Below are positions 1-64,000 of a stretch of 64,000 bases of DNA, piece by piece (position 1 is the first letter of the stretch; the number at the start of each line of letters is the position of its first letter). The DNA comes from Syntrophus sp. (in: bacteria) (lineage in GTDB: Bacteria > Desulfobacterota > Syntrophia > Syntrophales > UBA8958). Below the pieces are notes generated by a model that saw only the letters and a program-made list of their open reading frames with translations, was not told the origin of the DNA and searched no databases. The stretch spans positions 2,680 through 66,679 of the forward strand of contig JANXZC010000079.1 of assembly GCA_025355725.1 (NCBI GenBank), written 5' to 3'. The translations under genes were made by a program, and so were the position numbers.

Positions 1-2637
1 ACGCTCAAGCGCATCGAGGAGGCCTTCGGATACCAGAGCAGCGTATTCATCGAATGCTATCGTATATTGACCGCCTGGTTCCGGGAAGCCCAAAGATACG
101 GCGAGGTACAGGTTGCCTTCGAGCAGTGGCGCAAGTTTCTCAGTGTCGCTTATGGGTCCTTCGACGCTCGGGAAACCATCTTTCTCATCCACACCTATCT
201 CAGCGTTTTCGCCAAAATGTTGGCCTACGCCTTCATTTCCAACGATGATTACATGAGCGATGAGGAAATCGGGGAAATTATCGACGGCAGCATCTTTCAG
301 AAGCGCAACATAGGCAACTTTGTTGATAACGATTTCTTTCACTGGGTCAAAGGGGACCAGAGCTTCCGGAATCTGCGGAAGGCATTCCGCTTGATTGCCC
401 AGGAGATCTCCCGGTTCGACTTTACCGACGTGGACGAGGACGTCTTGAAAGGCGTCTATCAGGAACTCATCGATCTCGACACCCGCCGCGCCCTGGGGGA
501 ATATTACACCCCCGATTGGCTTTGCGAGCGTATCGTCGGTGAATTCACATTTTCCCCCGGCGACAGGATTCTGGATCCCGCCTGCGGCAGCGGTTCCTTT
601 CTGAGGGCAGCCATCCGGCGGATGAGAGAGATCAACCCCGATATGACTGTAGAGGACATCAATGATGCGGTTTACGGCATCGACATCCACCCCTTGTCGG
701 TGCAAATCGCCAAGACGACCCTCTTGCTGGCCCTGGGCAAGGGCGTTATCTGTGCAAAAAGGCCGATCCATCTGAATATTATCCTTGCCAACACCCTCTT
801 GGCCCCCGAAGGCGTGGAGGATCTTTTCGGCAATGAGTTTACACTGCCCATAGACAAGGAGAAATACGTTCTGAATACGCAGGTCTTTGAAGACGTCCAT
901 CTGTTTGACGACGCCCTGGACACGTGTGAGGAATTGTCCGCCTGGGATCTGCATCAGCCGAAGAAGAACAAGAAAGAATTTTCAACCATCCTGAACCGGC
1001 GTGTCTTAAGCGGCGTCAATCGCTTGCAGGCGGACAGTTTTTACGAGATATATCTCGGGCTGAAAAAGGTCAAGGAACAGGGAAGGGACAGCATCTGGAA
1101 ATTCATCATTCAGAACCTCTACAAGCCCTATTTCCTTTCCGGTAAATTTGACTTTATCATCGGCAATCCGCCCTGGTTCACTTACAGTGCCATTAAAAAC
1201 GAAGAATATCAGAACATTCTGAACGTATTGGCCGAACGGTACGACGTGAAGCCCGAAAAGGCCGCCAACTATCCCCATCTGGAGATTGCCGCCATCTTTC
1301 TGGCCCACTGCGGAGCTTATTTTCTGAAAGAAAAGGGTAGGCTGGCCTTTGTCCTGCCGCGGAGTTTCTTCAGCGCCGATCACCACGACAATACCCGCAG
1401 TGGCCGGGCCTTGGGCTATCGAATCTCCCAGATGTGGGATTTGCAGGACGTCTCCCCCCTGTTCCGTGTTCCCGCTTGCGTCCTTTTCGCTGAAAAGGCG
1501 GAAGGAAAGAAAAAGCGCCATCTTCCGGCGACCGGGGTTCCGGGAATCGCCTTCAACGGCAACCTGCCCGCCCATAATTGCAATCTCCAGGCGGCGTCGC
1601 CCCGGCTTCACGAAAGGCCAGTAAACTGGTTTTACGCCAAGCAGGGACGGGCCTCGGCCTTCTCGACCAAGAAAACGAAACCGACAACCATTGAGAATCC
1701 CTACAAGAAACGATTCCGGCAGGGCGCCACGATCGTCCCCCGGGCATTTTACTTCGTCGAACTGGACCAGGCGCCGCCCCCCGACTTTGAAGACCGTATG
1801 ATCTCAATCAAAACAGCCCCCGCCATTCAGGCCGACGCCAAGGCGCCTTGGAAAGGCATCACCCTGAGTGGGAAGATCGAAAGCCGCTTTTTGTTCCGGA
1901 CGGCCATCGCCCGAAGCATCCTGCCCTTTGCCCTTCACGATCCTTCCCTGATTGCGCTGCCCGTGACGGCGGAACGTAACACCCAGGGAGACAAAAGCAT
2001 TCGCCTCTATGCCCCCGATGAGCTCCTCCGGGAGGGCTGGCTGAACGCCGCCCGCTGGTTCAGAAATGTAGAAAACATCTGGAAAACGGCGCGAACCGAA
2101 AAGAATCAGACCATCAGCAGCGAAAACTATCTGAACTGGCAGCACAAACTGACGGAGCAGTCCTTGGACGCCCCCTGGCTTGTCCTGTACAGCGCCTCCG
2201 CCAAGGACGCCAATGCCGTCGCGATCCGGCGCGACGACCTCGACCGGGATTTTTTTGTCGATCACACAACCTACTGGTTTGCCACAAATGACCCGGAAGA
2301 GGCTTATTACCTGACGGCCATCCTCAATTCCACTGTCCCCAACGCCCTGATGAAGGACTTCCAGGCCAAGGGTTTGTTCGGAGAACGGCATGTTCATAAG
2401 AAGATCCTCGATGTCTATTTCCCCGCGTTCGACCGGAACAATGCCGCCCATCTATCGCTTGCCGCCCTCGGCCGGACGGCCCACGAACAGACCGCCGCGT
2501 ATCTGAAGGAAAACCCGCCGCTTCCATTTCTCACCGCCCTTCCCCTGGGCCGTCTCCGGCTGAGCATCAAGGGTCGGATGACTGAAGAAATGAGCAAAAT
2601 CGATAAAACTGTCCGGCAGATCATGGCCGACTCTTGA
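1..2637 (+). CDS. N6-adenine DNA methyltransferase, Eco57I/type IIG-like (gamma-class motif order), 5' end cut by the window edge
   Basis: Frame 1 is open from nt 1, with no stop before the TTG at 67, so the gene begins upstream of the window. Motif X GEYYTP is present, as are SAM motif I DPACGSGSFL (nt 571-600) and catalytic motif IV GNPPWF (nt 1162-1179). About 380 aa follow the methylase core and could be a target-recognition region. Confidence 0.8.
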   Translation, partial: TLKRIEEAFGYQSSVFIECYRILTAWFREAQRYGEVQVAFEQWRKFLSVAYGSFDARETIFLIHTYLSVFAKMLAYAFISNDDYMSDEEIGEIIDGSIFQKRNIGNFVDNDFFHWVKGDQSFRNLRKAFRLIAQEISRFDFTDVDEDVLKGVYQELIDLDTRRALGEYYTPDWLCERIVGEFTFSPGDRILDPACGSGSFLRAAIRRMREINPDMTVEDINDAVYGIDIHPLSVQIAKTTLLLALGKGVICAKRPIHLNIILANTLLAPEGVEDLFGNEFTLPIDKEKYVLNTQVFEDVHLFDDALDTCEELSAWDLHQPKKNKKEFSTILNRRVLSGVNRLQADSFYEIYLGLKKVKEQGRDSIWKFIIQNLYKPYFLSGKFDFIIGNPPWFTYSAIKNEEYQNILNVLAERYDVKPEKAANYPHLEIAAIFLAHCGAYFLKEKGRLAFVLPRSFFSADHHDNTRSGRALGYRISQMWDLQDVSPLFRVPACVLFAEKAEGKKKRHLPATGVPGIAFNGNLPAHNCNLQAASPRLHERPVNWFYAKQGRASAFSTKKTKPTTIENPYKKRFRQGATIVPRAFYFVELDQAPPPDFEDRMISIKTAPAIQADAKAPWKGITLSGKIESRFLFRTAIARSILPFALHDPSLIALPVTAERNTQGDKSIRLYAPDELLREGWLNAARWFRNVENIWKTARTEKNQTISSENYLNWQHKLTEQSLDAPWLVLYSASAKDANAVAIRRDDLDRDFFVDHTTYWFATNDPEEAYYLTAILNSTVPNALMKDFQAKGLFGERHVHKKILDVYFPAFDRNNAAHLSLAALGRTAHEQTAAYLKENPPLPFLTALPLGRLRLSIKGRMTEEMSKIDKTVRQIMADS

Positions 2638-2728
2638 CGATATTCGGGAAAAGAAAGGGAAATATCAAGGAACATTCACTTGCCGTTTTTGAAAATTATA
2701 AAATTCGTAGAAGCTAAATTGACATAAA

Positions 2729-2956
2729 ATGATCGATCTCGGGTGCATCTGGGACATCTTCCGGAAACCAAAAGAACAGGGGACAGATTTTTTTTACCAA
2801 CAATTCCAAAAGGGGCAATTTCTAGTAGATGCAGGAATAGCAAGACGCCAGACAGCAGCAGAATATCTCAAGGAACTGGAGAGAATCGGGATTCTGAAAC
2901 CTCACAAAATAGGCAAGGAAACAGCCAGGCAGAAGGTCGAAAGGAGTTTCTCAACC
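2729..2956 (+). pseudogene. Remnant of the C-terminal winged-helix region of a Fic/DOC-family gene, read in frame into dinD
   Basis: The segment FLVDAGIARRQTAAEYLKELERIGILKPHKIGKE matches the conserved C-terminal HTH tail of Fic-family proteins. No Fic core (HxFxxGNGR) lies upstream, and a stop sits at 2720-2722. The real dinD start, with its own RBS, is at 2957. Confidence 0.45.
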
Positions 2957-3814
2957 ATGAGCAAGGGAATAGGGAAAACCACCGGGGGGCATACTTCGCC
3001 TTTCGAACGGATCAAACGTACGAACGATGCAGGGATGGAGTTTTGGTCAAGCCGTGAATTTGCCGGGGTACTGGGTTACGGCGACTATCGCAATTTTGAG
3101 GGGGTAATTGAGAAGGCCAAGTTGTCCTGTTTCAATAGTGGTTACCGTATCGAAGACCATTTCGTTGACGTCACCGAAATGGTCGCCATCGGTAGCGGCG
3201 CGGAACGACCTGTTAAAACCATCCTCCTGTCCCGCTATGCCTGCTATCTGGCTATTCAGAACGCCGATCCAAAAAAGGAGATTGTGGCGCATGGTCAAAC
3301 CTATTTTGCGATCCAGACGCGGCGGCAGGAATTGGCGGACGGACGCATTGAGGATGAGCGGAGGGTTCTGCTGCGCGAAGAGATGCGCCGCCATAATGTT
3401 CAATTGGCCAACGCGGCCAAAGGTGCCGGCGTTATCGAACCCATAGACTACGCCATCTTTCAGAATCATGGGTATATGGGGCTTTACGGCGGGATGAAAC
3501 AGGATGACATTCACCAGCGGAAAGGCTTGAAAAAGAGCCAGAAGATTCTGGATTACATGGGCAGCACGGAACTGGCGGCGAACCTGTTTCGCGCGACCCA
3601 GGCGGAGGAGAAGTTGCGCCGGGACGAGGTGAAGGGAAAAGACGCCGCAAACCGGACGCATCGTGAAGTCGGCGCGAAGGTACGGCAAACCATTAGGGAA
3701 CTGGGCGGCACGATGCCCGAAGAATTGCCGGCGCTGGAAAGCATCAAGAAGATCGAAACCCGGCAGCGCAAGCGACTCGGCAAGGCTGAGACGCCCGAAA
3801 AAAAGAAAAGTTAG
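2957..3814 (+). CDS. dinD: DNA-damage-inducible protein D (DinD, Bro-N family)
   Basis: Long near-identical blocks to E. coli DinD as I remember it: LSRYACYLAIQNADP, GQTYFAIQTRRQELAD, AIFQNHGYMGLYGG, IHQRKGLKKSQKILDYMGSTELAANLFRATQAEEKL, VRQTIRELGGTMPEELP. ATG at 2957 follows AAGGAG (2941-2946). Confidence 0.9.
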   Translation: MSKGIGKTTGGHTSPFERIKRTNDAGMEFWSSREFAGVLGYGDYRNFEGVIEKAKLSCFNSGYRIEDHFVDVTEMVAIGSGAERPVKTILLSRYACYLAIQNADPKKEIVAHGQTYFAIQTRRQELADGRIEDERRVLLREEMRRHNVQLANAAKGAGVIEPIDYAIFQNHGYMGLYGGMKQDDIHQRKGLKKSQKILDYMGSTELAANLFRATQAEEKLRRDEVKGKDAANRTHREVGAKVRQTIRELGGTMPEELPALESIKKIETRQRKRLGKAETPEKKKS

Positions 3815-3995
3815 ATGGACCCGGCCAAGAAGGCGGCGCGACGTGAGGAGGTGTTTCCGGACGACTGCCGGAAGGCGTTCGAGTTCGGTTGCCGGATCGC
3901 TGCAAAGGCATAAAGGGAATTGAAAAATGCCGGGAACTCTTTCCCCGTCCGGATGCAGCCCAGACAAAGGTGAGTAGGGGTGATTATACGCCCGG

Positions 3996-4919
3996 TCAGG
4001 CGGTCTTTGTTTTTAGGTGGCGATAGTATCTCAGGGGGATCACGAGGCTGAAAAAAGGGATAATATACATGGCGGCGACCATCGTTTCGACAGGGCCGAA
4101 GAATTTAGAGGAGAAAACAATCACCAATACATTGTTCATGTTTCCCAGCATGACCGCGCCGGCCAGTTGATTCTCCAGGGAACTTTTCCTGAAAAAGAAA
4201 ATGCCGATGATGCAGTAGATCGCACACAGCACAATGGCAACGACGGACGCCATGACAATCGTATGGGGTTCTTTTTTGAAAAAAGACGAATAGCGCCAGA
4301 ACACCCCCAGATTAATAACGGCAAAAAGCACGAGGGAGATGGGGAAGTGCTTTTTCATCAAATGCATCAGCAGGTCCGGGGTCAGGCGTCTCAGGACTTC
4401 AACGGCCAGAATGGGAACGAAGATCACCAATGCCAGCATGCGGATCATCCCGAAAAGAGAAATCTCCATTTGCTTCGCCGCAACGAGCTCAATCAAGATC
4501 GGCAATGTAATCGGCGTCAGAAAAGAGGTAATGACTACGACGACAAGGACAAGGGAGCTGTTGCCTCTCACGAGATTGGATATGAAGGGGGCCACGACCC
4601 CTGCGGATACACCCGTCAGCAACAGGGCGGACAGGGCATAGGCCGGGGCAAGGAAATCAAAAATGTAAAACAGCAGGACGGGCAGAAGAATGCTTTTCAA
4701 CAGCGTAAAGGTCAGAATTTTCCGGTGATAGCGTTGCAGCGCCTTCCGGACGGCATCCAGTTCGATGGACAGGTAACTGAGAAAAAACAGCGCCATCAGG
4801 CAATACATGGGCATCGCCTGGAAATAAGCGCCGAAGTCGGGGTAAACGATCCCGACGATCATGGAAGAAAGGACCACGAAGACCAGTAGCACATCATTTA
4901 CGCGGAAGGGCAGTTTCAT
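3996..4919 (-). CDS. Polytopic membrane transporter, bile acid:Na+ symporter (BASS/SBF-like) family
   Basis: 307 aa and hydrophobic throughout (about 9-10 TM segments). SAGVVAPFISN and ENQLAGAVMLGN resemble the two BASS signature regions. Family assignment is by pattern only. Confidence 0.55.
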   Translation of the reverse strand: MKLPFRVNDVLLVFVVLSSMIVGIVYPDFGAYFQAMPMYCLMALFFLSYLSIELDAVRKALQRYHRKILTFTLLKSILLPVLLFYIFDFLAPAYALSALLLTGVSAGVVAPFISNLVRGNSSLVLVVVVITSFLTPITLPILIELVAAKQMEISLFGMIRMLALVIFVPILAVEVLRRLTPDLLMHLMKKHFPISLVLFAVINLGVFWRYSSFFKKEPHTIVMASVVAIVLCAIYCIIGIFFFRKSSLENQLAGAVMLGNMNNVLVIVFSSKFFGPVETMVAAMYIIPFFSLVIPLRYYRHLKTKTA

Positions 4920-5024
4920 GATCGTTAGAATAACAGAGAGCGCTTATCCGATCAATACCTCATTCGGTGCCCACCGAAATAAACATTCAAATCCGAGCCA
5001 CTTAGGAGAAATAGGTGGACGGCC

Positions 5025-5456
5025 CTATTTCCAGTAGGTGTTCCAAAGCGGTCGGGCAATGCCGTTTTCGTAAGTCATCTCCGAGAGGACGCCGTCCGGT
5101 GTGAGGATGAATACGGCGGCGTCATAACGGAGGAGATTGCCCGTGGCATCCAGCTTGGGGGACGCCTTCAGGACATCACTCATGGGTACGGAGAGGGAGA
5201 GCTGGCCCCCCCGATAAAAAGAACGCTGATAATGGAGGGCGAAATGACCTTTCATGTCAACGATGTCGGAAGGGGCGCCGTAGGAGGCGAGGATGTCTGC
5301 GAGGGTGGTCTTGCCGACGGCAAATTCCTGGGGCAAGGGTTTCACTTCCGCACCGTCGGTGACCTTGTCGATGCGCAGGGAAAGACAGCCCCCGAGGATC
5401 AGGGAGGCAACAAGCAGGACCGCTACCCCAAGGTGGCGCTTAGAACGGCGTCCCAT
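5025..5456 (-). CDS. Small lipoprotein, BamE/SmpA_OmlA-like, paralog of the upstream gene
   Basis: Signal peptide with lipobox LILGGC. The block GKTTLADILASYGAPSDIV aligns with GQTTAAELTKMFGPPSQIV of the neighbour. The start is taken at the internal Met (MGRRSKRHLG); the track ORF extends to 5489. Confidence 0.6.
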   Translation of the reverse strand: MGRRSKRHLGVAVLLVASLILGGCLSLRIDKVTDGAEVKPLPQEFAVGKTTLADILASYGAPSDIVDMKGHFALHYQRSFYRGGQLSLSVPMSDVLKASPKLDATGNLLRYDAAVFILTPDGVLSEMTYENGIARPLWNTYWK

Positions 5457-5817
5457 AAGCGGCCGTGTCGGTTTTGAAGCTGCTGCCATAGTGGGTCACC
5501 ACGTCGTTTTTGTTGATAAAAAAGACCAGGCGATCATGCTGGATGTCATAATTGGCAAAGGTTACCAGCACCAGCCAGACGCCCGTGGCCTTGCTCAGGG
5601 TCCGGTCGTACACATAAGCGTTACCGTTGGCCAGCTTGACAATCTGGCTGGGGGGGCCGAACATTTTGGTGAGCTCCGCGGCGGTGGTCTGGCCGGGTTT
5701 TACCTGGGTGAGGACCTGCTCGTCGAAGGGCCGGAAATCCTTGTTCCGCCCGAAGACCGCACATCCCGACAGGAACGTGATGATCACAATCCCCAAGATG
5801 ATGGTTCTGAATTGCAT
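5440..5817 (-). CDS. Small lipoprotein, BamE/SmpA_OmlA-like
   Basis: MQFRTIILGIVIITFLSGC carries the lipobox FLSGC. ATG at 5817 follows AAGGAG; the track ORF extends to 5841. Confidence 0.6.
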   Translation of the reverse strand: MQFRTIILGIVIITFLSGCAVFGRNKDFRPFDEQVLTQVKPGQTTAAELTKMFGPPSQIVKLANGNAYVYDRTLSKATGVWLVLVTFANYDIQHDRLVFFINKNDVVTHYGSSFKTDTAAYGTPF

Positions 5818-5880
5818 ATCCCTTTTCTCCTTCCTCTTCAATGGAACTGACGCTTTTTCGAAACGGCGGTTGATGCCTTG

Positions 5881-5909
5881 TCTATAGAGGGGATAAACCC
5901 TCCTGTCAA
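5881..5909 (-). promoter_or_regulatory. Candidate sigma-70 promoter for the lipoprotein pair
   Basis: The minus strand reads TTGACA-N17-TATAGA (TTGACAggagggtttatcccctcTATAGA). It sits between the ligase stop (5949) and the lipoprotein start. Confidence 0.4.
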
Positions 5910-5948
5910 GAAATTCAAAATTACCCGGCGGAGATTGCCGCGTTCCAT

Positions 5949-7487
5949 TCAGGCCGGGTCCAGCCGCTTTTTCAAGATCCGTTTCAGGACCTTCCCCGCC
6001 TGGTTCCGGGGAAAGGCATCGACGAAGATGATCTTCCGGGGGATTTTATAGGGGGCGATCTTGCCCTGCAAGGCCGTCAAGATTTCGCTTTCCGTGATCA
6101 CGGCCTCTTTTTGCAGGACAATGAAGGCCGCCACCGCTTCCTCCCGCTTGGGATCGGCCATGGCCACCACGGCCGCCTCGGCGATCTGGGGGAGGGCCTG
6201 GAGGGCCCTCTCCACCTCGACGGGATAGATGTTTTCCCCCGACGAAATGATCATCTCCACCTTGCGGCCGATGATGTAGACAAATCCTTCATCATCGCGC
6301 CGGCCCATGTCGCCGGTGTGAAACCAGCCCCCGGCCATGGCCGTATTTGTCGCCTCCTCCTTCCGCCAGTATCCCTGGAAGATATTCGGTCCCTGGACGA
6401 TGATCTCGCCCGCCTCGCCCGCGGGGATATCCCGGTCCTTTTCATCGACGATGCGCAAACGGACGTGAAAGACCTCTTTGCCGACGGAGCCGGCTTTGCG
6501 AATCGCTTCTTCGAGATCGAGGGACGTCAGGCGCCCGGTTTCCGTCAGGGCATAGCCCTGGACGAAACCGACGCCCTTTTCTTCCTGGTACTTCCGGATG
6601 ACGGGCAGCGGTATCGGCGCGCCGCCGGAGATGAAAAAATGGACGTGGGAGAGATCGGCGGCCGGCCAGTTCTCCGTTTCCGTCATTAACTGAAACATGA
6701 CGGGGACGGCGAACATGTAGTTGATCTTTTCCGCCTCGATCAGCTTGAGCGTCTCCGCGGCGCTATAGAAGGAACTGATCACGATGCTGCCGCCGGCGTA
6801 AACGATGGGCGTCACCGATGCTGCCAGGGCGCCGATATGAAAGAGGGGGGCCACCACCAGGGACTTGTAGGAACGGTCCACGCCATAGCCCAGGAGGGAA
6901 TGGATGGCCCCGAAGAGGACATTCCCGTGGGTCAGGACGGCTCCCTTGGGGTCTCCCGTCGTCCCGGCGGTGTACATGATGAAAAGAGGGTCTTGCAGAT
7001 CCACGTCGTTCGGGTCTGCAGGCTCTGACGCCGGGCAACGATCGACCCGCTCCTCAAACGGAGGATCATTGGGCGGAGGATTGTCGGGAAGGGAATCGCC
7101 TCCGTGGCGGAAATAATGGGTCAGGGCCAGGCCGGCCGCTTTCAATTCGCCCACTTTCGGGGCAAACTCGGCGTCATAGATCAAAATCCCGGGTTCGGCG
7201 TCCTTCATGATATACATGAGCTCCGGCGCGGCGAGGCGGAAATTCAGGGGTGTTACGACCACTCCCAGCTTGGCGCAGGCGAAGAATATTTCCAGAAACT
7301 CGCTGCGGTTGGACATGAGCAGGGCCACCCGGTCGCCTTTGGCGACACCGCAACCTTTCAGGGCATGGGCCGTTCGGTTCACCCGCTCGTTGAACTCCCG
7401 GTTGGTGAAGATGCGGTCCTTATCTTTCAGGAAGTTATTTTCCGGGCGGACGATGGCCCGCTTTTGGATCCATTCGCCGATGTTCAA
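5949..7487 (-). CDS. ANL-superfamily adenylating enzyme (acyl/aryl-CoA or -ACP ligase)
   Basis: AMP-binding motifs YTAGTTGDPKG, GYALTETG, FHTGDMG, GRKVEMIISSGENIYPVEVE and PRNQAGKVLKR. The TTG start overlaps the upstream stop as TTGA. Confidence 0.85.
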   Translation of the reverse strand: MNIGEWIQKRAIVRPENNFLKDKDRIFTNREFNERVNRTAHALKGCGVAKGDRVALLMSNRSEFLEIFFACAKLGVVVTPLNFRLAAPELMYIMKDAEPGILIYDAEFAPKVGELKAAGLALTHYFRHGGDSLPDNPPPNDPPFEERVDRCPASEPADPNDVDLQDPLFIMYTAGTTGDPKGAVLTHGNVLFGAIHSLLGYGVDRSYKSLVVAPLFHIGALAASVTPIVYAGGSIVISSFYSAAETLKLIEAEKINYMFAVPVMFQLMTETENWPAADLSHVHFFISGGAPIPLPVIRKYQEEKGVGFVQGYALTETGRLTSLDLEEAIRKAGSVGKEVFHVRLRIVDEKDRDIPAGEAGEIIVQGPNIFQGYWRKEEATNTAMAGGWFHTGDMGRRDDEGFVYIIGRKVEMIISSGENIYPVEVERALQALPQIAEAAVVAMADPKREEAVAAFIVLQKEAVITESEILTALQGKIAPYKIPRKIIFVDAFPRNQAGKVLKRILKKRLDPA

Positions 7488-8758
7488 TGTTCTTCCTCCT
7501 CTTCTTGGGAATGTGAAAAGACAAGGTAAACGTAGGTCCCGCCGAAGGAGATGCCGGCGAGGAGGGCATGCTCAATGGGCAGCGCCTTCGTTTTACCCTT
7601 GACGAAAGCAAGGGCGCTCAGGGGCTCCGCAAGCCCGACCGTCGGGGGGAGTGCCCCCTTTTCCAGGGACAGGGCCAGGGCGCAGGCCCGCATGCCCCCT
7701 CCGGAGAAACTCTCCCCGAGGGCGCCCTTCAGCGACGTGATGGCAGGACCGTTTTTGTCCTTGACGCCGGCAAAGATATCGGCATAGGCCGCCGCCTCCA
7801 CGGCATCCAGGATCAGGCCGCCGTTTGCCGCCGCCGAGACGGCCTGAATATCTTCGGGGCCAATGCCCGCATTGTCAAGGGCGCGCCGGATTGTCCGCTT
7901 GATGCCCGCCGGATCGGTGGGCCACTGGGTCGGCGGCGTCGGCGACGACCCCATGCCCATGCCGGTTAATTCACAATAGGGCTTCCGCCCTCTGGCCCTG
8001 GCCGACTCCCGGCTTTCCAGGCAGAGGATGCCGCAGCCTTCCCCGACGACCATGCCGTTGCGGTCCCGATCAAAGGGATGGCAGGCCTCCGTTTTTCCGT
8101 TCCCCGGAGAAAGGGCATAAAACCGGCTGAGGGCCTCAAAATAGAAGGGGGAGATGATGTCTGCGCCCCCGGTGAGGATGTAATCGGCGGCGCCGCGCCG
8201 GATTTCGGCGATGCCGTAGGCCAGGGCTGCCTCGGCGGAAACGGCGAAGTGGGTGACGGTGACGTTGACGCCGCGAAAACCCAGCTCGATGGAGGCGTTC
8301 CCCGCCGCCGCGTTCAGGACCGTGTTCGGCACCAGGATGGGGTTGACGAAGGAAGGACCCTCCTTAATCAGTGTTTCTGCCAGGTGGACGGTGACATCCG
8401 TGGCGCCGAAGGCCGTCCCCATCAGGATGCCGATGCGGTCGCGGTTGGCCAAATTAACTGCAATGCCCGCGTCTTCCAGGGCCAGACGCGCTGCCGCCGT
8501 CGTCAGTTGGGAGATCCGGTCCATCCGGCGCAGGTTTTTAAGGGAAATGAAATCGCGGGGCGAGAAATCGGTCACCTCCGCCCCCAGGTGGGAGGGAAAA
8601 TTATCGGTCGGAAACGATTTTATGTCGGAAATGGCACTCTCCCCCGAAAAAAGCCTGCTTCCAAAGGCCTCCTTGCCGACACCCAGCGGGGTCGCCATCC
8701 CGATGCCGGTCACGACGACCCGCCCGGAGTCTTCGGGGTGGGGACGATGGTTACCCAT
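7484..8758 (-). CDS. Ketosynthase-like protein lacking the Cys-His-His triad (chain-length-factor-like partner)
   Basis: KAS I/II fold is evident (VVVTGIGMATPLG, HPFDRDRNGMVVGEG). The catalytic positions read THFAVSA (Cys to Phe171), SAAANGG (His to Ala) and LKGALGESF (His to Glu). The C-terminus is SHSQEEEEEH. The start overlaps the upstream KS stop by 8 nt (ATGGGTAA). Confidence 0.8.
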   Translation of the reverse strand: MGNHRPHPEDSGRVVVTGIGMATPLGVGKEAFGSRLFSGESAISDIKSFPTDNFPSHLGAEVTDFSPRDFISLKNLRRMDRISQLTTAAARLALEDAGIAVNLANRDRIGILMGTAFGATDVTVHLAETLIKEGPSFVNPILVPNTVLNAAAGNASIELGFRGVNVTVTHFAVSAEAALAYGIAEIRRGAADYILTGGADIISPFYFEALSRFYALSPGNGKTEACHPFDRDRNGMVVGEGCGILCLESRESARARGRKPYCELTGMGMGSSPTPPTQWPTDPAGIKRTIRRALDNAGIGPEDIQAVSAAANGGLILDAVEAAAYADIFAGVKDKNGPAITSLKGALGESFSGGGMRACALALSLEKGALPPTVGLAEPLSALAFVKGKTKALPIEHALLAGISFGGTYVYLVFSHSQEEEEEH

Positions 8759-10103
8759 GGTCGGCGCTCCCGTTGGGGTATTTCCCGAAGATCACCGTGG
8801 TGTTGTTACCCCCGAAGGCGAAGGAGTTGGAGAGGACCGCCCTGAGTGCCGCCGGTCGCGCCCCTTCGGTGATGTAATCGAGGTCGCAGCGGGGATCAGG
8901 ATCGCGGTAATTAATGGTGGGCGGCATAAATCCGTGGGCCAGGGCCAAAAGGGAGACAATCCCTTCCAGGGCTCCGGAGGCGCCCAGGGTATGGGCCGTC
9001 ATCGACTTGGTCGAACTGACCGGAACGGCGTAGGCGCGCCTGCCGAAGACTTCCCTGATCGCCATGGATTCCATGGCATCGTTGACCGCTGTCGCCGTGC
9101 CGTGGGCATTGATGTAGTCGATATCCTCCGGTCCGAGACCGCTGTCTTTCAGGGCTGCCTCCATGGAGCGAATGGCGCCGGAGGCCTGTTCGTCGGGAGA
9201 GGTCATGTGATGGGCGTCGCAGGTGACGCCGTAACCCAGGATCTCCCCGTAAATCCTAGCGCCCCGTGCGAGAGCTCCATCCAGTGGTTCCAGGACCATG
9301 ACGGCTGCCGCCTCGCCCAGGGAAAGGCCGCCGCGGTGGCGGTCAAAAGGCCGGCAGACATCCGGATCGAGGGATTTCAGGGCATTGAAGGAGGAGTAGG
9401 TGATCCGGCACATGGGTTCCGTACCACCGGCGAGCATAATTGACGCCTGGCCGTTGCAGATGAGGTCACGGCCGTAGCCCAGGACGGTCGCCCCGGATGA
9501 ACAGGCGGTCATCAAGGTTATTTTGGGGCCGAGGAGGCCCAAAAAAGTGGCGATGCGATCGGTGGAAGAGGCGCAATAGACGGAGGAAAGGCGGGAAAAA
9601 TGTGCCTTGCCGTTTCCTTTTTGCAGCAGGTCGCTATAGAAGCTCTCCCCCTCCAGCAGCCCCCCCGAGCCGCCGCCGATGGCCACGCCCATGTCTTCTT
9701 TCATCGCTTCCGGGAGGGGGTAGAGACCGGCATCCCGGAGGGCCTCCAGGGTGGCGGCAAAGGCGAGGAGATCGGCCCGGGACATTCTTTTCAGCGGAAA
9801 TTCCTCGGGTATGAAGGAGCGGGGGAGAAAATTCCGGATCTGGCCGCCCTTTCGGCAGCGGTATCCCGTCGTATCGAAGAGGTCTATCTCCCCGATGCCG
9901 CAGCTCCCTTCCCCAAGGGCGCGGACGAATTCGGGAATATTATTTGCGATCGCGTTTATGGTGCCCATACCGGTGACGACAATACGTTTTTTCTTGTGCA
10001 CAGCCGACCATTCCTCTGAAGTCGCGAGATTTTTATGATCGAACTTAAATGGGGTCAGGCGAAAAGTCAAACGATTATCGTTTTTTGAAAAGCCATTGCC
10101 CAA
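8751..10103 (-). CDS. Beta-ketoacyl synthase (KAS II/FabF-like), catalytically intact
   Basis: Active-site Cys in TACSSGA and the two His in INAHGTAT and KSMTAHTLGASG. A more likely start is the GTG at 10001 (VHKKKRIVVTGMG), preceded by GAGGA. Confidence 0.85.
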   Translation of the reverse strand: MGNGFSKNDNRLTFRLTPFKFDHKNLATSEEWSAVHKKKRIVVTGMGTINAIANNIPEFVRALGEGSCGIGEIDLFDTTGYRCRKGGQIRNFLPRSFIPEEFPLKRMSRADLLAFAATLEALRDAGLYPLPEAMKEDMGVAIGGGSGGLLEGESFYSDLLQKGNGKAHFSRLSSVYCASSTDRIATFLGLLGPKITLMTACSSGATVLGYGRDLICNGQASIMLAGGTEPMCRITYSSFNALKSLDPDVCRPFDRHRGGLSLGEAAAVMVLEPLDGALARGARIYGEILGYGVTCDAHHMTSPDEQASGAIRSMEAALKDSGLGPEDIDYINAHGTATAVNDAMESMAIREVFGRRAYAVPVSSTKSMTAHTLGASGALEGIVSLLALAHGFMPPTINYRDPDPRCDLDYITEGARPAALRAVLSNSFAFGGNNTTVIFGKYPNGSADHG

Positions 10104-13100
10104 GGGACGATATTCGTGTAATGAAAAACGCGTGAAAATATTGTTCTATAAGCACAAATATTTCCTGAGACGATTCTTGGCGGCCCTGGTGATTCTCGCT
10201 GTGGCGGGGCTTTTTGCCGTCGGACTCCAGCGCCTGCAATTCGATTCCAATATCCTGGCGTCCCTTCCCCAGGACGACCCCGTTTTGGCCGACGCCCACT
10301 ACCTATTCACCCGCCATCCGATCTATGACCGGGTGGCGGTCGATGTAGCCGGCGGGGGAGGCAAAACGAATGTCCTGGAAGAAGGAGCCGACCTAGTGGA
10401 AACGAGGATGCGGGAAAGCGGTCTCTTCAAGGACGTGGGCTTTCGGCAGATCAGCCGGCTGGTCCCGGAACTGATGGGCCATGTCGTTGACCATCTCCCG
10501 ATCCTTTTTGGTGCGGGGGAGCTGGAGCGGGAGATCCTTCCCCGCCTTGCCCCCGCGAGCATTCATCGCACCCTGGACGAGCAGATCTCATCCCTTCAGG
10601 ACCTGGGAGGGATCGGCCAGACCGGTTTTCTCACCGTCGATCCCCTGGCTTTGCGCAACCTGGTCCTTGCCCGGCTGTCTTCCCTGGCGCCGGCCAAAAA
10701 CGCCCGCTTTCAGAACGGGAAGCTCCTGTCGGCAGATGGAAAACACATCCTGATCGTAGCGGAGCCCATAACCTCCGGCATGGATACGCGGCAGGCGGCC
10801 CGCATTGCGGCGCTCCTGGAAGGCATCTCCCGGGAGTTGGACGGTAAATACGGCGGGAAGGGAGGCTTTACCCTGACGCCTGTCGGCGCCTACCGGGCCG
10901 CCCTCGATAACGAGACGAGTGCCAAGGCCACGGTCAAGAAGGCGGTGCTGTTTTCGACGGTGGCCATTGCGCTGCTTCTTTTCGCCGGCTTTCCCCGGCC
11001 CCTGATCGGTCTCCTCTCCCTCCTTCCGGCTTTTGCCGGAACCATGATGGCGTATTTTGTCTACTCCCTTTTCCACGGGACCATCTCCTTTATGGCCGTA
11101 GGTTTCGGCAGTGCGATCATTTCCTTTACCGTCGATTACGGCATTACGTATCTTTTGTTTCTGGATCGGCCTTACGAAACGCGTGGCCTGGAGGCGACCA
11201 AAGAAGTCTGGTCCCTGGGGCTCCTCGCCATGCTGACTACGGCGGCGAGCTTCGCCTTTCTCTCCTTGAGCGGATTTCCCGTTCTGGCGGAGATCGGCCA
11301 GTTCACGGCCCTGGGAGTCGTCTTCACCTATATCTTCGTCCATCTCGTCTTCCCCCTGATCTTTCCCGTTCTGCCCCCGGCAAAGCGGCCACCCTATCTG
11401 CCGCTGATGCGTTTTGTCCAACGCATCTCCTCCGCCGACAGCATGGGGAAGACCTATGTTGTCCTGGTCTTCATGTTTATCATGCTGTTTTTTGCCAAAC
11501 CGGAGTTTAATGTCGATCTGAGTTCGATGAATGCCATGAGTCCCCAGACGCTCCGCGCCGATAAACTCGTCCGGGAGGTCTGGGGGGATGTGATGAGCAA
11601 GGTCCATCTGCTGGTGGAAGGACGGGATCGGCAGGACATGCAGCGCAAATGCGACCTCCTGACCGGCCTGTTGAACGAAGAAGCAGCCGCGGGCAGGGTT
11701 TCCGGGTTTTTCGTTTCATCCCTGATTTTTCCCGGCGAGGAAGAGGCGCGGAAAAATGGTGCGGCCTGGCAAAACTTCTGGAGTCCCGAACGGATTGCCG
11801 GACTCCGCCAAGTCATGGGAGACGCCTCGCGGCAGGTGGGGTTTGCCCCGGGGGCCTTTACCCCATTTTTTACCTTGCTTCAAGGCAGGGGAGATGATCG
11901 ACATCTTTTGACGGCCACGGATCTTCCGGAGCGCTACGCCCCCCTTTTGGGCATCAAGGCAGGGCAAAACGGCGGAACATGGACCCAGGTCGTCTCCGTG
12001 ACCCCCGGACCGTCCTATAATGGGGAGGATTTTTACCTGCGTCTGACCGCCACCGGCCTGGTGCGGGTATTCGATCCGGCCCTCTTTACGAAACATCTCG
12101 GGGCCCTCCTGATGTCCGCCTTCGTCAAGATGGTCGGGATTGTGGCCCTTGTCACCTTATTGACCGCCTTTTTCTACTTCCTGGACTGGCGGCTGACCCT
12201 TCTTGGCCTGGTGCCGACGCTGTTTGCCATGATCTGCACCCTCGGCACCCTGAATCTTTTGGGAGAACCCCTCGGCATCCCGACGCTCATAGTGTCCGTA
12301 GTGGTCATCGGCATGGGGACGGACTACGCCCTCTATCTTGTCCGTTCCTATCAGCGCTACCTCGATGACGACGACCCCTCCCTGGGGCTCGTCCGCCTGT
12401 CCGTTTTTCTCTCCTTTGCCACGACTTTTATGGGCTTCTGCATCCTGGCCATCTCGGATAACGCCATGCTGAAAAGCGTGGGCCTGAGTCTGGCCCTGGG
12501 CATCGGCTACTCTTTCCTGGGCGCCGTAACGATTGTCCCGCCCCTGTTGAAGAGGATTTTTGTTCCCGCCGCCCCGACGGAAGAGACCTTCTTGCCGGGA
12601 TCGAAGCGACATCTGGAGCGCGCCGTCGGACGGTATCGGCACCTGGAGTCCTATCCGCGCCTCTTCGCCCGTTTCAAGATCATTCTGGACCCAATGTTCC
12701 CGCGTCTGGCCGACTTTGTCAAAGATCCCGGGGTCATCATCGATATCGGGACCGGCTACGGCGTTCCCGCCGTCTGGCTTCTGGAACTTTACCCCCGGGC
12801 TCGGATCTATGGCCTCGAACCGGATCGCGAACGGGTGCGGTTTGCGTCTCGGGCCATCGGGACGCGGGGCGTCGTTACCGTCGGGGGCGCCCCCGATCTT
12901 CCCGATTTTCCCGTGAAGGCCGACACCGCCCTTATCCTAGATATGATTCACTTATTGACCGATGACGAACTCCGCCTGACCCTGGGGCGTCTTCACGAGC
13001 GGCTCCGTCCCGACGGCGTCTTGATCATCCGGGCGACGGTCCCTTCGACCGTGCCCTTTCCCTGGAAGCGCTGGATCGAGAGGCAGCGGATCAGGCTGCA

Positions 13101-13287
13101 CAAAGGTCGGATGTACTTTCGTACGGAAGCGAATTTACTTTCCATCCTCGGGGAAAGCGGTTTCCCCGTGATCCATACGGAGGCGGGCACACCGGGCCAG
13201 GAGGAGGAGTGGTTTATCGCCCGATTGGAAGAGGCTTCGGACGGGGAAGTGGTCCCACCGCTGCCGCCGGCAGGGGAGGGCGCATGA
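10096..13287 (+). CDS. MMPL/RND-superfamily exporter fused to a C-terminal class I SAM-dependent methyltransferase
   Basis: Topology is 1+5 TM, soluble loop, 1+5 TM, as in MMPL/HpnN-type exporters. A soluble C-terminal domain follows with motif I IIDIGTGYG (about nt 12745-12770) and LRPDGVLIIR. An alternative start is the GTG at 10132. Confidence 0.75.
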   Translation: MPKGRYSCNEKRVKILFYKHKYFLRRFLAALVILAVAGLFAVGLQRLQFDSNILASLPQDDPVLADAHYLFTRHPIYDRVAVDVAGGGGKTNVLEEGADLVETRMRESGLFKDVGFRQISRLVPELMGHVVDHLPILFGAGELEREILPRLAPASIHRTLDEQISSLQDLGGIGQTGFLTVDPLALRNLVLARLSSLAPAKNARFQNGKLLSADGKHILIVAEPITSGMDTRQAARIAALLEGISRELDGKYGGKGGFTLTPVGAYRAALDNETSAKATVKKAVLFSTVAIALLLFAGFPRPLIGLLSLLPAFAGTMMAYFVYSLFHGTISFMAVGFGSAIISFTVDYGITYLLFLDRPYETRGLEATKEVWSLGLLAMLTTAASFAFLSLSGFPVLAEIGQFTALGVVFTYIFVHLVFPLIFPVLPPAKRPPYLPLMRFVQRISSADSMGKTYVVLVFMFIMLFFAKPEFNVDLSSMNAMSPQTLRADKLVREVWGDVMSKVHLLVEGRDRQDMQRKCDLLTGLLNEEAAAGRVSGFFVSSLIFPGEEEARKNGAAWQNFWSPERIAGLRQVMGDASRQVGFAPGAFTPFFTLLQGRGDDRHLLTATDLPERYAPLLGIKAGQNGGTWTQVVSVTPGPSYNGEDFYLRLTATGLVRVFDPALFTKHLGALLMSAFVKMVGIVALVTLLTAFFYFLDWRLTLLGLVPTLFAMICTLGTLNLLGEPLGIPTLIVSVVVIGMGTDYALYLVRSYQRYLDDDDPSLGLVRLSVFLSFATTFMGFCILAISDNAMLKSVGLSLALGIGYSFLGAVTIVPPLLKRIFVPAAPTEETFLPGSKRHLERAVGRYRHLESYPRLFARFKIILDPMFPRLADFVKDPGVIIDIGTGYGVPAVWLLELYPRARIYGLEPDRERVRFASRAIGTRGVVTVGGAPDLPDFPVKADTALILDMIHLLTDDELRLTLGRLHERLRPDGVLIIRATVPSTVPFPWKRWIERQRIRLHKGRMYFRTEANLLSILGESGFPVIHTEAGTPGQEEEWFIARLEEASDGEVVPPLPPAGEGA

Positions 13288-14216
13288 AGGCAGCCTTCTA
13301 TCGTTTCCTTGTCGCTTTATCGCAACGAATCGGCCTCTGGGTCTTCCGGGTCGGGGCCTGGGGAATCGCCTCGGGCTATTTTCTCTTTTTTCCGGGCCGG
13401 GTGGCCGTGGGGGTCCGCTTTTATGGGGCCCTCTATCCCGAACGCGGGGGGCTGTATCGCCTTTGGTGCACCTGGAAACAGTTCCACAGCTTTACCCACG
13501 TCTTCCTTGACCGTTTCCTCCTCGCCGGCGGGCAGGGAATCACATATACCCATGAAGGATGGGAATACCTGGAAGAGGCAGTAGCCAGCGGGACCGGCGG
13601 CATCATTCTCATGTCGCACGTGGGTAACTGGGAGGTAGCCTCCCGCATCCTCCAGGAGCGGGAAAGGGAAAATCCCCGAATAAAACTGCTCCTGTATCTG
13701 GGGAAAAAACACAAGGAGCAGATTGAACGGACCCAGAAGGAGAGTCTTGTCCAGAGCGGCGTGCGGATCATCGCCGTAGATCAGGATGGGGGCTCTCCCA
13801 TGGACCTTGTCGAGGGAATAAACTTTCTGAAGGCGGGTGGACTGGCTTCCCTGACGGGCGATCGCCGGTGGCGCGATGATCAGCGGTCCGTGGCGGTGAG
13901 ATTTTTTGGGCATGAAGCCTTCCTCCCGGAGACGCCTTTCATCTTTGCCCTGTTGTCCGGTGTTCCCTTATTCATTTTCTTTGTCTGCCGGACGGGGAGC
14001 CATACCTACCATTTCCAGGTCCTGCCGCCGGTTGTGGTCCGGGCGAAAGACCGGCAGAGCCGTGGGGATGCTATCCGGAGAGCGGCGCAGTTCTACGCCG
14101 ATCGCCTGGAGGAAACCGTGCGGGTGCATCCCTTTGAATGGTTCCATTTTGAGCCGTTTATCGGGAGCGAAAGATACCAAAGCCAACACGCCGGAAATGA
14201 TCGCCCCGGATCATAA
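13284..14216 (+). CDS. Lysophospholipid/lipid A-type acyltransferase (LpxL/HtrB family)
   Basis: HX4E box MSHVGNWEVA, an N-terminal membrane anchor and a family-typical size. ATG at 13284 overlaps the exporter stop as ATGA; the track ORF begins at 13209. Confidence 0.8.
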   Translation: MKAAFYRFLVALSQRIGLWVFRVGAWGIASGYFLFFPGRVAVGVRFYGALYPERGGLYRLWCTWKQFHSFTHVFLDRFLLAGGQGITYTHEGWEYLEEAVASGTGGIILMSHVGNWEVASRILQERERENPRIKLLLYLGKKHKEQIERTQKESLVQSGVRIIAVDQDGGSPMDLVEGINFLKAGGLASLTGDRRWRDDQRSVAVRFFGHEAFLPETPFIFALLSGVPLFIFFVCRTGSHTYHFQVLPPVVVRAKDRQSRGDAIRRAAQFYADRLEETVRVHPFEWFHFEPFIGSERYQSQHAGNDRPGS

Positions 14217-14340
14217 GGAAGGGAATAATTCCTCAGGACGTGGGGCTCAATTCCCCAACTACGCGCTGATTAATTCTGGTCTCAAAGCAGCCTCATTTGT
14301 AAGCCATTGATTATTTAACTCTTTAGGGCAGCGAAGAGTT

Positions 14341-14356
14341 TGGCACGCCAAGTGCA
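14341..14356 (+). promoter_or_regulatory. Sigma-54 (-24/-12) promoter candidate
   Basis: TGGCACGccaaGTGCA against the consensus TGGCACG-N4-TTGCW, with one mismatch and correct GG/GC spacing. It lies 41 nt upstream of the ATG at 14397, with AAGGAG at 14381-14386. Confidence 0.5.
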
Positions 14357-14396
14357 TAGCTGAAAACAACCAAAATCTGAAAGGAGTAACAAAAAT

Positions 14397-14732
14397 ATGA
14401 AGAAGTTAATGTCCATTATCATTTCCATCCTTTTCGCGCTTTCCGTGTCCGGTTTGGCATTCGCCCAGGCTACGGCCCCGGCAGCAAAACCCGCTGTTGA
14501 CAAGAAGGATGCAGCAAAGCCCGCTGGTGACGTAAAAGCCGCCGATGCAAAGGCTGACAAGGCTGCTGACAAGAAGGCTGCTGCTGACAAGAAGGCCGCT
14601 GACAAGAAGGCCGCCGCTGACAAGAAGGCCGCTGACAAGAAGGCCAAAGCTGACAAGAAGGCTGCTGACAAGAAGGCCAAAGCTGACAAGAAGGCCGACG
14701 ACAAGAAGGCTGCTCCTGCTGACAAGAAGTAA
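14397..14732 (+). CDS. Secreted low-complexity Ala/Lys/Asp repeat protein (ADKK repeats)
   Basis: Sec signal peptide MKKLMSIIISILFALSVSGLAFA|Q. The mature part consists almost only of A, K and D in AADKK/AAADKK/AKADKK units. A strong RBS, an upstream promoter and a downstream terminator are present. Confidence 0.6.
   Translation: MKKLMSIIISILFALSVSGLAFAQATAPAAKPAVDKKDAAKPAGDVKAADAKADKAADKKAAADKKAADKKAAADKKAADKKAKADKKAADKKAKADKKADDKKAAPADKK
14553..14729 (+). repeat. Tandem 15/18-nt coding repeat (GCTGACAAGAAGGCY core)
   Basis: About 11 consecutive copies of gctgacaagaaggcc, with 0 or 3 extra nt between them. It encodes the ADKK repeat. Confidence 0.85.
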
Positions 14733-14756
14733 CCGTCTTCCCTCTACAGCTCTCAT

Positions 14757-14790
14757 AAAAAAGGCTCCTCACCGTGAGGGGCCTTTTTTA
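14757..14790 (+). terminator. Rho-independent terminator
   Basis: aaaaAGGCTCCTCACcgtGAGGGGCCTttttta: a GC-rich hairpin with an A tract before it and a T tract after it. Confidence 0.75.
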
Positions 14791-15061
14791 TTACCTTAAC
14801 TCCTCAGGCAGCAGCGGATGAAGGGTGTCGCGAATTCACTCGCCATGCATATCCTCACTCCGGTAGGAGATAAACAAACCAGCATCGGCCGTCCGCCTCA
14901 TCGACGGGGCGCCCCCCCCCTCCCGCCGGTGATTCTCCACGACCCCCTGTGAACGTGCCTCGCCGAAGGTTATAATTTTATCATTGACAAAATTACTGTT
15001 CTTACAATAAAAAGACCGATTACTTTATGGAAATTTTCCGATCAAGGAGTGTCGCCAGTTT

Positions 15062-16051
15062 ATGAGCCGCCTGTTTACACGCAAGCGAATCCTCGAAATA
15101 ATGGATCAATTTGCCCATGCCAAGGTCTTGGTCGTGGGGGATATCATGCTAGACCACTTCATCCGGGGGCGGGTTGCCAGGATTTCCCCGGAGGCCCCCG
15201 TTCCCGTTGTGGATGTTCATTCCGACCATATGTTATTGGGTGGTTCGGCGAATGTTATGAACAACATTCATGCTATGGAAGGCAAGGTCTATGGAGTGGG
15301 AGTGATCGGAAACGATGAAACTGGGGAGCGTTTACTTACGGAATTGCAGAAGAAGCAAATCGTGACGGCAGGCATTATTCGAGAAGATAATCGTCCCACG
15401 ACCCTGAAAACGCGTATCGTGGCTCATGGTCAGCAGGTCGTCCGTTTCGACCGGGAGAGCCGCTCGCCAATAAGTGACGAAACAATTGATAAAATGATAA
15501 GCTACATGGCGACCGTCCGTGATGAATTGGGAGCGGTGGTAATTTCCGATTACAGCAAAGGGGTGGTCATGGAACCCCTGCTGCAGGGAATCCGCCGGAT
15601 CTTCGCCGGATCGGGGGTCGTGGTTTGCGTTGATCCCAAGAAAACGGACTTTTCCAGTTACAAGGGCTTTGACATTGTTACACCCAACCACCATGAGGCC
15701 GGGAAAGCCGTGGGGTTCGATATTGTAGACAGGACCTCCCTTGTCAAGGCGGGGAGGGAGCTGATAAGAAATTTCGATTTCAAGGCCCTCCTCATTACTC
15801 GGGGTGAAGAGGGTATGAGCCTTTTCGAGCGGGATGGGTCAATCCGCCATACGGAATTTTCCTCAGAGGCGCGTGAGGTCTTTGACGTCACCGGCGCCGG
15901 CGATACCGCCATCGGTGTTTTCGCGCTGTCCATGGCCTCGGGAGCGACTTTCCGGGAGGCGGCGTTTATTGCCAACCGGGCTGCGGGCATCGCCGTCGGC
16001 AAGGTAGGCACGGCCACGGTGACACGGAAGGAACTGAAAAGGACCCTATGA
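15062..16051 (+). CDS. hldA: D-glycero-beta-D-manno-heptose-7-phosphate kinase (RfaE/HldE domain I only)
   Basis: VLVVGDIMLDHFIRGRVARISPEAPVPVV and DVTGAGDT (ribokinase/PfkB-family anion hole). At 329 aa it is the kinase domain without the adenylyltransferase domain. Confidence 0.85.
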   Translation: MSRLFTRKRILEIMDQFAHAKVLVVGDIMLDHFIRGRVARISPEAPVPVVDVHSDHMLLGGSANVMNNIHAMEGKVYGVGVIGNDETGERLLTELQKKQIVTAGIIREDNRPTTLKTRIVAHGQQVVRFDRESRSPISDETIDKMISYMATVRDELGAVVISDYSKGVVMEPLLQGIRRIFAGSGVVVCVDPKKTDFSSYKGFDIVTPNHHEAGKAVGFDIVDRTSLVKAGRELIRNFDFKALLITRGEEGMSLFERDGSIRHTEFSSEAREVFDVTGAGDTAIGVFALSMASGATFREAAFIANRAAGIAVGKVGTATVTRKELKRTL

Positions 16052-16590
16052 GCTGTCCCCAAACAGCGACGCCGGTAAATCTGGTCATGAGCCTTATCGC
16101 GACCGACCGGGAGAAGATCTGTCACGTTCTCGCAATCCTGAGGGAGCGCTTCGGGGAGACGGATTATCTGAGTCCCTATCTGCCTTTCGATTATACGAGT
16201 TATTATGAGAAGGAGATGGGCCAGGATCTGGTCCGCAGGTTTGTCTCCTTTGGCCGGCATGTGCCCCCGGAGACGCTGCCGGACGTCAAAAACTGGACCA
16301 ACGGCATAGAGAAACAATTTTCCGAGGGGGAGTTGCGGCAAGTCAATATTGATCCGGGCTACATTGCCCCGGCCCACCTGATCCTGGCGACAGGGAAAGG
16401 GTATACCCACCGGCCCTATCTTCGGGACGGGATTTATGCGGATTTAACGATGATTTACTGCGACGGGTCTTTTCAATCTCTTCCCTGGTCGTATCCCGAC
16501 TATGCTGCCGCTGGGGCCGTCGGTATGCTCAATACCATCAGGAAAAAATACCTCTGGCAACTGAAAAAAACCAGGAAGGAGGCACAATGA
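16048..16590 (+). CDS. DUF4416-family protein (uncharacterised)
   Basis: The pattern PFDYTSYYEKEMG...NIDPGY...LATGKGYTHRPYL..GIYA recalls DUF4416. ATGA overlaps occur at both ends, with hldA and with yicC. Confidence 0.55.
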   Translation: MSCPQTATPVNLVMSLIATDREKICHVLAILRERFGETDYLSPYLPFDYTSYYEKEMGQDLVRRFVSFGRHVPPETLPDVKNWTNGIEKQFSEGELRQVNIDPGYIAPAHLILATGKGYTHRPYLRDGIYADLTMIYCDGSFQSLPWSYPDYAAAGAVGMLNTIRKKYLWQLKKTRKEAQ

Positions 16591-17474
16591 TCAAAAGTAT
16601 GACCGGCTTCGGCCGGGTAGAAGCGGTTTCCGCCGGCAAAAGAATTCAGGTGGAAATGAAATCCTTAAACCATCGTTATCTGGAAATTTTCCTGCGCATG
16701 CCGTCGGCAATCTCATTCCTGGAGACGGAAATCAAGAAGAGGATCGGAGAGCGTTTCTCCCGGGGCAAAATTGAAGTCTCCATCCGTATTGACAATAATG
16801 AAGGTAATCAGGATGGGACGCAAACGCTGATGTTGAATCTCCCCCTGGTCCGTCAGTATTACTCCCTCCTCAGCCAGATCAAGGATGAGCTTCATCTTCC
16901 CGATGAGGTAACCCTGGATATGATGTCCGGATTCAGGGATTTATATGTGCCCAAGGAAGTAGAGGAGGACTTGGACTGTCTCTGGAAGGGTCTGGAGGGA
17001 GTCCTTGCCGAAGCTATGGATAAATTGACGGACATGAGGACAACGGAAGGAGAAGCCCTCGGCAGGGACCTCGCTTGCCGAATGGATAAAATTCAACAGC
17101 TTCTTCGGATCATCGCCCTGCGGGCGCCGGAAGTCGTTGTCGAATATCGCCAGCGACTTAGTGACCGGGTCAGAGATTTGACCCAGGGCATTATCATTGA
17201 CGAGGCCCGCATTCATCAGGAAGTGGCGATCCTGGCCGAGAAAAGTGATATCACCGAAGAGGTGGTCCGGTTGGAGAGCCATATCGGTCAGTTCATGGAA
17301 CTCCTGGAAAGCGAAGAAGCGATTGGTCGCAAGGTAGACTTCCTCATCCAGGAGATGAATCGGGAAGTCAACACCATCGGCTCCAAGAGTGGGGACGCGG
17401 AGACAGCCCGTCAGGTAATTGAGATCAAAAGTGAACTGGCAAAGGTGAGGGAACAGATCCAGAATGTCGAATAG
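16587..17474 (+). CDS. yicC: YicC-family stress-induced protein
   Basis: N-terminus MIKSMTGFGR and C-terminal KVDFLIQEMNREVNTIGSK are characteristic. It sits in the conserved yicC-gmk-rpoZ neighbourhood. Confidence 0.85.
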   Translation: MIKSMTGFGRVEAVSAGKRIQVEMKSLNHRYLEIFLRMPSAISFLETEIKKRIGERFSRGKIEVSIRIDNNEGNQDGTQTLMLNLPLVRQYYSLLSQIKDELHLPDEVTLDMMSGFRDLYVPKEVEEDLDCLWKGLEGVLAEAMDKLTDMRTTEGEALGRDLACRMDKIQQLLRIIALRAPEVVVEYRQRLSDRVRDLTQGIIIDEARIHQEVAILAEKSDITEEVVRLESHIGQFMELLESEEAIGRKVDFLIQEMNREVNTIGSKSGDAETARQVIEIKSELAKVREQIQNVE

Positions 17475-18075
17475 TGCTGTTGTCATAATAATATCGGCGC
17501 CTTCCGGGACCGGCAAGACATCCATTTGCAGGTCCATATTCCGACAGTTCCCGGATATCAGGTTTTCCGTCTCCTATACAACCAGACCGCCGCGTTCGGG
17601 AGAGGTTGATGGCCGGGATTATTACTTTGTTACGGAAGATGTCTTCAGAGAAAAGGCGCAAAATGGAGAATTTGCCGAATGGGCTGAAAATTATGGCCAT
17701 CACTATGGGACATCAAGGCGGGTGGTTGAGGAGATTCGGTCCCGGGGGGAGGACCTGATTCTGGATGTCGAACCCCGTGGGGCCAGAGCCCTAAAGGAAT
17801 TATATCCTGACGGTGTCTTTGTTTTTGTCCTGCCCCCCGATCTCGAAGAGCTGAAAAAGCGTCTGCAGAAACGCGGGGCTGAAGATGATGAGATCCGGGA
17901 AAGACGCTTTCAAAAAGCAAAAGATGAAATCAGGGAAGTTGTATGGTATGATTATATCATCGTCAATGATCGTTTGGAGAGCGCGGTTGAGAAACTGCGG
18001 GCTGTCTATCTGGCGGAAAAGTGTAGAAGAGAGCGGCAACGCCCTGTTATTGATGGTTTTATGAAGGAAGCATAA
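17464..18075 (+). CDS. gmk: Guanylate kinase
   Basis: P-loop ISAPSGTGKTS, SVSYTTRPPRSGEVDGRDYYF and 203 aa. Confidence 0.9.
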   Translation: MSNSAVVIIISAPSGTGKTSICRSIFRQFPDIRFSVSYTTRPPRSGEVDGRDYYFVTEDVFREKAQNGEFAEWAENYGHHYGTSRRVVEEIRSRGEDLILDVEPRGARALKELYPDGVFVFVLPPDLEELKKRLQKRGAEDDEIRERRFQKAKDEIREVVWYDYIIVNDRLESAVEKLRAVYLAEKCRRERQRPVIDGFMKEA

Positions 18076-18114
18076 TCATTATATGTGGTTTGTAAATGGA
18101 GGTTGAATATTTGT

Positions 18115-18393
18115 ATGGCTAGAATTACTGTTGAAGACTCGCTTCGAGAAGCAAAAAACCGTTTTGCCCTGGTCCAACTCACATCCCAGCGGGCTCTGCA
18201 GCTCATCAAGGGATCAAAGCCCCAGCCCCTGGGTGAAGTCCGGAACAATCGGGAAATTGTCATGGCCTTAAGAGAGATAGCTGCGGGCAAGGTTCTTTAT
18301 GCCCATCCGGAGAACCTGAGATATACGAAGGACAATTTCCTTCCTATTCTCGATCACACCGAGTTTATCGATGATGACGAGTACACGGAATAA
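18115..18393 (+). CDS. rpoZ: DNA-directed RNA polymerase subunit omega
   Basis: MARITVEDSLREAKNRFALVQLTSQRALQL. ATG at 18115 follows GGAGG (18098-18102); the track ORF starts earlier, at 18085. Confidence 0.85.
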   Translation: MARITVEDSLREAKNRFALVQLTSQRALQLIKGSKPQPLGEVRNNREIVMALREIAAGKVLYAHPENLRYTKDNFLPILDHTEFIDDDEYTE

Positions 18394-19138
18394 TCCTCCT
18401 CAAGACCGTCTGATATTTGCGCTGGATATCGGCAGCGGCGGGATGGAAGAAGTCCTGTCGTGGGTTGACTCTCTGCGCGGGCATGTCGGTCTCTTTAAAG
18501 TCGGCAAGGAGGCCTTTACGATTTATGGCCCGGCGCTTATCGACAAGATCCATGAACGAGGGGCCCGTGTCTTTCTCGACCTGAAATATCACGATATACC
18601 CAATACCGTAGCGAGAGCTGCGGAAGGGGCTGTCGGCCTGGGGGTGGCCATGTTCAATGTCCATGCCGCGGGGGGACGCAGCATGATGGTCGCGGCGGCG
18701 GCCGCCGCAAATCAGGCGGTGGAGCGTCTGCATTTGCCGATGCCCCTCCTTATTGCCGTGACGGTACTGACTAGCCTTAGCGATGAGGATTTGCGGGAGA
18801 TAGGATTTCATAAAACGACGATGGAAGCGGTGCTTAATTTTGCCCACATGGCCCAGGATGCCGGACTGGCGGGGGTGGTGGCATCCCCCCGGGAGATCGA
18901 TGGTATCCGGAAGGCCTGTGGAGACGATTTTGTGATTGTTACTCCCGGCATCAGGGGTAGCGGCACCGTTGCCGGGGATGATCAGAAAAGGACACTTTCC
19001 CCTGAAGAGGCCATCGCAGCGGGAGCAGATTATCTTGTGGTCGGCAGACCCATCCGCATGGCGACAAATCCGGCCTCCGAGGCGGATCGGATCGTGGAGG
19101 CCATTGCCAGGGGATTGCAGGCAAGAGGCGCGCTTTGA
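18371..19138 (+). CDS. pyrF: Orotidine 5'-phosphate decarboxylase
   Basis: LIFALDIG, FLDLKYHDIPNTV, VTPGIR and LVVGRPI motifs. Confidence 0.9.
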   Translation: MMTSTRNNPPQDRLIFALDIGSGGMEEVLSWVDSLRGHVGLFKVGKEAFTIYGPALIDKIHERGARVFLDLKYHDIPNTVARAAEGAVGLGVAMFNVHAAGGRSMMVAAAAAANQAVERLHLPMPLLIAVTVLTSLSDEDLREIGFHKTTMEAVLNFAHMAQDAGLAGVVASPREIDGIRKACGDDFVIVTPGIRGSGTVAGDDQKRTLSPEEAIAAGADYLVVGRPIRMATNPASEADRIVEAIARGLQARGAL

Positions 19139-19153
19139 ACAACCTGCCATCTA

Positions 19154-19279
19154 ATTCCGTTTCTAAATCAAAACGCTATCTTCGTTGGCTTCGTCATCGG
19201 CTCCTCGACGAACTGCCATATACGCCTGCATCGCCTCTTCCTTGCCGCCTTGATTTCATCTTTGATTTGGAAACGGAAT
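19154..19279. repeat. 19-nt inverted repeat pair enclosing 88 nt (MITE-like element or structured leader)
   Basis: Left arm attccgtttctaaatcaaa (19154-19172). Right arm tttgatttggaaacggaat (19261-19279) is its reverse complement with one mismatch. Confidence 0.6.
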
Positions 19280-19284
19280 AAGCC

Positions 19285-20082
19285 GTGACGGTGATACGGA
19301 TGAAGAGCGCCCCGGATATCAAGAAAAAATCATCCCAGATGATTTACGGCATAAATCCCCTTTGGGAAGCCATTAAAAACAACCCCCGGGAAATATTGAG
19401 AATTGCTGTCACCCCCGGTAAAAAGGGTGAACAGGTCCTCAAGATCCTGGAAGAAGCCTCCCGTTTTTCTGTTCCCGTTGTGGAGCTCGATCGGGCGAGA
19501 CTGGATAGATTGGCCGATTCAGGGGTGCACCAGGGGATTGTGGGCACGATCCGGCCTTACGCCTACGTCGATCTGGAGGAGATGCTTGAGCAGGATCAAG
19601 AAACTCTCCATGGCCGGATAGTAGTCGTCCTTGATAGCATTACGGACCCCCAGAACCTTGGGGCCATTATCCGCACCGCCCACTGTTTTGGAGCTGCCGG
19701 GGTGATCATTCCCCAGGATCGCTCCGCTTCCGTTACACCGACGGTTGCCAAGGCGTCGGCCGGGGCGGTTCACCATTTGCCGGTGACAATGGTTGCCAAT
19801 TTGTCCCGGACCCTCGACACCTTGAAGGAAAAGGGATTCTGGATCTATGGGACGGACTCCGGGGCCGGGCTGGATCCGCGTTCGGTGACCTTTGACGGAA
19901 AGATTGCCCTGGTCATGGGTAGTGAGGGCCAGGGGCTCAGGGACCTGATCCGCAAAAAATGTGATTTCCTTTTATCGATTCCCATGATAGGAAAGATAGG
20001 TTCTCTTAATGTCTCGGTGGCGACGGGGATTGTCATGCATGAAATGTTTCGCGGGCTCATGAATCCTCGGGAAACTGAATAA
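19285..20082 (+). CDS. rlmB: 23S rRNA 2'-O-ribose (Gm2251) methyltransferase RlmB, SpoU/TrmH family
   Basis: IYGINPLWEAI, LDSITDPQNLGAIIRTA, LVMGSEGQGL and IPMIGKIGSLNVSVA. The start is uncertain: GTG 19285 or ATG 19300. Confidence 0.75.
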   Translation: MTVIRMKSAPDIKKKSSQMIYGINPLWEAIKNNPREILRIAVTPGKKGEQVLKILEEASRFSVPVVELDRARLDRLADSGVHQGIVGTIRPYAYVDLEEMLEQDQETLHGRIVVVLDSITDPQNLGAIIRTAHCFGAAGVIIPQDRSASVTPTVAKASAGAVHHLPVTMVANLSRTLDTLKEKGFWIYGTDSGAGLDPRSVTFDGKIALVMGSEGQGLRDLIRKKCDFLLSIPMIGKIGSLNVSVATGIVMHEMFRGLMNPRETE

Positions 20083-20131
20083 TGATCTGTTGGTGACGGC
20101 GAATTATATAGAATGCCAGATAGGAGATCAT

Positions 20132-21343
20132 ATGCCGGTATTTATCTGGGAGGCGACGACCAGAAGAGGTGAGGTAAAAAAGGGCGAATTGGACGCCGTC
20201 GATGAGGCAAATGCCCGGGGCATGCTGCGCCGGCAGGGTTATCGGTCCATAAACATCAAGGCCAAGCCCAAGGGCCTCGAAGAATACCTTCCCTTTCTTA
20301 AGCAGAAGATCACCGAAAAAAATGTCGTCATCTTTGCCCGTATCTTTGCGACCATGATCAATGCCGGTCTCCCCCTGATTCAATGTCTGGAACTTCTAGC
20401 GCAGCAGGAACAGAACAAGACCTTTGCCAAGGTCATTGCCGCGATCAAGGAGGACATCGAAGGAGGGTCCACCCTGTCGGATGCCCTGAAAAAATATCCC
20501 AAGGTCTTCGATAACCTGTTTGTAAATCTGGTGGCGGCGGGAGAAAGCGGCGGTATCCTTGATGTTATTCTGCAACGCCTTTCAAGTTACATGGAAAAGG
20601 CGATGAAGCTTAAATCCAAGGTAAAGGGGGCCATGACATACCCGGCAAGCGTCCTGGTTATTTCCATTGGCGTTGTCGCCCTCCTGCTTCTCAAGGTCAT
20701 ACCCGTTTTTCAGAAGATGTTTGAAGGGATGGGGGGAGAACTGCCCGGTCCTACCCAGTTTCTCGTCGATGCCAGCGCCTTTACCCAGAAGTACTTCCTC
20801 GTGATGTTCGGCGCCGTCGGATTGGCATTTTTTGTCTTCAACCGAGTTGTGGCCACTGAGCGCGGCCGCTATCTGTTCGACAAGGCGGTGCTGAAATCCC
20901 CTGTCTTTGGCGACCTGCTGAAAAAGGTTGCCGTCGCCAAATTCACCCGCACCATGTCCACCATGATGTCCAGCGGGGTGCCCATCCTGGAAGGATTGGC
21001 CATTGTCAGTAAGACGGCGGGAAATGTTATCATCGAGAAGGCCCTCATGGAAACCAGGAGAAGTATCGCTGAAGGAAAGACCATCGCCGAACCCCTGGCG
21101 GAAACGGATATTTTCCCGGCGATGGTGGTGCAGATGATCGCCGTGGGAGAGGCGACGGGGGCCTTGGATACAATGCTTGCGAAGATCGCCGATTTTTATG
21201 ATGACGAAGTTGATACGGCTGTGGACGCCATGACGGCGCTCCTGGAACCTTTTATGATGGTATTTCTGGGCGGCGTGGTCGGCGGTATGATCATCGCCAT
21301 GTATCTGCCCATTTTCAAAATGGCGTCGGTGGTAGGGGGTTGA
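20132..21343 (+). CDS. pilC: Type IV pilus / type II secretion platform protein (PilC/GspF family)
   Basis: Two GspF repeats (SGGILDVILQRLS, ATGALDTMLAKIADFYD) and 3 TM segments. ATG at 20132 follows AGGAG. Confidence 0.85.
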   Translation: MPVFIWEATTRRGEVKKGELDAVDEANARGMLRRQGYRSINIKAKPKGLEEYLPFLKQKITEKNVVIFARIFATMINAGLPLIQCLELLAQQEQNKTFAKVIAAIKEDIEGGSTLSDALKKYPKVFDNLFVNLVAAGESGGILDVILQRLSSYMEKAMKLKSKVKGAMTYPASVLVISIGVVALLLLKVIPVFQKMFEGMGGELPGPTQFLVDASAFTQKYFLVMFGAVGLAFFVFNRVVATERGRYLFDKAVLKSPVFGDLLKKVAVAKFTRTMSTMMSSGVPILEGLAIVSKTAGNVIIEKALMETRRSIAEGKTIAEPLAETDIFPAMVVQMIAVGEATGALDTMLAKIADFYDDEVDTAVDAMTALLEPFMMVFLGGVVGGMIIAMYLPIFKMASVVGG

Positions 21344-21351
21344 TAAAAAAA

Positions 21352-21428
21352 TGGTCGGGATGGCGCGATTTGAACGCGCGACTCCTGCGTCCCGAACGCA
21401 GTGCCCTACCAAGCTGGGCCACATCCCG
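21352..21428 (-). tRNA. tRNA-Pro (anticodon CGG)
   Basis: The reverse complement folds as a cloverleaf. Acceptor CGGGATG/CATCCCG, anticodon stem CTGCG/CGCAG, loop TTCGGGA, T-loop TTCAAAT, encoded CCA. Confidence 0.9.
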
Positions 21429-21524
21429 ACGGAGTGATCAAATATAAAATTACTTGGGAAAAGTCCAATACTATTTTCAATGGATTTGCAAAAACCCATT
21501 TTTTCTTTTTTATGGAGATGATGC

Positions 21525-21938
21525 GTGATTATTTATGATCTGCGCTGTGATCATGGGCACAAATATGAGGGCTGGTTTCAGGATCGACAGGCCTTTGAAA
21601 CTCAGCGGTCCCGCAAATTGATCACCTGTCCCGTGTGCGGAAGTATGGAGACGGAAATTGTTCCCGCCTCTATTACGCTGCTGGGAAAGGATAAGGGACC
21701 GGTAAAACGTAACGATGTGGAAATCTCCCCCCTGAAATATCTGGAGCAGTTGCATCAGCAGATCGACAAATATTTTGACGATGTCGGTGAACAGTTCGCG
21801 GAAGTTGCGATCAGGATCCATCGCGGGGAGGAAGATCAACGCAACATCCGTGGCATCACGACGGAAAGGGAGGAGGACACCCTCCGTGAGGAAGGGGTGC
21901 CCTTTGTTAAAATTCCTGTTCCCAAATTTGACAGTTGA
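21525..21938 (+). CDS. DUF1178-family zinc-ribbon protein
   Basis: MIIYDLRCDHGHKYEGWFQDRQAFETQRSRKLITCPVCGS matches the DUF1178 N-terminal signature as I recall it. GTG start. Confidence 0.65.
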   Translation: MIIYDLRCDHGHKYEGWFQDRQAFETQRSRKLITCPVCGSMETEIVPASITLLGKDKGPVKRNDVEISPLKYLEQLHQQIDKYFDDVGEQFAEVAIRIHRGEEDQRNIRGITTEREEDTLREEGVPFVKIPVPKFDS

Positions 21939-22012
21939 CAGCGTCGCGAAAAGTCCGTCCGGCGGTCAAAGTTGACGGACCGGCAAAAAGTTAACCAAGG
22001 TGAATTATATAA

Positions 22013-24322
22013 ATGAAGCCCTCCTGCGCCAGCATTCTTGATACAATCGGTAATACGCCTCTGGTGGAGATCTGCCGCCTTCACAGCAATCCGGGGGTCA
22101 AGGTCTTTGCCAAGATGGAGTGTTTTAATCCCGGGGGTTCTATAAAGGACCGGGCGGCCCTGACTATGATCAACGGTGCCGAAAAGCGAGGAGAACTTAC
22201 CAGGGACAAGGTTATCCTGGAAGCGACCAGCGGCAATACCGGCATAGGTTTGGCACTGGTCGCTGCAGCCAGGGGATACCGGCTTTGTCTGACCATGTCG
22301 GAGGCGGCCAGCGAAGAAAGAAAGAAGATTCTGAAGGCCATGGGCGCGGAATTGTTTTTTACCCCCGCCAATCTTGGCACCGACGGGGCCATCGAGACTG
22401 CCTATAATATGATGCGGGAGGATCCGGATAAATACTTCGGAACGGATCAGTTCAACAACCCCGACAACATCCTGGCCCACTATGAGGGTACAGGGGAAGA
22501 AATATGGCAGCAAACGGAAGGGAAGGTGTCCATGGTGGTGACAGCCCTGGGGACGACGGGTACGGCTATGGGCATATCCCGGCGCCTCAAGGAATACAAC
22601 CCCGCCGTCAAGATCATCGGCGTCGAGCCCTATCTCCAACACAAGATCCAGGGTCTCAAGAATATGAAGGAATCTTATCGGCCCGGGATCTTTGACAAGG
22701 ATTGCCTCGATGAAAAGGTCAACATCCTCGACGAGGACGCCTTTGAAATGTCCCGGCGCCTCGCCCGGGAAGAGGGCTTATTCGTGGGGATGAGTTCCGG
22801 CGCGGCCATGCATGTCGCCCTCCAGAAGGCCAAAGATCTGGACGAAGGAATCATCGTGGTCATCTTTCCGGACAGCGGCGAACGGTATCTCAGCACGGAC
22901 CTGTTTGCGGACCGGCGGGAAACGACGCTTCGCCTCTACAATACCCTGAGTCGGCAGAAGGACTTCTTCAAACCCCTGCGCCCCGAAGAGGTCCGTGTTT
23001 ATTCCTGTGGGCCCACCGTCCATGACGTGCCCCATATCGGCAGTTACCGGAGATTTGTTGTGTCCGATCTCCTGCGGAGGTACCTCGAATACCGGGGCTA
23101 TACGGTCAAGCATGTGACCAATATAGTTGATCTGGCAGATCGATCTATCCGGGGTGCGGAGCGGACCAACACGGATCTGGCCACGTACACGAACCGGTGT
23201 ACGGAGGCATTCCTCAGGGATATTGGAAAGTTGTGCATCAAGGGCGATGAGGTCTATCCCAAGGCAAGTGAGCACGTCGAGGATATGATCCGGATGGTCG
23301 AGAAACTGGTAGGCAAGGGATATGCCTATGAAAAGCTGCGTTCCGTCTATTTTGATATCTCAAAGTTTAATGACTACGGGAAGCTGTCCAACGTCGACCT
23401 CAGCAAGGTTCAACATGGCCGGACCATTGATCTGGATGATTACGAAAAGGACAGCCCTGTGGACTTTGCCCTGCTGAAACGCTCTAACCTAAGCGAGTTG
23501 AAGAAGGGCGTGTATTTCAAGACCCGCTGGGGGAACGTCCGGCCAAGCTGGCATCTGGAGTGCGCCGCCATCTCCATGAAATATCTGGGAGAGGCCTTTG
23601 ATATTCATGTCAGCGGCTCCGATATTACCTTTCCCCACTGCGAAAATGTCCTGGCCATCGGCAAGGCGGCGACGGGAAAGGGGATTGCCAACTATTGGCT
23701 TAGTACGGAACTGGTAATGATCGACGGCAAGAAAATGTCCCGTTCTCTGGGCAACGTCCTGACGATGGAAGACCTGGAAAATAGAGGCTACCAGGGCCGG
23801 GAGGTCCGTTTTTTCCTGCTCGGCTCCCACTACCGTAAACCCCTGAATTTTTCCTGGGGGTCTATGGAAACGGCCAAAAATACGGTCAGAAAGCTGAATC
23901 ATTTCATCCAGCGCCTGATCCGTTTTACTCCCGGCGAGGGTTTCCCCGACACGGATCAGCTGATCTATGATGTGAAGCAGGGTTTCGCAAGCGCTCTTGA
24001 TGACGACCTCAATATCTCCGGCGCTCTTGCTTCTCTCTTCGACTTTATCAATAAGGTGAGCGTCCCCCTGGCCCGGGGTCATTTCAATCAAAGGGAAAGG
24101 GACCGCGTTCTGGAAGTGATGACGGGGCTGGACAGTGTTCTGGGAATCATGCATTTTGAAGAAGAAACGATTGGTATCGAGGTACTGAAATTGTTGGACG
24201 AACGAGCCGCTATGCGGAAAGAACAGCGCTGGCAGGAGGCCGATGCCGTCCGGGAAAAACTCGCGGCCCTGGGCATCGATGTCTATGACACCCCGCAGGG
24301 CAGTTTCTGGAGACATGACTGA
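22013..24322 (+). CDS. Fusion protein: cysteine synthase (CysK/CysM, PLP fold type II) + cysteinyl-tRNA synthetase paralog
   Basis: Residues 1 to about 303 carry GGSIKDR (PLP lysine), TSGNTG, GTTGT and SSGA. From about residue 304 (nt about 22922) there is a full CysRS: LYNTLSRQK, CGPTVHDVPHIGS, WHLEC, FPHCENV, KMSRSLGN and the C-terminal ...QRWQEADAVREKLAALGIDVYDTPQGSFWR. It is one uninterrupted ORF. Confidence 0.85.
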   Translation: MKPSCASILDTIGNTPLVEICRLHSNPGVKVFAKMECFNPGGSIKDRAALTMINGAEKRGELTRDKVILEATSGNTGIGLALVAAARGYRLCLTMSEAASEERKKILKAMGAELFFTPANLGTDGAIETAYNMMREDPDKYFGTDQFNNPDNILAHYEGTGEEIWQQTEGKVSMVVTALGTTGTAMGISRRLKEYNPAVKIIGVEPYLQHKIQGLKNMKESYRPGIFDKDCLDEKVNILDEDAFEMSRRLAREEGLFVGMSSGAAMHVALQKAKDLDEGIIVVIFPDSGERYLSTDLFADRRETTLRLYNTLSRQKDFFKPLRPEEVRVYSCGPTVHDVPHIGSYRRFVVSDLLRRYLEYRGYTVKHVTNIVDLADRSIRGAERTNTDLATYTNRCTEAFLRDIGKLCIKGDEVYPKASEHVEDMIRMVEKLVGKGYAYEKLRSVYFDISKFNDYGKLSNVDLSKVQHGRTIDLDDYEKDSPVDFALLKRSNLSELKKGVYFKTRWGNVRPSWHLECAAISMKYLGEAFDIHVSGSDITFPHCENVLAIGKAATGKGIANYWLSTELVMIDGKKMSRSLGNVLTMEDLENRGYQGREVRFFLLGSHYRKPLNFSWGSMETAKNTVRKLNHFIQRLIRFTPGEGFPDTDQLIYDVKQGFASALDDDLNISGALASLFDFINKVSVPLARGHFNQRERDRVLEVMTGLDSVLGIMHFEEETIGIEVLKLLDERAAMRKEQRWQEADAVREKLAALGIDVYDTPQGSFWRHD

Positions 24323-24340
24323 GGTAAATGTAGACAAATG

Positions 24341-24369
24341 AATAAACAAATCAAATGTTTATTGTTTGG
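24341..24369 (+). terminator. Weak AT-rich hairpin, possible terminator
   Basis: AATAAACAaatcaaaTGTTTATTgtttgg: an 8-bp AT stem with only a short, interrupted T run. Confidence 0.3.
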
Positions 24370-24418
24370 CGTTTCTGATTATGACCCGTGGGTATGAATG
24401 GATGATGCTAAAAAGTGC

Positions 24419-24447
24419 TTGACAAAATAAATCAATAAATCTAAAGT
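24419..24447 (+). promoter_or_regulatory. Sigma-70 promoter candidate for the tRNA-rpmG-secE-nusG unit
   Basis: TTGACA (24419-24424), a 17-nt spacer, then TAAAGT (24442-24447). AT-rich UP-like sequence lies upstream, about 80 nt before the first tRNA. Confidence 0.5.
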
Positions 24448-24529
24448 CCCCAATTCGCATTTTCGGTGTGGTTTAGCCGAATGCGTCTTATTTACTTAAG
24501 CTCTTTGAATAATTAGCGAACTGCGTTTT

Positions 24530-24602
24530 GCTGGCGTAGCTCAATCGGTAGAGCAGCTGATTTGTAATCAGCAGGTTGCGGGTTCGAGTCCCATCGCCAG
24601 CT
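24530..24602 (+). tRNA. tRNA-Thr (anticodon UGU)
   Basis: Acceptor GCTGGCG/CGCCAGC, anticodon stem GCTGA/TCAGC, loop TTTGTAA, T-loop TTCGAGT. There is one C-A mismatch in the T stem, and CCA is not encoded. Confidence 0.85.
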
Positions 24603-24626
24603 TCATAAATGATGATGAATTTCGAT

Positions 24627-24711
<85 letters not shown>

Positions 24712-24763
24712 TTTTTTTTACGCAGTGCGCGTCGTTGGCAACGGCGATCCTGAAAAAGTTGAT

Positions 24764-24839
24764 GCGGGAGTAGCTCAGTGGCTAGAGCGTCAGCCTTCCA
24801 AGCTGAGGGTCGCGGGTTCGAATCCCGTTTCCCGCTCCA
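24764..24839 (+). tRNA. tRNA-Gly (anticodon UCC)
   Basis: Acceptor GCGGGAG/TTCCCGC, anticodon stem TCAGC/GCTGA, loop CTTCCAA, T-loop TTCGAAT, CCA encoded. Confidence 0.9.
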
Positions 24840-24852
24840 TCAGGAAAGATTG

Positions 24853-24928
24853 GCCCACGTAGCTCAGTCGGTAGAGCACATCCTTGGTAAGGATGAGGTC
24901 ACCAGTTCAATCCTGGTCGTGGGCTCCA
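24853..24928 (+). tRNA. tRNA-Thr (anticodon GGU)
   Basis: Acceptor GCCCACG/CGTGGGC, anticodon stem CATCC/GGATG, loop TTGGTAA, T-loop TTCAATC, CCA encoded. Confidence 0.9.
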
Positions 24929-24954
24929 CTTAAAGATTAAAGGTGGTTAAGATT

Positions 24955-25104
24955 ATGAGAAATATTATTACTTTAGCCTGTACAGAGTGTAAGCAGAAAA
25001 ATTACACGACCACAAAGAATAAGCGAACCATGCAGGGTCGACTCGAACTGAAAAAATTCTGTAAGTTCTGTCGGTCTCATAAGGCCCATAGGGAGACGAA
25101 GTAG
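24955..25104 (+). CDS. rpmG: 50S ribosomal protein L33
   Basis: Not in the ORF track because it is only 49 aa. My translation is [49 protein letters not shown], with the CxxC...CxxC zinc knuckle and an upstream RBS AGGTGG. Confidence 0.9.
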
Positions 25105-25143
25105 ACTTTGTCCTCCTTTCGTAGCCATATTGAGTTATCAGAC

Positions 25144-25220
25144 AGGCCAGTAGCTCTAATGGATAGAGCGCCGGACTCCAAATCCGGATGCTGGGGGTTC
25201 AAGTCCCTCCTGGCCTGCCA
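25144..25220 (+). tRNA. tRNA-Trp (anticodon CCA)
   Basis: Acceptor AGGCCAG/CTGGCCT, anticodon stem CCGGA/TCCGG, loop CTCCAAA, T-loop TTCAAGT, CCA encoded. Confidence 0.9.
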
Positions 25221-25230
25221 TTTTTATTGA

Positions 25231-25446
25231 ATGGTAAACTTGATGGATAAAATCAAGATTTGGATTGACAAAATTAAAGTGTTTCTTTCCGAGGCAAAAG
25301 TAGAGCTGAGAAAAGTGACTTGGCCGACGCCGAAACAGACTTTCGCTTCGACTTCAATCGTGATTGTTGTGGTCGCCATTGTTTCTGTGTTTCTCGGGAT
25401 TGTCGATTTTGGCCTGACCAAATTAATCAAATTGTTACTGGGATAA
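25231..25446 (+). CDS. secE: Preprotein translocase subunit SecE
   Basis: ELRKVTWPTPKQT followed by a single TM segment, in the conserved position before nusG. An alternative start is ATG 25243. Confidence 0.85.
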   Translation: MVNLMDKIKIWIDKIKVFLSEAKVELRKVTWPTPKQTFASTSIVIVVVAIVSVFLGIVDFGLTKLIKLLLG

Positions 25447-25450
25447 GAAC

Positions 25451-25981
25451 ATGGCTCAGAGATGGTACGTTGTGCACACCTATTCCGGTTATGAGAACAA
25501 GGTCAAGCTTTCTCTCAGGGAACGCATTGATGCGGCTGGGAAGCAGGACTTTTTTACGGATGTCCTGATCCCGGAGGAAGACATTGTCGAACTTGTTTCC
25601 GGGGAAAAAAAGACGTCCAAACGGAAGTTCTTCCCCGGATATATCCTCGTGCGGATGGAGCTGAATGACGAGACGTGGCATATTGTCAAAGATACACCGA
25701 AGGTAACCGGTTTTATTGGCGGGAAAGAAAAGCCTTTTCCCATCCCCGACCGGGATGTTGAAGTTCTTCGTACCCGGATCGATGAAGGCACACTCAAGCC
25801 GAAACCAAAGTTCAAGTTCGAAGTCAGCGACCATGTCCGTATCATCGATGGACCCTTTACCAACTTTGACGGCGTCATTGATGAAGTCAAACCGGAGAAG
25901 GGGAAGCTGCGAGTCATCGTCAGTATTTTTGGAAGATCCACACCGGTGGAGCTGGATTTTATCCAGGTTGTCCAGAATTAA
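25451..25981 (+). CDS. nusG: Transcription termination/antitermination factor NusG
   Basis: [14 protein letters not shown], the NGN domain and a KOW domain ([15 protein letters not shown]). Confidence 0.95.
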
Positions 25982-26007
25982 AATCTTCATAAATAAGGTG
26001 GAAAACT

Positions 26008-26433
26008 ATGGCGAAAAAGGTAATTGCAAACATAAAACTGCAGATCAAGGCAGGTAAGGCGACTCCTTCCCCGCCGATCGGACCAGCCCTTGGCCAGCAT
26101 GGTGTGAACATCATGGAGTTCTGCAAGGCGTACAATGCCATGACCCAGAGCCAGGAGGGCACGGTTATACCGGTGGTGATCACCGTTTATGCCGACCGAT
26201 CCTTCACGTTTGTGACGAAGACGCCCCCGGCATCAGTGCTGATAAAGCAAGCGGCAAAAATTGCCAAAGGATCAGGAAATCCGAATAAAGAGAAGGTGGG
26301 GACGGTGACGTCCATACAGATCAGGGAGATAGCGGAACAGAAGTTCAATGATCTTAATGCCGTGGATATAGAAGGCGCCATAAGGATCATTGAGGGCACG
26401 GCGCGTTCCATGGGCATTACAATCGAGGGATAA
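26008..26433 (+). CDS. rplK: 50S ribosomal protein L11
   Basis: [34 protein letters not shown]. Confidence 0.95.
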
Positions 26434-26457
26434 ACTCACGTTGTTTGAGGTTTGATC

Positions 26458-27156
26458 ATGACAAATAGAGGCAAAGCATTTATTGAGGCAAGGGAGAAGG
26501 TGGAACCGGGGAAACGCTATTTGATTAGGGAGGCAATCGAACTTTTGATTGGCGCAACGAGGGCCAAGTTCGATGAGACGGTGGAAATTGCCTTGCGTTT
26601 AGGCGTCAATCCCCAGCATGCTGATCAGATGGTTCGGGGCAGCGTAGTTCTTCCTAACGGTTTGGGCAAGACGGTCCGGGTGCTGGCTTTTGTTAAGGGG
26701 GACAAAGAGAGAGAAGCCCTCGATGCTGGTGCGGATTTTGCCGGAGCGGACGACTTGATTGAAAAGATCAAGGGAGGATGGATGGATTTTGACCGGGTGG
26801 TTGCGACCCCTGATATGATGGGAAGTGTCGGAAAACTGGGAAAGATTCTGGGTCCAAGGGGTCTCATGCCCAATCCGAAGGTGGGAACGGTAACGTTTGA
26901 AGTGGCCAAGGCCGTGGCGGAACTCAAGGCGGGTAAAGTAGAGTTTCGCGTCGAGAAGGCCGGCATTGTTCATACCCCGGTGGGAAAGGTCTCCTTTGGC
27001 GCCGATAAACTTCTGGAGAATATTGCCGCTGTTGTTGAAACCATCATCAAGCTGAAGCCGGCCGCAAGCAAGGGAACCTACCTGAGGAGCATTTCCCTTT
27101 CTTCGACCATGGGTCCGGGGGTTAAGGTCGATCCCCTAGATGTGAGAAATATATAA
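26458..27156 (+). CDS. rplA: 50S ribosomal protein L1
   Basis: [37 protein letters not shown] at 26458 is 7 nt after GAGG; the track ORF starts at TTG 26452. Confidence 0.95.
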
Positions 27157-27387
27157 AGTCCGCAGTAGATAGCTCAATTGTTTGCTAACTAAGTCTGAGA
27201 CAGCAGGTACAGGTGTTTAAACGGTATTAGCGGGCCTGCCGAGACGAGAGAAAAACCATGATTAAAATTGGTCATCATCGTCTTTTTTTCCTGTTACCTG
27301 TAGTCTTGGAACTTTCGGTTGCGCAGGGCCTGTTGGATGATAGGATACCAGCCAGGCGACAATAGACACACGAAAGGAGGTTGAAGA
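27157..27387 (+). promoter_or_regulatory. rplJ (L10) leader with long-range helix, candidate autoregulatory leader RNA
   Basis: A 231-nt untranslated gap. AGACagCAGGTACAGG (27198-27213) pairs with CCTGTtACCTGtaGTCT (27290-27306), enclosing a T7 run at 27283-27289. Confidence 0.35.
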
Positions 27388-27912
27388 TTGGATCGAAAGG
27401 AAAAAGAACAGGTTATTGCAGAACTTCACGAAAAGCTGAAAGAATTTAAACTTGCGGTTCTTGCCGGTTACTCGGGAATGGATGTAGCTCGCATTACAGC
27501 CTTGCGCGTAGCCCTGCGTAAGTCTGGTTCCGACATTCATGTGATCAAGAATACTCTGCTGCGAATAGCTTCGCAGGGAACAGATTTTAGCGCCATGAAT
27601 GAGCATGTCAAGGGGCCGTTGGCTCTGATTATGACAGACAGGGATGTAGCGGAACCGATTAAGGTGCTTGTGGAGTTTGCAAAGAAGAATGCTGAACTGG
27701 AGATCAAGGCGGCCATGTTGGCGGGAAAGGTGTTGAGCAGGGAGCAGGTTAATGCCGTCGCTACTCTGCCCAGCCGCGAGGTACTCCTGTCAAGGCTGTT
27801 ATCGGTACTCATCGGTGTTCCGACAGGTTTGGTGAGCGTATTGAGTGCTTTGCCCCGAGGCATGGTACAGGTTCTAGACGCCTACCGTATGAAAAAAGAA
27901 TCAGCACAATAA
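27388..27912 (+). CDS. rplJ: 50S ribosomal protein L10
   Basis: The TTG start is 7 nt after AAGGAGG. The family pattern is present (AVLAGYSGMDVARITALR) and the gene sits before rplL. Confidence 0.9.
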   Translation: MDRKEKEQVIAELHEKLKEFKLAVLAGYSGMDVARITALRVALRKSGSDIHVIKNTLLRIASQGTDFSAMNEHVKGPLALIMTDRDVAEPIKVLVEFAKKNAELEIKAAMLAGKVLSREQVNAVATLPSREVLLSRLLSVLIGVPTGLVSVLSALPRGMVQVLDAYRMKKESAQ

Positions 27913-27940
27913 ATTATAATACAGGAAGGAAGAAGCGAAG

Positions 27941-28330
27941 ATGGCAAGTCAGATAACCAAAGAAGACGTGGTAAAGTTTATTGAAGAAATGACAGTCCTT
28001 GATCTTTCCGAGTTGGTCAAGGAATTGGAGCAGCGGCTTGGTGTTTCTGCCGCGGCCCCGATGATGGTTGCCGCAGCCGCTCCGGCGGGTGGTGATGCAG
28101 CAGCGCAAGTGGAGGAAAAAATAGAATTCGATGCCATCCTGACCGGGTTTGGCGACCAGAAAATTCAGGTCATCAAGGTTGTCAGGGCCATTACGGGTCT
28201 GGGCCTGAAAGAAGCTAAAGACCTTGTCGATGGTGTGCCTAAACCAATTAAAGAAGCGGTCTCAAAGGATGAGGCGGCGGATATAAAGAAGAAGATTGAA
28301 GAAGTCGGCGGCACCGTAGAGGTTAAGTAG
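27941..28330 (+). CDS. rplL: 50S ribosomal protein L7/L12
   Basis: An Ala-rich hinge, then [25 protein letters not shown]. Confidence 0.95.
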
Positions 28331-28376
28331 TAACCTCCATGACGGCTTATTGAGATCGCGAAACCGAAAGGATAAT

Positions 28377-31300
28377 ATGGGCGAGTTTCGAAAAATTTTC
28401 GGACGGATAAGGAAGATCGTAGATATTCCCAATTTGATCGATATCCAGGTCAAATCATATGAAAAATTCCTCCAGATGGATACACTTTCTGAGAAACGGG
28501 GGAATTTCGGTCTTCAGGGGGCCTTTAAGAGTGTCTTTCCCATTTCCGACTACAGCAAGAAATGTTCTCTTGAATTCGTTAGTTACAAGATTGGCGGGGT
28601 TCGCTACGATGTCAAGGAGTGCATTCAGAAGGGAATGAGCTATGCAGCCCCACTGAAGATAGTGGTAAGGCTGCTTATCTTTGATGTCGATCCGGGTACG
28701 GGTCAGAAGCAGATCAGTAATATCAAGGAGCAGGAAATTTATTTCGGTGAAATTCCTTTAATGACCGAAAACGGGACGTTTATCGTTAATGGAACGGAAC
28801 GGGTCATTGTCAGCCAGCTCCATCGCTCCCCGGGTATCTTCTTCGATCACGACAAAGGGAAAACTCTGGCCAGTGGGAAACTGATCTATTCGGCCCGGGT
28901 GATCCCCATTCGGGGGTCCTGGCTGGACCTGGAGTTCGATTCGAAGGATATTCTTTTTGTGCGTATCGACCGCAGACGTAAAATGCCGGTCACGATCCTG
29001 CTTAAGGCCATGGGCAATTCAACAGAATTCATCCTGAATTATTTTTACAGCATTGAAACAATATTCCTGGATGAGGAACAGTTTTTCATGGCTGTAGATG
29101 GATCGCTCATGGGCGAGAAGGCCCCTGATGACATAAAGGATCTCAAATCGGGAGAGATTATTGTAAAAAAGGGCAGAAAAATCAACAAGGTGTTGTTGAA
29201 GAAGATGTCTGAACTGGGGGTTAACCGCATTGCCATGGATGAAGCCGATGTTATCGGCAAGATCCTTTCCTCTGACATCCTGGATCCTGAGACAGGGGAG
29301 GTCCTGCTTCGGTGTAACGAAGAGCTTGACCGGGACGGCCTGAAACTCTTGCGGGCGAAAAATATCAAAGAAGCCCGTTTCATCCATCTCGACGAGGAGC
29401 GTGCCAATGCCTCGATCCGCGATACCCTCCTGGCTGACCGGATCGAAGCTGTGGAAGATGCCGTCATCGAAATCTATCGGCGCCTCCGGCCCAGCAATCC
29501 GCCTACACCTGAGACGGCCAATACCTTTTTCCGGAGCCTCTTTTTTGAACCGGAAACCTATGATCTGTCCGATGTTGGCCGCGCCAAGATGAATTATAAG
29601 CTCCGTCTCGATGTCCCCACGGATGTTACAGTCCTGAGAAAAGAAGATATCATGGCGGCGGTAAAATACCTCATCGAGCTGAAGAACGGCGGTGGTGATT
29701 ACAGTGTTGACGATATCGATCATCTTGGCAACCGGCGGGTGAGGTCCGTGGGGGAACTGATCGAAAATCAATATCGTATCGGTTTGGTCCGGATGGAAAG
29801 GGCCATCAAGGAAAAGATGAGCTTACAAGATATTGAGACGATGATGCCCCATGATCTTGTCAACGCCAAGCCGGTTTCGGCCGTGGTAAACGAGTTTTTT
29901 GGCAGCAGTCAGTTGTCTCAGTTCATGGATCAGACCAATCCCTTATCAGAGATTACCCATAAACGAAGGCTTTCCGCCCTTGGTCCGGGCGGGCTCACCA
30001 GAGAGAGGGCGGGATTTGAAGTCCGGGATGTCCATCCTACCCACTACGGGCGTATTTGTCCTGTGGAGACGCCGGAAGGACCCAACATCGGTCTGATTGT
30101 TTCCCTGAGTACCTATGCCAGGGTTAACGAGTTCGGTTTTATTGAAACCCCTTATCGCCTTGTCGAGGACGGACGGGTTCTGGATGAAGTCCGCTACATG
30201 ACGGCCATCGAAGAGGAAAATTTTATTGTTGCCCAGGCGGATCGTCCTCTCGATAAAGAGGGAAGGTTTATCGGCGAGATGATCTCTGCCCGCAAGGGCG
30301 GTGATTTTATCACCGTCGAACCCTCCGATATCAACTATATGGATGTTTCCCCCAATCAACTGGTAAGTGTTGCGGCAACGCTTATCCCCTTTCTTGAGCA
30401 CGATGACGCCAACCGGGCGCTCATGGGATCAAACATGCAGCGACAGGCTGTGCCGCTCATGCGCCCCGCCGTTCCGCTGGTCGGTACGGGGATGGAAGCG
30501 ATTGTAGCGAGAGATTCCGGCGCCGTTGTGGCGGCAAAAAGGGATGGGGTAGTGGAAACTGTCGATGCCTCGCGAATCGTCATAAAATGTGACGGCGCGG
30601 AGGACGATAACCTGGATATCGGGGTGGATATCTATAATCTGATCAAATATCAACGCTCCAATCAGGATACCTGCTTTAACCAGAAACCTATTGCCGTCAA
30701 AGGTGAACGGGTGCGCCGGGGTGATATTATCGCCGACGGTCCCGCCACGGATAACGGCGAACTGGCCTTGGGGCGGAATGTCATGGTGGCCTTCATGTCC
30801 TGGGGGGGGTATAACTATGAAGATTCCATATTAGTCAGCGAGCGGGTGGTCAAGGAAGATATCTACACCTCGATTCATATTGAAGAATTCGAGACCATGG
30901 CCCGGGATACAAAGCTGGGGAAAGAGGAGATAACCAGGGACATACCGAACGTGGGCGAAGAGGCCCTGAAGAACCTTGATGACAGCGGCATCGTTCGGAT
31001 GGGTGTTTCCGTCAAGCCGGGCGATATCCTGGTAGGAAAGATTACACCCAAGGGAGAGACCCAGTTATCCTCAGAAGAAAAATTGCTCCGGGCGATCTTT
31101 GGAGAAAAAGCCAGTGATGTCAGAGACACATCCCTCCGGGTGCCTCCCGGGGTAGAGGGGACGGTTATTGATGCCAAGATCTTCACCCGTAAGGGAGTTG
31201 AGAAGGATCATCGCTCCCAGGAAATAGAAGAGGAAGCCCTGGCCTCGATTGAAAAGGACCGAACTGATGAAATCCGGATTATTCTCGATTCCGTGCGGCT

Positions 31301-32462
31301 CAGAATCTCGGAGATGCTTACAGGTAAGACAACGGCTGCCAAGCTCGCCGATGCAAAGAAGAAGGTCTATCTAAAAAAGGGAGATGTGGTTACCAGTGAG
31401 CTTTTAGATAAGATACCCTTCGACCTGTGGAAGGATATCGCCCTTGTCGAGGCTGAAGAGACGGAAGAAAAGATCCGCATGCTCCATGAAAATCTGGCCC
31501 GGAAGACCGATCTTATCGATGAATATTTTAAGGAGAAGGTCGAGAAACTGAAGGCCGGCGACGAGCTGCCCCCCGGTGTAATTAAAATGGTGAAGGTCTA
31601 TGTGGCCATCAAGAGGAAGCTATCCGTGGGAGACAAAATGGCCGGTCGTCACGGGAACAAAGGGGTACTTTCCCGTATCCTGCCGGAAGAGGATATGCCC
31701 TTCTTTACGGATGGAACCCAGGTGGATATCGTGCTTAATCCCCTAGGTGTTCCCTCACGAATGAATGTGGGCCAGATTCTGGAAACCCATCTGGGATGGG
31801 CGGCCAAGGGCCTGGGTGACAAAATAAACCAGATGTTGAAAACCCAGGAGAATCTGGAACTGGTTAAGAAGGAGCTCAAGGCGATCTATGCATCGGCGGA
31901 GTGTGAAAATTTTGTAAACGCCGCCACAGACGATGAAATACAACGACTTGTTTACCGGTTGAAAAGTGGGGTGGCGTTTTCAACGCCTGTCTTTGACGGC
32001 GCCGACGAAAGCGAAATCCGTCACATGCTCAAGACGGCAAATCTTCCTGAGAAGGGACAGACGGTGCTGTTCGATGGCAGGACGGGAGAGCCCTTTGATC
32101 AGGAGATTACCGTAGGAATGATCTACATGCTGAAGCTCCATCACCTGGTAGACAACAAGATCCATGCCCGTTCCATCGGGCCGTACTCTCTGGTTACCCA
32201 GCAGCCCTTAGGGGGCAAGGCGCAGTTCGGTGGACAGCGCTTGGGCGAGATGGAAGTATGGGCCATGGAGGCTTACGGCGCCGCCTATTCCCTCCAGGAA
32301 TTTTTGACGGTGAAATCGGACGACGTGGCGGGTAGAACGAGAATGTACGAGGCCATCGTCAAAGGGGAACATTCCCTGGAACCGGGCCTGCCGGAGTCCT
32401 TCAACGTACTCGTCAAGGAACTCCAGAGCCTCTGCCTGGACGTCGAACTAATCGAGGAATAA
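28377..32462 (+). CDS. rpoB: DNA-directed RNA polymerase subunit beta
   Basis: Conserved blocks include [24 protein letters not shown] and [16 protein letters not shown] at 28377; the track ORF begins at TTG 28350. Confidence 0.97.
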
Positions 32463-32479
32463 AGTTAAGGAGAGCATGC

Positions 32480-35400
32480 GTGGAAGACGTATTCACCTAC
32501 TTTGAAAAACCAAAGGATCCCGTCCGCTTCAATGCGATCCGGATTTCTATTGCTTCGCCGGAAAAGATTCTCTCTTGGTCGACGCGGCCGAATACCAACG
32601 GCGAGGTCAAAAAACCGGAGACAATCAATTATCGAACATTCAAACCTGAGAAGGATGGATTGTTCTGCGCCAAGATCTTCGGACCTGTCAAGGACTATGA
32701 GTGTCTCTGCGGCCGTTACAAACGGATGAAACACCGGGGCGTTATCTGTGAGAAGTGCGGAGTGGAAGTCATTCAGTCCAAGGTGCGCCGGGAAAGGTTG
32801 GGGCATATCAAGCTTGCCACCCCCGTGGCGCATATCTGGTTCCTGAAGAGCCTGCCCAGCAGGATCGGTAACGTCCTCGATCTCACCCTCAAAGAACTCG
32901 AGAAGGTCCTCTACTTTGAAGCGTGGATTGTCATGGATCCCAAGGGCACTTCTCTGAAGAAGAAGGAGCTGCTGTCGGAGGAGGAAGTCCATGAGCTCAA
33001 AGAGCAATATGGTGAAGACGCCTTCAGTGTGGGTATTGGCGCTGAGGCGGTCCGAAAACTTCTCGAAGAATTGAATCTGGTCAATCTGGATGCGGAACTG
33101 CGCGAGGAATTGAAGACGGCCGTATCGGACACGAAAAAGAAGAAGCTTGTCAAGAGACTTAAGGTTGTGGAGGCACTGAAGAAATCGGGAAACAAACCGG
33201 AATGGATGGTTCTCACCGTTCTTCCCGTCATTCCGCCCGACCTGCGTCCCCTCGTTCCTCTCGATGGTGGTCGCTTTGCGACATCTGATCTCAATGATCT
33301 CTACCGGCGGGTGATCAACCGTAATAACAGGCTGAAGCGCCTCATGGAACTCAATGCCCCGGAGATCATTATCCGTAATGAAAAGCGAATGCTCCAGGAA
33401 GCTGTAGACGTCCTGTTCGATAATGGACGCCGGGGACGGGCGATAACAGGCACCAACAAGCGCCCCCTCCGCTCCCTGTCCGACATGCTCAAGGGAAAAC
33501 AGGGACGCTTCCGCCAAAATCTACTGGGCAAGCGGGTGGACTACTCAGGTCGTTCCGTTATCACCGTGGGGCCGGATTTGCGGCTGCACCAATGCGGTCT
33601 TCCCAAGCAGATGGCCTTGGAGCTGTTTAAGCCATTTGTCTATAATCGTCTTATGGAAAAGGGTTATGTAACGACCGTTAAAAGCGCCAAGAAAATGGTG
33701 GAACGCGAACCATCGGAAGTATGGGACGCCCTGGATGAGGTTGTCCGGGAATACCCTGTAATGCTGAACCGAGCTCCCACCCTGCACCGTTTGGGAGTCC
33801 AGGCCTTTGAACCGATTCTCATTGAAGGTAAGGCCATTCAACTCCACCCCTTGGTCTGTACCGCTTTTAATGCTGATTTTGACGGCGATCAAATGGCAGT
33901 CCATGTTCCCCTGTCTATCGAAGCACAGACGGAAGCCCGGGTATTGATGATGTCCACGAACAACATCCTGTCTCCCGCAAACGGTAAACCGATCATTATC
34001 CCGAGCCAGGATATCGTTCTCGGGATCTATTATCTTACCCGGTCAAAAGCCGACGTGCGCGGGACGGGGATGGTTTTTTCCGATCCCGAGGAGGTGCGGA
34101 GGGCACTGGATGCCGGCAGCGTGGATCTACATGCGCGAATTGTGGTCAGGTTAAACGGGGAGAGGAAGGAAACTACGGTCGGGCGGATGATGCTCTATGA
34201 GGTTATTCCGGAAGGCATTTCTTTTGATCTCGTCAACAAGGTAATGAACAAGAAGGAACTTGCCAATCTCATCGATTACAGCTACCGGACATGTGGAGCG
34301 AAAACTACCGTCCTTTTGGCAGATCGCCTCAAAGACTTGGGCTTCAAATATGCCACCACTTCAGGAGCCTCCATTGCCATTCACAATATGGTTGTTCCCG
34401 ACAATAAAAAGGAGATCGTGGGAAGGGCCGACAAGGACGTTCTAAAAATTCAGAAGCAATACATGGATGGTCTGATCACGGATGGAGAACGGTATAATAA
34501 GGTCATTGATATCTGGGCGCAGGCAACTGAAAAGATCGCCGTGGAAATGATGAGTGGTATCGCCACGACTGAGACTACAACCGTTTCAGGGGAAAAGAGA
34601 CGGTCTGATAGTTTCAACCCGATTTTCATGATGGCAGATTCCGGAGCGCGGGGATCGGCCGTTCAAATCCGCCAGTTGGCGGGTATGCGCGGTCTGATGG
34701 CCAAACCCTCGGGGGAAATCATCGAAACGCCGATTACCGCCAATTTCCGAGAGGGACTAACGGTTCTCCAATACTTCATCTCCACTCACGGCGCCAGAAA
34801 GGGTCTTGCCGATACCGCGCTGAAGACAGCCAATTCAGGATATTTAACCAGAAGGCTTGTGGATGTTGCCCAGGATTGCATAATTAGCGAAGAGGATTGC
34901 GGGACCATCGATGGCATTTACGTCTCTGCCCTCATGGAAGGTGGAGAGATCATTGAAACAGCCGGAGAGCGTGTCCTGGGAAGGGTTGTCCTGGAAGAAA
35001 TAGCCGATCCCTTTACGGGAGAAATACTTGTCCATGCAAACGAAGCAATCGACGAGGCTTTGTCGGAAAGAATTGACCGCGCCGGTATTGAGAGGGTCAA
35101 CATTCGCTCCGTTCTCACCTGCAAGTCCAGGCATGGCACCTGTGCTATGTGCTATGGTCGGGATCTTGCCCACGGTCATATTGTCAATATCGGTGAAGCA
35201 GTCGGCATTATCGCCGCCCAATCCATCGGGGAGCCGGGTACGCAGTTGACCATGAGAACGTTCCATATTGGTGGGACGGCGAAATTTGATGAGCATTCCA
35301 CCCTCCAGGCCAGACATGACGGTACAGTCAAGTTCGTGAGCCTCTCTACGGTCAAGATCCTGAACGGAGATCTTGTCGTAATGAATCGTAATGGTGAGGT

Positions 35401-36667
35401 CCACGTCCTTGATGATCAGGGGCGAAACCGCGGGAAATATACTGTCCCTTATGGGGCGCATCTTAAGGTCAAGGAGGGAGATATTGTTTACGGTCCCCGG
35501 AAAGATGCCAAAACAGGCCAGGAAAGACAGGCGACCCTGATTGCCGAGTGGGATCCCTTCTCTATCCCGATCCTTGCTGAGGTCGACGGTATAATCAAAT
35601 ACGGCGACATTATCGAGGGTAAATCCATGCAAGAACAGGTCGATGAAGTGACCGGCCTTTCCCGTAAGGTGGTCGTCGAATCCAAGGGAACGGATATGCG
35701 ACCCCGGGTATCGATCAAAGACAAGAAAGGCAGAACGGCTAAGGTTCCCGGCACGGCTATGGTTGCCCGTCACCTTTTGCCGGTGGGGGCCAATATCGTT
35801 GTATCGGAAGGATACCAGGCCAGTGCCGGAGATATTATCGCCAAAATCCCCCGGGAGACAACCAAGACCAAGGATATTACCGGCGGTCTTCCCCGGGTAG
35901 CCGAGCTGTTTGAAGCTAGAAAACCAAAAGAATACGCCGTGATCAGTGAAATCAAAGGGGTTGTGTCGTATGGCAAGGACGCCAAGGGTAAGAGAAAGGT
36001 TATTGTCACGCCGGACAGCGGCGAGGATAAGGAATACCTTATCCCCAAGGGTAAGCATGTCAGCGTTCAGGAAGGCGACCGGGTAATGGAAGGGGAGCCC
36101 CTGATGGATGGCGTTAATAACCCCCATGACCTTTTGTCGATTAAAGGTGAAAAGGAACTGGCCCGTTATCTTGTCGATGAGGTTCAGGAGGTCTACCGAC
36201 TCCAGGGCGTTAAGATTAACGATAAACATATAGAAGTTATCGTCCGCCAGATGCTCAGGCGAATAAAGATCGTCGATCCGGGGGATACTACTTTTATTGC
36301 CGATGAACAAGTTGAGCGGTATCGATTTCAGGAAGAGAATGGGCGTGTGGCTGCGGAGGGGGGAAGACCGGCAATCGGTAAACCCATTCTGTTGGGTATT
36401 ACCAAGGCCTCCCTGTCAACCCAGAGCTTCATTTCCGCCGCTTCCTTCCAGGAGACCACGCGGGTGCTGACGGAGGCAAGTCTGGCTGGCAAAACGGATT
36501 ATCTCCGTGGTCTGAAGGAAAACGTCATTATGGGACGTCTGATTCCTGCGGGTACGGGATTGCCCATGTACCGGAAACTCGGCATAAAAACGCTTGCTGA
36601 AGATCCGATGGTACTCGAAAGCCGGGAGGTGGAAGGAATTTTGGATGAGAAAATGCTTGACATATGA
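32480..36667 (+). CDS. rpoC: DNA-directed RNA polymerase subunit beta'
   Basis: Zn-binding [20 protein letters not shown] and catalytic NADFDGDQM. The GTG start follows AAGGAGAG. Confidence 0.97.
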
Positions 36668-36740
36668 TCATCTTATTGGTAATAAACCGACCTTTGCGGT
36701 ACCTGTCTGAAGAGACAGCTGAAGCTTTTTTGGAGGAACA

Positions 36741-37112
36741 ATGCCAACGATAAACCAGTTGGTCCGGAAGGGAAGGACCAAGATAGAGGGAAAGACGAAA
36801 ACACCGGCCCTTGCCGGCTCCCCGCAGCGTCGGGGAGTCTGTGTACGGGTCTATACATCGACGCCCAAAAAGCCGAACTCGGCGCTAAGAAAGGTGGCCA
36901 GAGTTCGCCTGACGAGTGGATACGAGGTAACTTCCTATATCCCGGGCGTGGGTCACAATCTTCAGGAGCACTCGGTGGTCCTGGTCCGGGGGGGCAGAGT
37001 CAAGGATCTTCCCGGAGTGCGCTATCACATTGTCCGTGGAACCCTTGATGCGGTAGGCGTTCAGGGCAGAAAACAGGGAAGATCCAAATACGGCGCCAAA
37101 AAGCCGAGCTAA
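36741..37112 (+). CDS. rpsL: 30S ribosomal protein S12
   Basis: [12 protein letters not shown]...[14 protein letters not shown]. Confidence 0.97.
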
Positions 37113-37128
37113 ACGGGGTTAGATCATC

Positions 37129-37599
37129 ATGCCGAGAAGACGAGAAGTAACAAAAAGGGAGATCATTCCGGATCCCAAGTATCATAACAAGATGGTGGCC
37201 CAGTTCGTCAACAATCTTCTGAAGCAGGGAAAGAAAAGTACCGCTGAGTCGATTCTCTATGGAGCCCTTGATCTTATTGAAAAAAGGATCAAAGAATCCC
37301 CCGTGGATGTTTTTGAAAAGGCATTGAATAATGTGAAACCGGTGATTGAGGTCAAATCGAGAAGAGTCGGCGGATCTACTTACCAGGTTCCCACCGAGGT
37401 CCAACCATCACGACGGGTTGCCCTGGCTATCCGCTGGTTGATTACCCATGCTAAAGAGCGGACGGATAAGACGATGAGGGAAAAACTGGCAGCGGAGCTA
37501 ATCGATGCGGCCAACAATAGAGGGGCGGCTATTAAGAAGCGGGAAGCCGTTCATAAAATGGCGGAGGCCAACAAGGCATTTGCCCACTATCGGTTTTGA
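37129..37599 (+). CDS. rpsG: 30S ribosomal protein S7
   Basis: [18 protein letters not shown]...AHYRF. Confidence 0.97.
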
Positions 37600-37691
37600 T
37601 GCAGGGTTTAATTTTAATATAGGATAGTCCAAGAGCAAAGGGTCGTAAACATATAAGATATTTTTTCAAAAGACGAAGGAGGTAAGTAGAG

Positions 37692-38885
37692 ATGGCTAAG
37701 AAGAAATATGAAAGGACAAAGCCGCATATGAATATCGGTACCATTGGTCACGTGGATCATGGTAAAACGACATTGACGGCAGCAATTACCAAGCACTTGT
37801 CCAAGAAAGGCTTCGCCGAGTTCAGGCCCTTTGACTCCATCGATAATGCACCGGAGGAGAAGGAAAGAGGAGTTACCATCAATATCTGCCATGTGGAGTA
37901 TCAGACAGACAAAAGGCATTATGCCCATGTTGACTGCCCTGGTCACGCCGATTATATAAAAAATATGATTACCGGCGCCGCCCACATGGATGGAGCCATC
38001 CTTGTCGTGGCCGCCTCCGATGGTCCGATGCCTCAAACCAGAGAACACATTCTCCTTGCCAGACAGGTCCAGGTCCCCTATGTGGTTATCTATATGAATA
38101 AAGTGGATCTTGTCGATGATCCGGAGCTTCTCGACCTGGTGGAGCTGGAACTGCGGGACCTTCTGAAAGACTACCAGTTCCCGGGAGACGAGACTCCCAT
38201 CATCCGCGGGTCGGCGCTTAAGGCGCTGGAGACGGATGATTCTGCTTCGGAAGACGCCAAATCCATTTGGGAACTTATGGATGCCGTTGATAGCTATATT
38301 CCCGAACCTACGCGTGTTCTGGATAAACCCTTCCTGATGCCTATCGGTGATGTTTTCAGCATCTCCGGTCGTGGGACAGTAGTAACGGGCAGAATAGACA
38401 GAGGAATCGTCAAAACGGGAGAGGAAGTGGAAATCGTCGGGATTCGGCCGACCTTCAAGACCGTGTGCACCGGTGTGGAAATGTTTCGCAAGACCCTAGA
38501 CGAGGGCCGGGCGGGCGACGATGTCGGTGTTCTGCTCAGAGGAACTAAAAGGGACGAAGTCGAAAGAGGTCAGGTTGTGGCGAAGCCCGGTTCCATAACC
38601 CCCCACACTAAATTCAAGGCCCAAGTTTACATTCTGACTAAGGAGGAAGGTGGTCGTCATACGCCGTTCTTTTCAGGTTACCGGCCCCAGTTTTATTTCC
38701 GGACGACGGATGTGACCGGTGTGGCCGTACTGCCCGAGGGCGTGGAAATGGTTATGCCCGGCGATAATATCGAGATGGAAATCGCTCTGATTACACCTAT
38801 CGCCATGGAGGAACAGCTGCGATTTGCAATTCGCGAGGGTGGACGAACTGTTGGCTCCGGTGTTGTCAGCAAGATAATAGAATAA
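37692..38885 (+). CDS. tuf: Elongation factor Tu
   Basis: [18 protein letters not shown] and NKVD motifs, 397 aa. Confidence 0.97.
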
Positions 38886-38907
38886 TGAAGAGGGGTCCGG
38901 CGCGACC

Positions 38908-39216
38908 ATGAAAGACCAGAGAATAAGAATTCGTCTTAAGGCATACGATCATAAACTGCTGGACAGATCGGTAGAAGATATTGTCGAGACGGCAAAGCGT
39001 ACGGGGGCCCGGGTTGCCGGTCCCATTCCACTGCCTACGGAAATCAATCGTTATTGTGTCAATCGTTCCCCCCATGTGGACAAGAAGTCCCGGGAACAAT
39101 TTGAAATCAGAACGCACAAACGATTGATTGATATCATCGAACCTACGCAGTCGACAGTCGATGCCCTAATGAAGCTCGATTTATCTGCTGGTGTGGACGT
39201 GGAGATCAAACTATAG
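38908..39216 (+). CDS. rpsJ: 30S ribosomal protein S10
   Basis: [14 protein letters not shown]...[14 protein letters not shown]. Confidence 0.95.
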
Positions 39217-39227
39217 GTTACACATGA

Positions 39228-39271
39228 CAGGAGATGGAAGGATACAATAGTGTCCATCTCCTGATTTTTTT
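39228..39271 (+). terminator. Strong intrinsic terminator/attenuator between rpsJ and rplC
   Basis: A perfect 11-bp stem, CAGGAGATGGA (39228-39238) with TCCATCTCCTG (39253-39263), and a 14-nt loop. A then T7 (39265-39271) follow. It ends 19 nt before the rplC ATG. Confidence 0.7.
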
Positions 39272-39290
39272 AGGCGATTAGAGAAGCGAG

Positions 39291-39917
39291 ATGAGACAGG
39301 GACTTATCGGCAGGAAATTGGGCATGACGCAGGTTTTCACTGAAGACGGCGAAGCCACGCCGGCAACGGTTATCAAAGTGGAGCCTTCTGTTGTCATACA
39401 GAAAAAGACCGTGCAGCGGGAAGGATATGACGCTGTGCAAATAGGATGCGGTCGTGTCAAGCAAAAACATGTAACGAAACCCCTCCAGGGGCATTTCCAG
39501 AAGGCAGACAAGGGTTTCTTCCGTATCCTCCGCGAATTGCGGGGGGATGTCAGTGGCTTTGAACTCGGTCAGGAAGTGCGGGTGGATGTCTTCAAACCGG
39601 GGGATTATGTTGATATAACTGGAACATCAAAGGGAAAAGGGTTTGCCGGTGTTATAAAGAGGCATGGTTTCAGGGGTGGAAGGGCGACCCATGGGTCCAT
39701 GTTTCACCGGGCTCCCGGTTCGATAGGCGCCAGTGCTGAACCCTCCCGTGTTTTCAAGGGCAGGAAACTACCCGGGCAGATGGGATGCGAGAGAAATACC
39801 GTGCAAAATATGCGAGTCTTGGTTGTGAGGCCTGAGGATAATGCAATCTTGGTAAAAGGTTCGATTCCTGGAGGGAAGCAGGGTGTCGTTCTGATCAGGC
39901 AGGCAATCAAAAAATAG
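39291..39917 (+). CDS. rplC: 50S ribosomal protein L3
   Basis: GLIGRKLGMTQVF...GKGFAGVIKRHGF. Confidence 0.95.
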   Translation: MRQGLIGRKLGMTQVFTEDGEATPATVIKVEPSVVIQKKTVQREGYDAVQIGCGRVKQKHVTKPLQGHFQKADKGFFRILRELRGDVSGFELGQEVRVDVFKPGDYVDITGTSKGKGFAGVIKRHGFRGGRATHGSMFHRAPGSIGASAEPSRVFKGRKLPGQMGCERNTVQNMRVLVVRPEDNAILVKGSIPGGKQGVVLIRQAIKK

Positions 39918-39946
39918 TATTTGTATAGAAATCCAGGGTGGTGAAC

Positions 39947-40570
39947 ATGCCAGTAGCGGCAGTGTATGATATAGAAAACAAGAAGGTATCCGAAATTGAC
40001 CTTAGTGATCAGATTTTTGGGGCCACGGTCAATGAATCGGTGATTTATGAAGTAGTCAGGATGCAACTGATCTCCCGGCGCAGCGGAACAGCCTGTACAA
40101 AGACGAGGCGGGACATCAGAGGGGGCGGAAAAAAACCTTGGCGCCAGAAGGGAACAGGGCGGGCGAGAGCAGGGACGAGTCGTTCCCCGATATGGCGCGG
40201 GGGTGGCACTGTTTTCGGACCCCTGCCGAGGGACTACTCCTATAAAGTTACCAAAAAAGTTAGAAAGCTCGCATTGATATCAGCACTGAGCCAGAAGTTT
40301 AAAGAAGACCGGATGATCATTCTTAATGATTTTCCCATGGAAGGAATCAAGACAAAGAAATTCAAGGAAGTCGTTGAACGTTTCGGGATGAAAAAGGCCC
40401 TTGTTGTAATAGACAAATCGAATCCTGTCCTGGAGAAATCTTCAAGGAACCTCAAAAATATCAAGATGATTCGTTCAGAAGGCATCAATGTCTATGACCT
40501 TTTGAATCATGATCATGTGGTTTTGCTGGAACCGTCCGTGAAGAACATTGAGGGGGCGTTACGATCATAA
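39947..40570 (+). CDS. rplD: 50S ribosomal protein L4
   Basis: [32 protein letters not shown] at 39947; the track begins at GTG 39938. Confidence 0.93.
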
Positions 40571-40857
40571 TGGAATTATATAAGATAATAAAAAAAGCGC
40601 TGGTTACGGAAAAAAGCACCATCGCTAAAGATGAAGCGAACAAATACTTCTTTGAAGTGGATCGCCGGGCAAACAAGATCGAAATTAGCAATGCCGTAGA
40701 GAAGCTATTCAAAGTCAAGGTTCTCAACGTGGCGGTTATGAATGTGCCGGGGAAGAAGAAGCGTCAAGGCAAGATCCTGGGGGAGAAACCTTCATGGAAG
40801 AAGGCAGTTGTTACCTTGTCGCCTGGTAGTCGCATCGATGTTTTTGAAGGTGTGTAA
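40570..40857 (+). CDS. rplW: 50S ribosomal protein L23
   Basis: ITEKS...[27 protein letters not shown] overlap with rplD. Confidence 0.93.
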
Positions 40858-40878
40858 TAAGTTTTAAGGGAACGGATC

Positions 40879-41700
40879 ATGGCAATCAAAACGTACAAAC
40901 CGACATCACCAGGCAGACGATTTCAGACATGTTCTGATTTTGAGGAAATTACCGCCTCGAAGCCTGAAAAAAGCCTTTTGCGCCCGTTGAAGAAAAGCGG
41001 TGGGCGGAACGTCAATGGTCGAATGACGAGCCGACATATCGGCGGCGGTCATAAACGAAGATACCGTCTTGTCGATTTCAGAAGAGATAAAATAGATATC
41101 CCTGCGCGGGTAGCGTCAATTGAGTACGATCCCAACCGGTCCGCAAGGATCGCCCTGTTGAACTACGTCGATGGCGAGAAACGTTATATTATTGCCCCGG
41201 ACAAGATAGTTGTGGGAGATGTTGTCGTCAGCGGCGAGAAGGCCGATATCAAACCGGGCAACGCAATTCCGCTCAAAAATATTCCCTTGGGTACTCTTAT
41301 TCATAACGTCGAACTTAAGATCGGTCGGGGTGGACAGATTATACGCAGTGCCGGTACTTATGGTCAACTGATGGCCAAGGAAGGGGGGTATGCGCAAGTA
41401 CGCCTTCCTTCGGGTGAAGTCAGAAAAATCATCCTCGCCTGCAAGGCTACCATAGGTCAGATTGGTAATATCGAACACGAAAACATCAGTATCGGCAAGG
41501 CGGGAAGAACGCGCTGGCTCGGGAAGCGACCCAAGGTAAGAGGCGTGGCCATGAATCCCGTCGATCATCCCATGGGTGGAGGAGAAGGAAAATCGTCGGG
41601 AGGGAGACATCCCTGCACTCCATGGGGAGTACCGACTAAAGGGCATAAAACAAGGACAAACAAAAGTACGGATAAATACATCGTAAAGAGAAGAGGTTAG
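40879..41700 (+). CDS. rplB: 50S ribosomal protein L2
   Basis: [19 protein letters not shown]...[17 protein letters not shown]. Confidence 0.97.
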
Positions 41701-41703
41701 AAG

Positions 41704-41985
41704 GTGGCAAGGTCGGTAAGAAAGGGTCCATACATCGAGGCTAAACTGCTTGAAAAAGTCAGGAAAGCAGAAGCGGCGGGGAGTAAGGCAGTCATAAAAA
41801 CTTGGTCACGACGGTCGACGATCACCCCTGATCTCATCAGTCATACATTCGCCGTCCATAACGGTAAAAAGTTCATTCCTGTTTTTGTAACAGAAAACAT
41901 GGTTGGACATAAGCTGGGTGAGTTTGCTCCGACGAGGACCTTTTTTAGTCATGCCGGAGACAGGAAATCGAAGGTGAGAAGATAA
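41704..41985 (+). CDS. rpsS: 30S ribosomal protein S19
   Basis: [10 protein letters not shown]...[33 protein letters not shown] start. Confidence 0.95.
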
Positions 41986-42025
41986 TCCTGCCGTGTACGT
42001 AAGCGGTAAGGTTTGGAGTAAGGCT

Positions 42026-42358
42026 ATGGAAGCAAAGGCTGTTGCTAAATATATACGGATATCACCCCAGAAGGCGCGACTCGTCGTTGATCTTATCCGG
42101 GGGAAGAAGGTCGCGGAGGCCGAAAAAATACTTTCCTTTACAAGAAAGTATGGGGCCATGCTGGTGGGAAAAGTTCTTAAGTCTGCTATGGCCAACGCAA
42201 AACAAAACGCGAACATTGATGAAAATATTCTCTTTGTGAAGGAAGTTTTCGTTGATCAGGGCCCTTCCCTGAAGCGCTGGCGTGCAAGGGCTCAGGGCCG
42301 GGCGGCAGCGATTAAGAAGAGAATGAGTCATATTACCGTTGTCCTTGACGAGGCATAG
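42026..42358 (+). CDS. rplV: 50S ribosomal protein L22
   Basis: [30 protein letters not shown] at 42026; the track begins at 41993. Confidence 0.93.
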
Positions 42359-42381
42359 ATACATCTTTAGGAGGTGGAAGA

Positions 42382-43029
42382 TTGGGTCAGAAGGTTAATC
42401 CGATCGGTTTGAGGCTGGGAGGTGTCAAAACATGGAAATCGCTTTGGTTTTCTGAGAAGAACTACAGTGAGCTCCTTCACGAAGATATCCGCATCCGCCG
42501 GTATCTCAAACAAAAACTCTATCACGCCGGTATCTCAAGGATTGAGATCGAGAGGGCTGCGAATAAAGCTAAAGTCAATATCTATGCTGCCCGTCCCGGA
42601 ATCATTATTGGCAAAAAGGGATCTGAAATAGAGAAGTTGAAAAAAGATCTCGAACAGGTGAGTAGCAGCGACATTATTATCAATATTCTGGAAGTCCGAA
42701 AGCCTGAAATCGACGCCCAACTCGTTGCGGAAAACGTCGCCCAGCAATTGGAGAGAAGAATTGCCTTCCGGCGGGCCATGAGGAAGGGTGTAAACTCATC
42801 CATGAAGTTTGGTGCCAAGGGAATACGTGTCAACTGTTCGGGAAGACTCGGAGGCGCGGAAATGGCCAGGGCCGAGTGGTATCGTGAAGGGCGCGTTCCC
42901 CTGCATACCTTGCGGGCCGATATTGACTGGGGTTTTGCAGAGGCCAGGACCGCATATGGTAAAATTGGTGTGAAAGTGTTTATATTTCATGGTGAAATAC
43001 TTAAAACCAAAAGTGAGCGCGAACGATAG
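42382..43029 (+). CDS. rpsC: 30S ribosomal protein S3
   Basis: [12 protein letters not shown] and the KH domain. The TTG start follows AGGAGGTGG. Confidence 0.95.
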
Positions 43030-43071
43030 ACGTAAGATTGAGCAAGGAATTCAGACAGGGGTTTTTGAACC

Positions 43072-43494
43072 ATGTTAATGCCGAAAAGGGTAAAATATAG
43101 AAAGCCGCAGCGGGGCCGCATGACGGGTCAGGCAACGAGGGGCAATACTGTAGACTTCGGTGAGTTCGGACTACAGGCAACGGAGTGCGGTTGGGTAACA
43201 GCAAGACAAATTGAATCGGCTCGGGTGGCGATGACCAGGCACGTAAAGCGGGGCGGGAAGATATGGATTCGGGTTTTTCCTCATAAGGCCGTGACAAAGA
43301 AACCTGCCGAGACCCGTATGGGAAAAGGAAAAGGAGCTCCGGAAGAATGGGTGGCTGTTGTCAAACCGGGAATGATCCTTTATGAAATGCGCGGTGTTTC
43401 CCCGGAAATAGCCAAGGAAGCCTTCCGCCTTGCAGCCCATAAACTACCCATTGGAGTCAAGTTTTTAGCAACGGAGATGGCTGATGAAAGTTAA
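43072..43494 (+). CDS. rplP: 50S ribosomal protein L16
   Basis: [17 protein letters not shown]...RMGKGKG. Confidence 0.96.
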
Positions 43495-43675
43495 TGAGCT
43501 GAGGGATCTGAGCATCGATGAATTACAGCAGAAAAACCAGGAACTTGATGAAGAGCTCTTTCGGTTGAAGATTCGTCATACCTCCGGTCAATTGGATTCT
43601 CCCTCTACGTTGGGCCAAACAAGGAAAAACATAGCCCGTATCAAGACTGTCTTGAGACAGAAGGAGGGTCAGTAG
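43484..43675 (+). CDS. rpmC: 50S ribosomal protein L29
   Basis: [29 protein letters not shown]. Confidence 0.93.
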
Positions 43676-43677
43676 TA

Positions 43678-43935
43678 ATGGAAGGCCGGGGGAACCAAAG
43701 AACGATGAAGGGTGTGGTGGTCAGCAGCAAAATGGAAAAAACCATAGTTGTTCGTACGGAGCGCTTGGTTAAACACGCTGTTTTCCATAAATATATAAGA
43801 CAATATGCGAAATACAAGGCCCACGATGAAGGCAATCAGTGTCGTGTCGGGGATAAGGTTCTCATTGTTGAATCTCGGCCACTGAGCAGGGACAAGCGGT
43901 GGCGGATGCGGACCATTCTGGAGCGAGCCAAGTAG
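43678..43935 (+). CDS. rpsQ: 30S ribosomal protein S17
   Basis: [15 protein letters not shown]...YAKYKAHDE...GD.V.I.E.RPLS. Confidence 0.93.
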
Positions 43936-43967
43936 GATTGGGACTTTTGTGAAGGCGGAGCAGTATT

Positions 43968-44336
43968 ATGATTCAGATGCAGACCATTCTAAATGTGGCA
44001 GACAACTCGGGTGCAAAGAAAGTTGCCTGCATCAAAGTTCTGGGGGGGTCGAAGCGGCGCTATGCCAGTGTTGGCGATGTTATCGTGGTATCGGTAAAGG
44101 AAGCCATTCCCAATTCTAAGGTTAAGAAAGGGGATGTCATGAAAGCCGTCATCGTTCGCACGGTCAAAGAGGTGCGAAGGCAGGATGGGTCTTATCTGAA
44201 ATTTGATGATAATTCAGCCGTCCTGATCTCTAACCAGATGGAGCCGATCGGAACCAGGATATTTGGCCCCGTGGCTCGGGAACTGAGAGCAAAGCAGTTC
44301 ATGAAAATCATCTCTTTGGCCCCCGAGGTACTCTAA
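43968..44336 (+). CDS. rplN: 50S ribosomal protein L14
   Basis: [19 protein letters not shown]. Confidence 0.97.
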
Positions 44337-44374
44337 GGGATAGACGGACGGACATGGAAACAAGGAACGAAAAA

Positions 44375-44695
44375 ATGCATGGGAAGCAGTTAAAAAAGGG
44401 AGATACGGTGAAGGTCATTGCCGGCAAGGAAAAAGGTAAGACCGGCAAGATCATCAAAATCATAAAGGATAAGGATCGTATAATTGTTGAGAAACTCAAC
44501 TTTGTCAAGCGACATCAACGTCCGGATGCTAAGGGTAAAGGAGGTATAGTGGAAAAGGAAGGATCCATCCACATTACCAATGTTTCCTATTTATGCAGCA
44601 AATGCGATGCCGGTGTGCGACTCGGTCACAAAATCCTGGATGATGGGCAAAAGGTCCGTATCTGTAAGAAATGTAAAGAGATATTAGACGCATAG
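44375..44695 (+). CDS. rplX: 50S ribosomal protein L24
   Basis: KOW motif [21 protein letters not shown]. The start is ambiguous: ATG 44375 or ATG 44354. Confidence 0.9.
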
Positions 44696-44705
44696 GTCGA
44701 TCAAT

Positions 44706-45245
44706 ATGGCAAGACTCAAAGAGTATTATCAAAAAGAAGTGGTTTCGGCGTTGATCGCTAAATTCCATTACAAGAATGTGATGGAGGTACCGAGACTGCA
44801 AAAAATAGTTCTTAACATGGGACTCGGTGAAGCCATTCAGAATGCCAAAATTCTGGATATCGCCGCCCAGGAACTGTCCACTATCACGGGGCAAAAACCT
44901 GTTATCACGAAAGCGAAGAAATCCATCGCTACCTTCAAGCTCCGCCAGGGGATGTCCATTGGTTGCCGAGTGACCCTCAGACGAGAAAGAATGTTTGAAT
45001 TCTTTGACCGCCTGGTAAATATTAATTTGCCCCGGGTCAGGGACTTCCGTGGAATTGCCCCCAAGTCATTTGACGGCAGAGGAAATTTTGCCCTGGGACT
45101 CAAGGAGCAGATCATCTTCCCGGAAATCGAGTACGACAAAATAGATAAAGTCCGGGGTATGAATGTGGTTATTGTGACGACGGCAAAAACGGATGAAGAA
45201 GCCCGGGAGCTTTTAAGGCTTATGGGCATGCCTTTCAGAAATTAG
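44706..45245 (+). CDS. rplE: 50S ribosomal protein L5
   Basis: [11 protein letters not shown]...[20 protein letters not shown]. Confidence 0.96.
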
Positions 45246-45274
45246 GCCGAAATAGCGGCTGGAGGAATAGAAGC

Positions 45275-45460
45275 GTGGCGAAGAAATCACTTATCGCAAA
45301 AGCAAAAAGGAAACTGAAATTTTCGGTCCGACAGTACAACCGCTGTCCTTTGTGCGGAAGGCCACGGGCGTATTATCGTAAGTTTGATATGTGCAGGATA
45401 TGTCTGAGGAATCTTGCCACCAAAGGGGAACTCCCCGGGGTAATCAAAGCGAGCTGGTAG
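45275..45460 (+). CDS. rpsZ: 30S ribosomal protein S14, short zinc-binding type (S14 type Z)
   Basis: 61 aa with [20 protein letters not shown]. The GTG start follows GGAGG. Confidence 0.93.
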
Positions 45461-45481
45461 ATCAATAAAGGAGCCATACTC

Positions 45482-45883
45482 ATGGGAATGACCGATCCAA
45501 TAGCAGATATGTTGACCAGGATCCGAAATGCCAATCGGATGCATTTCAAAACCGTGGATATTCTCTCGTCAAAAATGAACGCAAATATTGCCGAAGTTTT
45601 GAAAAAGGCGGGGTTCATCACGGGATATGAACTCAAGAAGGATAAATATGATCGGGAAAATCTGCGAATAGAGCTCGTTTATCCCGATTCCAGAAATTTC
45701 GTTCTGACAGACATTCAGAGGGTCAGCAAGCCGGGCAGGAGGGTTTATGTCCACAGCCAGGACATCCCCAAGGTATTGAACGGGTATGGCATTGCGATTC
45801 TGTCTACGTCCCGGGGGATTATGACGGATCAAGAAGCAAGGGATTCGAAGGTTGGTGGAGAAATTCTCTGTAAGGTGTGGTAA
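45482..45883 (+). CDS. rpsH: 30S ribosomal protein S8
   Basis: MTDPIADMLTRIRNA. Confidence 0.96.
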   Translation: MGMTDPIADMLTRIRNANRMHFKTVDILSSKMNANIAEVLKKAGFITGYELKKDKYDRENLRIELVYPDSRNFVLTDIQRVSKPGRRVYVHSQDIPKVLNGYGIAILSTSRGIMTDQEARDSKVGGEILCKVW

Positions 45884-45923
45884 CCGTATCTGAGGATATT
45901 GTGAATACGGTCGGGAGATTATA

Positions 45924-46463
45924 ATGTCGAGAATTGGAAAAAGACCCATAGAATTGCCTGCCGGTGTCAAGATTGCACAGGAGGCGGGGGTAGTCAAGGT
46001 ATCGGGTCCGAACGGACAGTTGTCAGAAGCCTTGCCACCGGGGATTGAATTATCCCTCGAAAACAGCACTGTTGTCATCAAAAGACTGGTCGATAATCGG
46101 ATGGGCAGGTCAGCTCATGGCCTGGCAAGGACCTTGGTGAACAATATGGTCACAGGAGTGAGCAAGGGGTTTGAAAAGGGCCTGGAGATATCCGGTGTTG
46201 GTTATCGTGCCGAACTGAACAATAATGTTTTGAAAATGGTCCTTGGCTTTTCCGCTCCTCTTGAATACAAGGTGCCGGAAGGGATTGCCATAAAGATAGA
46301 AAAGCTCGTCAACATCGTCGTTTCCGGTATTGACAAGCAACTTGTAGGCAAGGTGGCGTCAGAAATCCGAGAGATGAGAAAGCCGGAACCTTACAAAGGG
46401 AAAGGCATTAAATATGTTGGAGAGCAGGTTCGCAGGAAAGTCGGCAAATCTGTAGGTTCGTAA
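45924..46463 (+). CDS. rplF: 50S ribosomal protein L6
   Basis: MSRIGKRPIELPAGV. Confidence 0.96.
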   Translation: MSRIGKRPIELPAGVKIAQEAGVVKVSGPNGQLSEALPPGIELSLENSTVVIKRLVDNRMGRSAHGLARTLVNNMVTGVSKGFEKGLEISGVGYRAELNNNVLKMVLGFSAPLEYKVPEGIAIKIEKLVNIVVSGIDKQLVGKVASEIREMRKPEPYKGKGIKYVGEQVRRKVGKSVGS

Positions 46464-46506
46464 CAGATAAAAAATTGTCATATATCCTTTTAAAGAGGTA
46501 GACGAA

Positions 46507-46869
46507 TTGGGATCGAAGGTTGAAAAGGTCAGAGAGAAGAGAAAAGCCCGCGTTCGGGGTAAGGTCTCAGGGACTCAGGAAAGGCCCCGCCTTGCTGTTT
46601 TCAGGACTGCGAAGCATATCTACGTGCAGGCCATTGCGGATGATCTTGGGAAGACATTGGTAGAGGCTTCGACTCTGAGTCCGGAGTTGCGAGCTGGACT
46701 TGGAAAAATGAAAAAGTCGGAAGCGGCCAAGGAAGTTGGCAAATTAGTAGCGGTGCGACTCAAGGCGATCGGGATCGAAGCGGCCGTTTTTGATCGGGGG
46801 CGCTTTCTGTATCATGGAAGGGTCAAGGCTCTTGCCGACGCCGCTCGTGAGATCGGCTTGAGATTCTGA
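46507..46869 (+). CDS. rplR: 50S ribosomal protein L18
   Basis: [18 protein letters not shown]...[24 protein letters not shown] start. Confidence 0.93.
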
Positions 46870-46891
46870 GGATCAATAACAAGAGGGGCGA

Positions 46892-47389
46892 TTGGATAAG
46901 ATCATGATGGAAGAAGTCGAACTGATAGACAGGGTTATTACTATCAACAGGACAGCCAAAGTCGTAAAAGGCGGCAGGAGGTTCCGTTTCAGCGCCATTG
47001 TCGTAGTTGGAGATGGGCAGGGATCGGTAGGAGCAGGGCTTGGCAAAGCCCATGAAGTGCCTGAAGCGATCCGTAAAGGGATGGAGCAGGCCAAGAAAAA
47101 TATGAAAAAGGTTGCCATCACGAACAGGACGATACCCTATGAAGTCACTGGAATCTATGGGGCTGGCCGGGTACTTCTTAAACCGGCCTCTGAAGGGACG
47201 GGACTTATAGCCGGGGGCGCTGTCCGTGCAGTTTTGGAGGTTGCCGGGGTCCATAACATACTTACCAAGTGTTTAGGATCACATAATCCCCATAACCTGG
47301 TCAAGGCTACCATTGAGGGTCTTACCCGACTGAAGGAACCGGCTCTGATTGCCAAGCTTCGTGGGCAGGTGTTCTTGGAGAGTCGGTAA
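46892..47389 (+). CDS. rpsE: 30S ribosomal protein S5
   Basis: [27 protein letters not shown]. The start is uncertain: TTG 46892 or ATG 46904. Confidence 0.95.
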
Positions 47390-47411
47390 TTATATTTAAG
47401 GGGTATATTTC

Positions 47412-47600
47412 GTGGGACGTAAATTAAAAGTAACATTGATTCGGAGCTACATAGGAAGGCCTGAAAAGCAGCGAAAGGTCCTCCGTGGGATGGGGCTCTT
47501 GAAAATGAACAGGACGGTCCTGCTTGCCGATACTCCCGAGATTAGAGGTATGGTCAGCAAGGTTTGCCACTTGGTTTCCATGGAAGAGTTGGAGGCGTAA
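47412..47600 (+). CDS. rpmD: 50S ribosomal protein L30
   Basis: [28 protein letters not shown] start. Confidence 0.92.
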
Positions 47601-47608
47601 GTATATAT

Positions 47609-48052
47609 ATGGATTTAGGAACATTAAAGGCTCCGGTCGGATCACGGAAAAAGCGTAAGAGGGTCGGACGAGGTGACGGTTCCGGACATGGCGGAACTTC
47701 ATGTAAGGGATCCAAGGGGCAAAATGCACGTTCGGGGGGAGGTACACGGCCCGGCTTTGAAGGGGGCCAGATGCCCATGGCGCGGAGGCTCCCAAAACGC
47801 GGCTTCCGGAACCCATTTAGGAAAGAAATGATCACCGTTAACCTGGTGCAACTGAATGCCTTCCCGGAAAATAGCATTATCGACGCCGAGGCGTTGATAA
47901 TGCAGGGCCTTATCAAAAAAAGGGGAGACGGCATTAAGCTCTTGGGGAAAGGGGATATTCAACACGCCCTGTCCATAAAGCTGGATGCTCTGAGCAAGGG
48001 AGCTAAGGCTAAGATCGAAGCTGCCGGTGGATCTATCGTAGAGGTTGCTTGA
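47609..48052 (+). CDS. rplO: 50S ribosomal protein L15
   Basis: [34 protein letters not shown] at 47609; the track ORF begins at 47564, inside rpmD. Confidence 0.93.
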
Positions 48053-49361
48053 TTTGATTGGCGGACTTAGCAATATATCCAAGATCCCCGAACTTCAGAA
48101 GAGGATACTCTATACCTTTCTCCTGTTAATAGTTTACCGTATCGGCGCTCATGTGCCGACACCGGGTATTGATACAGCGGCTTTAGCGGCCTATTTCGAA
48201 CAGGCCAAGGGATCTTTACTTGGGCTCTTTGACATGTTTGCCGGGGGCGCCCTGAGCAATCTTTCCGTATTTGCTCTGGGGATAATGCCCTATATCAGTG
48301 CCTCTATTATCCTCCAACTTCTGACTATTGCCATTCCCCATCTGGAAAAGCTTTCCAAGGAAGGAGAGGCGGGAAGAAGAAAAATTACCCAGTACACCCG
48401 TTACGGAACGGTTGTACTCAGTATTATTCAGGGTTTCGGCATTGCTATCGGACTGGAAAATATGGCCGGACCGACGGGGGTGTCGATTGTTCTGGATCCT
48501 GGATGGGCTTTTCGACTTATGACCATGATAACCCTGACCGCAGGGACGTCTTTTATCATGTGGTTAGGTGAGCAGATTACAGAGAAGGGAATTGGTAACG
48601 GCATTTCGCTGATAATATTTTCCGGGATCGTCTGTAGGGCTCCGGAGGCGATTATCAATACCTTTCAGCTCCTGTCAGCAGGGGAAATGGGAATATTCTC
48701 TATCATCACGCTCATCGTGATGATGCTTGTTGTTATTGGTACGATTGTCTTTGTTGAAAGCGCACAGCGGAGGATTCCGGTCCAGTATGCAAAACGGGTA
48801 GTTGGAAGAAAAGTGTATGGTGGGCAATCTACCCACTTGCCATTGAAAGTAAATACGGCCGGGGTTATCCCGCCGATTTTTGCTTCCTCCATCATCATGT
48901 TTCCGGCAACCATCGCGAATTTTATTCCTCATCCGTGGATGAAGGTGGTAGCGGATTCTTTGGTTCCCGGCAAGGCTATATATGAATTAATGTATGTTGC
49001 ATTTATAGTATTTTTTTGCTATTTTTACACGGCGGTCACATTTAACCCCGTTGATGTTGCGGACAATATGAAAAAATACGGTGGATATGTTCCGGGAATC
49101 CGGCCCGGCAAAAAAACGGCGGACTATATTGACGAAGTTTTGACTCGCTTGACTTTCAGCGGCGCAATTTATGTGTCCGCCGTCTGCGTACTGCCGAGTA
49201 TTTTGATAGGTTATTTCAACGTGCCTTTTTACTTCGGAGGAACCGCTCTTCTCATCGTTGTCGGGGTGGCCCTCGACACGGCTGGTCAGATCGAAACGCA
49301 CTTGCTGACCAGGCAATATGAAGGTTTCATGAAGAAAGGAAAGATAGCAAGGCGGCGCTGA
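48045..49361 (+). CDS. secY: Preprotein translocase subunit SecY
   Basis: 10 TM segments, with [15 protein letters not shown] and [26 protein letters not shown]. Confidence 0.96.
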
Positions 49362-49395
49362 GGAAGGCCATGAATAGGATATGGGAGCAGATTGA

Positions 49396-50145
49396 ATGGT
49401 CATTCTGAAGCAGCCGAGCGAAATAGAAAAGATCAGGGAGAGTAACGGTATTGTCGCGGAGATATTGGCGGAGCTGAAGGAAAAGGTACAGGAGGGTGTA
49501 ACCACTTTAGAGCTTGATCGTATTTCCGAGGAGTTGGTTTTAAAAAAAGGGGCAAAACCGGCCTTTAAGGGTTATCGAGGGTACCCCTTTTCCCTGTGTG
49601 CTTCGATAAATGAACAAGTGATCCATGGCCTTCCTTCACAGCGGGTGCTCACGGAGGGGGATATCGTCGGTCTGGATTTTGGGGTTTATTATCACGGATA
49701 TTATGGCGACGCAGCCCTGACGGTACCAGTAGGGAAGATTTCCAAAGAGGCGTCAATGCTCCTTAAAGCAACTGAGGAATCCCTTGATCGGGCAATTCAG
49801 GAGGCAACGGTCGGGAATCGGCTGGGTGATATTTCCGCAGCGGTGCAGAAACATGTCGAGGCGGAAGGCTTTTCAGTGGTCAGAGATTTTGTAGGCCATG
49901 GTATCGGTCGGAATCTCCATGAAGATCCGCAGATTCCCAACTATGGTATTAAGGGTAGAGGGGTGGCGTTGAAAGCGGGAATGGTACTGGCGATAGAGCC
50001 TATGGTTAATGCCGGAACCTATAAGGTCAGGATGTTGACTGACGGCTGGACTGCCGTGACGGCGGATGGTAGACTTTCCGCCCATTTTGAGCACACCATC
50101 GCTATTACTGATCACGGCCCGGAAATTTTAAGCCGGATGCAGTGA
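49396..50145 (+). CDS. map: Methionine aminopeptidase, type I
   Basis: Metal ligands lie in [26 protein letters not shown] and HFEHT. Confidence 0.95.
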
Positions 50146-50182
50146 GCGGCGGTGGAGAGAGTCGTCGATCAGGGATATAATT

Positions 50183-50401
50183 ATGGCAAAAGAAGAGGCA
50201 ATAGAAGTCGAGGGGAAGGTAATTGAGCCCTTGCCCAATGCCATGTTCCGGGTAGAATTAGAAAACGGACACAGGGTTTTAGCCCATATATCCGGGAAAA
50301 TGCGGATGCATTTTATCAAGATACTTCCCGGAGACAGAGTAACAGTGGAGCTTTCCCCTTATGATCTGACCCGGGGGCGTATCATTTACCGGACAAAATA
50401 G
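50183..50401 (+). CDS. infA: Translation initiation factor IF-1
   Basis: [40 protein letters not shown]. Confidence 0.96.
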
Positions 50402-50455
50402 AGTACTGGAACCACGAAGACCGTGTCCTGATAAAAGACACAAGGAGTGAAGATA

Positions 50456-50569
50456 GTGAAAGTAAGAGCTTCGGTGAAAAAGATCTGCGATAAGTGTAAA
50501 ATCGTGAAAAGGAAGGGTATTCTCAGGATAATCTGTGAAAACCCCAAGCACAAGCAGCGACAGGGATAA
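50456..50569 (+). CDS. rpmJ: 50S ribosomal protein L36
   Basis: Not in the ORF track because it is only 37 aa. My translation from GTG 50456 is [43 protein letters not shown] lies at 50442-50447. Confidence 0.92.
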
Positions 50570-50600
50570 AAAGCCCGTGGTTAGGTCAGGAGGTTAGACG

Positions 50601-50969
50601 GTGGCAAGAATTGCAGGGGTTGATTTACCAAAGAACAAGAGGATGGAAATAGCCTTGACTTATATCTACGGGATCGGTAGGACGAAGGCTCAGGAGATCT
50701 GCGTGAAGGCTGGTGTTGATGTTAACACGAAGACAGATCACCTTGCCGACGGTGAGATATCGGCTATAAGAAGCATTATCGATAAAGAGCATAAGGTAGA
50801 AGGAGATCTGCGACGGGAAATATCCATGGATCTGAAGCGGTTAATGGATCTTGGGACGTATCGTGGGTTGAGGCATCGAAAAGGTCTGCCGGTTAGAGGG
50901 CAGAGAAGCCACACCAATGCCCGGACGCGAAAAGGACCCAGACGAGCAATTGCAGGAAAGAAGAAGTAA
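50601..50969 (+). CDS. rpsM: 30S ribosomal protein S13
   Basis: [13 protein letters not shown]...[11 protein letters not shown] start. Confidence 0.96.
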
Positions 50970-50981
50970 CGGGGAGGAAGC

Positions 50982-51374
50982 ATGGCGAGGCCGGCAAGAA
51001 AAACAGGAAAGAAAAAAGAGAAGAAGAATATCCCGGAGGGGGTTGCCCATATCCAGTCAACTTTCAACAACACCATTGTGACCATTACTGATCTCAGTGG
51101 TAATGTTATTTCGTGGTCGTCATCTGGTATTCAGGGATTCAAGGGCTCCCGAAAGAGCACTCCCTTTGCTGCCCAGATGGCTGCGGAAGACGCCGTAAAA
51201 AAAGCGAAGGAACACGGTTTAAGAAGCGTTCAGGTTTATGTAAAGGGGCCCGGCTCGGGACGTGAATCGGCCCTGCGGGCTCTTCAGCTCACGGGTCTCA
51301 ATATAACTCTGATTCGTGATGTTACCCCTATTCCGCATAACGGGTGTCGACCACCGAAACGGAGAAGGGTCTAG
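50982..51374 (+). CDS. rpsK: 30S ribosomal protein S11
   Basis: [20 protein letters not shown]...[18 protein letters not shown]. Confidence 0.96.
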
Positions 51375-51418
51375 AAATTATCATTTCATTGCAGAGATTG
51401 GTTTAACGGGGAGGAACT

Positions 51419-52045
51419 TTGGCAAGATATCGAGAATCCGTATGCAGATTGTGCCGCAGGGAAGGCCTGAAATTGTTTCTTAAAGGCGACAGGTGTTACA
51501 GCGAGAAATGTGCCTTTGAACGTCGGGAATACGCACCGGGAGACCATGGTCAGATGAGAAAAAAACCTTCCGACTATGGTGTGCAGCTGCGGGCCAAACA
51601 GAAGCTCAAGAGGATGTATGGCCTCTTGGAAAAGCAATTCCACAGTTATTTCGAAAAAGCTGACCGGCAAAAAGGTATTACCGGGACAAACTTGCTGATC
51701 CTTTTAGAGAGAAGGTTAGACAACATGGTCTTCCGGATGGGATTTGCAAGCTCCCGGACGGAAGCGAGACAGTTGGTCAGGCATTATCATTTTTCAGTCA
51801 ATGGCAGAAAGGTCAATATTCCTTCTTATTTGGTCAAGGTGGGAGATGAGATCGAGGTTCGCGAAGGGAGCAGGAAGGTTTCCACTATTACCGAAGCCTT
51901 GGAATCGGTTGCCCGTCGCGGAGTACCTCAGTGGTTGGCCCTGGATAAAGGGAATTTCAAGGGCGCCGTCAGAATGTACCCCACCCGCGAAGAATTGACC
52001 ATGCCGGTTCAGGAACAGCTGGTCGTAGAGCTTTACTCAAAATAA
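51419..52045 (+). CDS. rpsD: 30S ribosomal protein S4
   Basis: [28 protein letters not shown] start. Confidence 0.95.
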
Positions 52046-52089
52046 TGCTAATACTCCGGTAATATTGTGAAATAACCGGAACGGTAAGG

Positions 52090-53091
52090 ATGAAGACAAT
52101 GCAGCGAAACTGGCGAGGCTTAATACGACCAAAAAGGATAGAGATCGACGAGACAACCCATACACAGTATTATGGGGAATTCAGCTGTCAGCCCCTGGAA
52201 AGGGGTATGGGTATTACTTTGGGGAATGCCTTGAGGAGGACTCTTTTATCCTCGATTCAGGGAGCCTCTATAGTTTCCGTGCGTATCGACGGAGTTCTTC
52301 ATGAATTTTCCACCGTCCCCGGAGTCAAGGAAGATGTGACCGACATCATTCTGAATCTTAAGGGTGTGCGCGTGATGCTCCACCAGGATGGGCCGCGGGT
52401 CATTCGACTCGACACCTCTAAGGAAGGGGTTATCTCGGCCGGAGACATCGTTCATGACAGCACCGTGGAGATCCTCAATCCCGACCACTATCTTGCCACC
52501 CTTTCCGGAAACGCTTCCTTGAAAGCGGAAATGGTTGTCAAAATGGGACGTGGCTATGTGCAAGCGAAAAAGGAAAAGGATTTTGACCAGCCTGAGGGGA
52601 CCATTAACATTGACGCGATTTACTCGCCGATCAAGAAGGTCAATTATACTGTAACCCATGCGCGGGTGGGGCAAATTGCCGATTATGACCGGCTCGTACT
52701 TGAGGTATGGACTGATGGCAGTGTCCTTCCTGAAGATGCCGTGGCCTATGCCTCGAAGATATTGAAGGAGCAACTTGATATCTTCATCAACTTCAGTGAA
52801 GTAGAAGAGGAATTAGAACAACCCGAGATCGAGGAGAAGGATAATCTCAACGAACAGCTGCTACGGCATGTCGATGATTTGGAGTTGTCGGTACGATCAG
52901 CCAATTGCCTGAAGAATGCGGGAATCAATCTGATTGGAGAGCTGGTCCAGAAATCAGAAGCGGAAATGCTGAAGACAAAGAACTTCGGAAGAAAATCGCT
53001 CAATGAAATAAAAGAGATTCTTGCTGAGCAAGGATTGGGCTTTGGGATGAAGCTGGAATTTCCACCTTGGACTCTGCGGGAAGACAGTTAA
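52090..53091 (+). CDS. rpoA: DNA-directed RNA polymerase subunit alpha
   Basis: [15 protein letters not shown], plus a C-terminal domain with [21 protein letters not shown]. Confidence 0.96.
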
Positions 53092-53154
53092 GAATATAAA
53101 GACAATAAGTCCACATAGGTAACGCTGGACATCAGATAGAGAGGACAAAGAACT

Positions 53155-53553
53155 ATGCGTCACGGTAAGGCGGGTTGCAAGCTGGGAAGGACATCAAGCC
53201 ACAGAACGGCTATGTTGAGAAACATGGTTACGTCCTTTATAGAGCATGAGTCAATCAGGACGACGGACAGTAAGGCAAAAGAACTTAAAAAAGTGGCCGA
53301 AAAGATGGTCACCCTGGGGAAAAGGGGCGATCTCCATGCCCGCAGGCAGGCACTGGCCTACGTACGCACCACTTCAATGGTAGCGAAGCTGTTTGATGAA
53401 CTGTCGACAAGGTATCGTGACCGGGCCGGAGGTTATACCAGGATTGTGAAAATCGGGTTTCGCAACGGAGACAATGCCCCTGAGTCCATTGTAGAATTTG
53501 TCAAAGACGCCGAAAAGGAAAAAACGAAGAAAAAAGCAGCCTCGGCAAAATAA
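53155..53553 (+). CDS. rplQ: 50S ribosomal protein L17
   Basis: [24 protein letters not shown]. Confidence 0.96.
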
Positions 53554-53596
53554 GGGCTAACAGATAAGTTGTCTCCAAGATAACTTTTATACCATG

Positions 53597-53628
53597 AAAA
53601 AAGGCAAGTCTTTGACTTGCCTTTTTTA
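53597..53628 (+). terminator. Rho-independent terminator ending the alpha operon
   Basis: aaaaAAGGCAAGTCtttGACTTGCCTTtttta: a 10-bp stem with a T run. Confidence 0.8.
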
Positions 53629-53712
53629 TTTGTTCTTGTCTTTTTCGATAAAAAAGTATAAAAGCACCACATTACTTCATCTGACAGTCATTTGGTGAAA
53701 GGAGGTATGATT

Positions 53713-53973
53713 ATGGCGGAAGAAAAGATCGGCGAGGTTGTAAAATTTTTTGCAAAACCTTCTGTGGCAGCGGTCAAGATTGTCAACGGCGAACTCAACG
53801 TCGGAGACACCATCAAGATTACCGGCCATACGACGGATGTTACTAGTTTTATAGATTCCATGGAGGTAAACAACGAGAAAGTGACGAAAGCAGTATCGGG
53901 GGATTATATCGGTATCAAGGTATCAGACCGTGTCCGCCCCGGCGACGAGGTTTTCAGGGTGATTCCTGATTGA
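53713..53973 (+). CDS. Small EF-Tu-domain-II-like beta-barrel protein (translation elongation factor-like)
   Basis: 86 aa. The pattern KIGEVVKFF..PSVAAVKIVNGELNVGDTIKITG....V.SME......V..A..GD.IGIKV......GDEVF resembles GTP_EFTU_D2. ATG at 53713 is 7 nt after AAAGGAGG. Confidence 0.55.
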   Translation: MAEEKIGEVVKFFAKPSVAAVKIVNGELNVGDTIKITGHTTDVTSFIDSMEVNNEKVTKAVSGDYIGIKVSDRVRPGDEVFRVIPD

Positions 53974-54053
53974 TCTGAAACACCCATATTCCTAATTGAT
54001 CTAAGCCATTGATTTTCATATTTTATTGCGAATCCATGGCTTTTTCTATATTC

Positions 54054-55343
54054 ATGATGACACAATGGAATCCTTATACATACCTGAACGGGCTTGAGAA
54101 AATGGGAATCCGCATGGACCTCGACGCTGTCAGGAAGATCCTGAAAGTGCTGGGAAATCCGGAAAGAGACTATCCATCAATCCTCATTGCCGGCACCAAT
54201 GGTAAAGGCTCGGTTGCGGCGATGACAGCTTCCATTCTCAGCGCGGGAGGCTTTTCCGTCGGCCTTTATACCTCTCCGCATCTAATTGATGTACGGGAAC
54301 GAATCCGGATCGGCAACGTGATGATTCCGGAACGGGACTTTTGGGAAACCACGCGGGATGTTGATGGTCATCTTACGGAGCCGCTGACATATTTTGAGTT
54401 CATGACCGTGCTGGCCTTCCACTATTTTCGACAAAAAAAAATTGACATTGCAGTGGTGGAAGTAGGTATGGGCGGAAGACTCGATGCAACCCATGCTATT
54501 GAACCATCCGTGGCAGTTGTTACTCACATAGCCTTGGACCATCAGGAGTATTTAGGGAAGCGCTTAAAGGATATTGCCGGAGAAAAGTCGGCAATCATCC
54601 CGAAACAAGGCATTTGCATCACCGGGGTTCGACAGCTGTCGGCCCGGCAAGTAATAGTGGACACTTGCCGGGAAAGGGAGTCGGCCCTCCTGAGGATCGG
54701 TGGGGAAATTACGGTCTTACGGCATCGGGACGGAGCATTTTCTTACCGGAGTCCGGCCCATGCCTATCCACGCCTCCGCTGTGGCCTTGTCGGGGCCCAT
54801 CAGCAGATAAACGCCGCCTTAGCCGTAGCCTCCGTGGAGGCAATGGCTGTTAGAGGTTTCACTGTTAATGAGGAGGCTGTTCGGGAGGGATTGGGCAGTG
54901 TGAGATGGGAGGGACGCCTGGAAGTATTGCAGAAAGCCCCGGTCCTGCTCCTGGACGGCGCTCACAACCCTGCGGGGATCGGATCGCTATGCCGTGCCCT
55001 TAGGGATAGGTTTACTTTCCGCCGCCTTATAGTCTTGTTCGGGGTCCTCCGGGACAAGCATTATCCCGACATGATCAGAAGGCTGTCGGGTTTCAATCCC
55101 CTGATGATTCTGACGCAGCCGCCAAGCGAACGTTCCATGCCTCCGGAGGAACTTCTACCGCTTGCCCGGGGCTTTCTCCAAAGGGCAGAAATAATACCTT
55201 CCCCTGTAGATGCCCTCAAATACGCCTTCTCCCTTGCGGGTGAGGACGATCTGATCTGCGTCACCGGTTCCCTCTATCTGGTCGGTGAAATAAAAAAAAC
55301 TTTCCCTTCCATGGGAACCATGATAGCGGCGGAGGGGAAATGA
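54054..55343 (+). CDS. folC: Bifunctional folylpolyglutamate synthase / dihydrofolate synthase
   Basis: Mur-ligase P-loop IAGTNGKGS, plus FEFMTVLAFHYF and LLDGAHNPAG. The start is ambiguous over 54009-54057. Confidence 0.88.
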   Translation: MMTQWNPYTYLNGLEKMGIRMDLDAVRKILKVLGNPERDYPSILIAGTNGKGSVAAMTASILSAGGFSVGLYTSPHLIDVRERIRIGNVMIPERDFWETTRDVDGHLTEPLTYFEFMTVLAFHYFRQKKIDIAVVEVGMGGRLDATHAIEPSVAVVTHIALDHQEYLGKRLKDIAGEKSAIIPKQGICITGVRQLSARQVIVDTCRERESALLRIGGEITVLRHRDGAFSYRSPAHAYPRLRCGLVGAHQQINAALAVASVEAMAVRGFTVNEEAVREGLGSVRWEGRLEVLQKAPVLLLDGAHNPAGIGSLCRALRDRFTFRRLIVLFGVLRDKHYPDMIRRLSGFNPLMILTQPPSERSMPPEELLPLARGFLQRAEIIPSPVDALKYAFSLAGEDDLICVTGSLYLVGEIKKTFPSMGTMIAAEGK

Positions 55344-57961
55344 TCATGCAGGATAAACAGACAAAATGGACCATCTTTGCGGAAAGGCTTATGAAGCTTT
55401 CGAAATTCCTTGCGTGCTTCGCCATGGTCTTAGTGTTTTTTACCCCCGCAGCTATCGTCTTCGGAGATGAAATCACGTCCTGTCAGGGGGTTGTGCACGA
55501 CCAGCAGGGGAATCCTTTGGCCGGGGTTTTCGTTGAACTGAAGGACGAGCCCTACACGCTGATCGTTACCGGTCCTGATGGGGCATTTCTCCTGCTGGAC
55601 CTCCCCGTCGAGAAGCCACTTTCAATGTCTGTTCATAAGGAAGGCTACTTTCCGGTTTTTGAGACATTTTCCCCTCGGGCGGGAGAAAAAAATGTCAAAG
55701 TGCTGGTACTATCCGTCCTGCCCCCAGAGCCGCTTCAGGCGGAGACAGTTGCCGCTGGCATAGGACAGCGGCAACCTGTACACATTGAGGCGGATTCTCT
55801 GAGCTATGAGCAGGATACCGACACCTATCATGCCGAAGGAGAGGTTATAATCCGTTACGCCGGAAACATCCTTACATCTGATTCCGCTGCCCTCAACAGC
55901 AAGACAGACGAGGCGTTTGCCCAGGGACAGGTAGTCCTTAAAAGCAAGCAGGACGTCATGTCGGGATCACGGATGAAGATGCATATGCCATCGCAAACGG
56001 GCGTTCTTGAAGAGGGGCAGGTTTTTATTGCGGAGACGCATTTTTACATTAAAGGCGATCTAATTGAAAAAAGGGGAGAAGCCACTTATCATGTGGTAAA
56101 TGGCCAGGCCACAACCTGTGACGGAGATGCGCCGGATTGGCGCCTTACGGGCAAAACCATGAACGTTACTACCGATGGGTATGGGACAGTCACTCACGGC
56201 CAATTTTATGCAGGGAAGGCGCCGGTGATCTACACGCCTTTTTTACTTTTTCCCGCTAAGACGGAACGCCAGTCGGGCTTTCTCTTTCCCCACCGCATGA
56301 GTTATTCACAAGATAAGCTCGGTTGGGACTTGGGTATCCCTTTTTTTTGGGCCATTTCTAAGGATATGGATGCCACCTTTTACCAGCGTTACATGAGCGA
56401 GCGGGGATTTCAGGAAGGGGCGGAGTTCCGCTATGCCACCAATTCAACAAAGGGCGTCCTCTATGGTGATTTCCTCAATGACAGCAAGAAGATTACGGAA
56501 ACCTCGGGCAATTTAAGCCGGGACTGGCAGACTAACCAGCAGCGATGGTCTCTTTACTGGAACCAGGAGACGAGCTTTGACCCGACCTTCTATTTCCGGT
56601 CCGATGTGGCCAAGGTGTCGGACAACTGGTATTTAAAGGATTTCACCTCTTATAACTACTTCCTCGCCAATTATTCCCTCGACCAGACCAATCCTTTTAA
56701 AAGGGTTGCCTTCGTTGGCGATGAAGCGCTCCCTTCCCTCGTTTCTACCCTCCGCCTGGTCAAGAGCTGGAAGCTGTTCAATCTAACTGCCCTGGTGCAA
56801 GATACAAAAGATTTAACTGTTGCCTCCAACGACGGAACCCTCCAGAAATATCCGGAGGTGACCCTCACCGGGGCCAAGGCCCCTCTCTTCGGTTCCCCCG
56901 TGAATTATGAAATTGCCTCGATCTATGATTATTTTTATCGTGGTGTTGGCCAGAAGGGACAATCCCTGGACATCAATCCCACCCTTACTCTACCTTTTAA
57001 CGCGGGCGATTATTTTCAGTTGACTCCTTTTGGCGGCGTACAGGGAACCTTTTGGTGGCGGGATGATAATGTTGATGATGGCCTGGCGAAGATGGGGGAC
57101 CGGGAGATATACAGGGTCGGCGCCAATCTGACCTCGGAAATTCACCGGGTCTTCAACATCGGCGGCGTGGGCCTGAACAGGATCCGCCACGGTATTCAGC
57201 CCGAGGTTACATATATGTACGTTCCTCATCCTCGGGAAAACAGCTTACCGAATTATGTCGGCTCCCTTGCATACGTTCCCAATACCCTGCAGACCCTTCA
57301 GAGCGGTATGCCGAATTATGCCGCTGCGGTTACTGAACAGAATACCGTGACCTACGGACTGACCAACACTTTGACTGCCAAGTATCTCGATAAGGCCGGC
57401 AATGCGATGTATCGAGAGTTTTTACGATTCAAGTTGTCCCAGGCTTATGACATCAAGGCGGCTGCTGCGGATACGCTCCCGTTAGGGACGGAGAGGCAGA
57501 CCTTCAGCAATATTGCCCTGGAGCTCGACTTCAAGCCGGTGACATATTTTTCTTTTTCCGCTCGGAATCAATACAGCGTTTATACCATGAACTGGTACCA
57601 GGCCAACTATGACCTGGGCGTAAGCGATTGGCGAGGTGATACTGCCAATGTTATTTATCGTTATACCCAGACTACCGGGACTATCCAAAATGCCCAGACT
57701 AATCAAATTACCCAGAATGGTATCGAAGAGATCAATCTGCTGTTGGCGGCTCCGGTAACGAAGAGTTTGGCTCTCAACCTTAACTTTAAACGGGATCTGC
57801 TGAATGGGAGAAACATTGAAACCACTTATGGGTTCACTTACAAACGGCAATGCTGGAACGTTGGCTTCAAATATGGGGTTCGGAACACCATAGATACGAA
57901 TGGCGTGGTTAAGCCCGATGATACAATCTATGAATTTCAATTTGCCATCGCTGGTCTATGA
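55340..57961 (+). CDS. lptD: LPS-assembly outer-membrane protein LptD (OstA family) with an N-terminal carboxypeptidase-regulatory-like domain
   Basis: OstA_N-like IEADSLSYEQDTDTYHAEGEVIIRYAGNILTSDSAAL and a large beta-barrel region ending in an aromatic-rich C-terminus. Residues about 45-110 (GVVHDQQGNPLAGVFVEL...TGPDGAFLLLDLP...SVHKEGYFP) look like CarboxypepD_reg. The signal-peptide start is more likely ATG 55391 (MKLSKFLACFAMVLVFF). Confidence 0.8.
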   Translation: MIMQDKQTKWTIFAERLMKLSKFLACFAMVLVFFTPAAIVFGDEITSCQGVVHDQQGNPLAGVFVELKDEPYTLIVTGPDGAFLLLDLPVEKPLSMSVHKEGYFPVFETFSPRAGEKNVKVLVLSVLPPEPLQAETVAAGIGQRQPVHIEADSLSYEQDTDTYHAEGEVIIRYAGNILTSDSAALNSKTDEAFAQGQVVLKSKQDVMSGSRMKMHMPSQTGVLEEGQVFIAETHFYIKGDLIEKRGEATYHVVNGQATTCDGDAPDWRLTGKTMNVTTDGYGTVTHGQFYAGKAPVIYTPFLLFPAKTERQSGFLFPHRMSYSQDKLGWDLGIPFFWAISKDMDATFYQRYMSERGFQEGAEFRYATNSTKGVLYGDFLNDSKKITETSGNLSRDWQTNQQRWSLYWNQETSFDPTFYFRSDVAKVSDNWYLKDFTSYNYFLANYSLDQTNPFKRVAFVGDEALPSLVSTLRLVKSWKLFNLTALVQDTKDLTVASNDGTLQKYPEVTLTGAKAPLFGSPVNYEIASIYDYFYRGVGQKGQSLDINPTLTLPFNAGDYFQLTPFGGVQGTFWWRDDNVDDGLAKMGDREIYRVGANLTSEIHRVFNIGGVGLNRIRHGIQPEVTYMYVPHPRENSLPNYVGSLAYVPNTLQTLQSGMPNYAAAVTEQNTVTYGLTNTLTAKYLDKAGNAMYREFLRFKLSQAYDIKAAAADTLPLGTERQTFSNIALELDFKPVTYFSFSARNQYSVYTMNWYQANYDLGVSDWRGDTANVIYRYTQTTGTIQNAQTNQITQNGIEEINLLLAAPVTKSLALNLNFKRDLLNGRNIETTYGFTYKRQCWNVGFKYGVRNTIDTNGVVKPDDTIYEFQFAIAGL

Positions 57962-57998
57962 AAATATGCCCTGTTAATGTTAACTCCTTCGCAAAAAG

Positions 57999-58048
57999 GC
58001 CGGAATTTTCCTCCCTTTTTGACGGGGGAGGTGGGAAACCGGTTTTTT
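57999..58048 (+). terminator. Rho-independent terminator after lptD
   Basis: A long imperfect hairpin (GGCCGGaattttCCTCCCtttttgacGGGGGAGGtgggaaaCCGG) followed by T6. Confidence 0.6.
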
Positions 58049-58082
58049 GTGAGTTCATAAGGATTGTTGCTTAGGATTTCCC

Positions 58083-58111
58083 TTGACAAACGAGGGGAAA
58101 TTGCGTAGCCT
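58083..58111 (+). promoter_or_regulatory. Possible sigma-70 promoter for rplM-rpsI
   Basis: TTGACA (58083-58088), a 17-nt spacer, then TAGCCT. The -10 element is weak. Confidence 0.3.
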
Positions 58112-58145
58112 CCCCTTCTAATTTTTAGAATCTGGTGAGTTGGAA

Positions 58146-58574
58146 ATGAAGACCTTCAATGTTAAAAAAGAAGAGATTGTCAAAGACTGGTGTGTTGTAG
58201 ATGCTCAGGGAAAGATTTTGGGAAGACTGGCTAGCGAGATCGCCAGCCGCCTCCGGGGAAAACATAAACCTATCTACACTCCCCACCTTGATACAGGGGA
58301 TTTTGTGATTGTGGTCAATGCCGAAAAGATTCAACTGACGGGGAAAAAGCTCGCAGACAAGATCTATTACCGTCACTCGGGTTACCCAGGTGGACTGACG
58401 GAGACTCCGGCGGGAAAACTCCTCCAGGAGAAACCGGAAGATGTCTTGAAAATAGCCGTGAAGGGAATGCTTCCGAAGAACACCTTGGGACGGGCGATGC
58501 TCAAAAAACTGAAAATTTACAAAGGGCCGGAACATCCCCATGATGCCCAGTGTCCGAGAGTACTTGAATTGTAA
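58146..58574 (+). CDS. rplM: 50S ribosomal protein L13
   Basis: [39 protein letters not shown]. Confidence 0.95.
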
Positions 58575-58601
58575 GACAGAGCTGAAGGAGTAACAAAAGA
58601 G

Positions 58602-59000
58602 ATGGGTGCCACAGAAAAGCGTTTTTATGCAACAGGAAAAAGAAAAACTGCCGTAGCCAGGGTTTACATGAAGCCAGGGTCGGGTGTGCTGGTCATCAAC
58701 AAAAGAAATTTTGACGATTATTTCACTCGGGACAGCCTGAAAATGATCATCCAGCAGCCCTTGGAATTGGTGGGAAGAAAAGATCAGTTCGATTTGTTTA
58801 TTAATGTTAAGGGCGGCGGTATCTCCGGTCAGGCGGGCGCCATTAAGCATGGCATATCGAAAGCACTGGTCGAGTACGACCTGGACCTGCGACCTGCCCT
58901 TAAGCGGGCCGGATTTCTAACCCGGGATGCACGGATCAAGGAGAGAAAGAAATACGGTCAGCCCGGGGCAAGGAAACGATTCCAGTTTTCTAAACGATAA
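58602..59000 (+). CDS. rpsI: 30S ribosomal protein S9
   Basis: [13 protein letters not shown]...[19 protein letters not shown]...[16 protein letters not shown]. Confidence 0.96.
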
Positions 59001-59005
59001 TGACC

Positions 59006-59033
59006 GAGGGGGGCTTAGGCCTCCCTTTTTTTT
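59006..59033 (+). terminator. Rho-independent terminator after rpsI
   Basis: GGGGGGCttagGCCTCCC (one G-U pair) followed by T8. Confidence 0.6.
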
Positions 59034-59044
59034 GGAGGCGCAGG

Positions 59045-60082
59045 ATGGTCAGGGTCGGGGTCTATGGAGCCAGTGGCTACACGGGACAGGAACTTCTGCG
59101 GTTGCTGCTCCGGCATTCGGCTGTGGAGGTGGTTGCCGTCACGTCGCGTCGCTATGCGGGTCAGTCGGTGGCCGATGTTTATCCCGGTTTTGCCGGATTG
59201 ACGGACTTGATGTTCATGGACGCTTCCCCTGAGGAGGTGGCCGCGAAATGTGAACATGTCTTCCTGGCCCTGCCCCATGCGGTATCCATGAGCGTCGCCC
59301 CCCTTTTCCTTCGGTTTGGCAAGAAGGTCGTCGATTTGAGCGCCGATTTCCGTCTCCGCAGTGCCGATACCTATGCAGCTTGGTATGGCCCTCACACTGC
59401 CCCTGATCTCCTCAGGGAGGCCGTTTATGGCATTCCCGAGATATATCGGGAACAGATCAGGGCGGCGCGCATTGTGGCCAATCCCGGCTGCTATCCCACC
59501 AGCATCATTCTCGGGCTGGCACCGCTGCTTAAAGAAGGCTGGATTGACCCGTCCTCCATCATCGCCGATTCCAAGTCCGGGGTGAGCGGCGCCGGACGGG
59601 AACCGCAGGTTGCCTCTCTCTACTGCGAAGTTGCTGAGGCCTTCAAGGCCTATAAAGTTGCTCAGCACCGTCATACCCCGGAGATTGAGCAGGAATTAGG
59701 CGTACTTGCCGGCCGGGAACTACGGATTTCCTTTACCCCCCATCTGCTGCCAATCTCCCGAGGGATCCTCAGTACAATTTATGCTTCCTTATCGGAAAAG
59801 GCTGCCCCCAAGGCTGTCCATGAACTTTATGAGGTCTTTTACAAAGACGAATCATTTGTCAGGATATATAAAAAAGGGGCTTATCCCAATATTTCTTCGG
59901 TTCGGGGCGCCAATTACTGTGATATCGGCATCGCCGTCGATGATCGGACGGGAAGGATCATCGTGATCTCTGCCATCGATAATCTCGTCAAAGGGGCTGC
60001 GGGTCAGGCGATACAGAATATGAATATCATGTGGGAGATGAAGGAAAACCTCGGTCTGGAGATGATTTCCCTTTATCCCTGA
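59045..60082 (+). CDS. argC: N-acetyl-gamma-glutamyl-phosphate reductase
   Basis: VGVYGASGYTGQELLRLL and the active-site region ANPGCYPTS. ATG at 59045; the track ORF begins at 59000. Confidence 0.93.
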   Translation: MVRVGVYGASGYTGQELLRLLLRHSAVEVVAVTSRRYAGQSVADVYPGFAGLTDLMFMDASPEEVAAKCEHVFLALPHAVSMSVAPLFLRFGKKVVDLSADFRLRSADTYAAWYGPHTAPDLLREAVYGIPEIYREQIRAARIVANPGCYPTSIILGLAPLLKEGWIDPSSIIADSKSGVSGAGREPQVASLYCEVAEAFKAYKVAQHRHTPEIEQELGVLAGRELRISFTPHLLPISRGILSTIYASLSEKAAPKAVHELYEVFYKDESFVRIYKKGAYPNISSVRGANYCDIGIAVDDRTGRIIVISAIDNLVKGAAGQAIQNMNIMWEMKENLGLEMISLYP

Positions 60083-60111
60083 TGGTTCAATAGTTTTTTA
60101 AGGGGACATAT

Positions 60112-61593
60112 ATGGCACTGCGAGTTTATAATACCCTCACAAGGCAAAAAGAGGCATTCCAGCCTATCGAACCCGGAAAGATCGGCATCTACGCCTGCGG
60201 GATTACGGTCTATGATCTCTGCCATATAGGTCACGCCCGTTCGGCGATCGTCTTTGATGTCATCAGCAAGTATCTGCAATACCTCGGTTTTGAAGTTACC
60301 TTCATCAAGAATTTCACAGATGTTGACGATAAGATTATCGACCGTGCCCATGCGGAAGGGTGTGACATCAAGGGTATTACTGAAAAATATATTGAGGCTC
60401 ACAATCGGGACATGGATGCCCTGGGTGTGGCCAGGCCCACCATCGCACCCCGGGCAACGGAGAATATTGAAGGTATGATCCGGCTGATCACAACCCTTTT
60501 TGAAAAGGGGCTAGCCTATGATGCTGATGGCGATGTATATTACGCCGTCGAGAAATTTAAGGGATACGGAAAATTATCGGGGAGAAACCTGGAAGACATG
60601 CTGGCCGGCGCCCGCGTCGACATAAACGAAAAAAAACGCAATCCCATGGATTTTGCCCTCTGGAAAGCAAGCAAGGAGGGGGAGCCCTGGTGGGACAGCC
60701 CCTGGGGAAAGGGCCGTCCGGGGTGGCATATCGAGTGTTCCGTCATGAGTCAGCGTTATCTGGGCGATACTTTCGATATCCATGGCGGGGGCGAAGATCT
60801 CATTTTTCCTCATCATGAAAACGAGATTGCCCAGTCTGAGGGGGCTACGGGCAAACCACTGGCCCGATACTGGCTACACAACGGCTTTGTCCGGGTGAAC
60901 AGCGAAAAGATGTCCAAGTCCCTGGGTAATTTCTCTACCATCCAGGACATGCTCCTTAGCTACCATCCCGAGGTGCTGAGGCTTTTTGTCCTCCAGAGCC
61001 ACTACCGCAGTCCCGTGGACTTTTCTGAGGGATCGCTGCGTGACGCCAGAACGGGAATGGACCGTTTCTATACCGCCCTCAAAACCATGAAGGACACTCT
61101 TGCCAGCCACGGGGGGGCTATCAATGAGGGGAAAGATCCCTTGACGGAAGAACACCGTCAGGTTTTTGAAAAGATCATGACCCTTCCCGAACGCTTTGCC
61201 GAGGCCATGGAAGATGATTTTAACACGGCCAAAGCGATCGGACACCTATATGACGCTGTTCGTATTCTCAACAGTTTCATGGCGGAGTGGAAAAACAAAC
61301 CGGCCTCCGAGACGGTCTATGTCCTTGTCCGGTCCCGGGAAATCCTGCTGCGCACCGGCGCCGTCCTGGGGTTGTTTCTTGATGACCCGGATCATTATTT
61401 CGATGCCGACAGGAACCGGGAAGTACGTAAAAAAGGTCTGAATGTCGAGGAAATCGAAGGTCTCGTAGAAGCGCGCCGTCTGGCCAGGGCTCAGAAGGAC
61501 TGGAAGAAGGCTGATGAGATCCGACAGGCCCTTGTGGAAAAAAGGGTTAGTCTCAAAGATACATCCGACCGGACTGTATGGAAAATCGAATAA
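60112..61593 (+). CDS. cysS: Cysteinyl-tRNA synthetase (canonical)
   Basis: CGITVYDLCHIGH (HIGH), GWHIEC, FPHHENEIAQS, KMSKSLGN and the C-terminal anticodon-binding region. Confidence 0.95.
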   Translation: MALRVYNTLTRQKEAFQPIEPGKIGIYACGITVYDLCHIGHARSAIVFDVISKYLQYLGFEVTFIKNFTDVDDKIIDRAHAEGCDIKGITEKYIEAHNRDMDALGVARPTIAPRATENIEGMIRLITTLFEKGLAYDADGDVYYAVEKFKGYGKLSGRNLEDMLAGARVDINEKKRNPMDFALWKASKEGEPWWDSPWGKGRPGWHIECSVMSQRYLGDTFDIHGGGEDLIFPHHENEIAQSEGATGKPLARYWLHNGFVRVNSEKMSKSLGNFSTIQDMLLSYHPEVLRLFVLQSHYRSPVDFSEGSLRDARTGMDRFYTALKTMKDTLASHGGAINEGKDPLTEEHRQVFEKIMTLPERFAEAMEDDFNTAKAIGHLYDAVRILNSFMAEWKNKPASETVYVLVRSREILLRTGAVLGLFLDDPDHYFDADRNREVRKKGLNVEEIEGLVEARRLARAQKDWKKADEIRQALVEKRVSLKDTSDRTVWKIE

Positions 61594-62009
61594 CTGCCCG
61601 AGAGATTCATCGCCCCGATCCCAAATGGCGGCCCCAGGGGTCTTTCCAAATCCGTCAATCCAAACTGTTGCAGATTGTTTAATCTCTTGCCTGCGCCATG
61701 TTGAATCCGGTGGCGCAAGTAGTGGGTGGATGCTTTTTATGCAAATGGATACCCGGCCTGGATACTTATTATCCGCTTTGCCTTGGTCAATATAGGCAAA
61801 GGCACAGGCGCTTAGTACTGATAATGATGAATAATAAGTCAAAACAATTACATATGCTTTACATTTGAATTATGGCGCGACCATTGCTTGCCAACAGGTA
61901 CAAAGTAATCAGTAATAATAAAGAGCTGAATGTATTTCAACCCCCTTTGCGGTGTAAAATCCTATGATCGTAAGTTAAAGTATCTTGTATTGCTGGTGAA
62001 GGAAATCTG

Positions 62010-63314
62010 ATGAGGAAAGAATTTGTCACGGTCTTGGTGCTCTTAATTTTCCTTTTTTTCCCCTTGTTGGTGCAGGGGCAGGAAGAGGTCATAATAAAAG
62101 GCGAGGTCCTGGATTTGCAAAGATGTATCCGGATCGGTCTGGCCAGGCACCCTGCCGTTCTTTCCGCTGCCGGCACCGTCAGAGTCAACGAAAGTCGCGT
62201 TGGTCAGGCCCGCTCCGGATATTTCCCCCAGGTGGGGATATCATCAAGCTATTCCCGGACGGACCCCTATACGGTTCCCGCCGGTACGGTTGCTCAAGAG
62301 GCGGGCAGTATCTACAACCAGTATGGCACAACCGTTACCTTGAACCAGAATATCTACGATTTCGGCAAGACGGCGGCCCAAGTGGAGGTTCAGAAGCTCA
62401 ATGCCGGTTCGTCGCGCCTGGATCTGGATGCGGTCCAGAAGCAGATTGTCTTTAACGTCAAGCAGGCGTACTTAAATCTTCTCAAATCCCAGAAAAATAT
62501 GGAAGTAGCACTGGAAAAGGTGCAGCAGTTCCATAAGCATCTTGACCAGGCAAAGGGTTTTTTTGAGGTCGGAGTGAAACCCAAGTTCGACGTGACCAAA
62601 GCAGAGGTGGACCTGAGCAATGCCCGCCTGGATCTCCTCAAGGCGGAAAACGCCCTGCGGATTACCCGCTCGACCTTGAACAATGCCATGGGATACCCTG
62701 ATGCCCCGGAATACGACACCAGCCGCGGAGATTTTATACCCCAGCCCTATGGGATAATTTTTGAAGAGGCTCTCCAGAAAGCCTACCAGGATCGGCCGGA
62801 GCTGAAATCACTGGCGACGAAAAAACAGGCACAGGAGAAGACAATTGAACTAGCCAAGAAGAATTACTATCCCAATGTGACCGGCACGGCCGGTTACGGC
62901 TGGGGGGGGCAGAGTTTCCCCTGGGATGAGGGCTGGAACTTCGGCGCCACGCTGAACATTCCCATCTTCAGCGGTCTGTCCACAAAATATCAGGTTGATG
63001 AGGCCCGGGCTAGTCTCGAGGTCATCAAGGCCAATGAAAAGACCCTTCGCCAGGACATTTACCTCGAGCTGCAGCAGGCCTATTCCAATCTCCGGGAGGC
63101 TACGGACCGGATAACGACCACCGAGTTGGCGGTCAGGCAGGCAGCGGAAAATATGGAGTTGGCTAATGGTCGTTATGCCTCCGGGGTGGGCAGTCCCATC
63201 GAGATTACCGACGCCCTGGTGGCGTACAGCAATGCCCAGACTGCCCAGGCAGCGGCTATTTATGATCACAAAATCGCGCAGGCCAGTATTGAAAAGTCAA
63301 TAGGTCTTCCATGA
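62010..63314 (+). CDS. TolC-family outer-membrane efflux channel
   Basis: Signal peptide MRKEFVTVLVLLIFLFFPLLVQG, two OEP repeats and coiled-coil-rich sequence. Confidence 0.85.
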   Translation: MRKEFVTVLVLLIFLFFPLLVQGQEEVIIKGEVLDLQRCIRIGLARHPAVLSAAGTVRVNESRVGQARSGYFPQVGISSSYSRTDPYTVPAGTVAQEAGSIYNQYGTTVTLNQNIYDFGKTAAQVEVQKLNAGSSRLDLDAVQKQIVFNVKQAYLNLLKSQKNMEVALEKVQQFHKHLDQAKGFFEVGVKPKFDVTKAEVDLSNARLDLLKAENALRITRSTLNNAMGYPDAPEYDTSRGDFIPQPYGIIFEEALQKAYQDRPELKSLATKKQAQEKTIELAKKNYYPNVTGTAGYGWGGQSFPWDEGWNFGATLNIPIFSGLSTKYQVDEARASLEVIKANEKTLRQDIYLELQQAYSNLREATDRITTTELAVRQAAENMELANGRYASGVGSPIEITDALVAYSNAQTAQAAAIYDHKIAQASIEKSIGLP

Positions 63315-63359
63315 GGAATAATTTGTGATCAAAAGAATGCACCGGAGCGAGGAGTTGAA

Positions 63360-64000
63360 ATGAACCAGACTCAAAATATTGAAAACAATCAACAAACAAG
63401 CACAAAGCGCGATCATCTGTTTTCCCGTATGATCCGCCGCCGGTGGATCTGGCTCGTCATCATTATCTGTTTAGCTGCCGCTGCCTATAAGATCTTTCTT
63501 ATGCAAACAGCCGCACAAGTAGGAGCCCGAAACAAGGCCAAGAATGAGGCCCAGCGTCCCCTCCCAGTGACAGCGGTGGCGGCTAAAAAAGCCAGTATCG
63601 ATGTCTACTTGAATGGGCTTGGTACGGTGATACCCGTGCAAACCGTCACGGTACGGTCTCAGGTTAGCGGGCAGCTCTTACGGGTGCATTTCAAAGAGGG
63701 ACAGATCGTGAAGAAAGGGGATCTTCTGGCAGAAATAGATCCCCGCCCCTTTCAGGTCCAGCTCATGCAGGCTGAGGGGCAGCTTGCGCGCGATGAAGCG
63801 TTATTGAAGAATGCTGAGGGCGACCTAGCACGATACAGGCAACTGCTTGCCCAGGACTCGATTGCCGAACAGCAGGTCACGACTCAGGATTCGCTGGTGC
63901 AGCAATATCGGGGCGCCGTAAAAACAGATCGGGGACAGATCGCCAATGCGAATCTTCAGATCACCTACTCGCGTATCACTTCGTCGTTATCGGGCCGTGT
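63360..64000 (+). CDS. RND efflux periplasmic adaptor (MdtA/AcrA family), 3' end cut by the window edge
   Basis: Not in the ORF track because it runs off the end. My translation from ATG 63360 (RBS GAGGAG) is MNQTQN...RRRWIWLVIIICLAAAAYKIF...VSGQLLRVHFKEGQIVKKGDLLAEIDPRPFQVQLMQAEGQLARDEALL...ANLQITYSRITS. Confidence 0.8.
   Translation, partial: MNQTQNIENNQQTSTKRDHLFSRMIRRRWIWLVIIICLAAAAYKIFLMQTAAQVGARNKAKNEAQRPLPVTAVAAKKASIDVYLNGLGTVIPVQTVTVRSQVSGQLLRVHFKEGQIVKKGDLLAEIDPRPFQVQLMQAEGQLARDEALLKNAEGDLARYRQLLAQDSIAEQQVTTQDSLVQQYRGAVKTDRGQIANANLQITYSRITSSLSGR

Follow-up and report, generated by a model that had tools for sequence, protein, structure and literature searches.

A ketosynthase and exporter-methyltransferase locus of Syntrophus as a probable sub-cluster of a scattered Ape-type pathway

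Positions 5025-14216 of a 64-kb stretch of Syntrophus DNA (here called the window) hold a compact divergent locus in which an active ketosynthase (KS1), a dead ketosynthase (KS2) and a ligase face an exporter-methyltransferase and an acyltransferase. The locus raises the question of whether it is a complete, pared-down biosynthetic system, as the initial annotation proposed, or one piece of something larger. It is probable that it represents the condensing and anchoring/export sub-cluster of a larger aryl polyene (Ape)-type type II PKS/FAS pathway, separated from its other genes. The wider pathway is found throughout Syntrophales, often in scattered pieces, and what the window holds is best read as a rearranged part of that pathway, in a Syntrophales variant of the Ape family that is still uncharacterised, rather than as a novel stripped-down system.

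The seven ORFs of the locus were verified at or near the positions first assigned to them, and Pfam and NCBIfam searches confirmed the domain families proposed for KS1, KS2, the ligase (LIG), the exporter-methyltransferase (MMPL-MT) and the acyltransferase (LPLAT). KS1 overlaps KS2 by 8 nt (ATGGGTAA), KS2 overlaps LIG by TTGA and MMPL-MT overlaps LPLAT by ATGA, all as initially described. The start of KS1 was revised: its longest ORF extends to TTG 10103, from which it had been annotated, but a GAGGAA ribosome-binding site and orthologue lengths of 414-416 aa place the start almost certainly at GTG 10001, and the real divergent intergenic region is thus approximately 95-130 bp. MMPL-MT may in turn begin at GTG 10132, a 96%-identical homologue being 1051 aa long. 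The region between the two genes as delimited by start-codon analysis (10002-10131) contains back-to-back promoter-like sites, with sigma-70-like matches at 10102-10074 on the minus strand and 10085-10114 on the plus strand, and the number of such sites there is not above chance.

KS1 (8751-10001, minus strand, 416 aa) and KS2 (7484-8758, minus strand) both match PF00109 and PF02801, with the C-terminal match weaker in KS2. At the aligned catalytic positions KS1 has the intact motifs of an active FabF-like ketosynthase (TACSS / NAHGT / STKSM / TAHTL). The same positions of the full-length, CLF-like KS2 read HFAVS / SAAAN / SLKGA / LGESF, so that Cys is replaced by Phe, one His by Ala and the other by Glu, and Lys is kept. 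This agrees with the initial description of an intact KS beside a partner with three catalytic residues replaced, and the dead-site pattern is conserved throughout the KS2 family. KS1 lies directly upstream of KS2 in 58/58 loci. Its identity is 39% with E. coli FabF and 36% with ApeO/ApeR, and for KS1 and KS2 alike FabF gives a slightly better score than ApeO/ApeR. In an NJ tree KS1 groups with ApeO at only 48% bootstrap, and E. coli FabF, ApeR and KS3 (a ketosynthase of the related clusters) form a group that excludes KS1 at 100% bootstrap. KS1 exceeds the threshold of the NCBIfam subfamily model for FabF, PRK07314 (403 versus 387 bits); the TIGR03150 FabF equivalog cutoff of 493.75 bits is reached neither by KS1 (408 bits) nor by KS2 (282 bits), and no fab or acpP gene was found in the 64-kb window or beside KS1/KS2 in 80 loci. 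KS2 has no BLAST match to the truncated, 240-aa ApeC at E<0.01 and, judged from its sequence, may be regarded as a functional analogue only, a full-length dead KS in the right position. The best PDB matches of KS1 are FabF structures. The solved KS heterodimer 9s5h, which appears to be the anammox amxFabF2/amxFabF-mut pair, is among the best matches of both KS1 and KS2, and KS2 resembles its dead chain 9s5h_C, although neither protein is nearer to the 9s5h chains than to ordinary FabF.

On the plus strand, MMPL-MT (10096-13287) encodes a 1063-aa protein with MMPL/HAE3 matches (MMPL Pfam score 27.5 bits against a cutoff of 20.5) and class I methyltransferase domains at approximately residues 870-1030. 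Its hydropathy follows an RND-like 1+5 / 1+5 transmembrane pattern with two large loops, and both lines of evidence bear out the 12-TM exporter with a C-terminal class I methyltransferase that had been described; this SAM methyltransferase part is cytoplasmic. The exporter matches E. coli ApeM by BLASTP (E=6e-11, 21% over 358 aa, plus two further segments). The fusion is a conserved family of approximately 1030 aa (1323 matches), and its methyltransferase domain has no close counterpart among solved structures and shows no similarity to ApeB by BLAST. LPLAT (13284-14216, plus strand) belongs to PF03279 (57 bits against a cutoff of 22.3) and has the HVGNWE box (HX4D/E), as expected of the LpxL/HtrB-type enzyme first annotated; this membership denotes a fold family, as read from the sequence, and not a lipid A function. 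Its reading as the lysophospholipid acyltransferase of the Ape parts list, which is ApeD, was rejected, since no BLASTP match to ApeD or E. coli LpxL was obtained at E<0.01 and LPLAT aligns to the C-terminal half of ApeJ (residues 318-548, E=2e-12). Its nearest named relatives are a PIM acyltransferase and this ApeJ half, and it adjoins MMPL-MT in L002, L010, L012, L014, L015, L017, L028 and L064.

Downstream of the ligase on the minus strand lie two small lipoproteins, LP1 (5440-5841, lipobox LSGC, likely start ATG 5817, 125 aa) and LP2 (5025-5489, lipobox-like LGGC). They had been called paralogous, and they are indeed related, but weakly so (23% identity, BLASTP E=7e-7); LP1 has no Pfam match. 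The two occur together in L001, L002, L006, L014, L015, L017 and L028, and in L010 an LP1 orthologue (68% identity) stands beside MMPL-MT without KS genes, the LP2 orthologue being 51% identical; the lipoproteins travel with the exporter. The initial annotation left the linkage between the KS genes and the exporter and acyltransferase to be checked in relatives. Several independent arrangements show it (L006, L028, L064, L083), but it is not universal, as a window-type MMPL-MT is present in 3 of 26 loci.

The absence of an ACP, ketoreductase (KR), dehydratase (DH), thioesterase (TE), glycosyltransferase (GT) and LolA, first reported for 5.0-14.3 kb, extends to all 64 kb. With proteins from related clusters and E. 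coli as tblastn queries, ACP, KR, DH, TE, LolA, GT, PAL and DegV gave no match at E<0.001 in the whole window, and ApeH-type ligase and ApeR-like KS queries picked up only the ligase and KS genes of the locus itself.

In relatives these functions form a block, here called the remainder, that comprises an ApeH-like ligase, ApeP-like DH, ApeQ-like KR, LolA, ACP, ApeR-like KS and PlsC, as well as an aromatic ammonia-lyase, ApeK-like thioesterase, GT2, B12/radical-SAM and DegV genes. It lies downstream of KS2 in 29 of the 32 loci that have at least 8 kb there. In L062/L071 a divergent ApeH-like ligase precedes genes for an ApeP-like protein, KR, LolA, a hypothetical protein, a PDH-like protein, ACP, KS3, PlsC and a nitroreductase, followed by KS1, KS2, LIG, ACAD, B12, aromatic lyase, 4HBT, DegV and GT2; L064, L066, L068 and L083 continue with MMPL-MT and LPLAT. 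In L028 a divergent core exactly like that of the window directly adjoins GT2-DegV-4HBT-PAL-B12-hyp-LolA-KR. In a 44.5-kb contig (KS2 84% identical) the core lies approximately 3.4 kb from the remainder, and in L014 (~90% nucleotide identity) B12-rSAM/GT2/DegV come immediately after LP2. In Syntrophus sp. SKADARSKE-3 the two halves sit on contigs 6 and 1. These arrangements speak against a self-contained architecture. They link orthologues of the window's genes to ApeP-, ApeQ-, ApeL-, ApeK-, ApeH-, ApeR-, ApeD- and ApeE/F-like genes, and with the ApeM and ApeJ matches they uphold the kinship to Ape/flexirubin-type clusters proposed at the outset.

Compared with E. coli CFT073, the related-cluster KR is 45% identical to ApeQ, scoring above FabG, and KS3 is 39% identical to ApeR. 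4HBT matches ApeK over its full length, PlsC matches ApeD, and ACP matches ApeE/F (L062, PP-binding 36.6 bits; L011, 43% identity to ApeF). ApeJ is split, with GT2 as its N-terminal and LPLAT as its C-terminal half, the dehydratases are ApeP-like (PF22817) and ApeI-like (PF22818), and the aromatic amino-acid ammonia-lyase scores 511 bits. The full clusters also hold a PDH-like amine oxidase, B12-binding/radical-SAM proteins, a polysaccharide deacetylase and the dead full-length FabF. The remainder also bears on LIG (5949-7487, minus strand; PF00501+PF13193), which had been read as the Ape adenylating enzyme. LIG as the ApeH counterpart is ruled out because it aligns to ApeH over its C-terminal 116 aa only (37 bits), is present in 26 of 55 loci and missing from the ~90%-identical L014, L015 and L017, and because the full-length ApeH match is the remainder's 460-471-aa ligase (AMP471, 100 bits). 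It is instead an accessory ANL acyl/hydroxycinnamoyl-CoA ligase (477 bits to NCBIfam PRK06187) with feruloyl-CoA/fatty-acyl-CoA synthetase 8wev/8weu and FadD13 as best PDB matches.

The remainder genes were not located in the window's own genome, none lying within the 64 kb. The LP2-SBF junction of the window is common to its closest relatives L001, L002 and L017, so that the sub-cluster is stably stand-alone in this lineage. The initial annotation had allowed that ACP, KR and DH genes in a full cluster elsewhere could make the locus a duplicate. In relatives these functions do sit elsewhere, but that other locus is without its own copies of the window's genes, and the window would therefore hold a complementary fragment. 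A dedicated ACP was found neither in the window's own lineage nor in the L093, L010 and 44.5-kb versions; for the ACP function alone, borrowing of AcpP is thus possible, and work on the E. coli Ape system allows malonyl units on AcpP (PMC8253772).

In the proposed pathway, KS1 and KS2 would form a heterodimer, with KS1 as the condensing subunit and the dead KS2 as the one that gives the substrate tunnel its shape and determines chain length, by analogy with ApeO:ApeC and amxFabF2:amxFabF-mut. Starter supply (ammonia-lyase), starter loading (ApeH-like ligase), KR, DH, thioesterase, GT2 and LolA would be encoded elsewhere in the genome, as probably would the ACP. LPLAT would do the work of the ApeJ C-terminal half and transfer the finished ACP-bound chain to a sugar-bearing lipid anchor, the exporter-fused domain would methylate the product on the cytoplasmic side (the job of ApeB), and the RND/MMPL part would export the lipid, with LP1 and LP2 as putative periplasmic or outer-membrane partners of an ApeN/ApeA type. 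LIG may be an optional extra that converts a hydroxycinnamate or fatty acid to its CoA thioester.

Other explanations should be weighed against this one. It is unlikely, if conceivable, that the multi-locus system makes, instead of an aryl polyene, a modified polyunsaturated fatty-acyl lipid or hydrocarbon, or one tailored in another way, of the type suggested for the FAS-II-like clusters of anammox bacteria and Desulfotalea, which are syntenic. The PDH-like amine oxidase, B12/radical-SAM proteins, polysaccharide deacetylase and dead full-length FabF would fit such a product and recur as the same unusual set in the kuste clusters and Desulfotalea (PMC2649909, PMC4790861), and the Phe/Lys/Glu pattern of KS2 is that tabulated for Kuste2805, with 9s5h chains among the top PDB matches. 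Against it stand the Ape hallmarks of the full clusters (ApeP/ApeI-like dehydratases, ApeQ-like KR, ApeK-like thioesterase and split ApeJ) and the conserved ammonia-lyase and ApeH-like ligase, which suggest that the starter is an aryl unit, like that of flexirubin-type pathways. Quite unlikely, too, is a stand-alone minimal system in which LIG primes, KS1/KS2 extend with housekeeping AcpP, FabG and FabZ, and a methylated, lysolipid-attached lipid other than an aryl polyene is exported. The lack of ACP, KR and DH in the window, the shared LP2-SBF junction, the AcpP loading noted above, the tight translational coupling of KS1-KS2-LIG and three loci with KS1-KS2 but no Ape genes within 10 kb (L008, L009, L072) would all suit it. 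However, the same orthologues are joined to the full remainder in nearly all informative loci, including relatives at 84-90% identity, a genome with the same stand-alone core type has the remainder on another contig, and the primer that this system requires is missing from ~90%-identical strains and about half of the loci. That KS1/KS2 are housekeeping FabF-type elongation enzymes beside an unrelated exporter and acyltransferase is very improbable: the PRK07314 score, the FabF structures heading the PDB list and the few loci with a window-type MMPL-MT favour it, but KS1 stays under the equivalog cutoff, is excluded from the group of FabF, ApeR and KS3, never occurs in a plsX-fabH-fabD-fabG-acpP context, always has its dead partner and lies within Ape-like clusters in most loci, and the MMPL-MT/LPLAT linkage recurs independently.

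As to wider meaning, there is a slim chance that this Syntrophales/Thermodesulfobacteriota cluster family makes an undescribed class of outer-membrane lipid, an Ape-type chain that B12-radical-SAM and phytoene-desaturase-like enzymes remodel further. A biosynthetic kinship would then exist with the still unsolved anammox ladderane-associated clusters, and through the conserved exporter-methyltransferase fusion the final tailoring reaction would be tied straight to export. Within the same slim chance falls the alternative that in this particular lineage the stranded core has become an autonomous minimal module working with housekeeping ACP, KR and DH.

Among known systems, the Ape core set comprises apeO, apeR, apeC, apeE, apeF, apeI, apeP, apeQ and apeM (Grammbitter et al., 2020), and the roles of ApeJ, ApeD, ApeM, ApeB, ApeL and ApeN have been published (PMC8253772; bioRxiv 10.1101/2020.12.19.423268). 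The window shares with the clusters of E. coli CFT073 (apeA-R) and Xenorhabdus doucetiae an ApeM-type transporter, an active and a non-catalytic KS, a SAM methyltransferase, lipoproteins adjoining the exporter and, of ApeJ/ApeD, the ApeJ C-terminal part only. The ApeE/ApeF ACPs, ApeI/ApeP dehydratases and ApeQ KR are not in the 64 kb, nor is LIG of the ApeH type; relatives supply ApeH-, ApeP-, ApeI-, ApeQ-, ApeK-, ApeL-, ApeR-, ApeD- and ApeE/F-like genes. In contrast to Ape, the place of the truncated ApeC is taken by a full-length, FabF-like dead partner with Phe for Cys, methyltransferase and exporter form one protein, ApeJ is represented by separate GT2 and acyltransferase genes, two small novel lipoproteins stand where no ApeG or ApeN (DUF3261) homologue was detected, and the cluster is scattered across the genome. 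Extra genes encode the ammonia-lyase, B12/radical-SAM, PDH-like oxidase, Dak2-DegV fusion, nitroreductase, FadD-like ligase and ACAD. Since B12/radical-SAM, PDH-like oxidase and Dak2-DegV are missing from characterised Ape clusters, the pathway may lead to something other than a classical aryl polyene; it is the ammonia-lyase of the relatives that points, indirectly, to an aryl-polyene chromophore on an outer-membrane lipid.

In the flexirubin-type clusters of Bacteroidota, an aromatic ammonia-lyase and CoA/AMP ligases supply the aryl starter, accompanied by type II KS, KR, DH, acyltransferase, LolA-like and exporter genes. The likeness is by parts list only, through the lyase and ligases of the Syntrophales loci; no DarA/DarB dialkylresorcinol genes were found in any locus, and the taxon and the radical-SAM/DegV extras differ. 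The KS-alpha/CLF of aromatic type II PKSs such as actinorhodin is likewise a translationally coupled pair of an active KS and an inactive KS-fold partner. Homology to the act KS and CLF is recognisable (220 and 137 bits), though at scores far below those of FabF, Phe stands here instead of the hallmark Gln at the Cys position, and cyclase or aromatase genes are absent; the reducing KR/DH set of the relatives indicates a highly reducing, FAS-like system, unlike an aromatic PKS.

A functional FabF/dead-FabF heterodimer has a precedent in anammox amxFabF2:amxFabF-mut (bioRxiv 10.64898/2026.05.19.726425). The kuste2802-2805, kuste3335-3352, kuste3603-3608 and Desulfotalea clusters combine FabF/dead-FabF with a B12-radical-SAM and phytoene-desaturase-like set, and their deltaproteobacterial relatives were noted already in 2009 (PMC2649909, PMC4790861). 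The present locus has the same adjacent active FabF-like KS and full-length FabF-like protein without Cys-His-His, with a hydrophobic residue for Cys and Glu for the second His, as in the anammox-type pair, the heterodimer here being predicted; the B12-radical-SAM and phytoene-desaturase-like neighbours of the full clusters also agree, as compared by description. The dead KS lies upstream there and downstream here, and the anammox pair is accompanied by its own ACP and FabZ, whereas the Syntrophales clusters carry the Ape-specific dehydratase, thioesterase, ApeJ, LolA and lyase genes.

The translated ORFs of the cluster (window 5025-14216) reproduce all seven genes of the initial annotation, and its domain calls agree with Pfam, which places PF00109 and PF02801 in both ketosynthase-type proteins, PF00501 and PF13193 in the ANL ligase (LIG) and PF03279 in the last gene. 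The gene overlaps of 8 nt, 4 nt and ATGA were likewise found. Aligned with E. coli FabF, ApeO and ApeR, the ketosynthase KS1 is intact, with its Cys, His, Lys and His all kept, and its partner KS2 has the dead site that had been described, in the form HFAVS, SAAAN, SLKGA and LGESF (Cys to Phe, His to Ala, Lys kept, His to Glu). This dead site is kept across 26 family members of 65-94% identity, and KS2 is thus a maintained non-catalytic partner, not a decaying pseudogene. The start codon of KS1 is almost certainly GTG 10001, preceded by a GAGGAA Shine-Dalgarno and giving a length like that of its orthologues (414-416 aa); between the divergent genes there is thus a true intergenic region, about 95-130 bp long. 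A scan for promoters and terminators returned no more sites than the shuffled expectation.

On the plus strand, the 1063-aa exporter-methyltransferase (MMPL-MT) matches MMPL, sterol-sensing and several class I methyltransferase models in Pfam. Hydropathy bears out the proposed 12-TM exporter, following the RND pattern of TM1, a ~240-aa loop, TM2-6, TM7, a ~200-aa loop and TM8-12, with a cytoplasmic C-terminal methyltransferase. This fusion is a conserved family (1323 matches, ~1030 aa); the methyltransferase domain has only remote matches in the PDB (best 33 bits), from which no substrate is assigned. The two small lipoproteins, LP1 and LP2, are related as claimed, though their paralogy is weak (23% identity, E=7e-7). 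GC content is 0.58-0.62 across window 6001-14000 and about 0.47-0.54 elsewhere in the window.

Two functional assignments had to be changed. LIG had been taken for the adenylating enzyme of an aryl polyene (Ape) cluster, but it aligns to ApeH over the generic C-terminal subdomain only; in NCBIfam its score is about the threshold for PRK06187, a long-chain acyl-CoA ligase subfamily, and its best structural relatives are feruloyl-CoA/fatty-acyl-CoA synthetase and FadD13. It is cleanly absent from three strains that are ~90% identical (L014, L015 and L017), a presence/absence polymorphism. The gap ends at window 5839-5846/7495-7496 in L014 and L015 and at 5971/7458 in L017, where ~30 nt at the start of the gene and ~23 nt at its end survive; these differing alignment end-points suggest that LIG was lost by at least two independent deletions. 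The PF03279 enzyme (LPLAT), described as LpxL/HtrB-type, had been likened to the lysophospholipid acyltransferase of Ape-type clusters. In BLASTP against the E. coli CFT073 apeA-R cluster, lpxL and the fab cluster, its counterpart is the C-terminal half of ApeJ (E=2e-12), not ApeD, and the exporter best matches ApeM (E=6e-11). ApeJ-C has been proposed to move the ACP-bound chromophore onto the GalNAc of a lipid anchor (bioRxiv 10.1101/2020.12.19.423268; PMC8253772).

The lack of other Ape functions, initially noted between 5.0 and 14.3 kb, extends to the whole 64-kb window, in which no homologue of ACP, ketoreductase (even FabG-like), dehydratase, thioesterase, LolA, glycosyltransferase, ammonia-lyase or DegV was detectable. 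Neither flank is related to the cluster: genes for an R-M methylase, Fic/Bro and an SBF transporter lie to its left, and PfkB, DUF4416, YicC and Gmk to its right. The left border (window 67-4919) carries variable or mobile-type genes, namely an Eco57I/MmeI-type R-M methylase and a Fic/Bro protein. Farther right, window 22013-24322 (+) encodes a 769-aa fusion of PLP-dependent PALP (cysteine-synthase-like), CysRS-like catalytic and CysS_C anticodon-binding domains, alongside a separate, canonical 493-aa CysRS (60112-61593, +); the fusion may be no tRNA synthetase but a paralogue that ligates Cys or acts in thiol metabolism. The plus strand of window 26452-53091 is ordinary core chromosome, with rpoB, rpoC, EF-Tu, ribosomal protein L1, SecY and many smaller unannotated ORFs, which accounts for the strongly positive GC skew between 24 and 54 kb. 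Beyond it, at 55-63 kb, are LptD and an OEP/TolC-like gene.

Neighborhoods in relatives were drawn from individual homologue look-ups, a reference-genome scan and a metagenome scan with the KS2 family alignment. The last gave 80 loci, onto every one of which all parts were mapped by tblastn; the reference-genome scan, with KS2 alone, gave four, all near-identical or irrelevant, and the taxonomic breadth of the comparison rests on metagenome contigs. KS2 homologues reach 94% identity in Syntrophales MAGs and 65-74% in Smithellaceae and Syntrophus, which places the source of the window within Syntrophales. The commonest layout (L062, L071, L048, L086) is one long cluster. An ApeH-like ligase faces away from an ApeP-like dehydratase, an SDR ketoreductase, LolA, a hypothetical protein and a phytoene-desaturase-like amine oxidase; these are followed by an 88-aa PP-binding ACP, a third ketosynthase (KS3), a PlsC acyltransferase, a nitroreductase, KS1, KS2 and, optionally, LIG and an acyl-CoA dehydrogenase, and finally by a B12-binding/radical-SAM-like protein, an aromatic amino-acid ammonia-lyase (511 bits), a 4HBT thioesterase, a Dak2-DegV fusion and a GT2 glycosyltransferase (Pfam). 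Four loci (L064, L066, L068, L083) run on into MMPL-methyltransferase and PF03279 acyltransferase genes. KS1 stands immediately 5' of KS2 wherever this could be scored (58/58 loci), LIG follows KS2 in 26 of 55, and among the 32 loci extending at least 8 kb, 29 have at least three of the remaining Ape-like genes (the remainder) downstream. The neighborhood comparison proposed initially shows the KS pair linked to an Ape-like remainder in most of these longer loci. Among the E. coli proteins, the ketoreductase is closest to ApeQ (45%, better than FabG), KS3 to ApeR (39%), the ApeP-like protein to ApeP (30%), PlsC to ApeD, the ACPs to ApeE/ApeF and GT2 to the N-terminal half of ApeJ, and the 4HBT protein and a 471-aa ligase of the remainder match ApeK and ApeH over their full length.

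The MMPL-methyltransferases fall into two classes: those of L002 and L028 are at least 55% identical to that of the window, divergent from KS1 and accompanied by LP1/LP2, whereas those of L064, L066, L068 and L083 are 42-46% identical, follow GT2 in the same direction and have no LP1/LP2 with them. KS2 identity is alike (64-70%) in both sets, and the classes may be paralogous subfamilies. The ~572-aa fusion of Dak2/FakA-like and DegV (FakB-like) domains, a single-chain fatty-acid-kinase-like protein, is constant in these Ape-like clusters (L005 17641-19362; L010 6557-8281; L062 17180-18889; L093 10001-11719) and lies close to a PlsY gene in L010; it has 2895 homologues at E<=1e-50 and is without equivalent among the E. 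coli ape genes. In HGW-Deltaproteobacteria-13-type genomes (L008/L009 6384-13309), the KS1-KS2 pair occurs on its own, adjoining a radical-SAM/PqqD/ATP-grasp (TupA-like)/small-ORF set and three glycosyltransferases, together resembling a cluster of RiPP or glycan type.

The arrangement seen in the window also occurs joined to the remainder. In L028 (KS1 76%, MMPL-MT 64% identical), the same core as in the window, with MMPL-MT and LPLAT divergent from KS1, KS2, LIG, LP1 and LP2, is followed directly on the other strand by GT2, DegV, 4HBT, lyase, B12, hypothetical, LolA and ketoreductase genes. A 44.5-kb contig (KS2 84% identical) has the core without LIG about 3.4 kb from a remainder block, in which an ApeH-like gene diverges from ApeP-like, ketoreductase, LolA, hypothetical, B12, lyase, 4HBT, DegV, GT2 and B12-radical-SAM genes, and in L014 (~90% DNA identity) B12-radical-SAM, GT2 and DegV genes lie right behind LP2. 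Syntrophus sp. SKADARSKE-3 (GCA_030920355.1) carries the core, including LP1/LP2, on contig 6 and the remainder block on contig 1, and is thus a split system inside one genome. In L010, both lipoproteins (68% and 51% identity) lie divergently upstream of MMPL-MT/LPLAT without KS genes, indicating that they belong with the exporter and not with the KS operon. LP2 abuts the SBF transporter gene in the window, L001, L002 and L017, sometimes with an insertion between, such as the 3.2 kb of L002 (10051-13244). Toxin-antitoxin genes are stacked before the DegV-GT2 fragments of related strains (L094, L098); together with the R-M and Fic/Bro genes at the left flank of the window, they suggest that mobile or variable DNA broke the cluster up repeatedly. 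The DegV proteins nearest to the window lineage (P0241, P0243) are on short contigs of unbinned or other assemblies, and a search through them found no genome with the LP2-SBF junction of the window and the remainder elsewhere.

In view of the genes present, the conservation of the dead site, the homology with Ape proteins and the linkage in relatives, the locus is probably part of a split, Ape-like multi-locus cluster. An alternative possibility is that the same multi-locus system makes a non-aryl lipid, which is unlikely given an aromatic ammonia-lyase in the remainder, even with the additions not found in E. coli. It is rather improbable that the locus is an autonomous minimal module. The lack of other Ape functions in the window is compatible with that idea, and the locus had first been taken for a new minimal architecture; cluster fragmentation through genome rearrangement probably explains it instead, as the same genes are linked to the remainder in relatives. 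A housekeeping FabF role for KS1/KS2 was rejected as scarcely credible: FabF gives both of them a slightly better score than ApeO or ApeR does, but KS1 (408 bits) falls just under and KS2 (282 bits) well under the FabF equivalog cutoff of 493.75 (NCBIfam). In a small NJ tree with few references, E. coli FabF, ApeR and KS3 group at 100% bootstrap with KS1 outside, KS1 joins ApeO and another cluster KS at 48%, and KS2 forms its own clade; BLASTP detects no similarity between KS2 and the truncated ApeC.

If the locus is indeed part of a split Ape-like cluster, KS1:KS2 would be the heterodimer that elongates the chain in a highly reducing type II system, for which the remainder locus would give the starter (ammonia-lyase), loading (ApeH-like ligase, ACP), ketoreductase, dehydratase, thioesterase and GT2. 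The PF03279 enzyme of the window would join the completed chain to a glycolipid anchor, the product would be methylated at the cytoplasmic face by the methyltransferase fused to the exporter, and the RND part and LP1/LP2, with LolA from the other locus, would bring the lipid to the outer membrane. LIG may optionally feed in hydroxycinnamoyl- or acyl-CoA. The loci compared show that strictly anaerobic syntrophs carry a distinct Ape variant, one often split between separate loci, so that cluster-based genome mining is bound to under-call it or to misread pieces of it as novel minimal systems; the apparent minimalism here, a probable result of genome rearrangement, is cautionary.

Other known systems were considered as models. 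An aromatic type II PKS was rejected. The OleABCD and mycolate-type FadD32-Pks13-MmpL3 analogies fail on the accessory nature of the ligase and on the FabF type of the KS proteins, which are neither thiolase nor type I PKS. The Rhizobium acpXL-fabF1XL-fabF2XL-lpxXL cluster for very-long-chain lipid A also brings an LpxL-type transferase together with two KS genes; it was set aside because the acyltransferase matches ApeJ-C and relatives carry Ape-specific genes. PDB 9s5h, which pairs an active FabF-like chain, one of the best matches for KS1, with a dead one, one of the best for KS2, is very probably the anammox amxFabF2/amxFabF-mut heterodimer, to judge by the timing and by the properties of its chains; no mention of the code 9S5H was found in the literature. 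That heterodimer is a functional KS/CLF-like complex (bioRxiv 10.64898/2026.05.19.726425). In anammox bacteria, Desulfotalea, Geobacter and Pelobacter, syntenic clusters had already been noted to contain dead FabF paralogues along with B12-radical-SAM and phytoene-desaturase-like genes, an unusual methyltransferase, a deacetylase and a novel membrane protein (PMC2649909; PMC4790861), and Kuste2805 is tabulated with Phe, Lys and Glu at KS2's own positions, a comparison by published table (PMC2649909). The phytoene-desaturase-like amine oxidase accompanies Ape-like genes in L062 (4022-5587) and, in L011 (16224-19426), lies beside a B12-radical-SAM gene, the same unusual pair described for anammox ladderane-candidate clusters. 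There is a small chance that an envelope lipid of a new, remodelled kind, with a relation to the anammox clusters, is the product, or that the core is truly autonomous. The link between the Ape family and these uncharacterized FabF/dead-FabF clusters of anammox bacteria and other deltaproteobacteria could offer tractable comparators for the ladderane question.

Ape-type clusters are regarded as the family of biosynthetic gene clusters with the widest distribution among bacteria and, to our knowledge, have been studied in a few Gammaproteobacteria and Bacteroidota only; a search of the aryl polyene literature for Syntrophus, Smithella or Desulfobacterota found nothing relevant. Ape/flexirubin-type clusters and FabF/dead-FabF heterodimers are kinds already known. 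The Syntrophales version is an uncharacterized variant, which differs from the E. coli cluster in its full-length dead FabF partner, split ApeJ, conserved exporter-methyltransferase fusion and extra tailoring enzymes, with ammonia-lyase, radical-SAM and DegV additions.

What the first reader, a model, noticed from the sequence alone, without database searches (positions are those of the whole stretch)
22013..24322. Single-ORF fusion of cysteine synthase to a motif-divergent cysteinyl-tRNA synthetase, alongside a canonical cysS
What the sequence shows:
- A complete CysK/CysM-type domain (GGSIKDR, TSGNTG, GTTGT, SSGA) runs into a complete CysRS with no stop and essentially no linker (...YLSTDLFADRRETTLRLYNTLSRQK...).
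- That CysRS retains the C-terminal anticodon-binding-like tail.
- A second, standard CysRS is at 60112-61593.
- In the fused copy the class I signatures differ: HIGH becomes HIGS and KMSKS becomes KMSRS.
- The zinc-site segment FPHHENE becomes FPHCENV.

Established knowledge, from my recollection of E. coli CysRS: the cysteine-selecting zinc is held by Cys28, Cys209, His234 and Glu238. By alignment the fusion keeps the first three, replaces Glu238 with Val and gains a Cys at position 235. CysRS paralogs are also known to be recruited for non-tRNA cysteine ligation, for example MshC in mycothiol synthesis.

Inference: the fusion may channel newly made cysteine directly into activation, a one-polypeptide analogue of tRNA-linked cysteine supply. 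Alternatively it is a repurposed cysteine ligase. I cannot say from memory how widespread this architecture is.
Basis: partly seen in the sequence, partly recalled or inferred. Interest (0 to 1): 0.65.

Follow-up and report, generated by a model that had tools for sequence, protein, structure and literature searches.

The report
Cysteine synthase fused to CysRS paralog
A real, strongly conserved gene in Syntrophus-type bacteria joins the enzyme that makes cysteine to a remodelled second copy of the enzyme that loads cysteine onto tRNA; it belongs to a large, uncharacterised family of such pairs, and in many sulfate reducers the tRNA-enzyme half has lost its catalytic site but kept its tRNA-binding residues.

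Summary
ORF 22013..24322 (769 aa) is a CysM-type cysteine synthase joined to a full-length CysRS-like enzyme, and a canonical cysS lies at 60112..61593.

- **Not an artefact.** More than 120 full-length orthologues exist, including in the complete Syntrophus aciditrophicus genome. They sit in conserved synteny, and dN/dS is 0.05-0.10 in every part.
- **HIGS is unremarkable.** 76 of 95 canonical CysRS representatives have HIGN.
- **The real divergence.** Six positions that are invariant in canonical CysRS are replaced and fixed in this family: T68V/I, G204S, H235C, E238V, Q241I and K269R. The zinc ligands C28, C209 and H234, the residue W205, both ATP motifs and the anticodon-domain residues are kept.
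- **A wider module.** The CysM and CysRS-like pair is either fused or encoded by adjacent genes 2-4 nt apart. Both halves form their own clades. In Desulfovibrionales the CysRS half has lost its catalytic motifs but keeps the CP domain and anticodon-domain residues.
- **Best reading (about 0.5).** The protein is a bifunctional cysteine synthase and tRNA-Cys-directed CysRS paralogue with a remodelled metal site.
- **Main rival.** The synthetase half acts as a HisZ/GCN2-like sensor.

I found no literature on this architecture.

The parts
22013..24322 (+). Whole fusion gene (769 aa plus stop): CysM-type cysteine synthase joined to a CysRS paralogue
   Evidence: ORF. Pfam and NCBIfam domains. More than 120 full-length orthologues. 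dN/dS 0.05-0.10.
22037..22873 (+). PALP (CysM-like) domain, residues 9-287. PLP lysine K45 (22145-22147), TSGNTG (22226-22243), GTTGT (22550-22564), SSGA (22793-22804). K216 aligns with R210 of E. coli CysM.
   Evidence: PALP E 1e-71. Best solved relative is E. coli CysM 2bhs, E 5e-78. The motifs are invariant in 121 sequences. Foldseek TM 0.93 to 2bhs.
22889..22927 (+). Junction, residues 293-305 (LSTDLFADRRETT): end of CysM, a short linker, then the start of CysRS
   Evidence: AlphaFold pLDDT below 50 for residues 293-303. In the split relatives a stop codon and a new start sit exactly here, 2-4 nt apart.
22928..23887 (+). CysRS-like catalytic (Rossmann) domain, residues 306-625. Kept: C332 (C28), HIGS 23033-23044, WHLEC 23549-23563 (W205, C209), FPHCENV 23630-23650 (H234 kept; H235C, E238V), KMSRS 23732-23746. 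Also changed: V372 (T68), S512 (G204), I549 (Q241).
   Evidence: tRNA-synt_1e E 7e-89. Alignment to 1LI5. Site-by-site comparison with 95 canonical representatives and 121 family members.
23306..23551 (+). CP (connective polypeptide) insertion, residues 432-513. It carries the clade signature AYEKLRSVYFD ... DF.LLKR..L.ELK.G...T.WG.VRPSW, with a 4-residue insertion relative to canonical CysRS.
   Evidence: 23 of the 33 positions shared and derived between the Syntrophales family and the catalytically dead Desulfovibrionales clade fall in residues 440-518.
23888..24157 (+). Helical bundle / DALR_2 domain, residues 626-715
   Evidence: DALR_2 hit at 658-712. All-helical in the model.
24158..24322 (+). 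C-terminal alpha/beta anticodon-binding domain (CysS_C), residues 716-769, plus the stop codon
   Evidence: CysS_C hit. The residues aligning with E. coli R423, R427, W432, D436, R439, G446, D451, G455 and W458 are invariant in the family.
60112..61593 (+). Canonical housekeeping cysS (493 aa), which co-occurs with the fusion
   Evidence: TIGR00435 566 bits. Orthologues across Syntrophales. Found on the same contig as the fusion in another genome.
21525..21938 (+). DUF1178 zinc-ribbon gene, a conserved upstream neighbour that is probably co-transcribed in Syntrophales
   Evidence: Synteny. The gap is only about 18-20 nt in five related loci.

Best explanation
The gene encodes a two-enzyme protein, the Syntrophales form of an old CysM plus CysRS-like module.

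**N-terminal half (shown by sequence; activity inferred).** This is a PLP-dependent CysM-type sulfhydrylase. It should make cysteine from O-acetyl- or O-phosphoserine and sulfide.

**C-terminal half.** This is a second CysRS, additional to the housekeeping cysS 38 kb away.
- It keeps the ATP motifs (HIG[S/N], KMSRS).
- It keeps three of the four zinc ligands and the tryptophan that packs on the substrate thiol.
- It keeps a complete anticodon-binding domain.
- I infer that it still binds zinc, cysteine, ATP and tRNA-Cys, and most likely forms Cys-AMP and Cys-tRNA-Cys.

**Remodelled active site.** The site is altered in a fixed way: E238V, H235C, T68V/I, Q241I, K269R and G204S. The metal is therefore probably held by Cys-Cys-His, possibly with the new Cys (inferred), and the kinetics or exact substrate may differ from the housekeeping enzyme.

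**Physical coupling.** The tether to CysM is short, and CysM enzymes are normally dimers. This links cysteine supply to tRNA-Cys charging, either by proximity or by mutual regulation (inferred, not shown).
For: - **Both halves match their families.** Both pass the curated family thresholds. The model superposes on CysRS (1u0b, 8qhp; TM 0.85-0.90) and on CysM (2bhs; TM 0.93).
- **Catalytic residues are invariant in 121 sequences:** PLP Lys45, TSGNTG, C332, H341, G343, W513, H514, C517, H542, N545, K574 and S578.
- **These residues drift when unneeded.** In the Desulfovibrionales relatives the same catalytic residues are lost. Their invariance here therefore implies that they are used.
- **Anticodon-domain residues are invariant,** although that domain averages only 46% identity across the family.
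- **Strong purifying selection.** dN/dS is 0.05-0.10 in the PALP, catalytic and C-terminal parts.
- **More conserved than the housekeeping copy.** The fusion is more conserved than the canonical CysRS between the same genome pairs: 78 vs 72% and 74 vs 66%.
- **Rosetta-stone evidence.** Relatives carry the two halves as adjacent genes 2 and 4 nt apart. PALP and CysRS-like trees each group the fused and split forms together.
- **K269R need not block charging.** A review reports that the KMSK lysines of E. coli CysRS are not needed for aminoacylation (PMC12926118).
Against: - Six positions that are invariant in 94-95 of 95 canonical CysRS representatives are replaced. These include a zinc ligand (E238). 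From my recollection of the E. coli structure, they also include the Thr that hydrogen-bonds the substrate alpha-amino group (T68).
- A housekeeping CysRS is present, so charging by the fusion is not required for translation.
- Whole branches of the same family have a dead synthetase half yet keep the fusion. The selected role of the partnership therefore need not be aminoacylation.
- AlphaFold does not predict a fixed interface that would support channelling.
- No tRNA-Cys gene or other partner lies next to any member.
- No biochemical data were found.
Confidence: 0.5

Rival explanations
1. Regulatory pseudo-synthetase. The CysRS-like half does not charge tRNA. Instead it senses cysteine, ATP and/or uncharged tRNA-Cys and tunes the attached CysM. 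HisZ (a HisRS paralogue) regulates HisG in this way, and the HisRS-like domain of GCN2 senses uncharged tRNA in this way.
For: - In Desulfovibrionales the same module has lost C28, HIGH, C209 and KMSKS, while PALP is unchanged: tRNA-synt_1e falls to 63-88 bits and PALP stays at 250-263 bits.
- That dead clade still conserves the CP domain and the anticodon-domain residues aligning with R423, R427, D436, R439, G446, D451 and G455.
- A housekeeping CysRS co-occurs with the fusion.
- Canonically invariant catalytic-site residues are altered in the window's protein.
Against: In the window's clade both ATP motifs and the Cys-Cys-His metal triad are invariant. A pure sensor would not obviously need them, and they decay in the clade where catalysis is clearly gone. 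No regulatory data exist.
Confidence: 0.22
2. Altered-substrate activation. The CysM half makes a cysteine relative, for example cysteine persulfide, S-sulfocysteine or selenocysteine. The remodelled metal pocket of the synthetase half then activates that compound. This would be a dedicated persulfide or 'supersulfide' route, or a non-canonical charging route.
For: - The fixed changes cluster around the metal and substrate pocket: T68V/I, H235C, E238V, Q241I, Y33H.
- CysM enzymes accept larger sulfur nucleophiles (established for E. coli CysM with thiosulfate; from my own knowledge).
- Two of the four lysines reported as PLP sites for the persulfide-synthase activity of E. coli CysRS (K73, K269) are Arg here, while a true PLP domain is attached.
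Against: This is purely inferential. No sequence feature identifies the nucleophile. The split and 56%-identity relatives keep T68 and E238, so the pocket change is specific to Syntrophales and does not define the module.
Confidence: 0.1
3. tRNA-independent cysteine ligase of the MshC type. The synthetase half adenylates cysteine and transfers it to an amine acceptor to build a low-molecular-weight thiol or cofactor.
For: It is a CysRS paralogue present beside a housekeeping copy, and its active site is altered. The MshC NCBIfam model gives a partial hit of 192 bits, far below its cut-off of 485.
Against: - The full DALR and CysS_C anticodon-binding domains are kept with all their conserved residues. 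MshC chains are about 410 aa and the match to them stops at query residue 379 of 469.
- It passes the cysS equivalog cut-off but not the MshC one.
- No glycosyltransferase, deacetylase or other thiol-pathway gene is a neighbour in any lineage.
Confidence: 0.06
4. Assembly, frameshift or decaying-pseudogene artefact.
For: None found.
Against: The same ORF is found in a finished genome, in 13 species-level genomes and in more than 120 clusters. dN/dS is 0.05-0.10 in every part.
Confidence: 0.01

Closest known systems
Bacterial cysteinyl-tRNA synthetase (E. coli CysS; PDB 1LI5, 1U0B; TIGR00435)
   Same: - Same domain order: Rossmann fold with CP insertion, helical bundle, then C-terminal alpha/beta domain.
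- C28, C209, H234, W205, H37, G39, K266 and S270 are kept.
- The anticodon-domain residues are kept.
- It scores above the cysS equivalog cut-off.
   Different: - It is fused to CysM.
- T68, G204, H235, E238, Q241 and K269, which are invariant in canonical enzymes, are all replaced.
- The CP domain carries a clade-specific signature and a 4-residue insertion.
- It is a second copy beside the housekeeping enzyme.
Cysteine synthase B, CysM (E. coli; PDB 2BHS; TIGR01138 / TIGR01136)
   Same: - All PLP-fold motifs are present and a basic residue sits at the R210 position.
- The E-value to 2bhs is 5e-78, with about 46% identity in the structural alignment.
- It passes the cysKM subfamily cut-off.
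   Different: - It falls below the cysM equivalog cut-off (369.5 vs 394.2 bits).
- Its PALP domain belongs to a separate clade made only of CysRS-associated forms.
- Its C-terminus runs straight into the synthetase.
HisZ-HisG and the HisRS-like domain of GCN2 (aaRS paralogues recruited to regulate or sense the cognate amino-acid supply; from my own knowledge)
   Same: An aaRS-derived module is physically coupled to the pathway of its own amino acid. In the Desulfovibrionales branch the synthetase half is catalytically degenerate but retained.
   Different: - The family is different (class I CysRS rather than class II HisRS).
- The link is covalent and attaches to the last enzyme of the pathway rather than the first.
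- The window's member still looks catalytically competent.
- No regulation has been demonstrated.
SepRS / SepCysS tRNA-dependent cysteine synthesis (PMC5424206)
   Same: It couples cysteine formation with tRNA-Cys in one system. A PLP enzyme and a tRNA-Cys-binding synthetase work together.
   Different: - The PLP fold differs (type II CysM rather than type I SepCysS), and the synthetase differs (class I CysRS-like rather than class II SepRS).
- There is no evidence that the CysM half acts on a tRNA-bound substrate.
- That survey did not report SepRS in these bacterial lineages.
MshC (mycothiol cysteine ligase; PDB 3C8Z)
   Same: It is a CysRS paralogue that co-exists with the housekeeping enzyme, and cysteine adenylation happens at a zinc site.
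   Different: MshC lacks the anticodon-binding domain, whereas the fusion keeps it intact.

Membership tests
Cysteinyl-tRNA synthetase (class Ia, TIGR00435 / PF01406) | Score above the curated equivalog cut-off, over the full length | tested here: met
   397.3 bits against a cut-off of 340, covering residues 306-768 and model positions 1-465 of 466.
Cysteinyl-tRNA synthetase (class Ia, TIGR00435 / PF01406) | Class I ATP signatures HIGH and KMSKS | tested here: inconclusive
   HIGS is within the normal range (HIGN in 76 of 95 canonical representatives). KMSRS replaces a Lys that is invariant in 95 of 95. One review states that this Lys is dispensable for aminoacylation in E. coli CysRS.
Cysteinyl-tRNA synthetase (class Ia, TIGR00435 / PF01406) | Four-ligand zinc site: C28, C209, H234, E238 | tested here: not met
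   C28, C209 and H234 are kept. E238 is Val in 117 of 121 family members (Ile or Leu in the rest), whereas it is Glu in 95 of 95 canonical enzymes. The neighbouring H235 is Cys in 121 of 121.
Cysteinyl-tRNA synthetase (class Ia, TIGR00435 / PF01406) | Anticodon-binding helical bundle plus C-terminal alpha/beta domain with its conserved Arg and Asp residues | tested here: met
   DALR_2 and CysS_C hits. The equivalents of R423, R427, D436, R439, G446, D451 and G455 are invariant.
Cysteinyl-tRNA synthetase (class Ia, TIGR00435 / PF01406) | Charges tRNA-Cys with cysteine | not testable with these tools
   Requires ATP-PPi exchange and aminoacylation assays.
Cysteine synthase CysK/CysM (PF00291; TIGR01136) | PLP-binding Lys, Asn loop TSGNTG, Gly-rich phosphate loop and SSGA | tested here: met
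   All four are present and invariant in 121 sequences. The cysKM subfamily scores 365.7 bits against a cut-off of 344.
Cysteine synthase CysK/CysM (PF00291; TIGR01136) | CysM equivalog score | tested here: not met
   369.5 bits against a cut-off of 394.2 (TIGR01138), and 346.5 against 413 (NF008735). The domain is CysM-like but forms a separate clade.
Cysteine synthase CysK/CysM (PF00291; TIGR01136) | Sulfhydrylase activity and choice of substrate (O-acetylserine or O-phosphoserine; sulfide, thiosulfate or thiocarboxylate) | not testable with these tools
   Only the basic residue K216 at the E. coli CysM R210 position could be noted. The window holds no cysE.
MshC-type cysteine ligase (TIGR03447) | Equivalog score, and absence of the anticodon-binding domain | tested here: not met
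   191.8 bits against a cut-off of 485.1. The anticodon-binding domain is present.
HisZ/GCN2-like regulatory pseudo-synthetase (functional class, not a homologous family) | Loss of the catalytic motifs while the ligand- or tRNA-binding parts are retained | tested here: not met
   Not met for the window's protein, whose motifs are kept. Met for its Desulfovibrionales relatives.

The most novel reading that the evidence does not exclude
The conserved core of this family is a tRNA-Cys-binding module (CP domain plus anticodon domain) tethered to a CysM enzyme. Adenylation chemistry is optional. Under this reading the module couples cysteine synthesis to the state of tRNA-Cys in one of two ways. 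Either uncharged or charged tRNA-Cys allosterically controls CysM, which would be a bacterial class I counterpart of HisZ or GCN2. Or the CysM active site works on, or hands its product directly to, the tRNA-bound acceptor end, which would be a CysM-based analogue of SepCysS. The window's protein would be the form that still retains catalysis.
Probability: 0.2. Interest if true: 0.85.

Novelty: new variant of a known kind. Interest (0 to 1): 0.62.

Why it matters
- **A new type of coupling.** If the coupling is real, this would be, as far as my searches show, the first case in which a bacterial cysteine-biosynthetic enzyme is hard-wired to a tRNA-Cys-binding synthetase module.
- **A natural evolutionary series.** The family runs from split genes, to an active-looking fusion, to a catalytically dead fusion. 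That series shows how an aminoacyl-tRNA synthetase paralogue can turn into a non-catalytic partner.
- **Annotation errors.** Syntrophales genomes carry two genes annotated 'cysteine--tRNA ligase'. Many Desulfovibrionales 'cysteine synthases' of about 770 aa carry an unrecognised pseudo-CysRS half.
- **A natural experiment on the zinc site.** The fixed changes E238V and H235C bear on how CysRS selects cysteine without an editing domain.
- **Ecological relevance.** The organisms involved are syntrophs and sulfate reducers, which are central to anaerobic carbon and sulfur cycling.

Tried and rejected
- **Literature.** Ten full-text searches covered cysteine synthase plus CysRS fusion, PALP architecture, Syntrophus, Desulfovibrio and the active-site residues. 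None found a description of this architecture. The E. coli CysRS structure paper is not held, so the roles of T68 and H235 rest on my memory.
- **Gene neighbourhood.** No conserved functional partner appears across lineages. The only recurring neighbours are DUF1178 in Syntrophales, a divergent MptE-like gene in Desulfovibrionales, and one ThiF gene after a split pair.
- **tRNA-Cys genes.** None lies beside any member.
- **Regulatory RNA.** No T-box, riboswitch or other Rfam element lies upstream. Promoter and terminator scans were at chance level. The hairpin upstream of the start codon is not conserved.
- **Structure prediction.** AlphaFold gave good domains but no confident inter-domain geometry (pTM 0.63), so it cannot support or refute channelling. 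Coordinates and PAE are not returned. Foldseek found no solved chain that covers both halves.
- **Relaxed selection on the anticodon domain.** I tested this idea and rejected it. Canonical orthologues show a similar domain-wise identity profile, and the key residues are invariant.
- **HIGS as evidence of divergence.** Rejected.
- **Whole-genome checks.** I could not check for cysE, cysK or SepRS. Only loci can be fetched, not whole genomes.
- **Tree quality.** The trees are neighbour-joining without bootstrap support.
Full report
**1. The observation**

The window holds one uninterrupted ORF at 22013..24322 on the + strand. It is 769 aa long and starts at an ATG preceded by AAGGTG.
- Pfam finds a complete PALP domain (residues 9-287, E 1e-71). 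This is followed by the CysRS catalytic domain (319-622, E 7e-89), DALR_2 (658-712) and the CysRS C-terminal anticodon-binding domain (724-767).
- NCBIfam places the C-terminal 463 residues above the cysS equivalog cut-off (397 vs 340 bits). It places the N-terminal 300 residues above the cysKM subfamily cut-off (366 vs 344) but below the CysM equivalog cut-off (369.5 vs 394.2).
- Alignment to the E. coli CysRS sequence of PDB 1LI5 confirms the zinc-site mapping. C28, C209 and H234 are kept, H235 is Cys and E238 is Val.
- A canonical 493-aa CysRS lies at 60112..61593 (566 bits).

**2. Not an artefact**
- The protein has more than 120 full-length relatives at 69-96% identity. They include the proteins of the finished Syntrophus aciditrophicus SB chromosome and of S. 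gentianae.
- A scan of one genome per species found the intact ORF in 13 Syntrophales or 'Deltaproteobacteria' genomes at 74-99% identity. The nearest are a Syntrophales MAG (99%) and Syntrophus sp. UBA8958 (98%).
- The gene order yicC-gmk-rpoZ-pyrF-spoU-pilC-tRNAPro-DUF1178-fusion-tRNAs-secE-nusG-rplK is shared with S. aciditrophicus.
- Against four close relatives (dS 0.1-0.5), dN/dS is 0.05-0.10 for the PALP part, the catalytic part and the helical plus C-terminal part alike.
- The canonical cysS co-occurs. One JGI contig carries both genes 43 kb apart in the same local contexts. Another 146-kb MAG contig also appears to carry both, judged from matching contig lengths.
- Between the same genome pairs the fusion is more conserved than the housekeeping enzyme: 78 vs 72% and 74 vs 66%.

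**3. What is and is not divergent in the synthetase half**

I compared 121 family members with 95 canonical CysRS representatives. The representatives are 50%-identity cluster representatives, chosen without reference to motifs.
- The fourth residue of HIGH is Asn in 76 of 95 canonical enzymes, so HIGS (Ser 76, Asn 40 in the family) means nothing.
- Six positions that are invariant in canonical enzymes are replaced and fixed in the family. T68, G204, H235, E238 and K269 are invariant in 95 of 95, and Q241 in 94 of 95.

| Canonical residue | State in the fusion family |
|---|---|
| T68 | I or V (V372 in the window) |
| G204 | S |
| H235 | C |
| E238 | V |
| Q241 | I |
| K269 | R |

- Y33H and K73R are also near-fixed.
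- Kept and invariant are C28, G29, H37, G39, D69, D72, W205, H206, E208, C209, D229, H234, N237, K266 and S270.
- The site therefore looks remodelled, not decayed. A zinc carboxylate ligand is lost, a thiol is gained next to the His ligand, and the pocket becomes more hydrophobic.
- From my recollection of Newberry et al. 2002, T68 hydrogen-bonds the substrate amino group and H235 is one of five histidines around the zinc. I could not re-read that paper.
- A review states that the KMSK and KIIK lysines of E. coli CysRS are needed for its persulfide-synthase side activity but not for aminoacylation (PMC12926118). K269R therefore does not by itself argue against charging.

**4. The tRNA-binding parts**
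- The C-terminal domain averages only 46% identity within the family. The domain-wise identity profile of canonical orthologues is broadly similar.
- The residues aligning with E. coli R423, R427, W432, D436, R439, G446, D451, G455 and W458 are nevertheless invariant.
- These are the positions that are also conserved across canonical CysRS. From memory of the 1U0B complex, several of them read the GCA anticodon.

**5. The wider family**

A profile-free search of 1.8 billion cluster representatives, followed by motif and tree analysis, shows that the window's protein belongs to a CysM-associated CysRS-like clade that is distinct from canonical CysRS.
- **Other fusions.** One is a 56%-identity protein in a Desulfobacterales MAG that keeps T68 and E238.
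- **Apparently 'solo' 468- and 484-aa proteins.** On inspection these are preceded by a PALP gene whose stop codon lies 2 or 4 nt from their start.
- **Fusions with a degenerate synthetase half.**
- **Two clades that match.** The PALP domains of the fused, split and degenerate forms make one clade, apart from E. coli CysM. The module therefore has a single origin and has been fused or split since.
- **An independent fusion.** A Nanoarchaeota fusion with fully canonical motifs nests among ordinary CysRS and ordinary CysM in both trees.
- **The degenerate type is common.** Proteins of 760-800 aa annotated 'cysteine synthase' occur in Desulfovibrio ferrophilus, Desulfocurvus, Desulfobaculum, Maridesulfovibrio, Humidesulfovibrio, Salidesulfovibrio, Desulfoplanes and Desulfocurvibacter.
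- **A score gradient.** Across the series the PALP score stays at 238-263 bits. The tRNA-synt_1e score falls from 449 (canonical) to 390, 335, 299 (window), 216 and 88-63 bits.
- **What the degenerate clade loses and keeps.** C28, HIGH, C209 and KMSKS are gone. The CP insertion (window residues 432-513) and seven anticodon-domain residues remain at least 95% conserved.
- **Shared signature.** Of the 33 positions shared and derived between the Syntrophales and Desulfovibrionales clades, 23 lie in residues 440-518. They include a 4-residue insertion.

**6. Structure**
- AlphaFold2 with a 42-sequence alignment gives confident domains (mean pLDDT 82.6) but a pTM of only 0.63. The linker (293-303) is low-confidence, as is a CP loop (467-480).
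- Foldseek matches CysRS (8qhp, 1u0b) and CysM or CysK (2bhs and others) separately. No solved chain spans both halves.

**7. Interpretation**

The conservation argument is comparative. Where the synthetase chemistry is evidently not needed (Desulfovibrionales), the ATP motifs and metal ligands drift. In Syntrophales they are invariant under strong purifying selection, so they are in use.
- Together with the intact anticodon domain, this makes a cysteine-activating, tRNA-Cys-directed enzyme the most likely reading for the window's protein (about 0.5). It would be coupled to a working CysM.
- The six fixed substitutions, the presence of a housekeeping CysRS and the existence of dead-type relatives keep a regulatory or sensing role open (about 0.22).
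- Activation of an altered substrate is possible but has no direct support (about 0.1).
- An MshC-like ligase is unlikely, because the anticodon domain that MshC lacks is retained (about 0.06).

**8. Known or new**
- Databases hold hundreds of these proteins under the names 'cysteine--tRNA ligase' or 'cysteine synthase'.
- Ten full-text searches found no paper that describes the architecture.
- Coupling an aaRS paralogue to the pathway of its own amino acid has precedents in HisZ-HisG, the HisRS-like domain of GCN2, AsnA and SepRS/SepCysS.
- I therefore rate this a new variant of a known kind. Its natural series from active-looking to dead forms makes the question directly testable.

**9. Limits**
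- The trees are neighbour-joining without support values.
- The residue roles in E. coli CysRS are partly recalled from memory.
- Whole-genome content (cysE, cysK, SepRS, the tRNA-Cys set) could not be examined.
- No biochemical evidence exists for any member.

Noticed in passing
window 21525-21938 (+); L016, L018, L019, L022, L025 upstream of the match: A DUF1178 zinc-ribbon gene sits directly upstream of the fusion in every Syntrophales locus. The gap is only about 18-20 nt in five of them, which suggests co-transcription. In the window the gap is 74 nt and holds a hairpin (about 21953-21981) that is not conserved.
   Followed up: partly
L001 10457-11916; L033 3320-4310; window 24323-24529: S. 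aciditrophicus and a JGI contig carry Memo and AMMECR1 genes immediately after the fusion. The window lacks them, and tRNA-Thr follows 208 nt after the stop codon.
   Followed up: no
L012 6553-7293: A ThiF-family (E1-like) gene follows the split cysM-cysS' pair directly in one metagenomic locus. This hints at a link to sulfur-carrier chemistry, but it was seen only once.
   Followed up: no
L006, L035, L036 (about 5040-7860 in each): In three Desulfovibrionales loci the dead-type fusion is transcribed divergently from a 587-598 aa MptE-like gene. A PAP2 gene lies further upstream in all three, and a PMT_2 glycosyltransferase in two (L006, L036). Otherwise the fusion looks monocistronic.
   Followed up: partly
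window 36741-38885: After rpsL (36741) and rpsG (37129) comes an ORF of EF-Tu size (397 aa, 37692-38885). No ORF of fusA size lies between them. These identities are judged from size and position only.
   Followed up: no
window 67-3814: An Eco57I/MmeI-type DNA methylase ORF (856 aa) is followed by an ORF with a SoFic-like C-terminal domain and a Bro-N domain. This may be a small mobile or defence island at the window's edge.
   Followed up: no
window 5949-10103 (-): An AMP-binding acyl ligase gene is followed by two tandem ketosynthase genes, which looks like a small lipid or polyketide-type cluster.
   Followed up: no
L004 8001-10307 (Nanoarchaeota MAG, P0123): This is an independent PALP-CysRS fusion with fully canonical CysRS motifs. 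It nests among ordinary CysRS and ordinary CysM in both trees, so the same architecture arose at least twice.
   Followed up: partly
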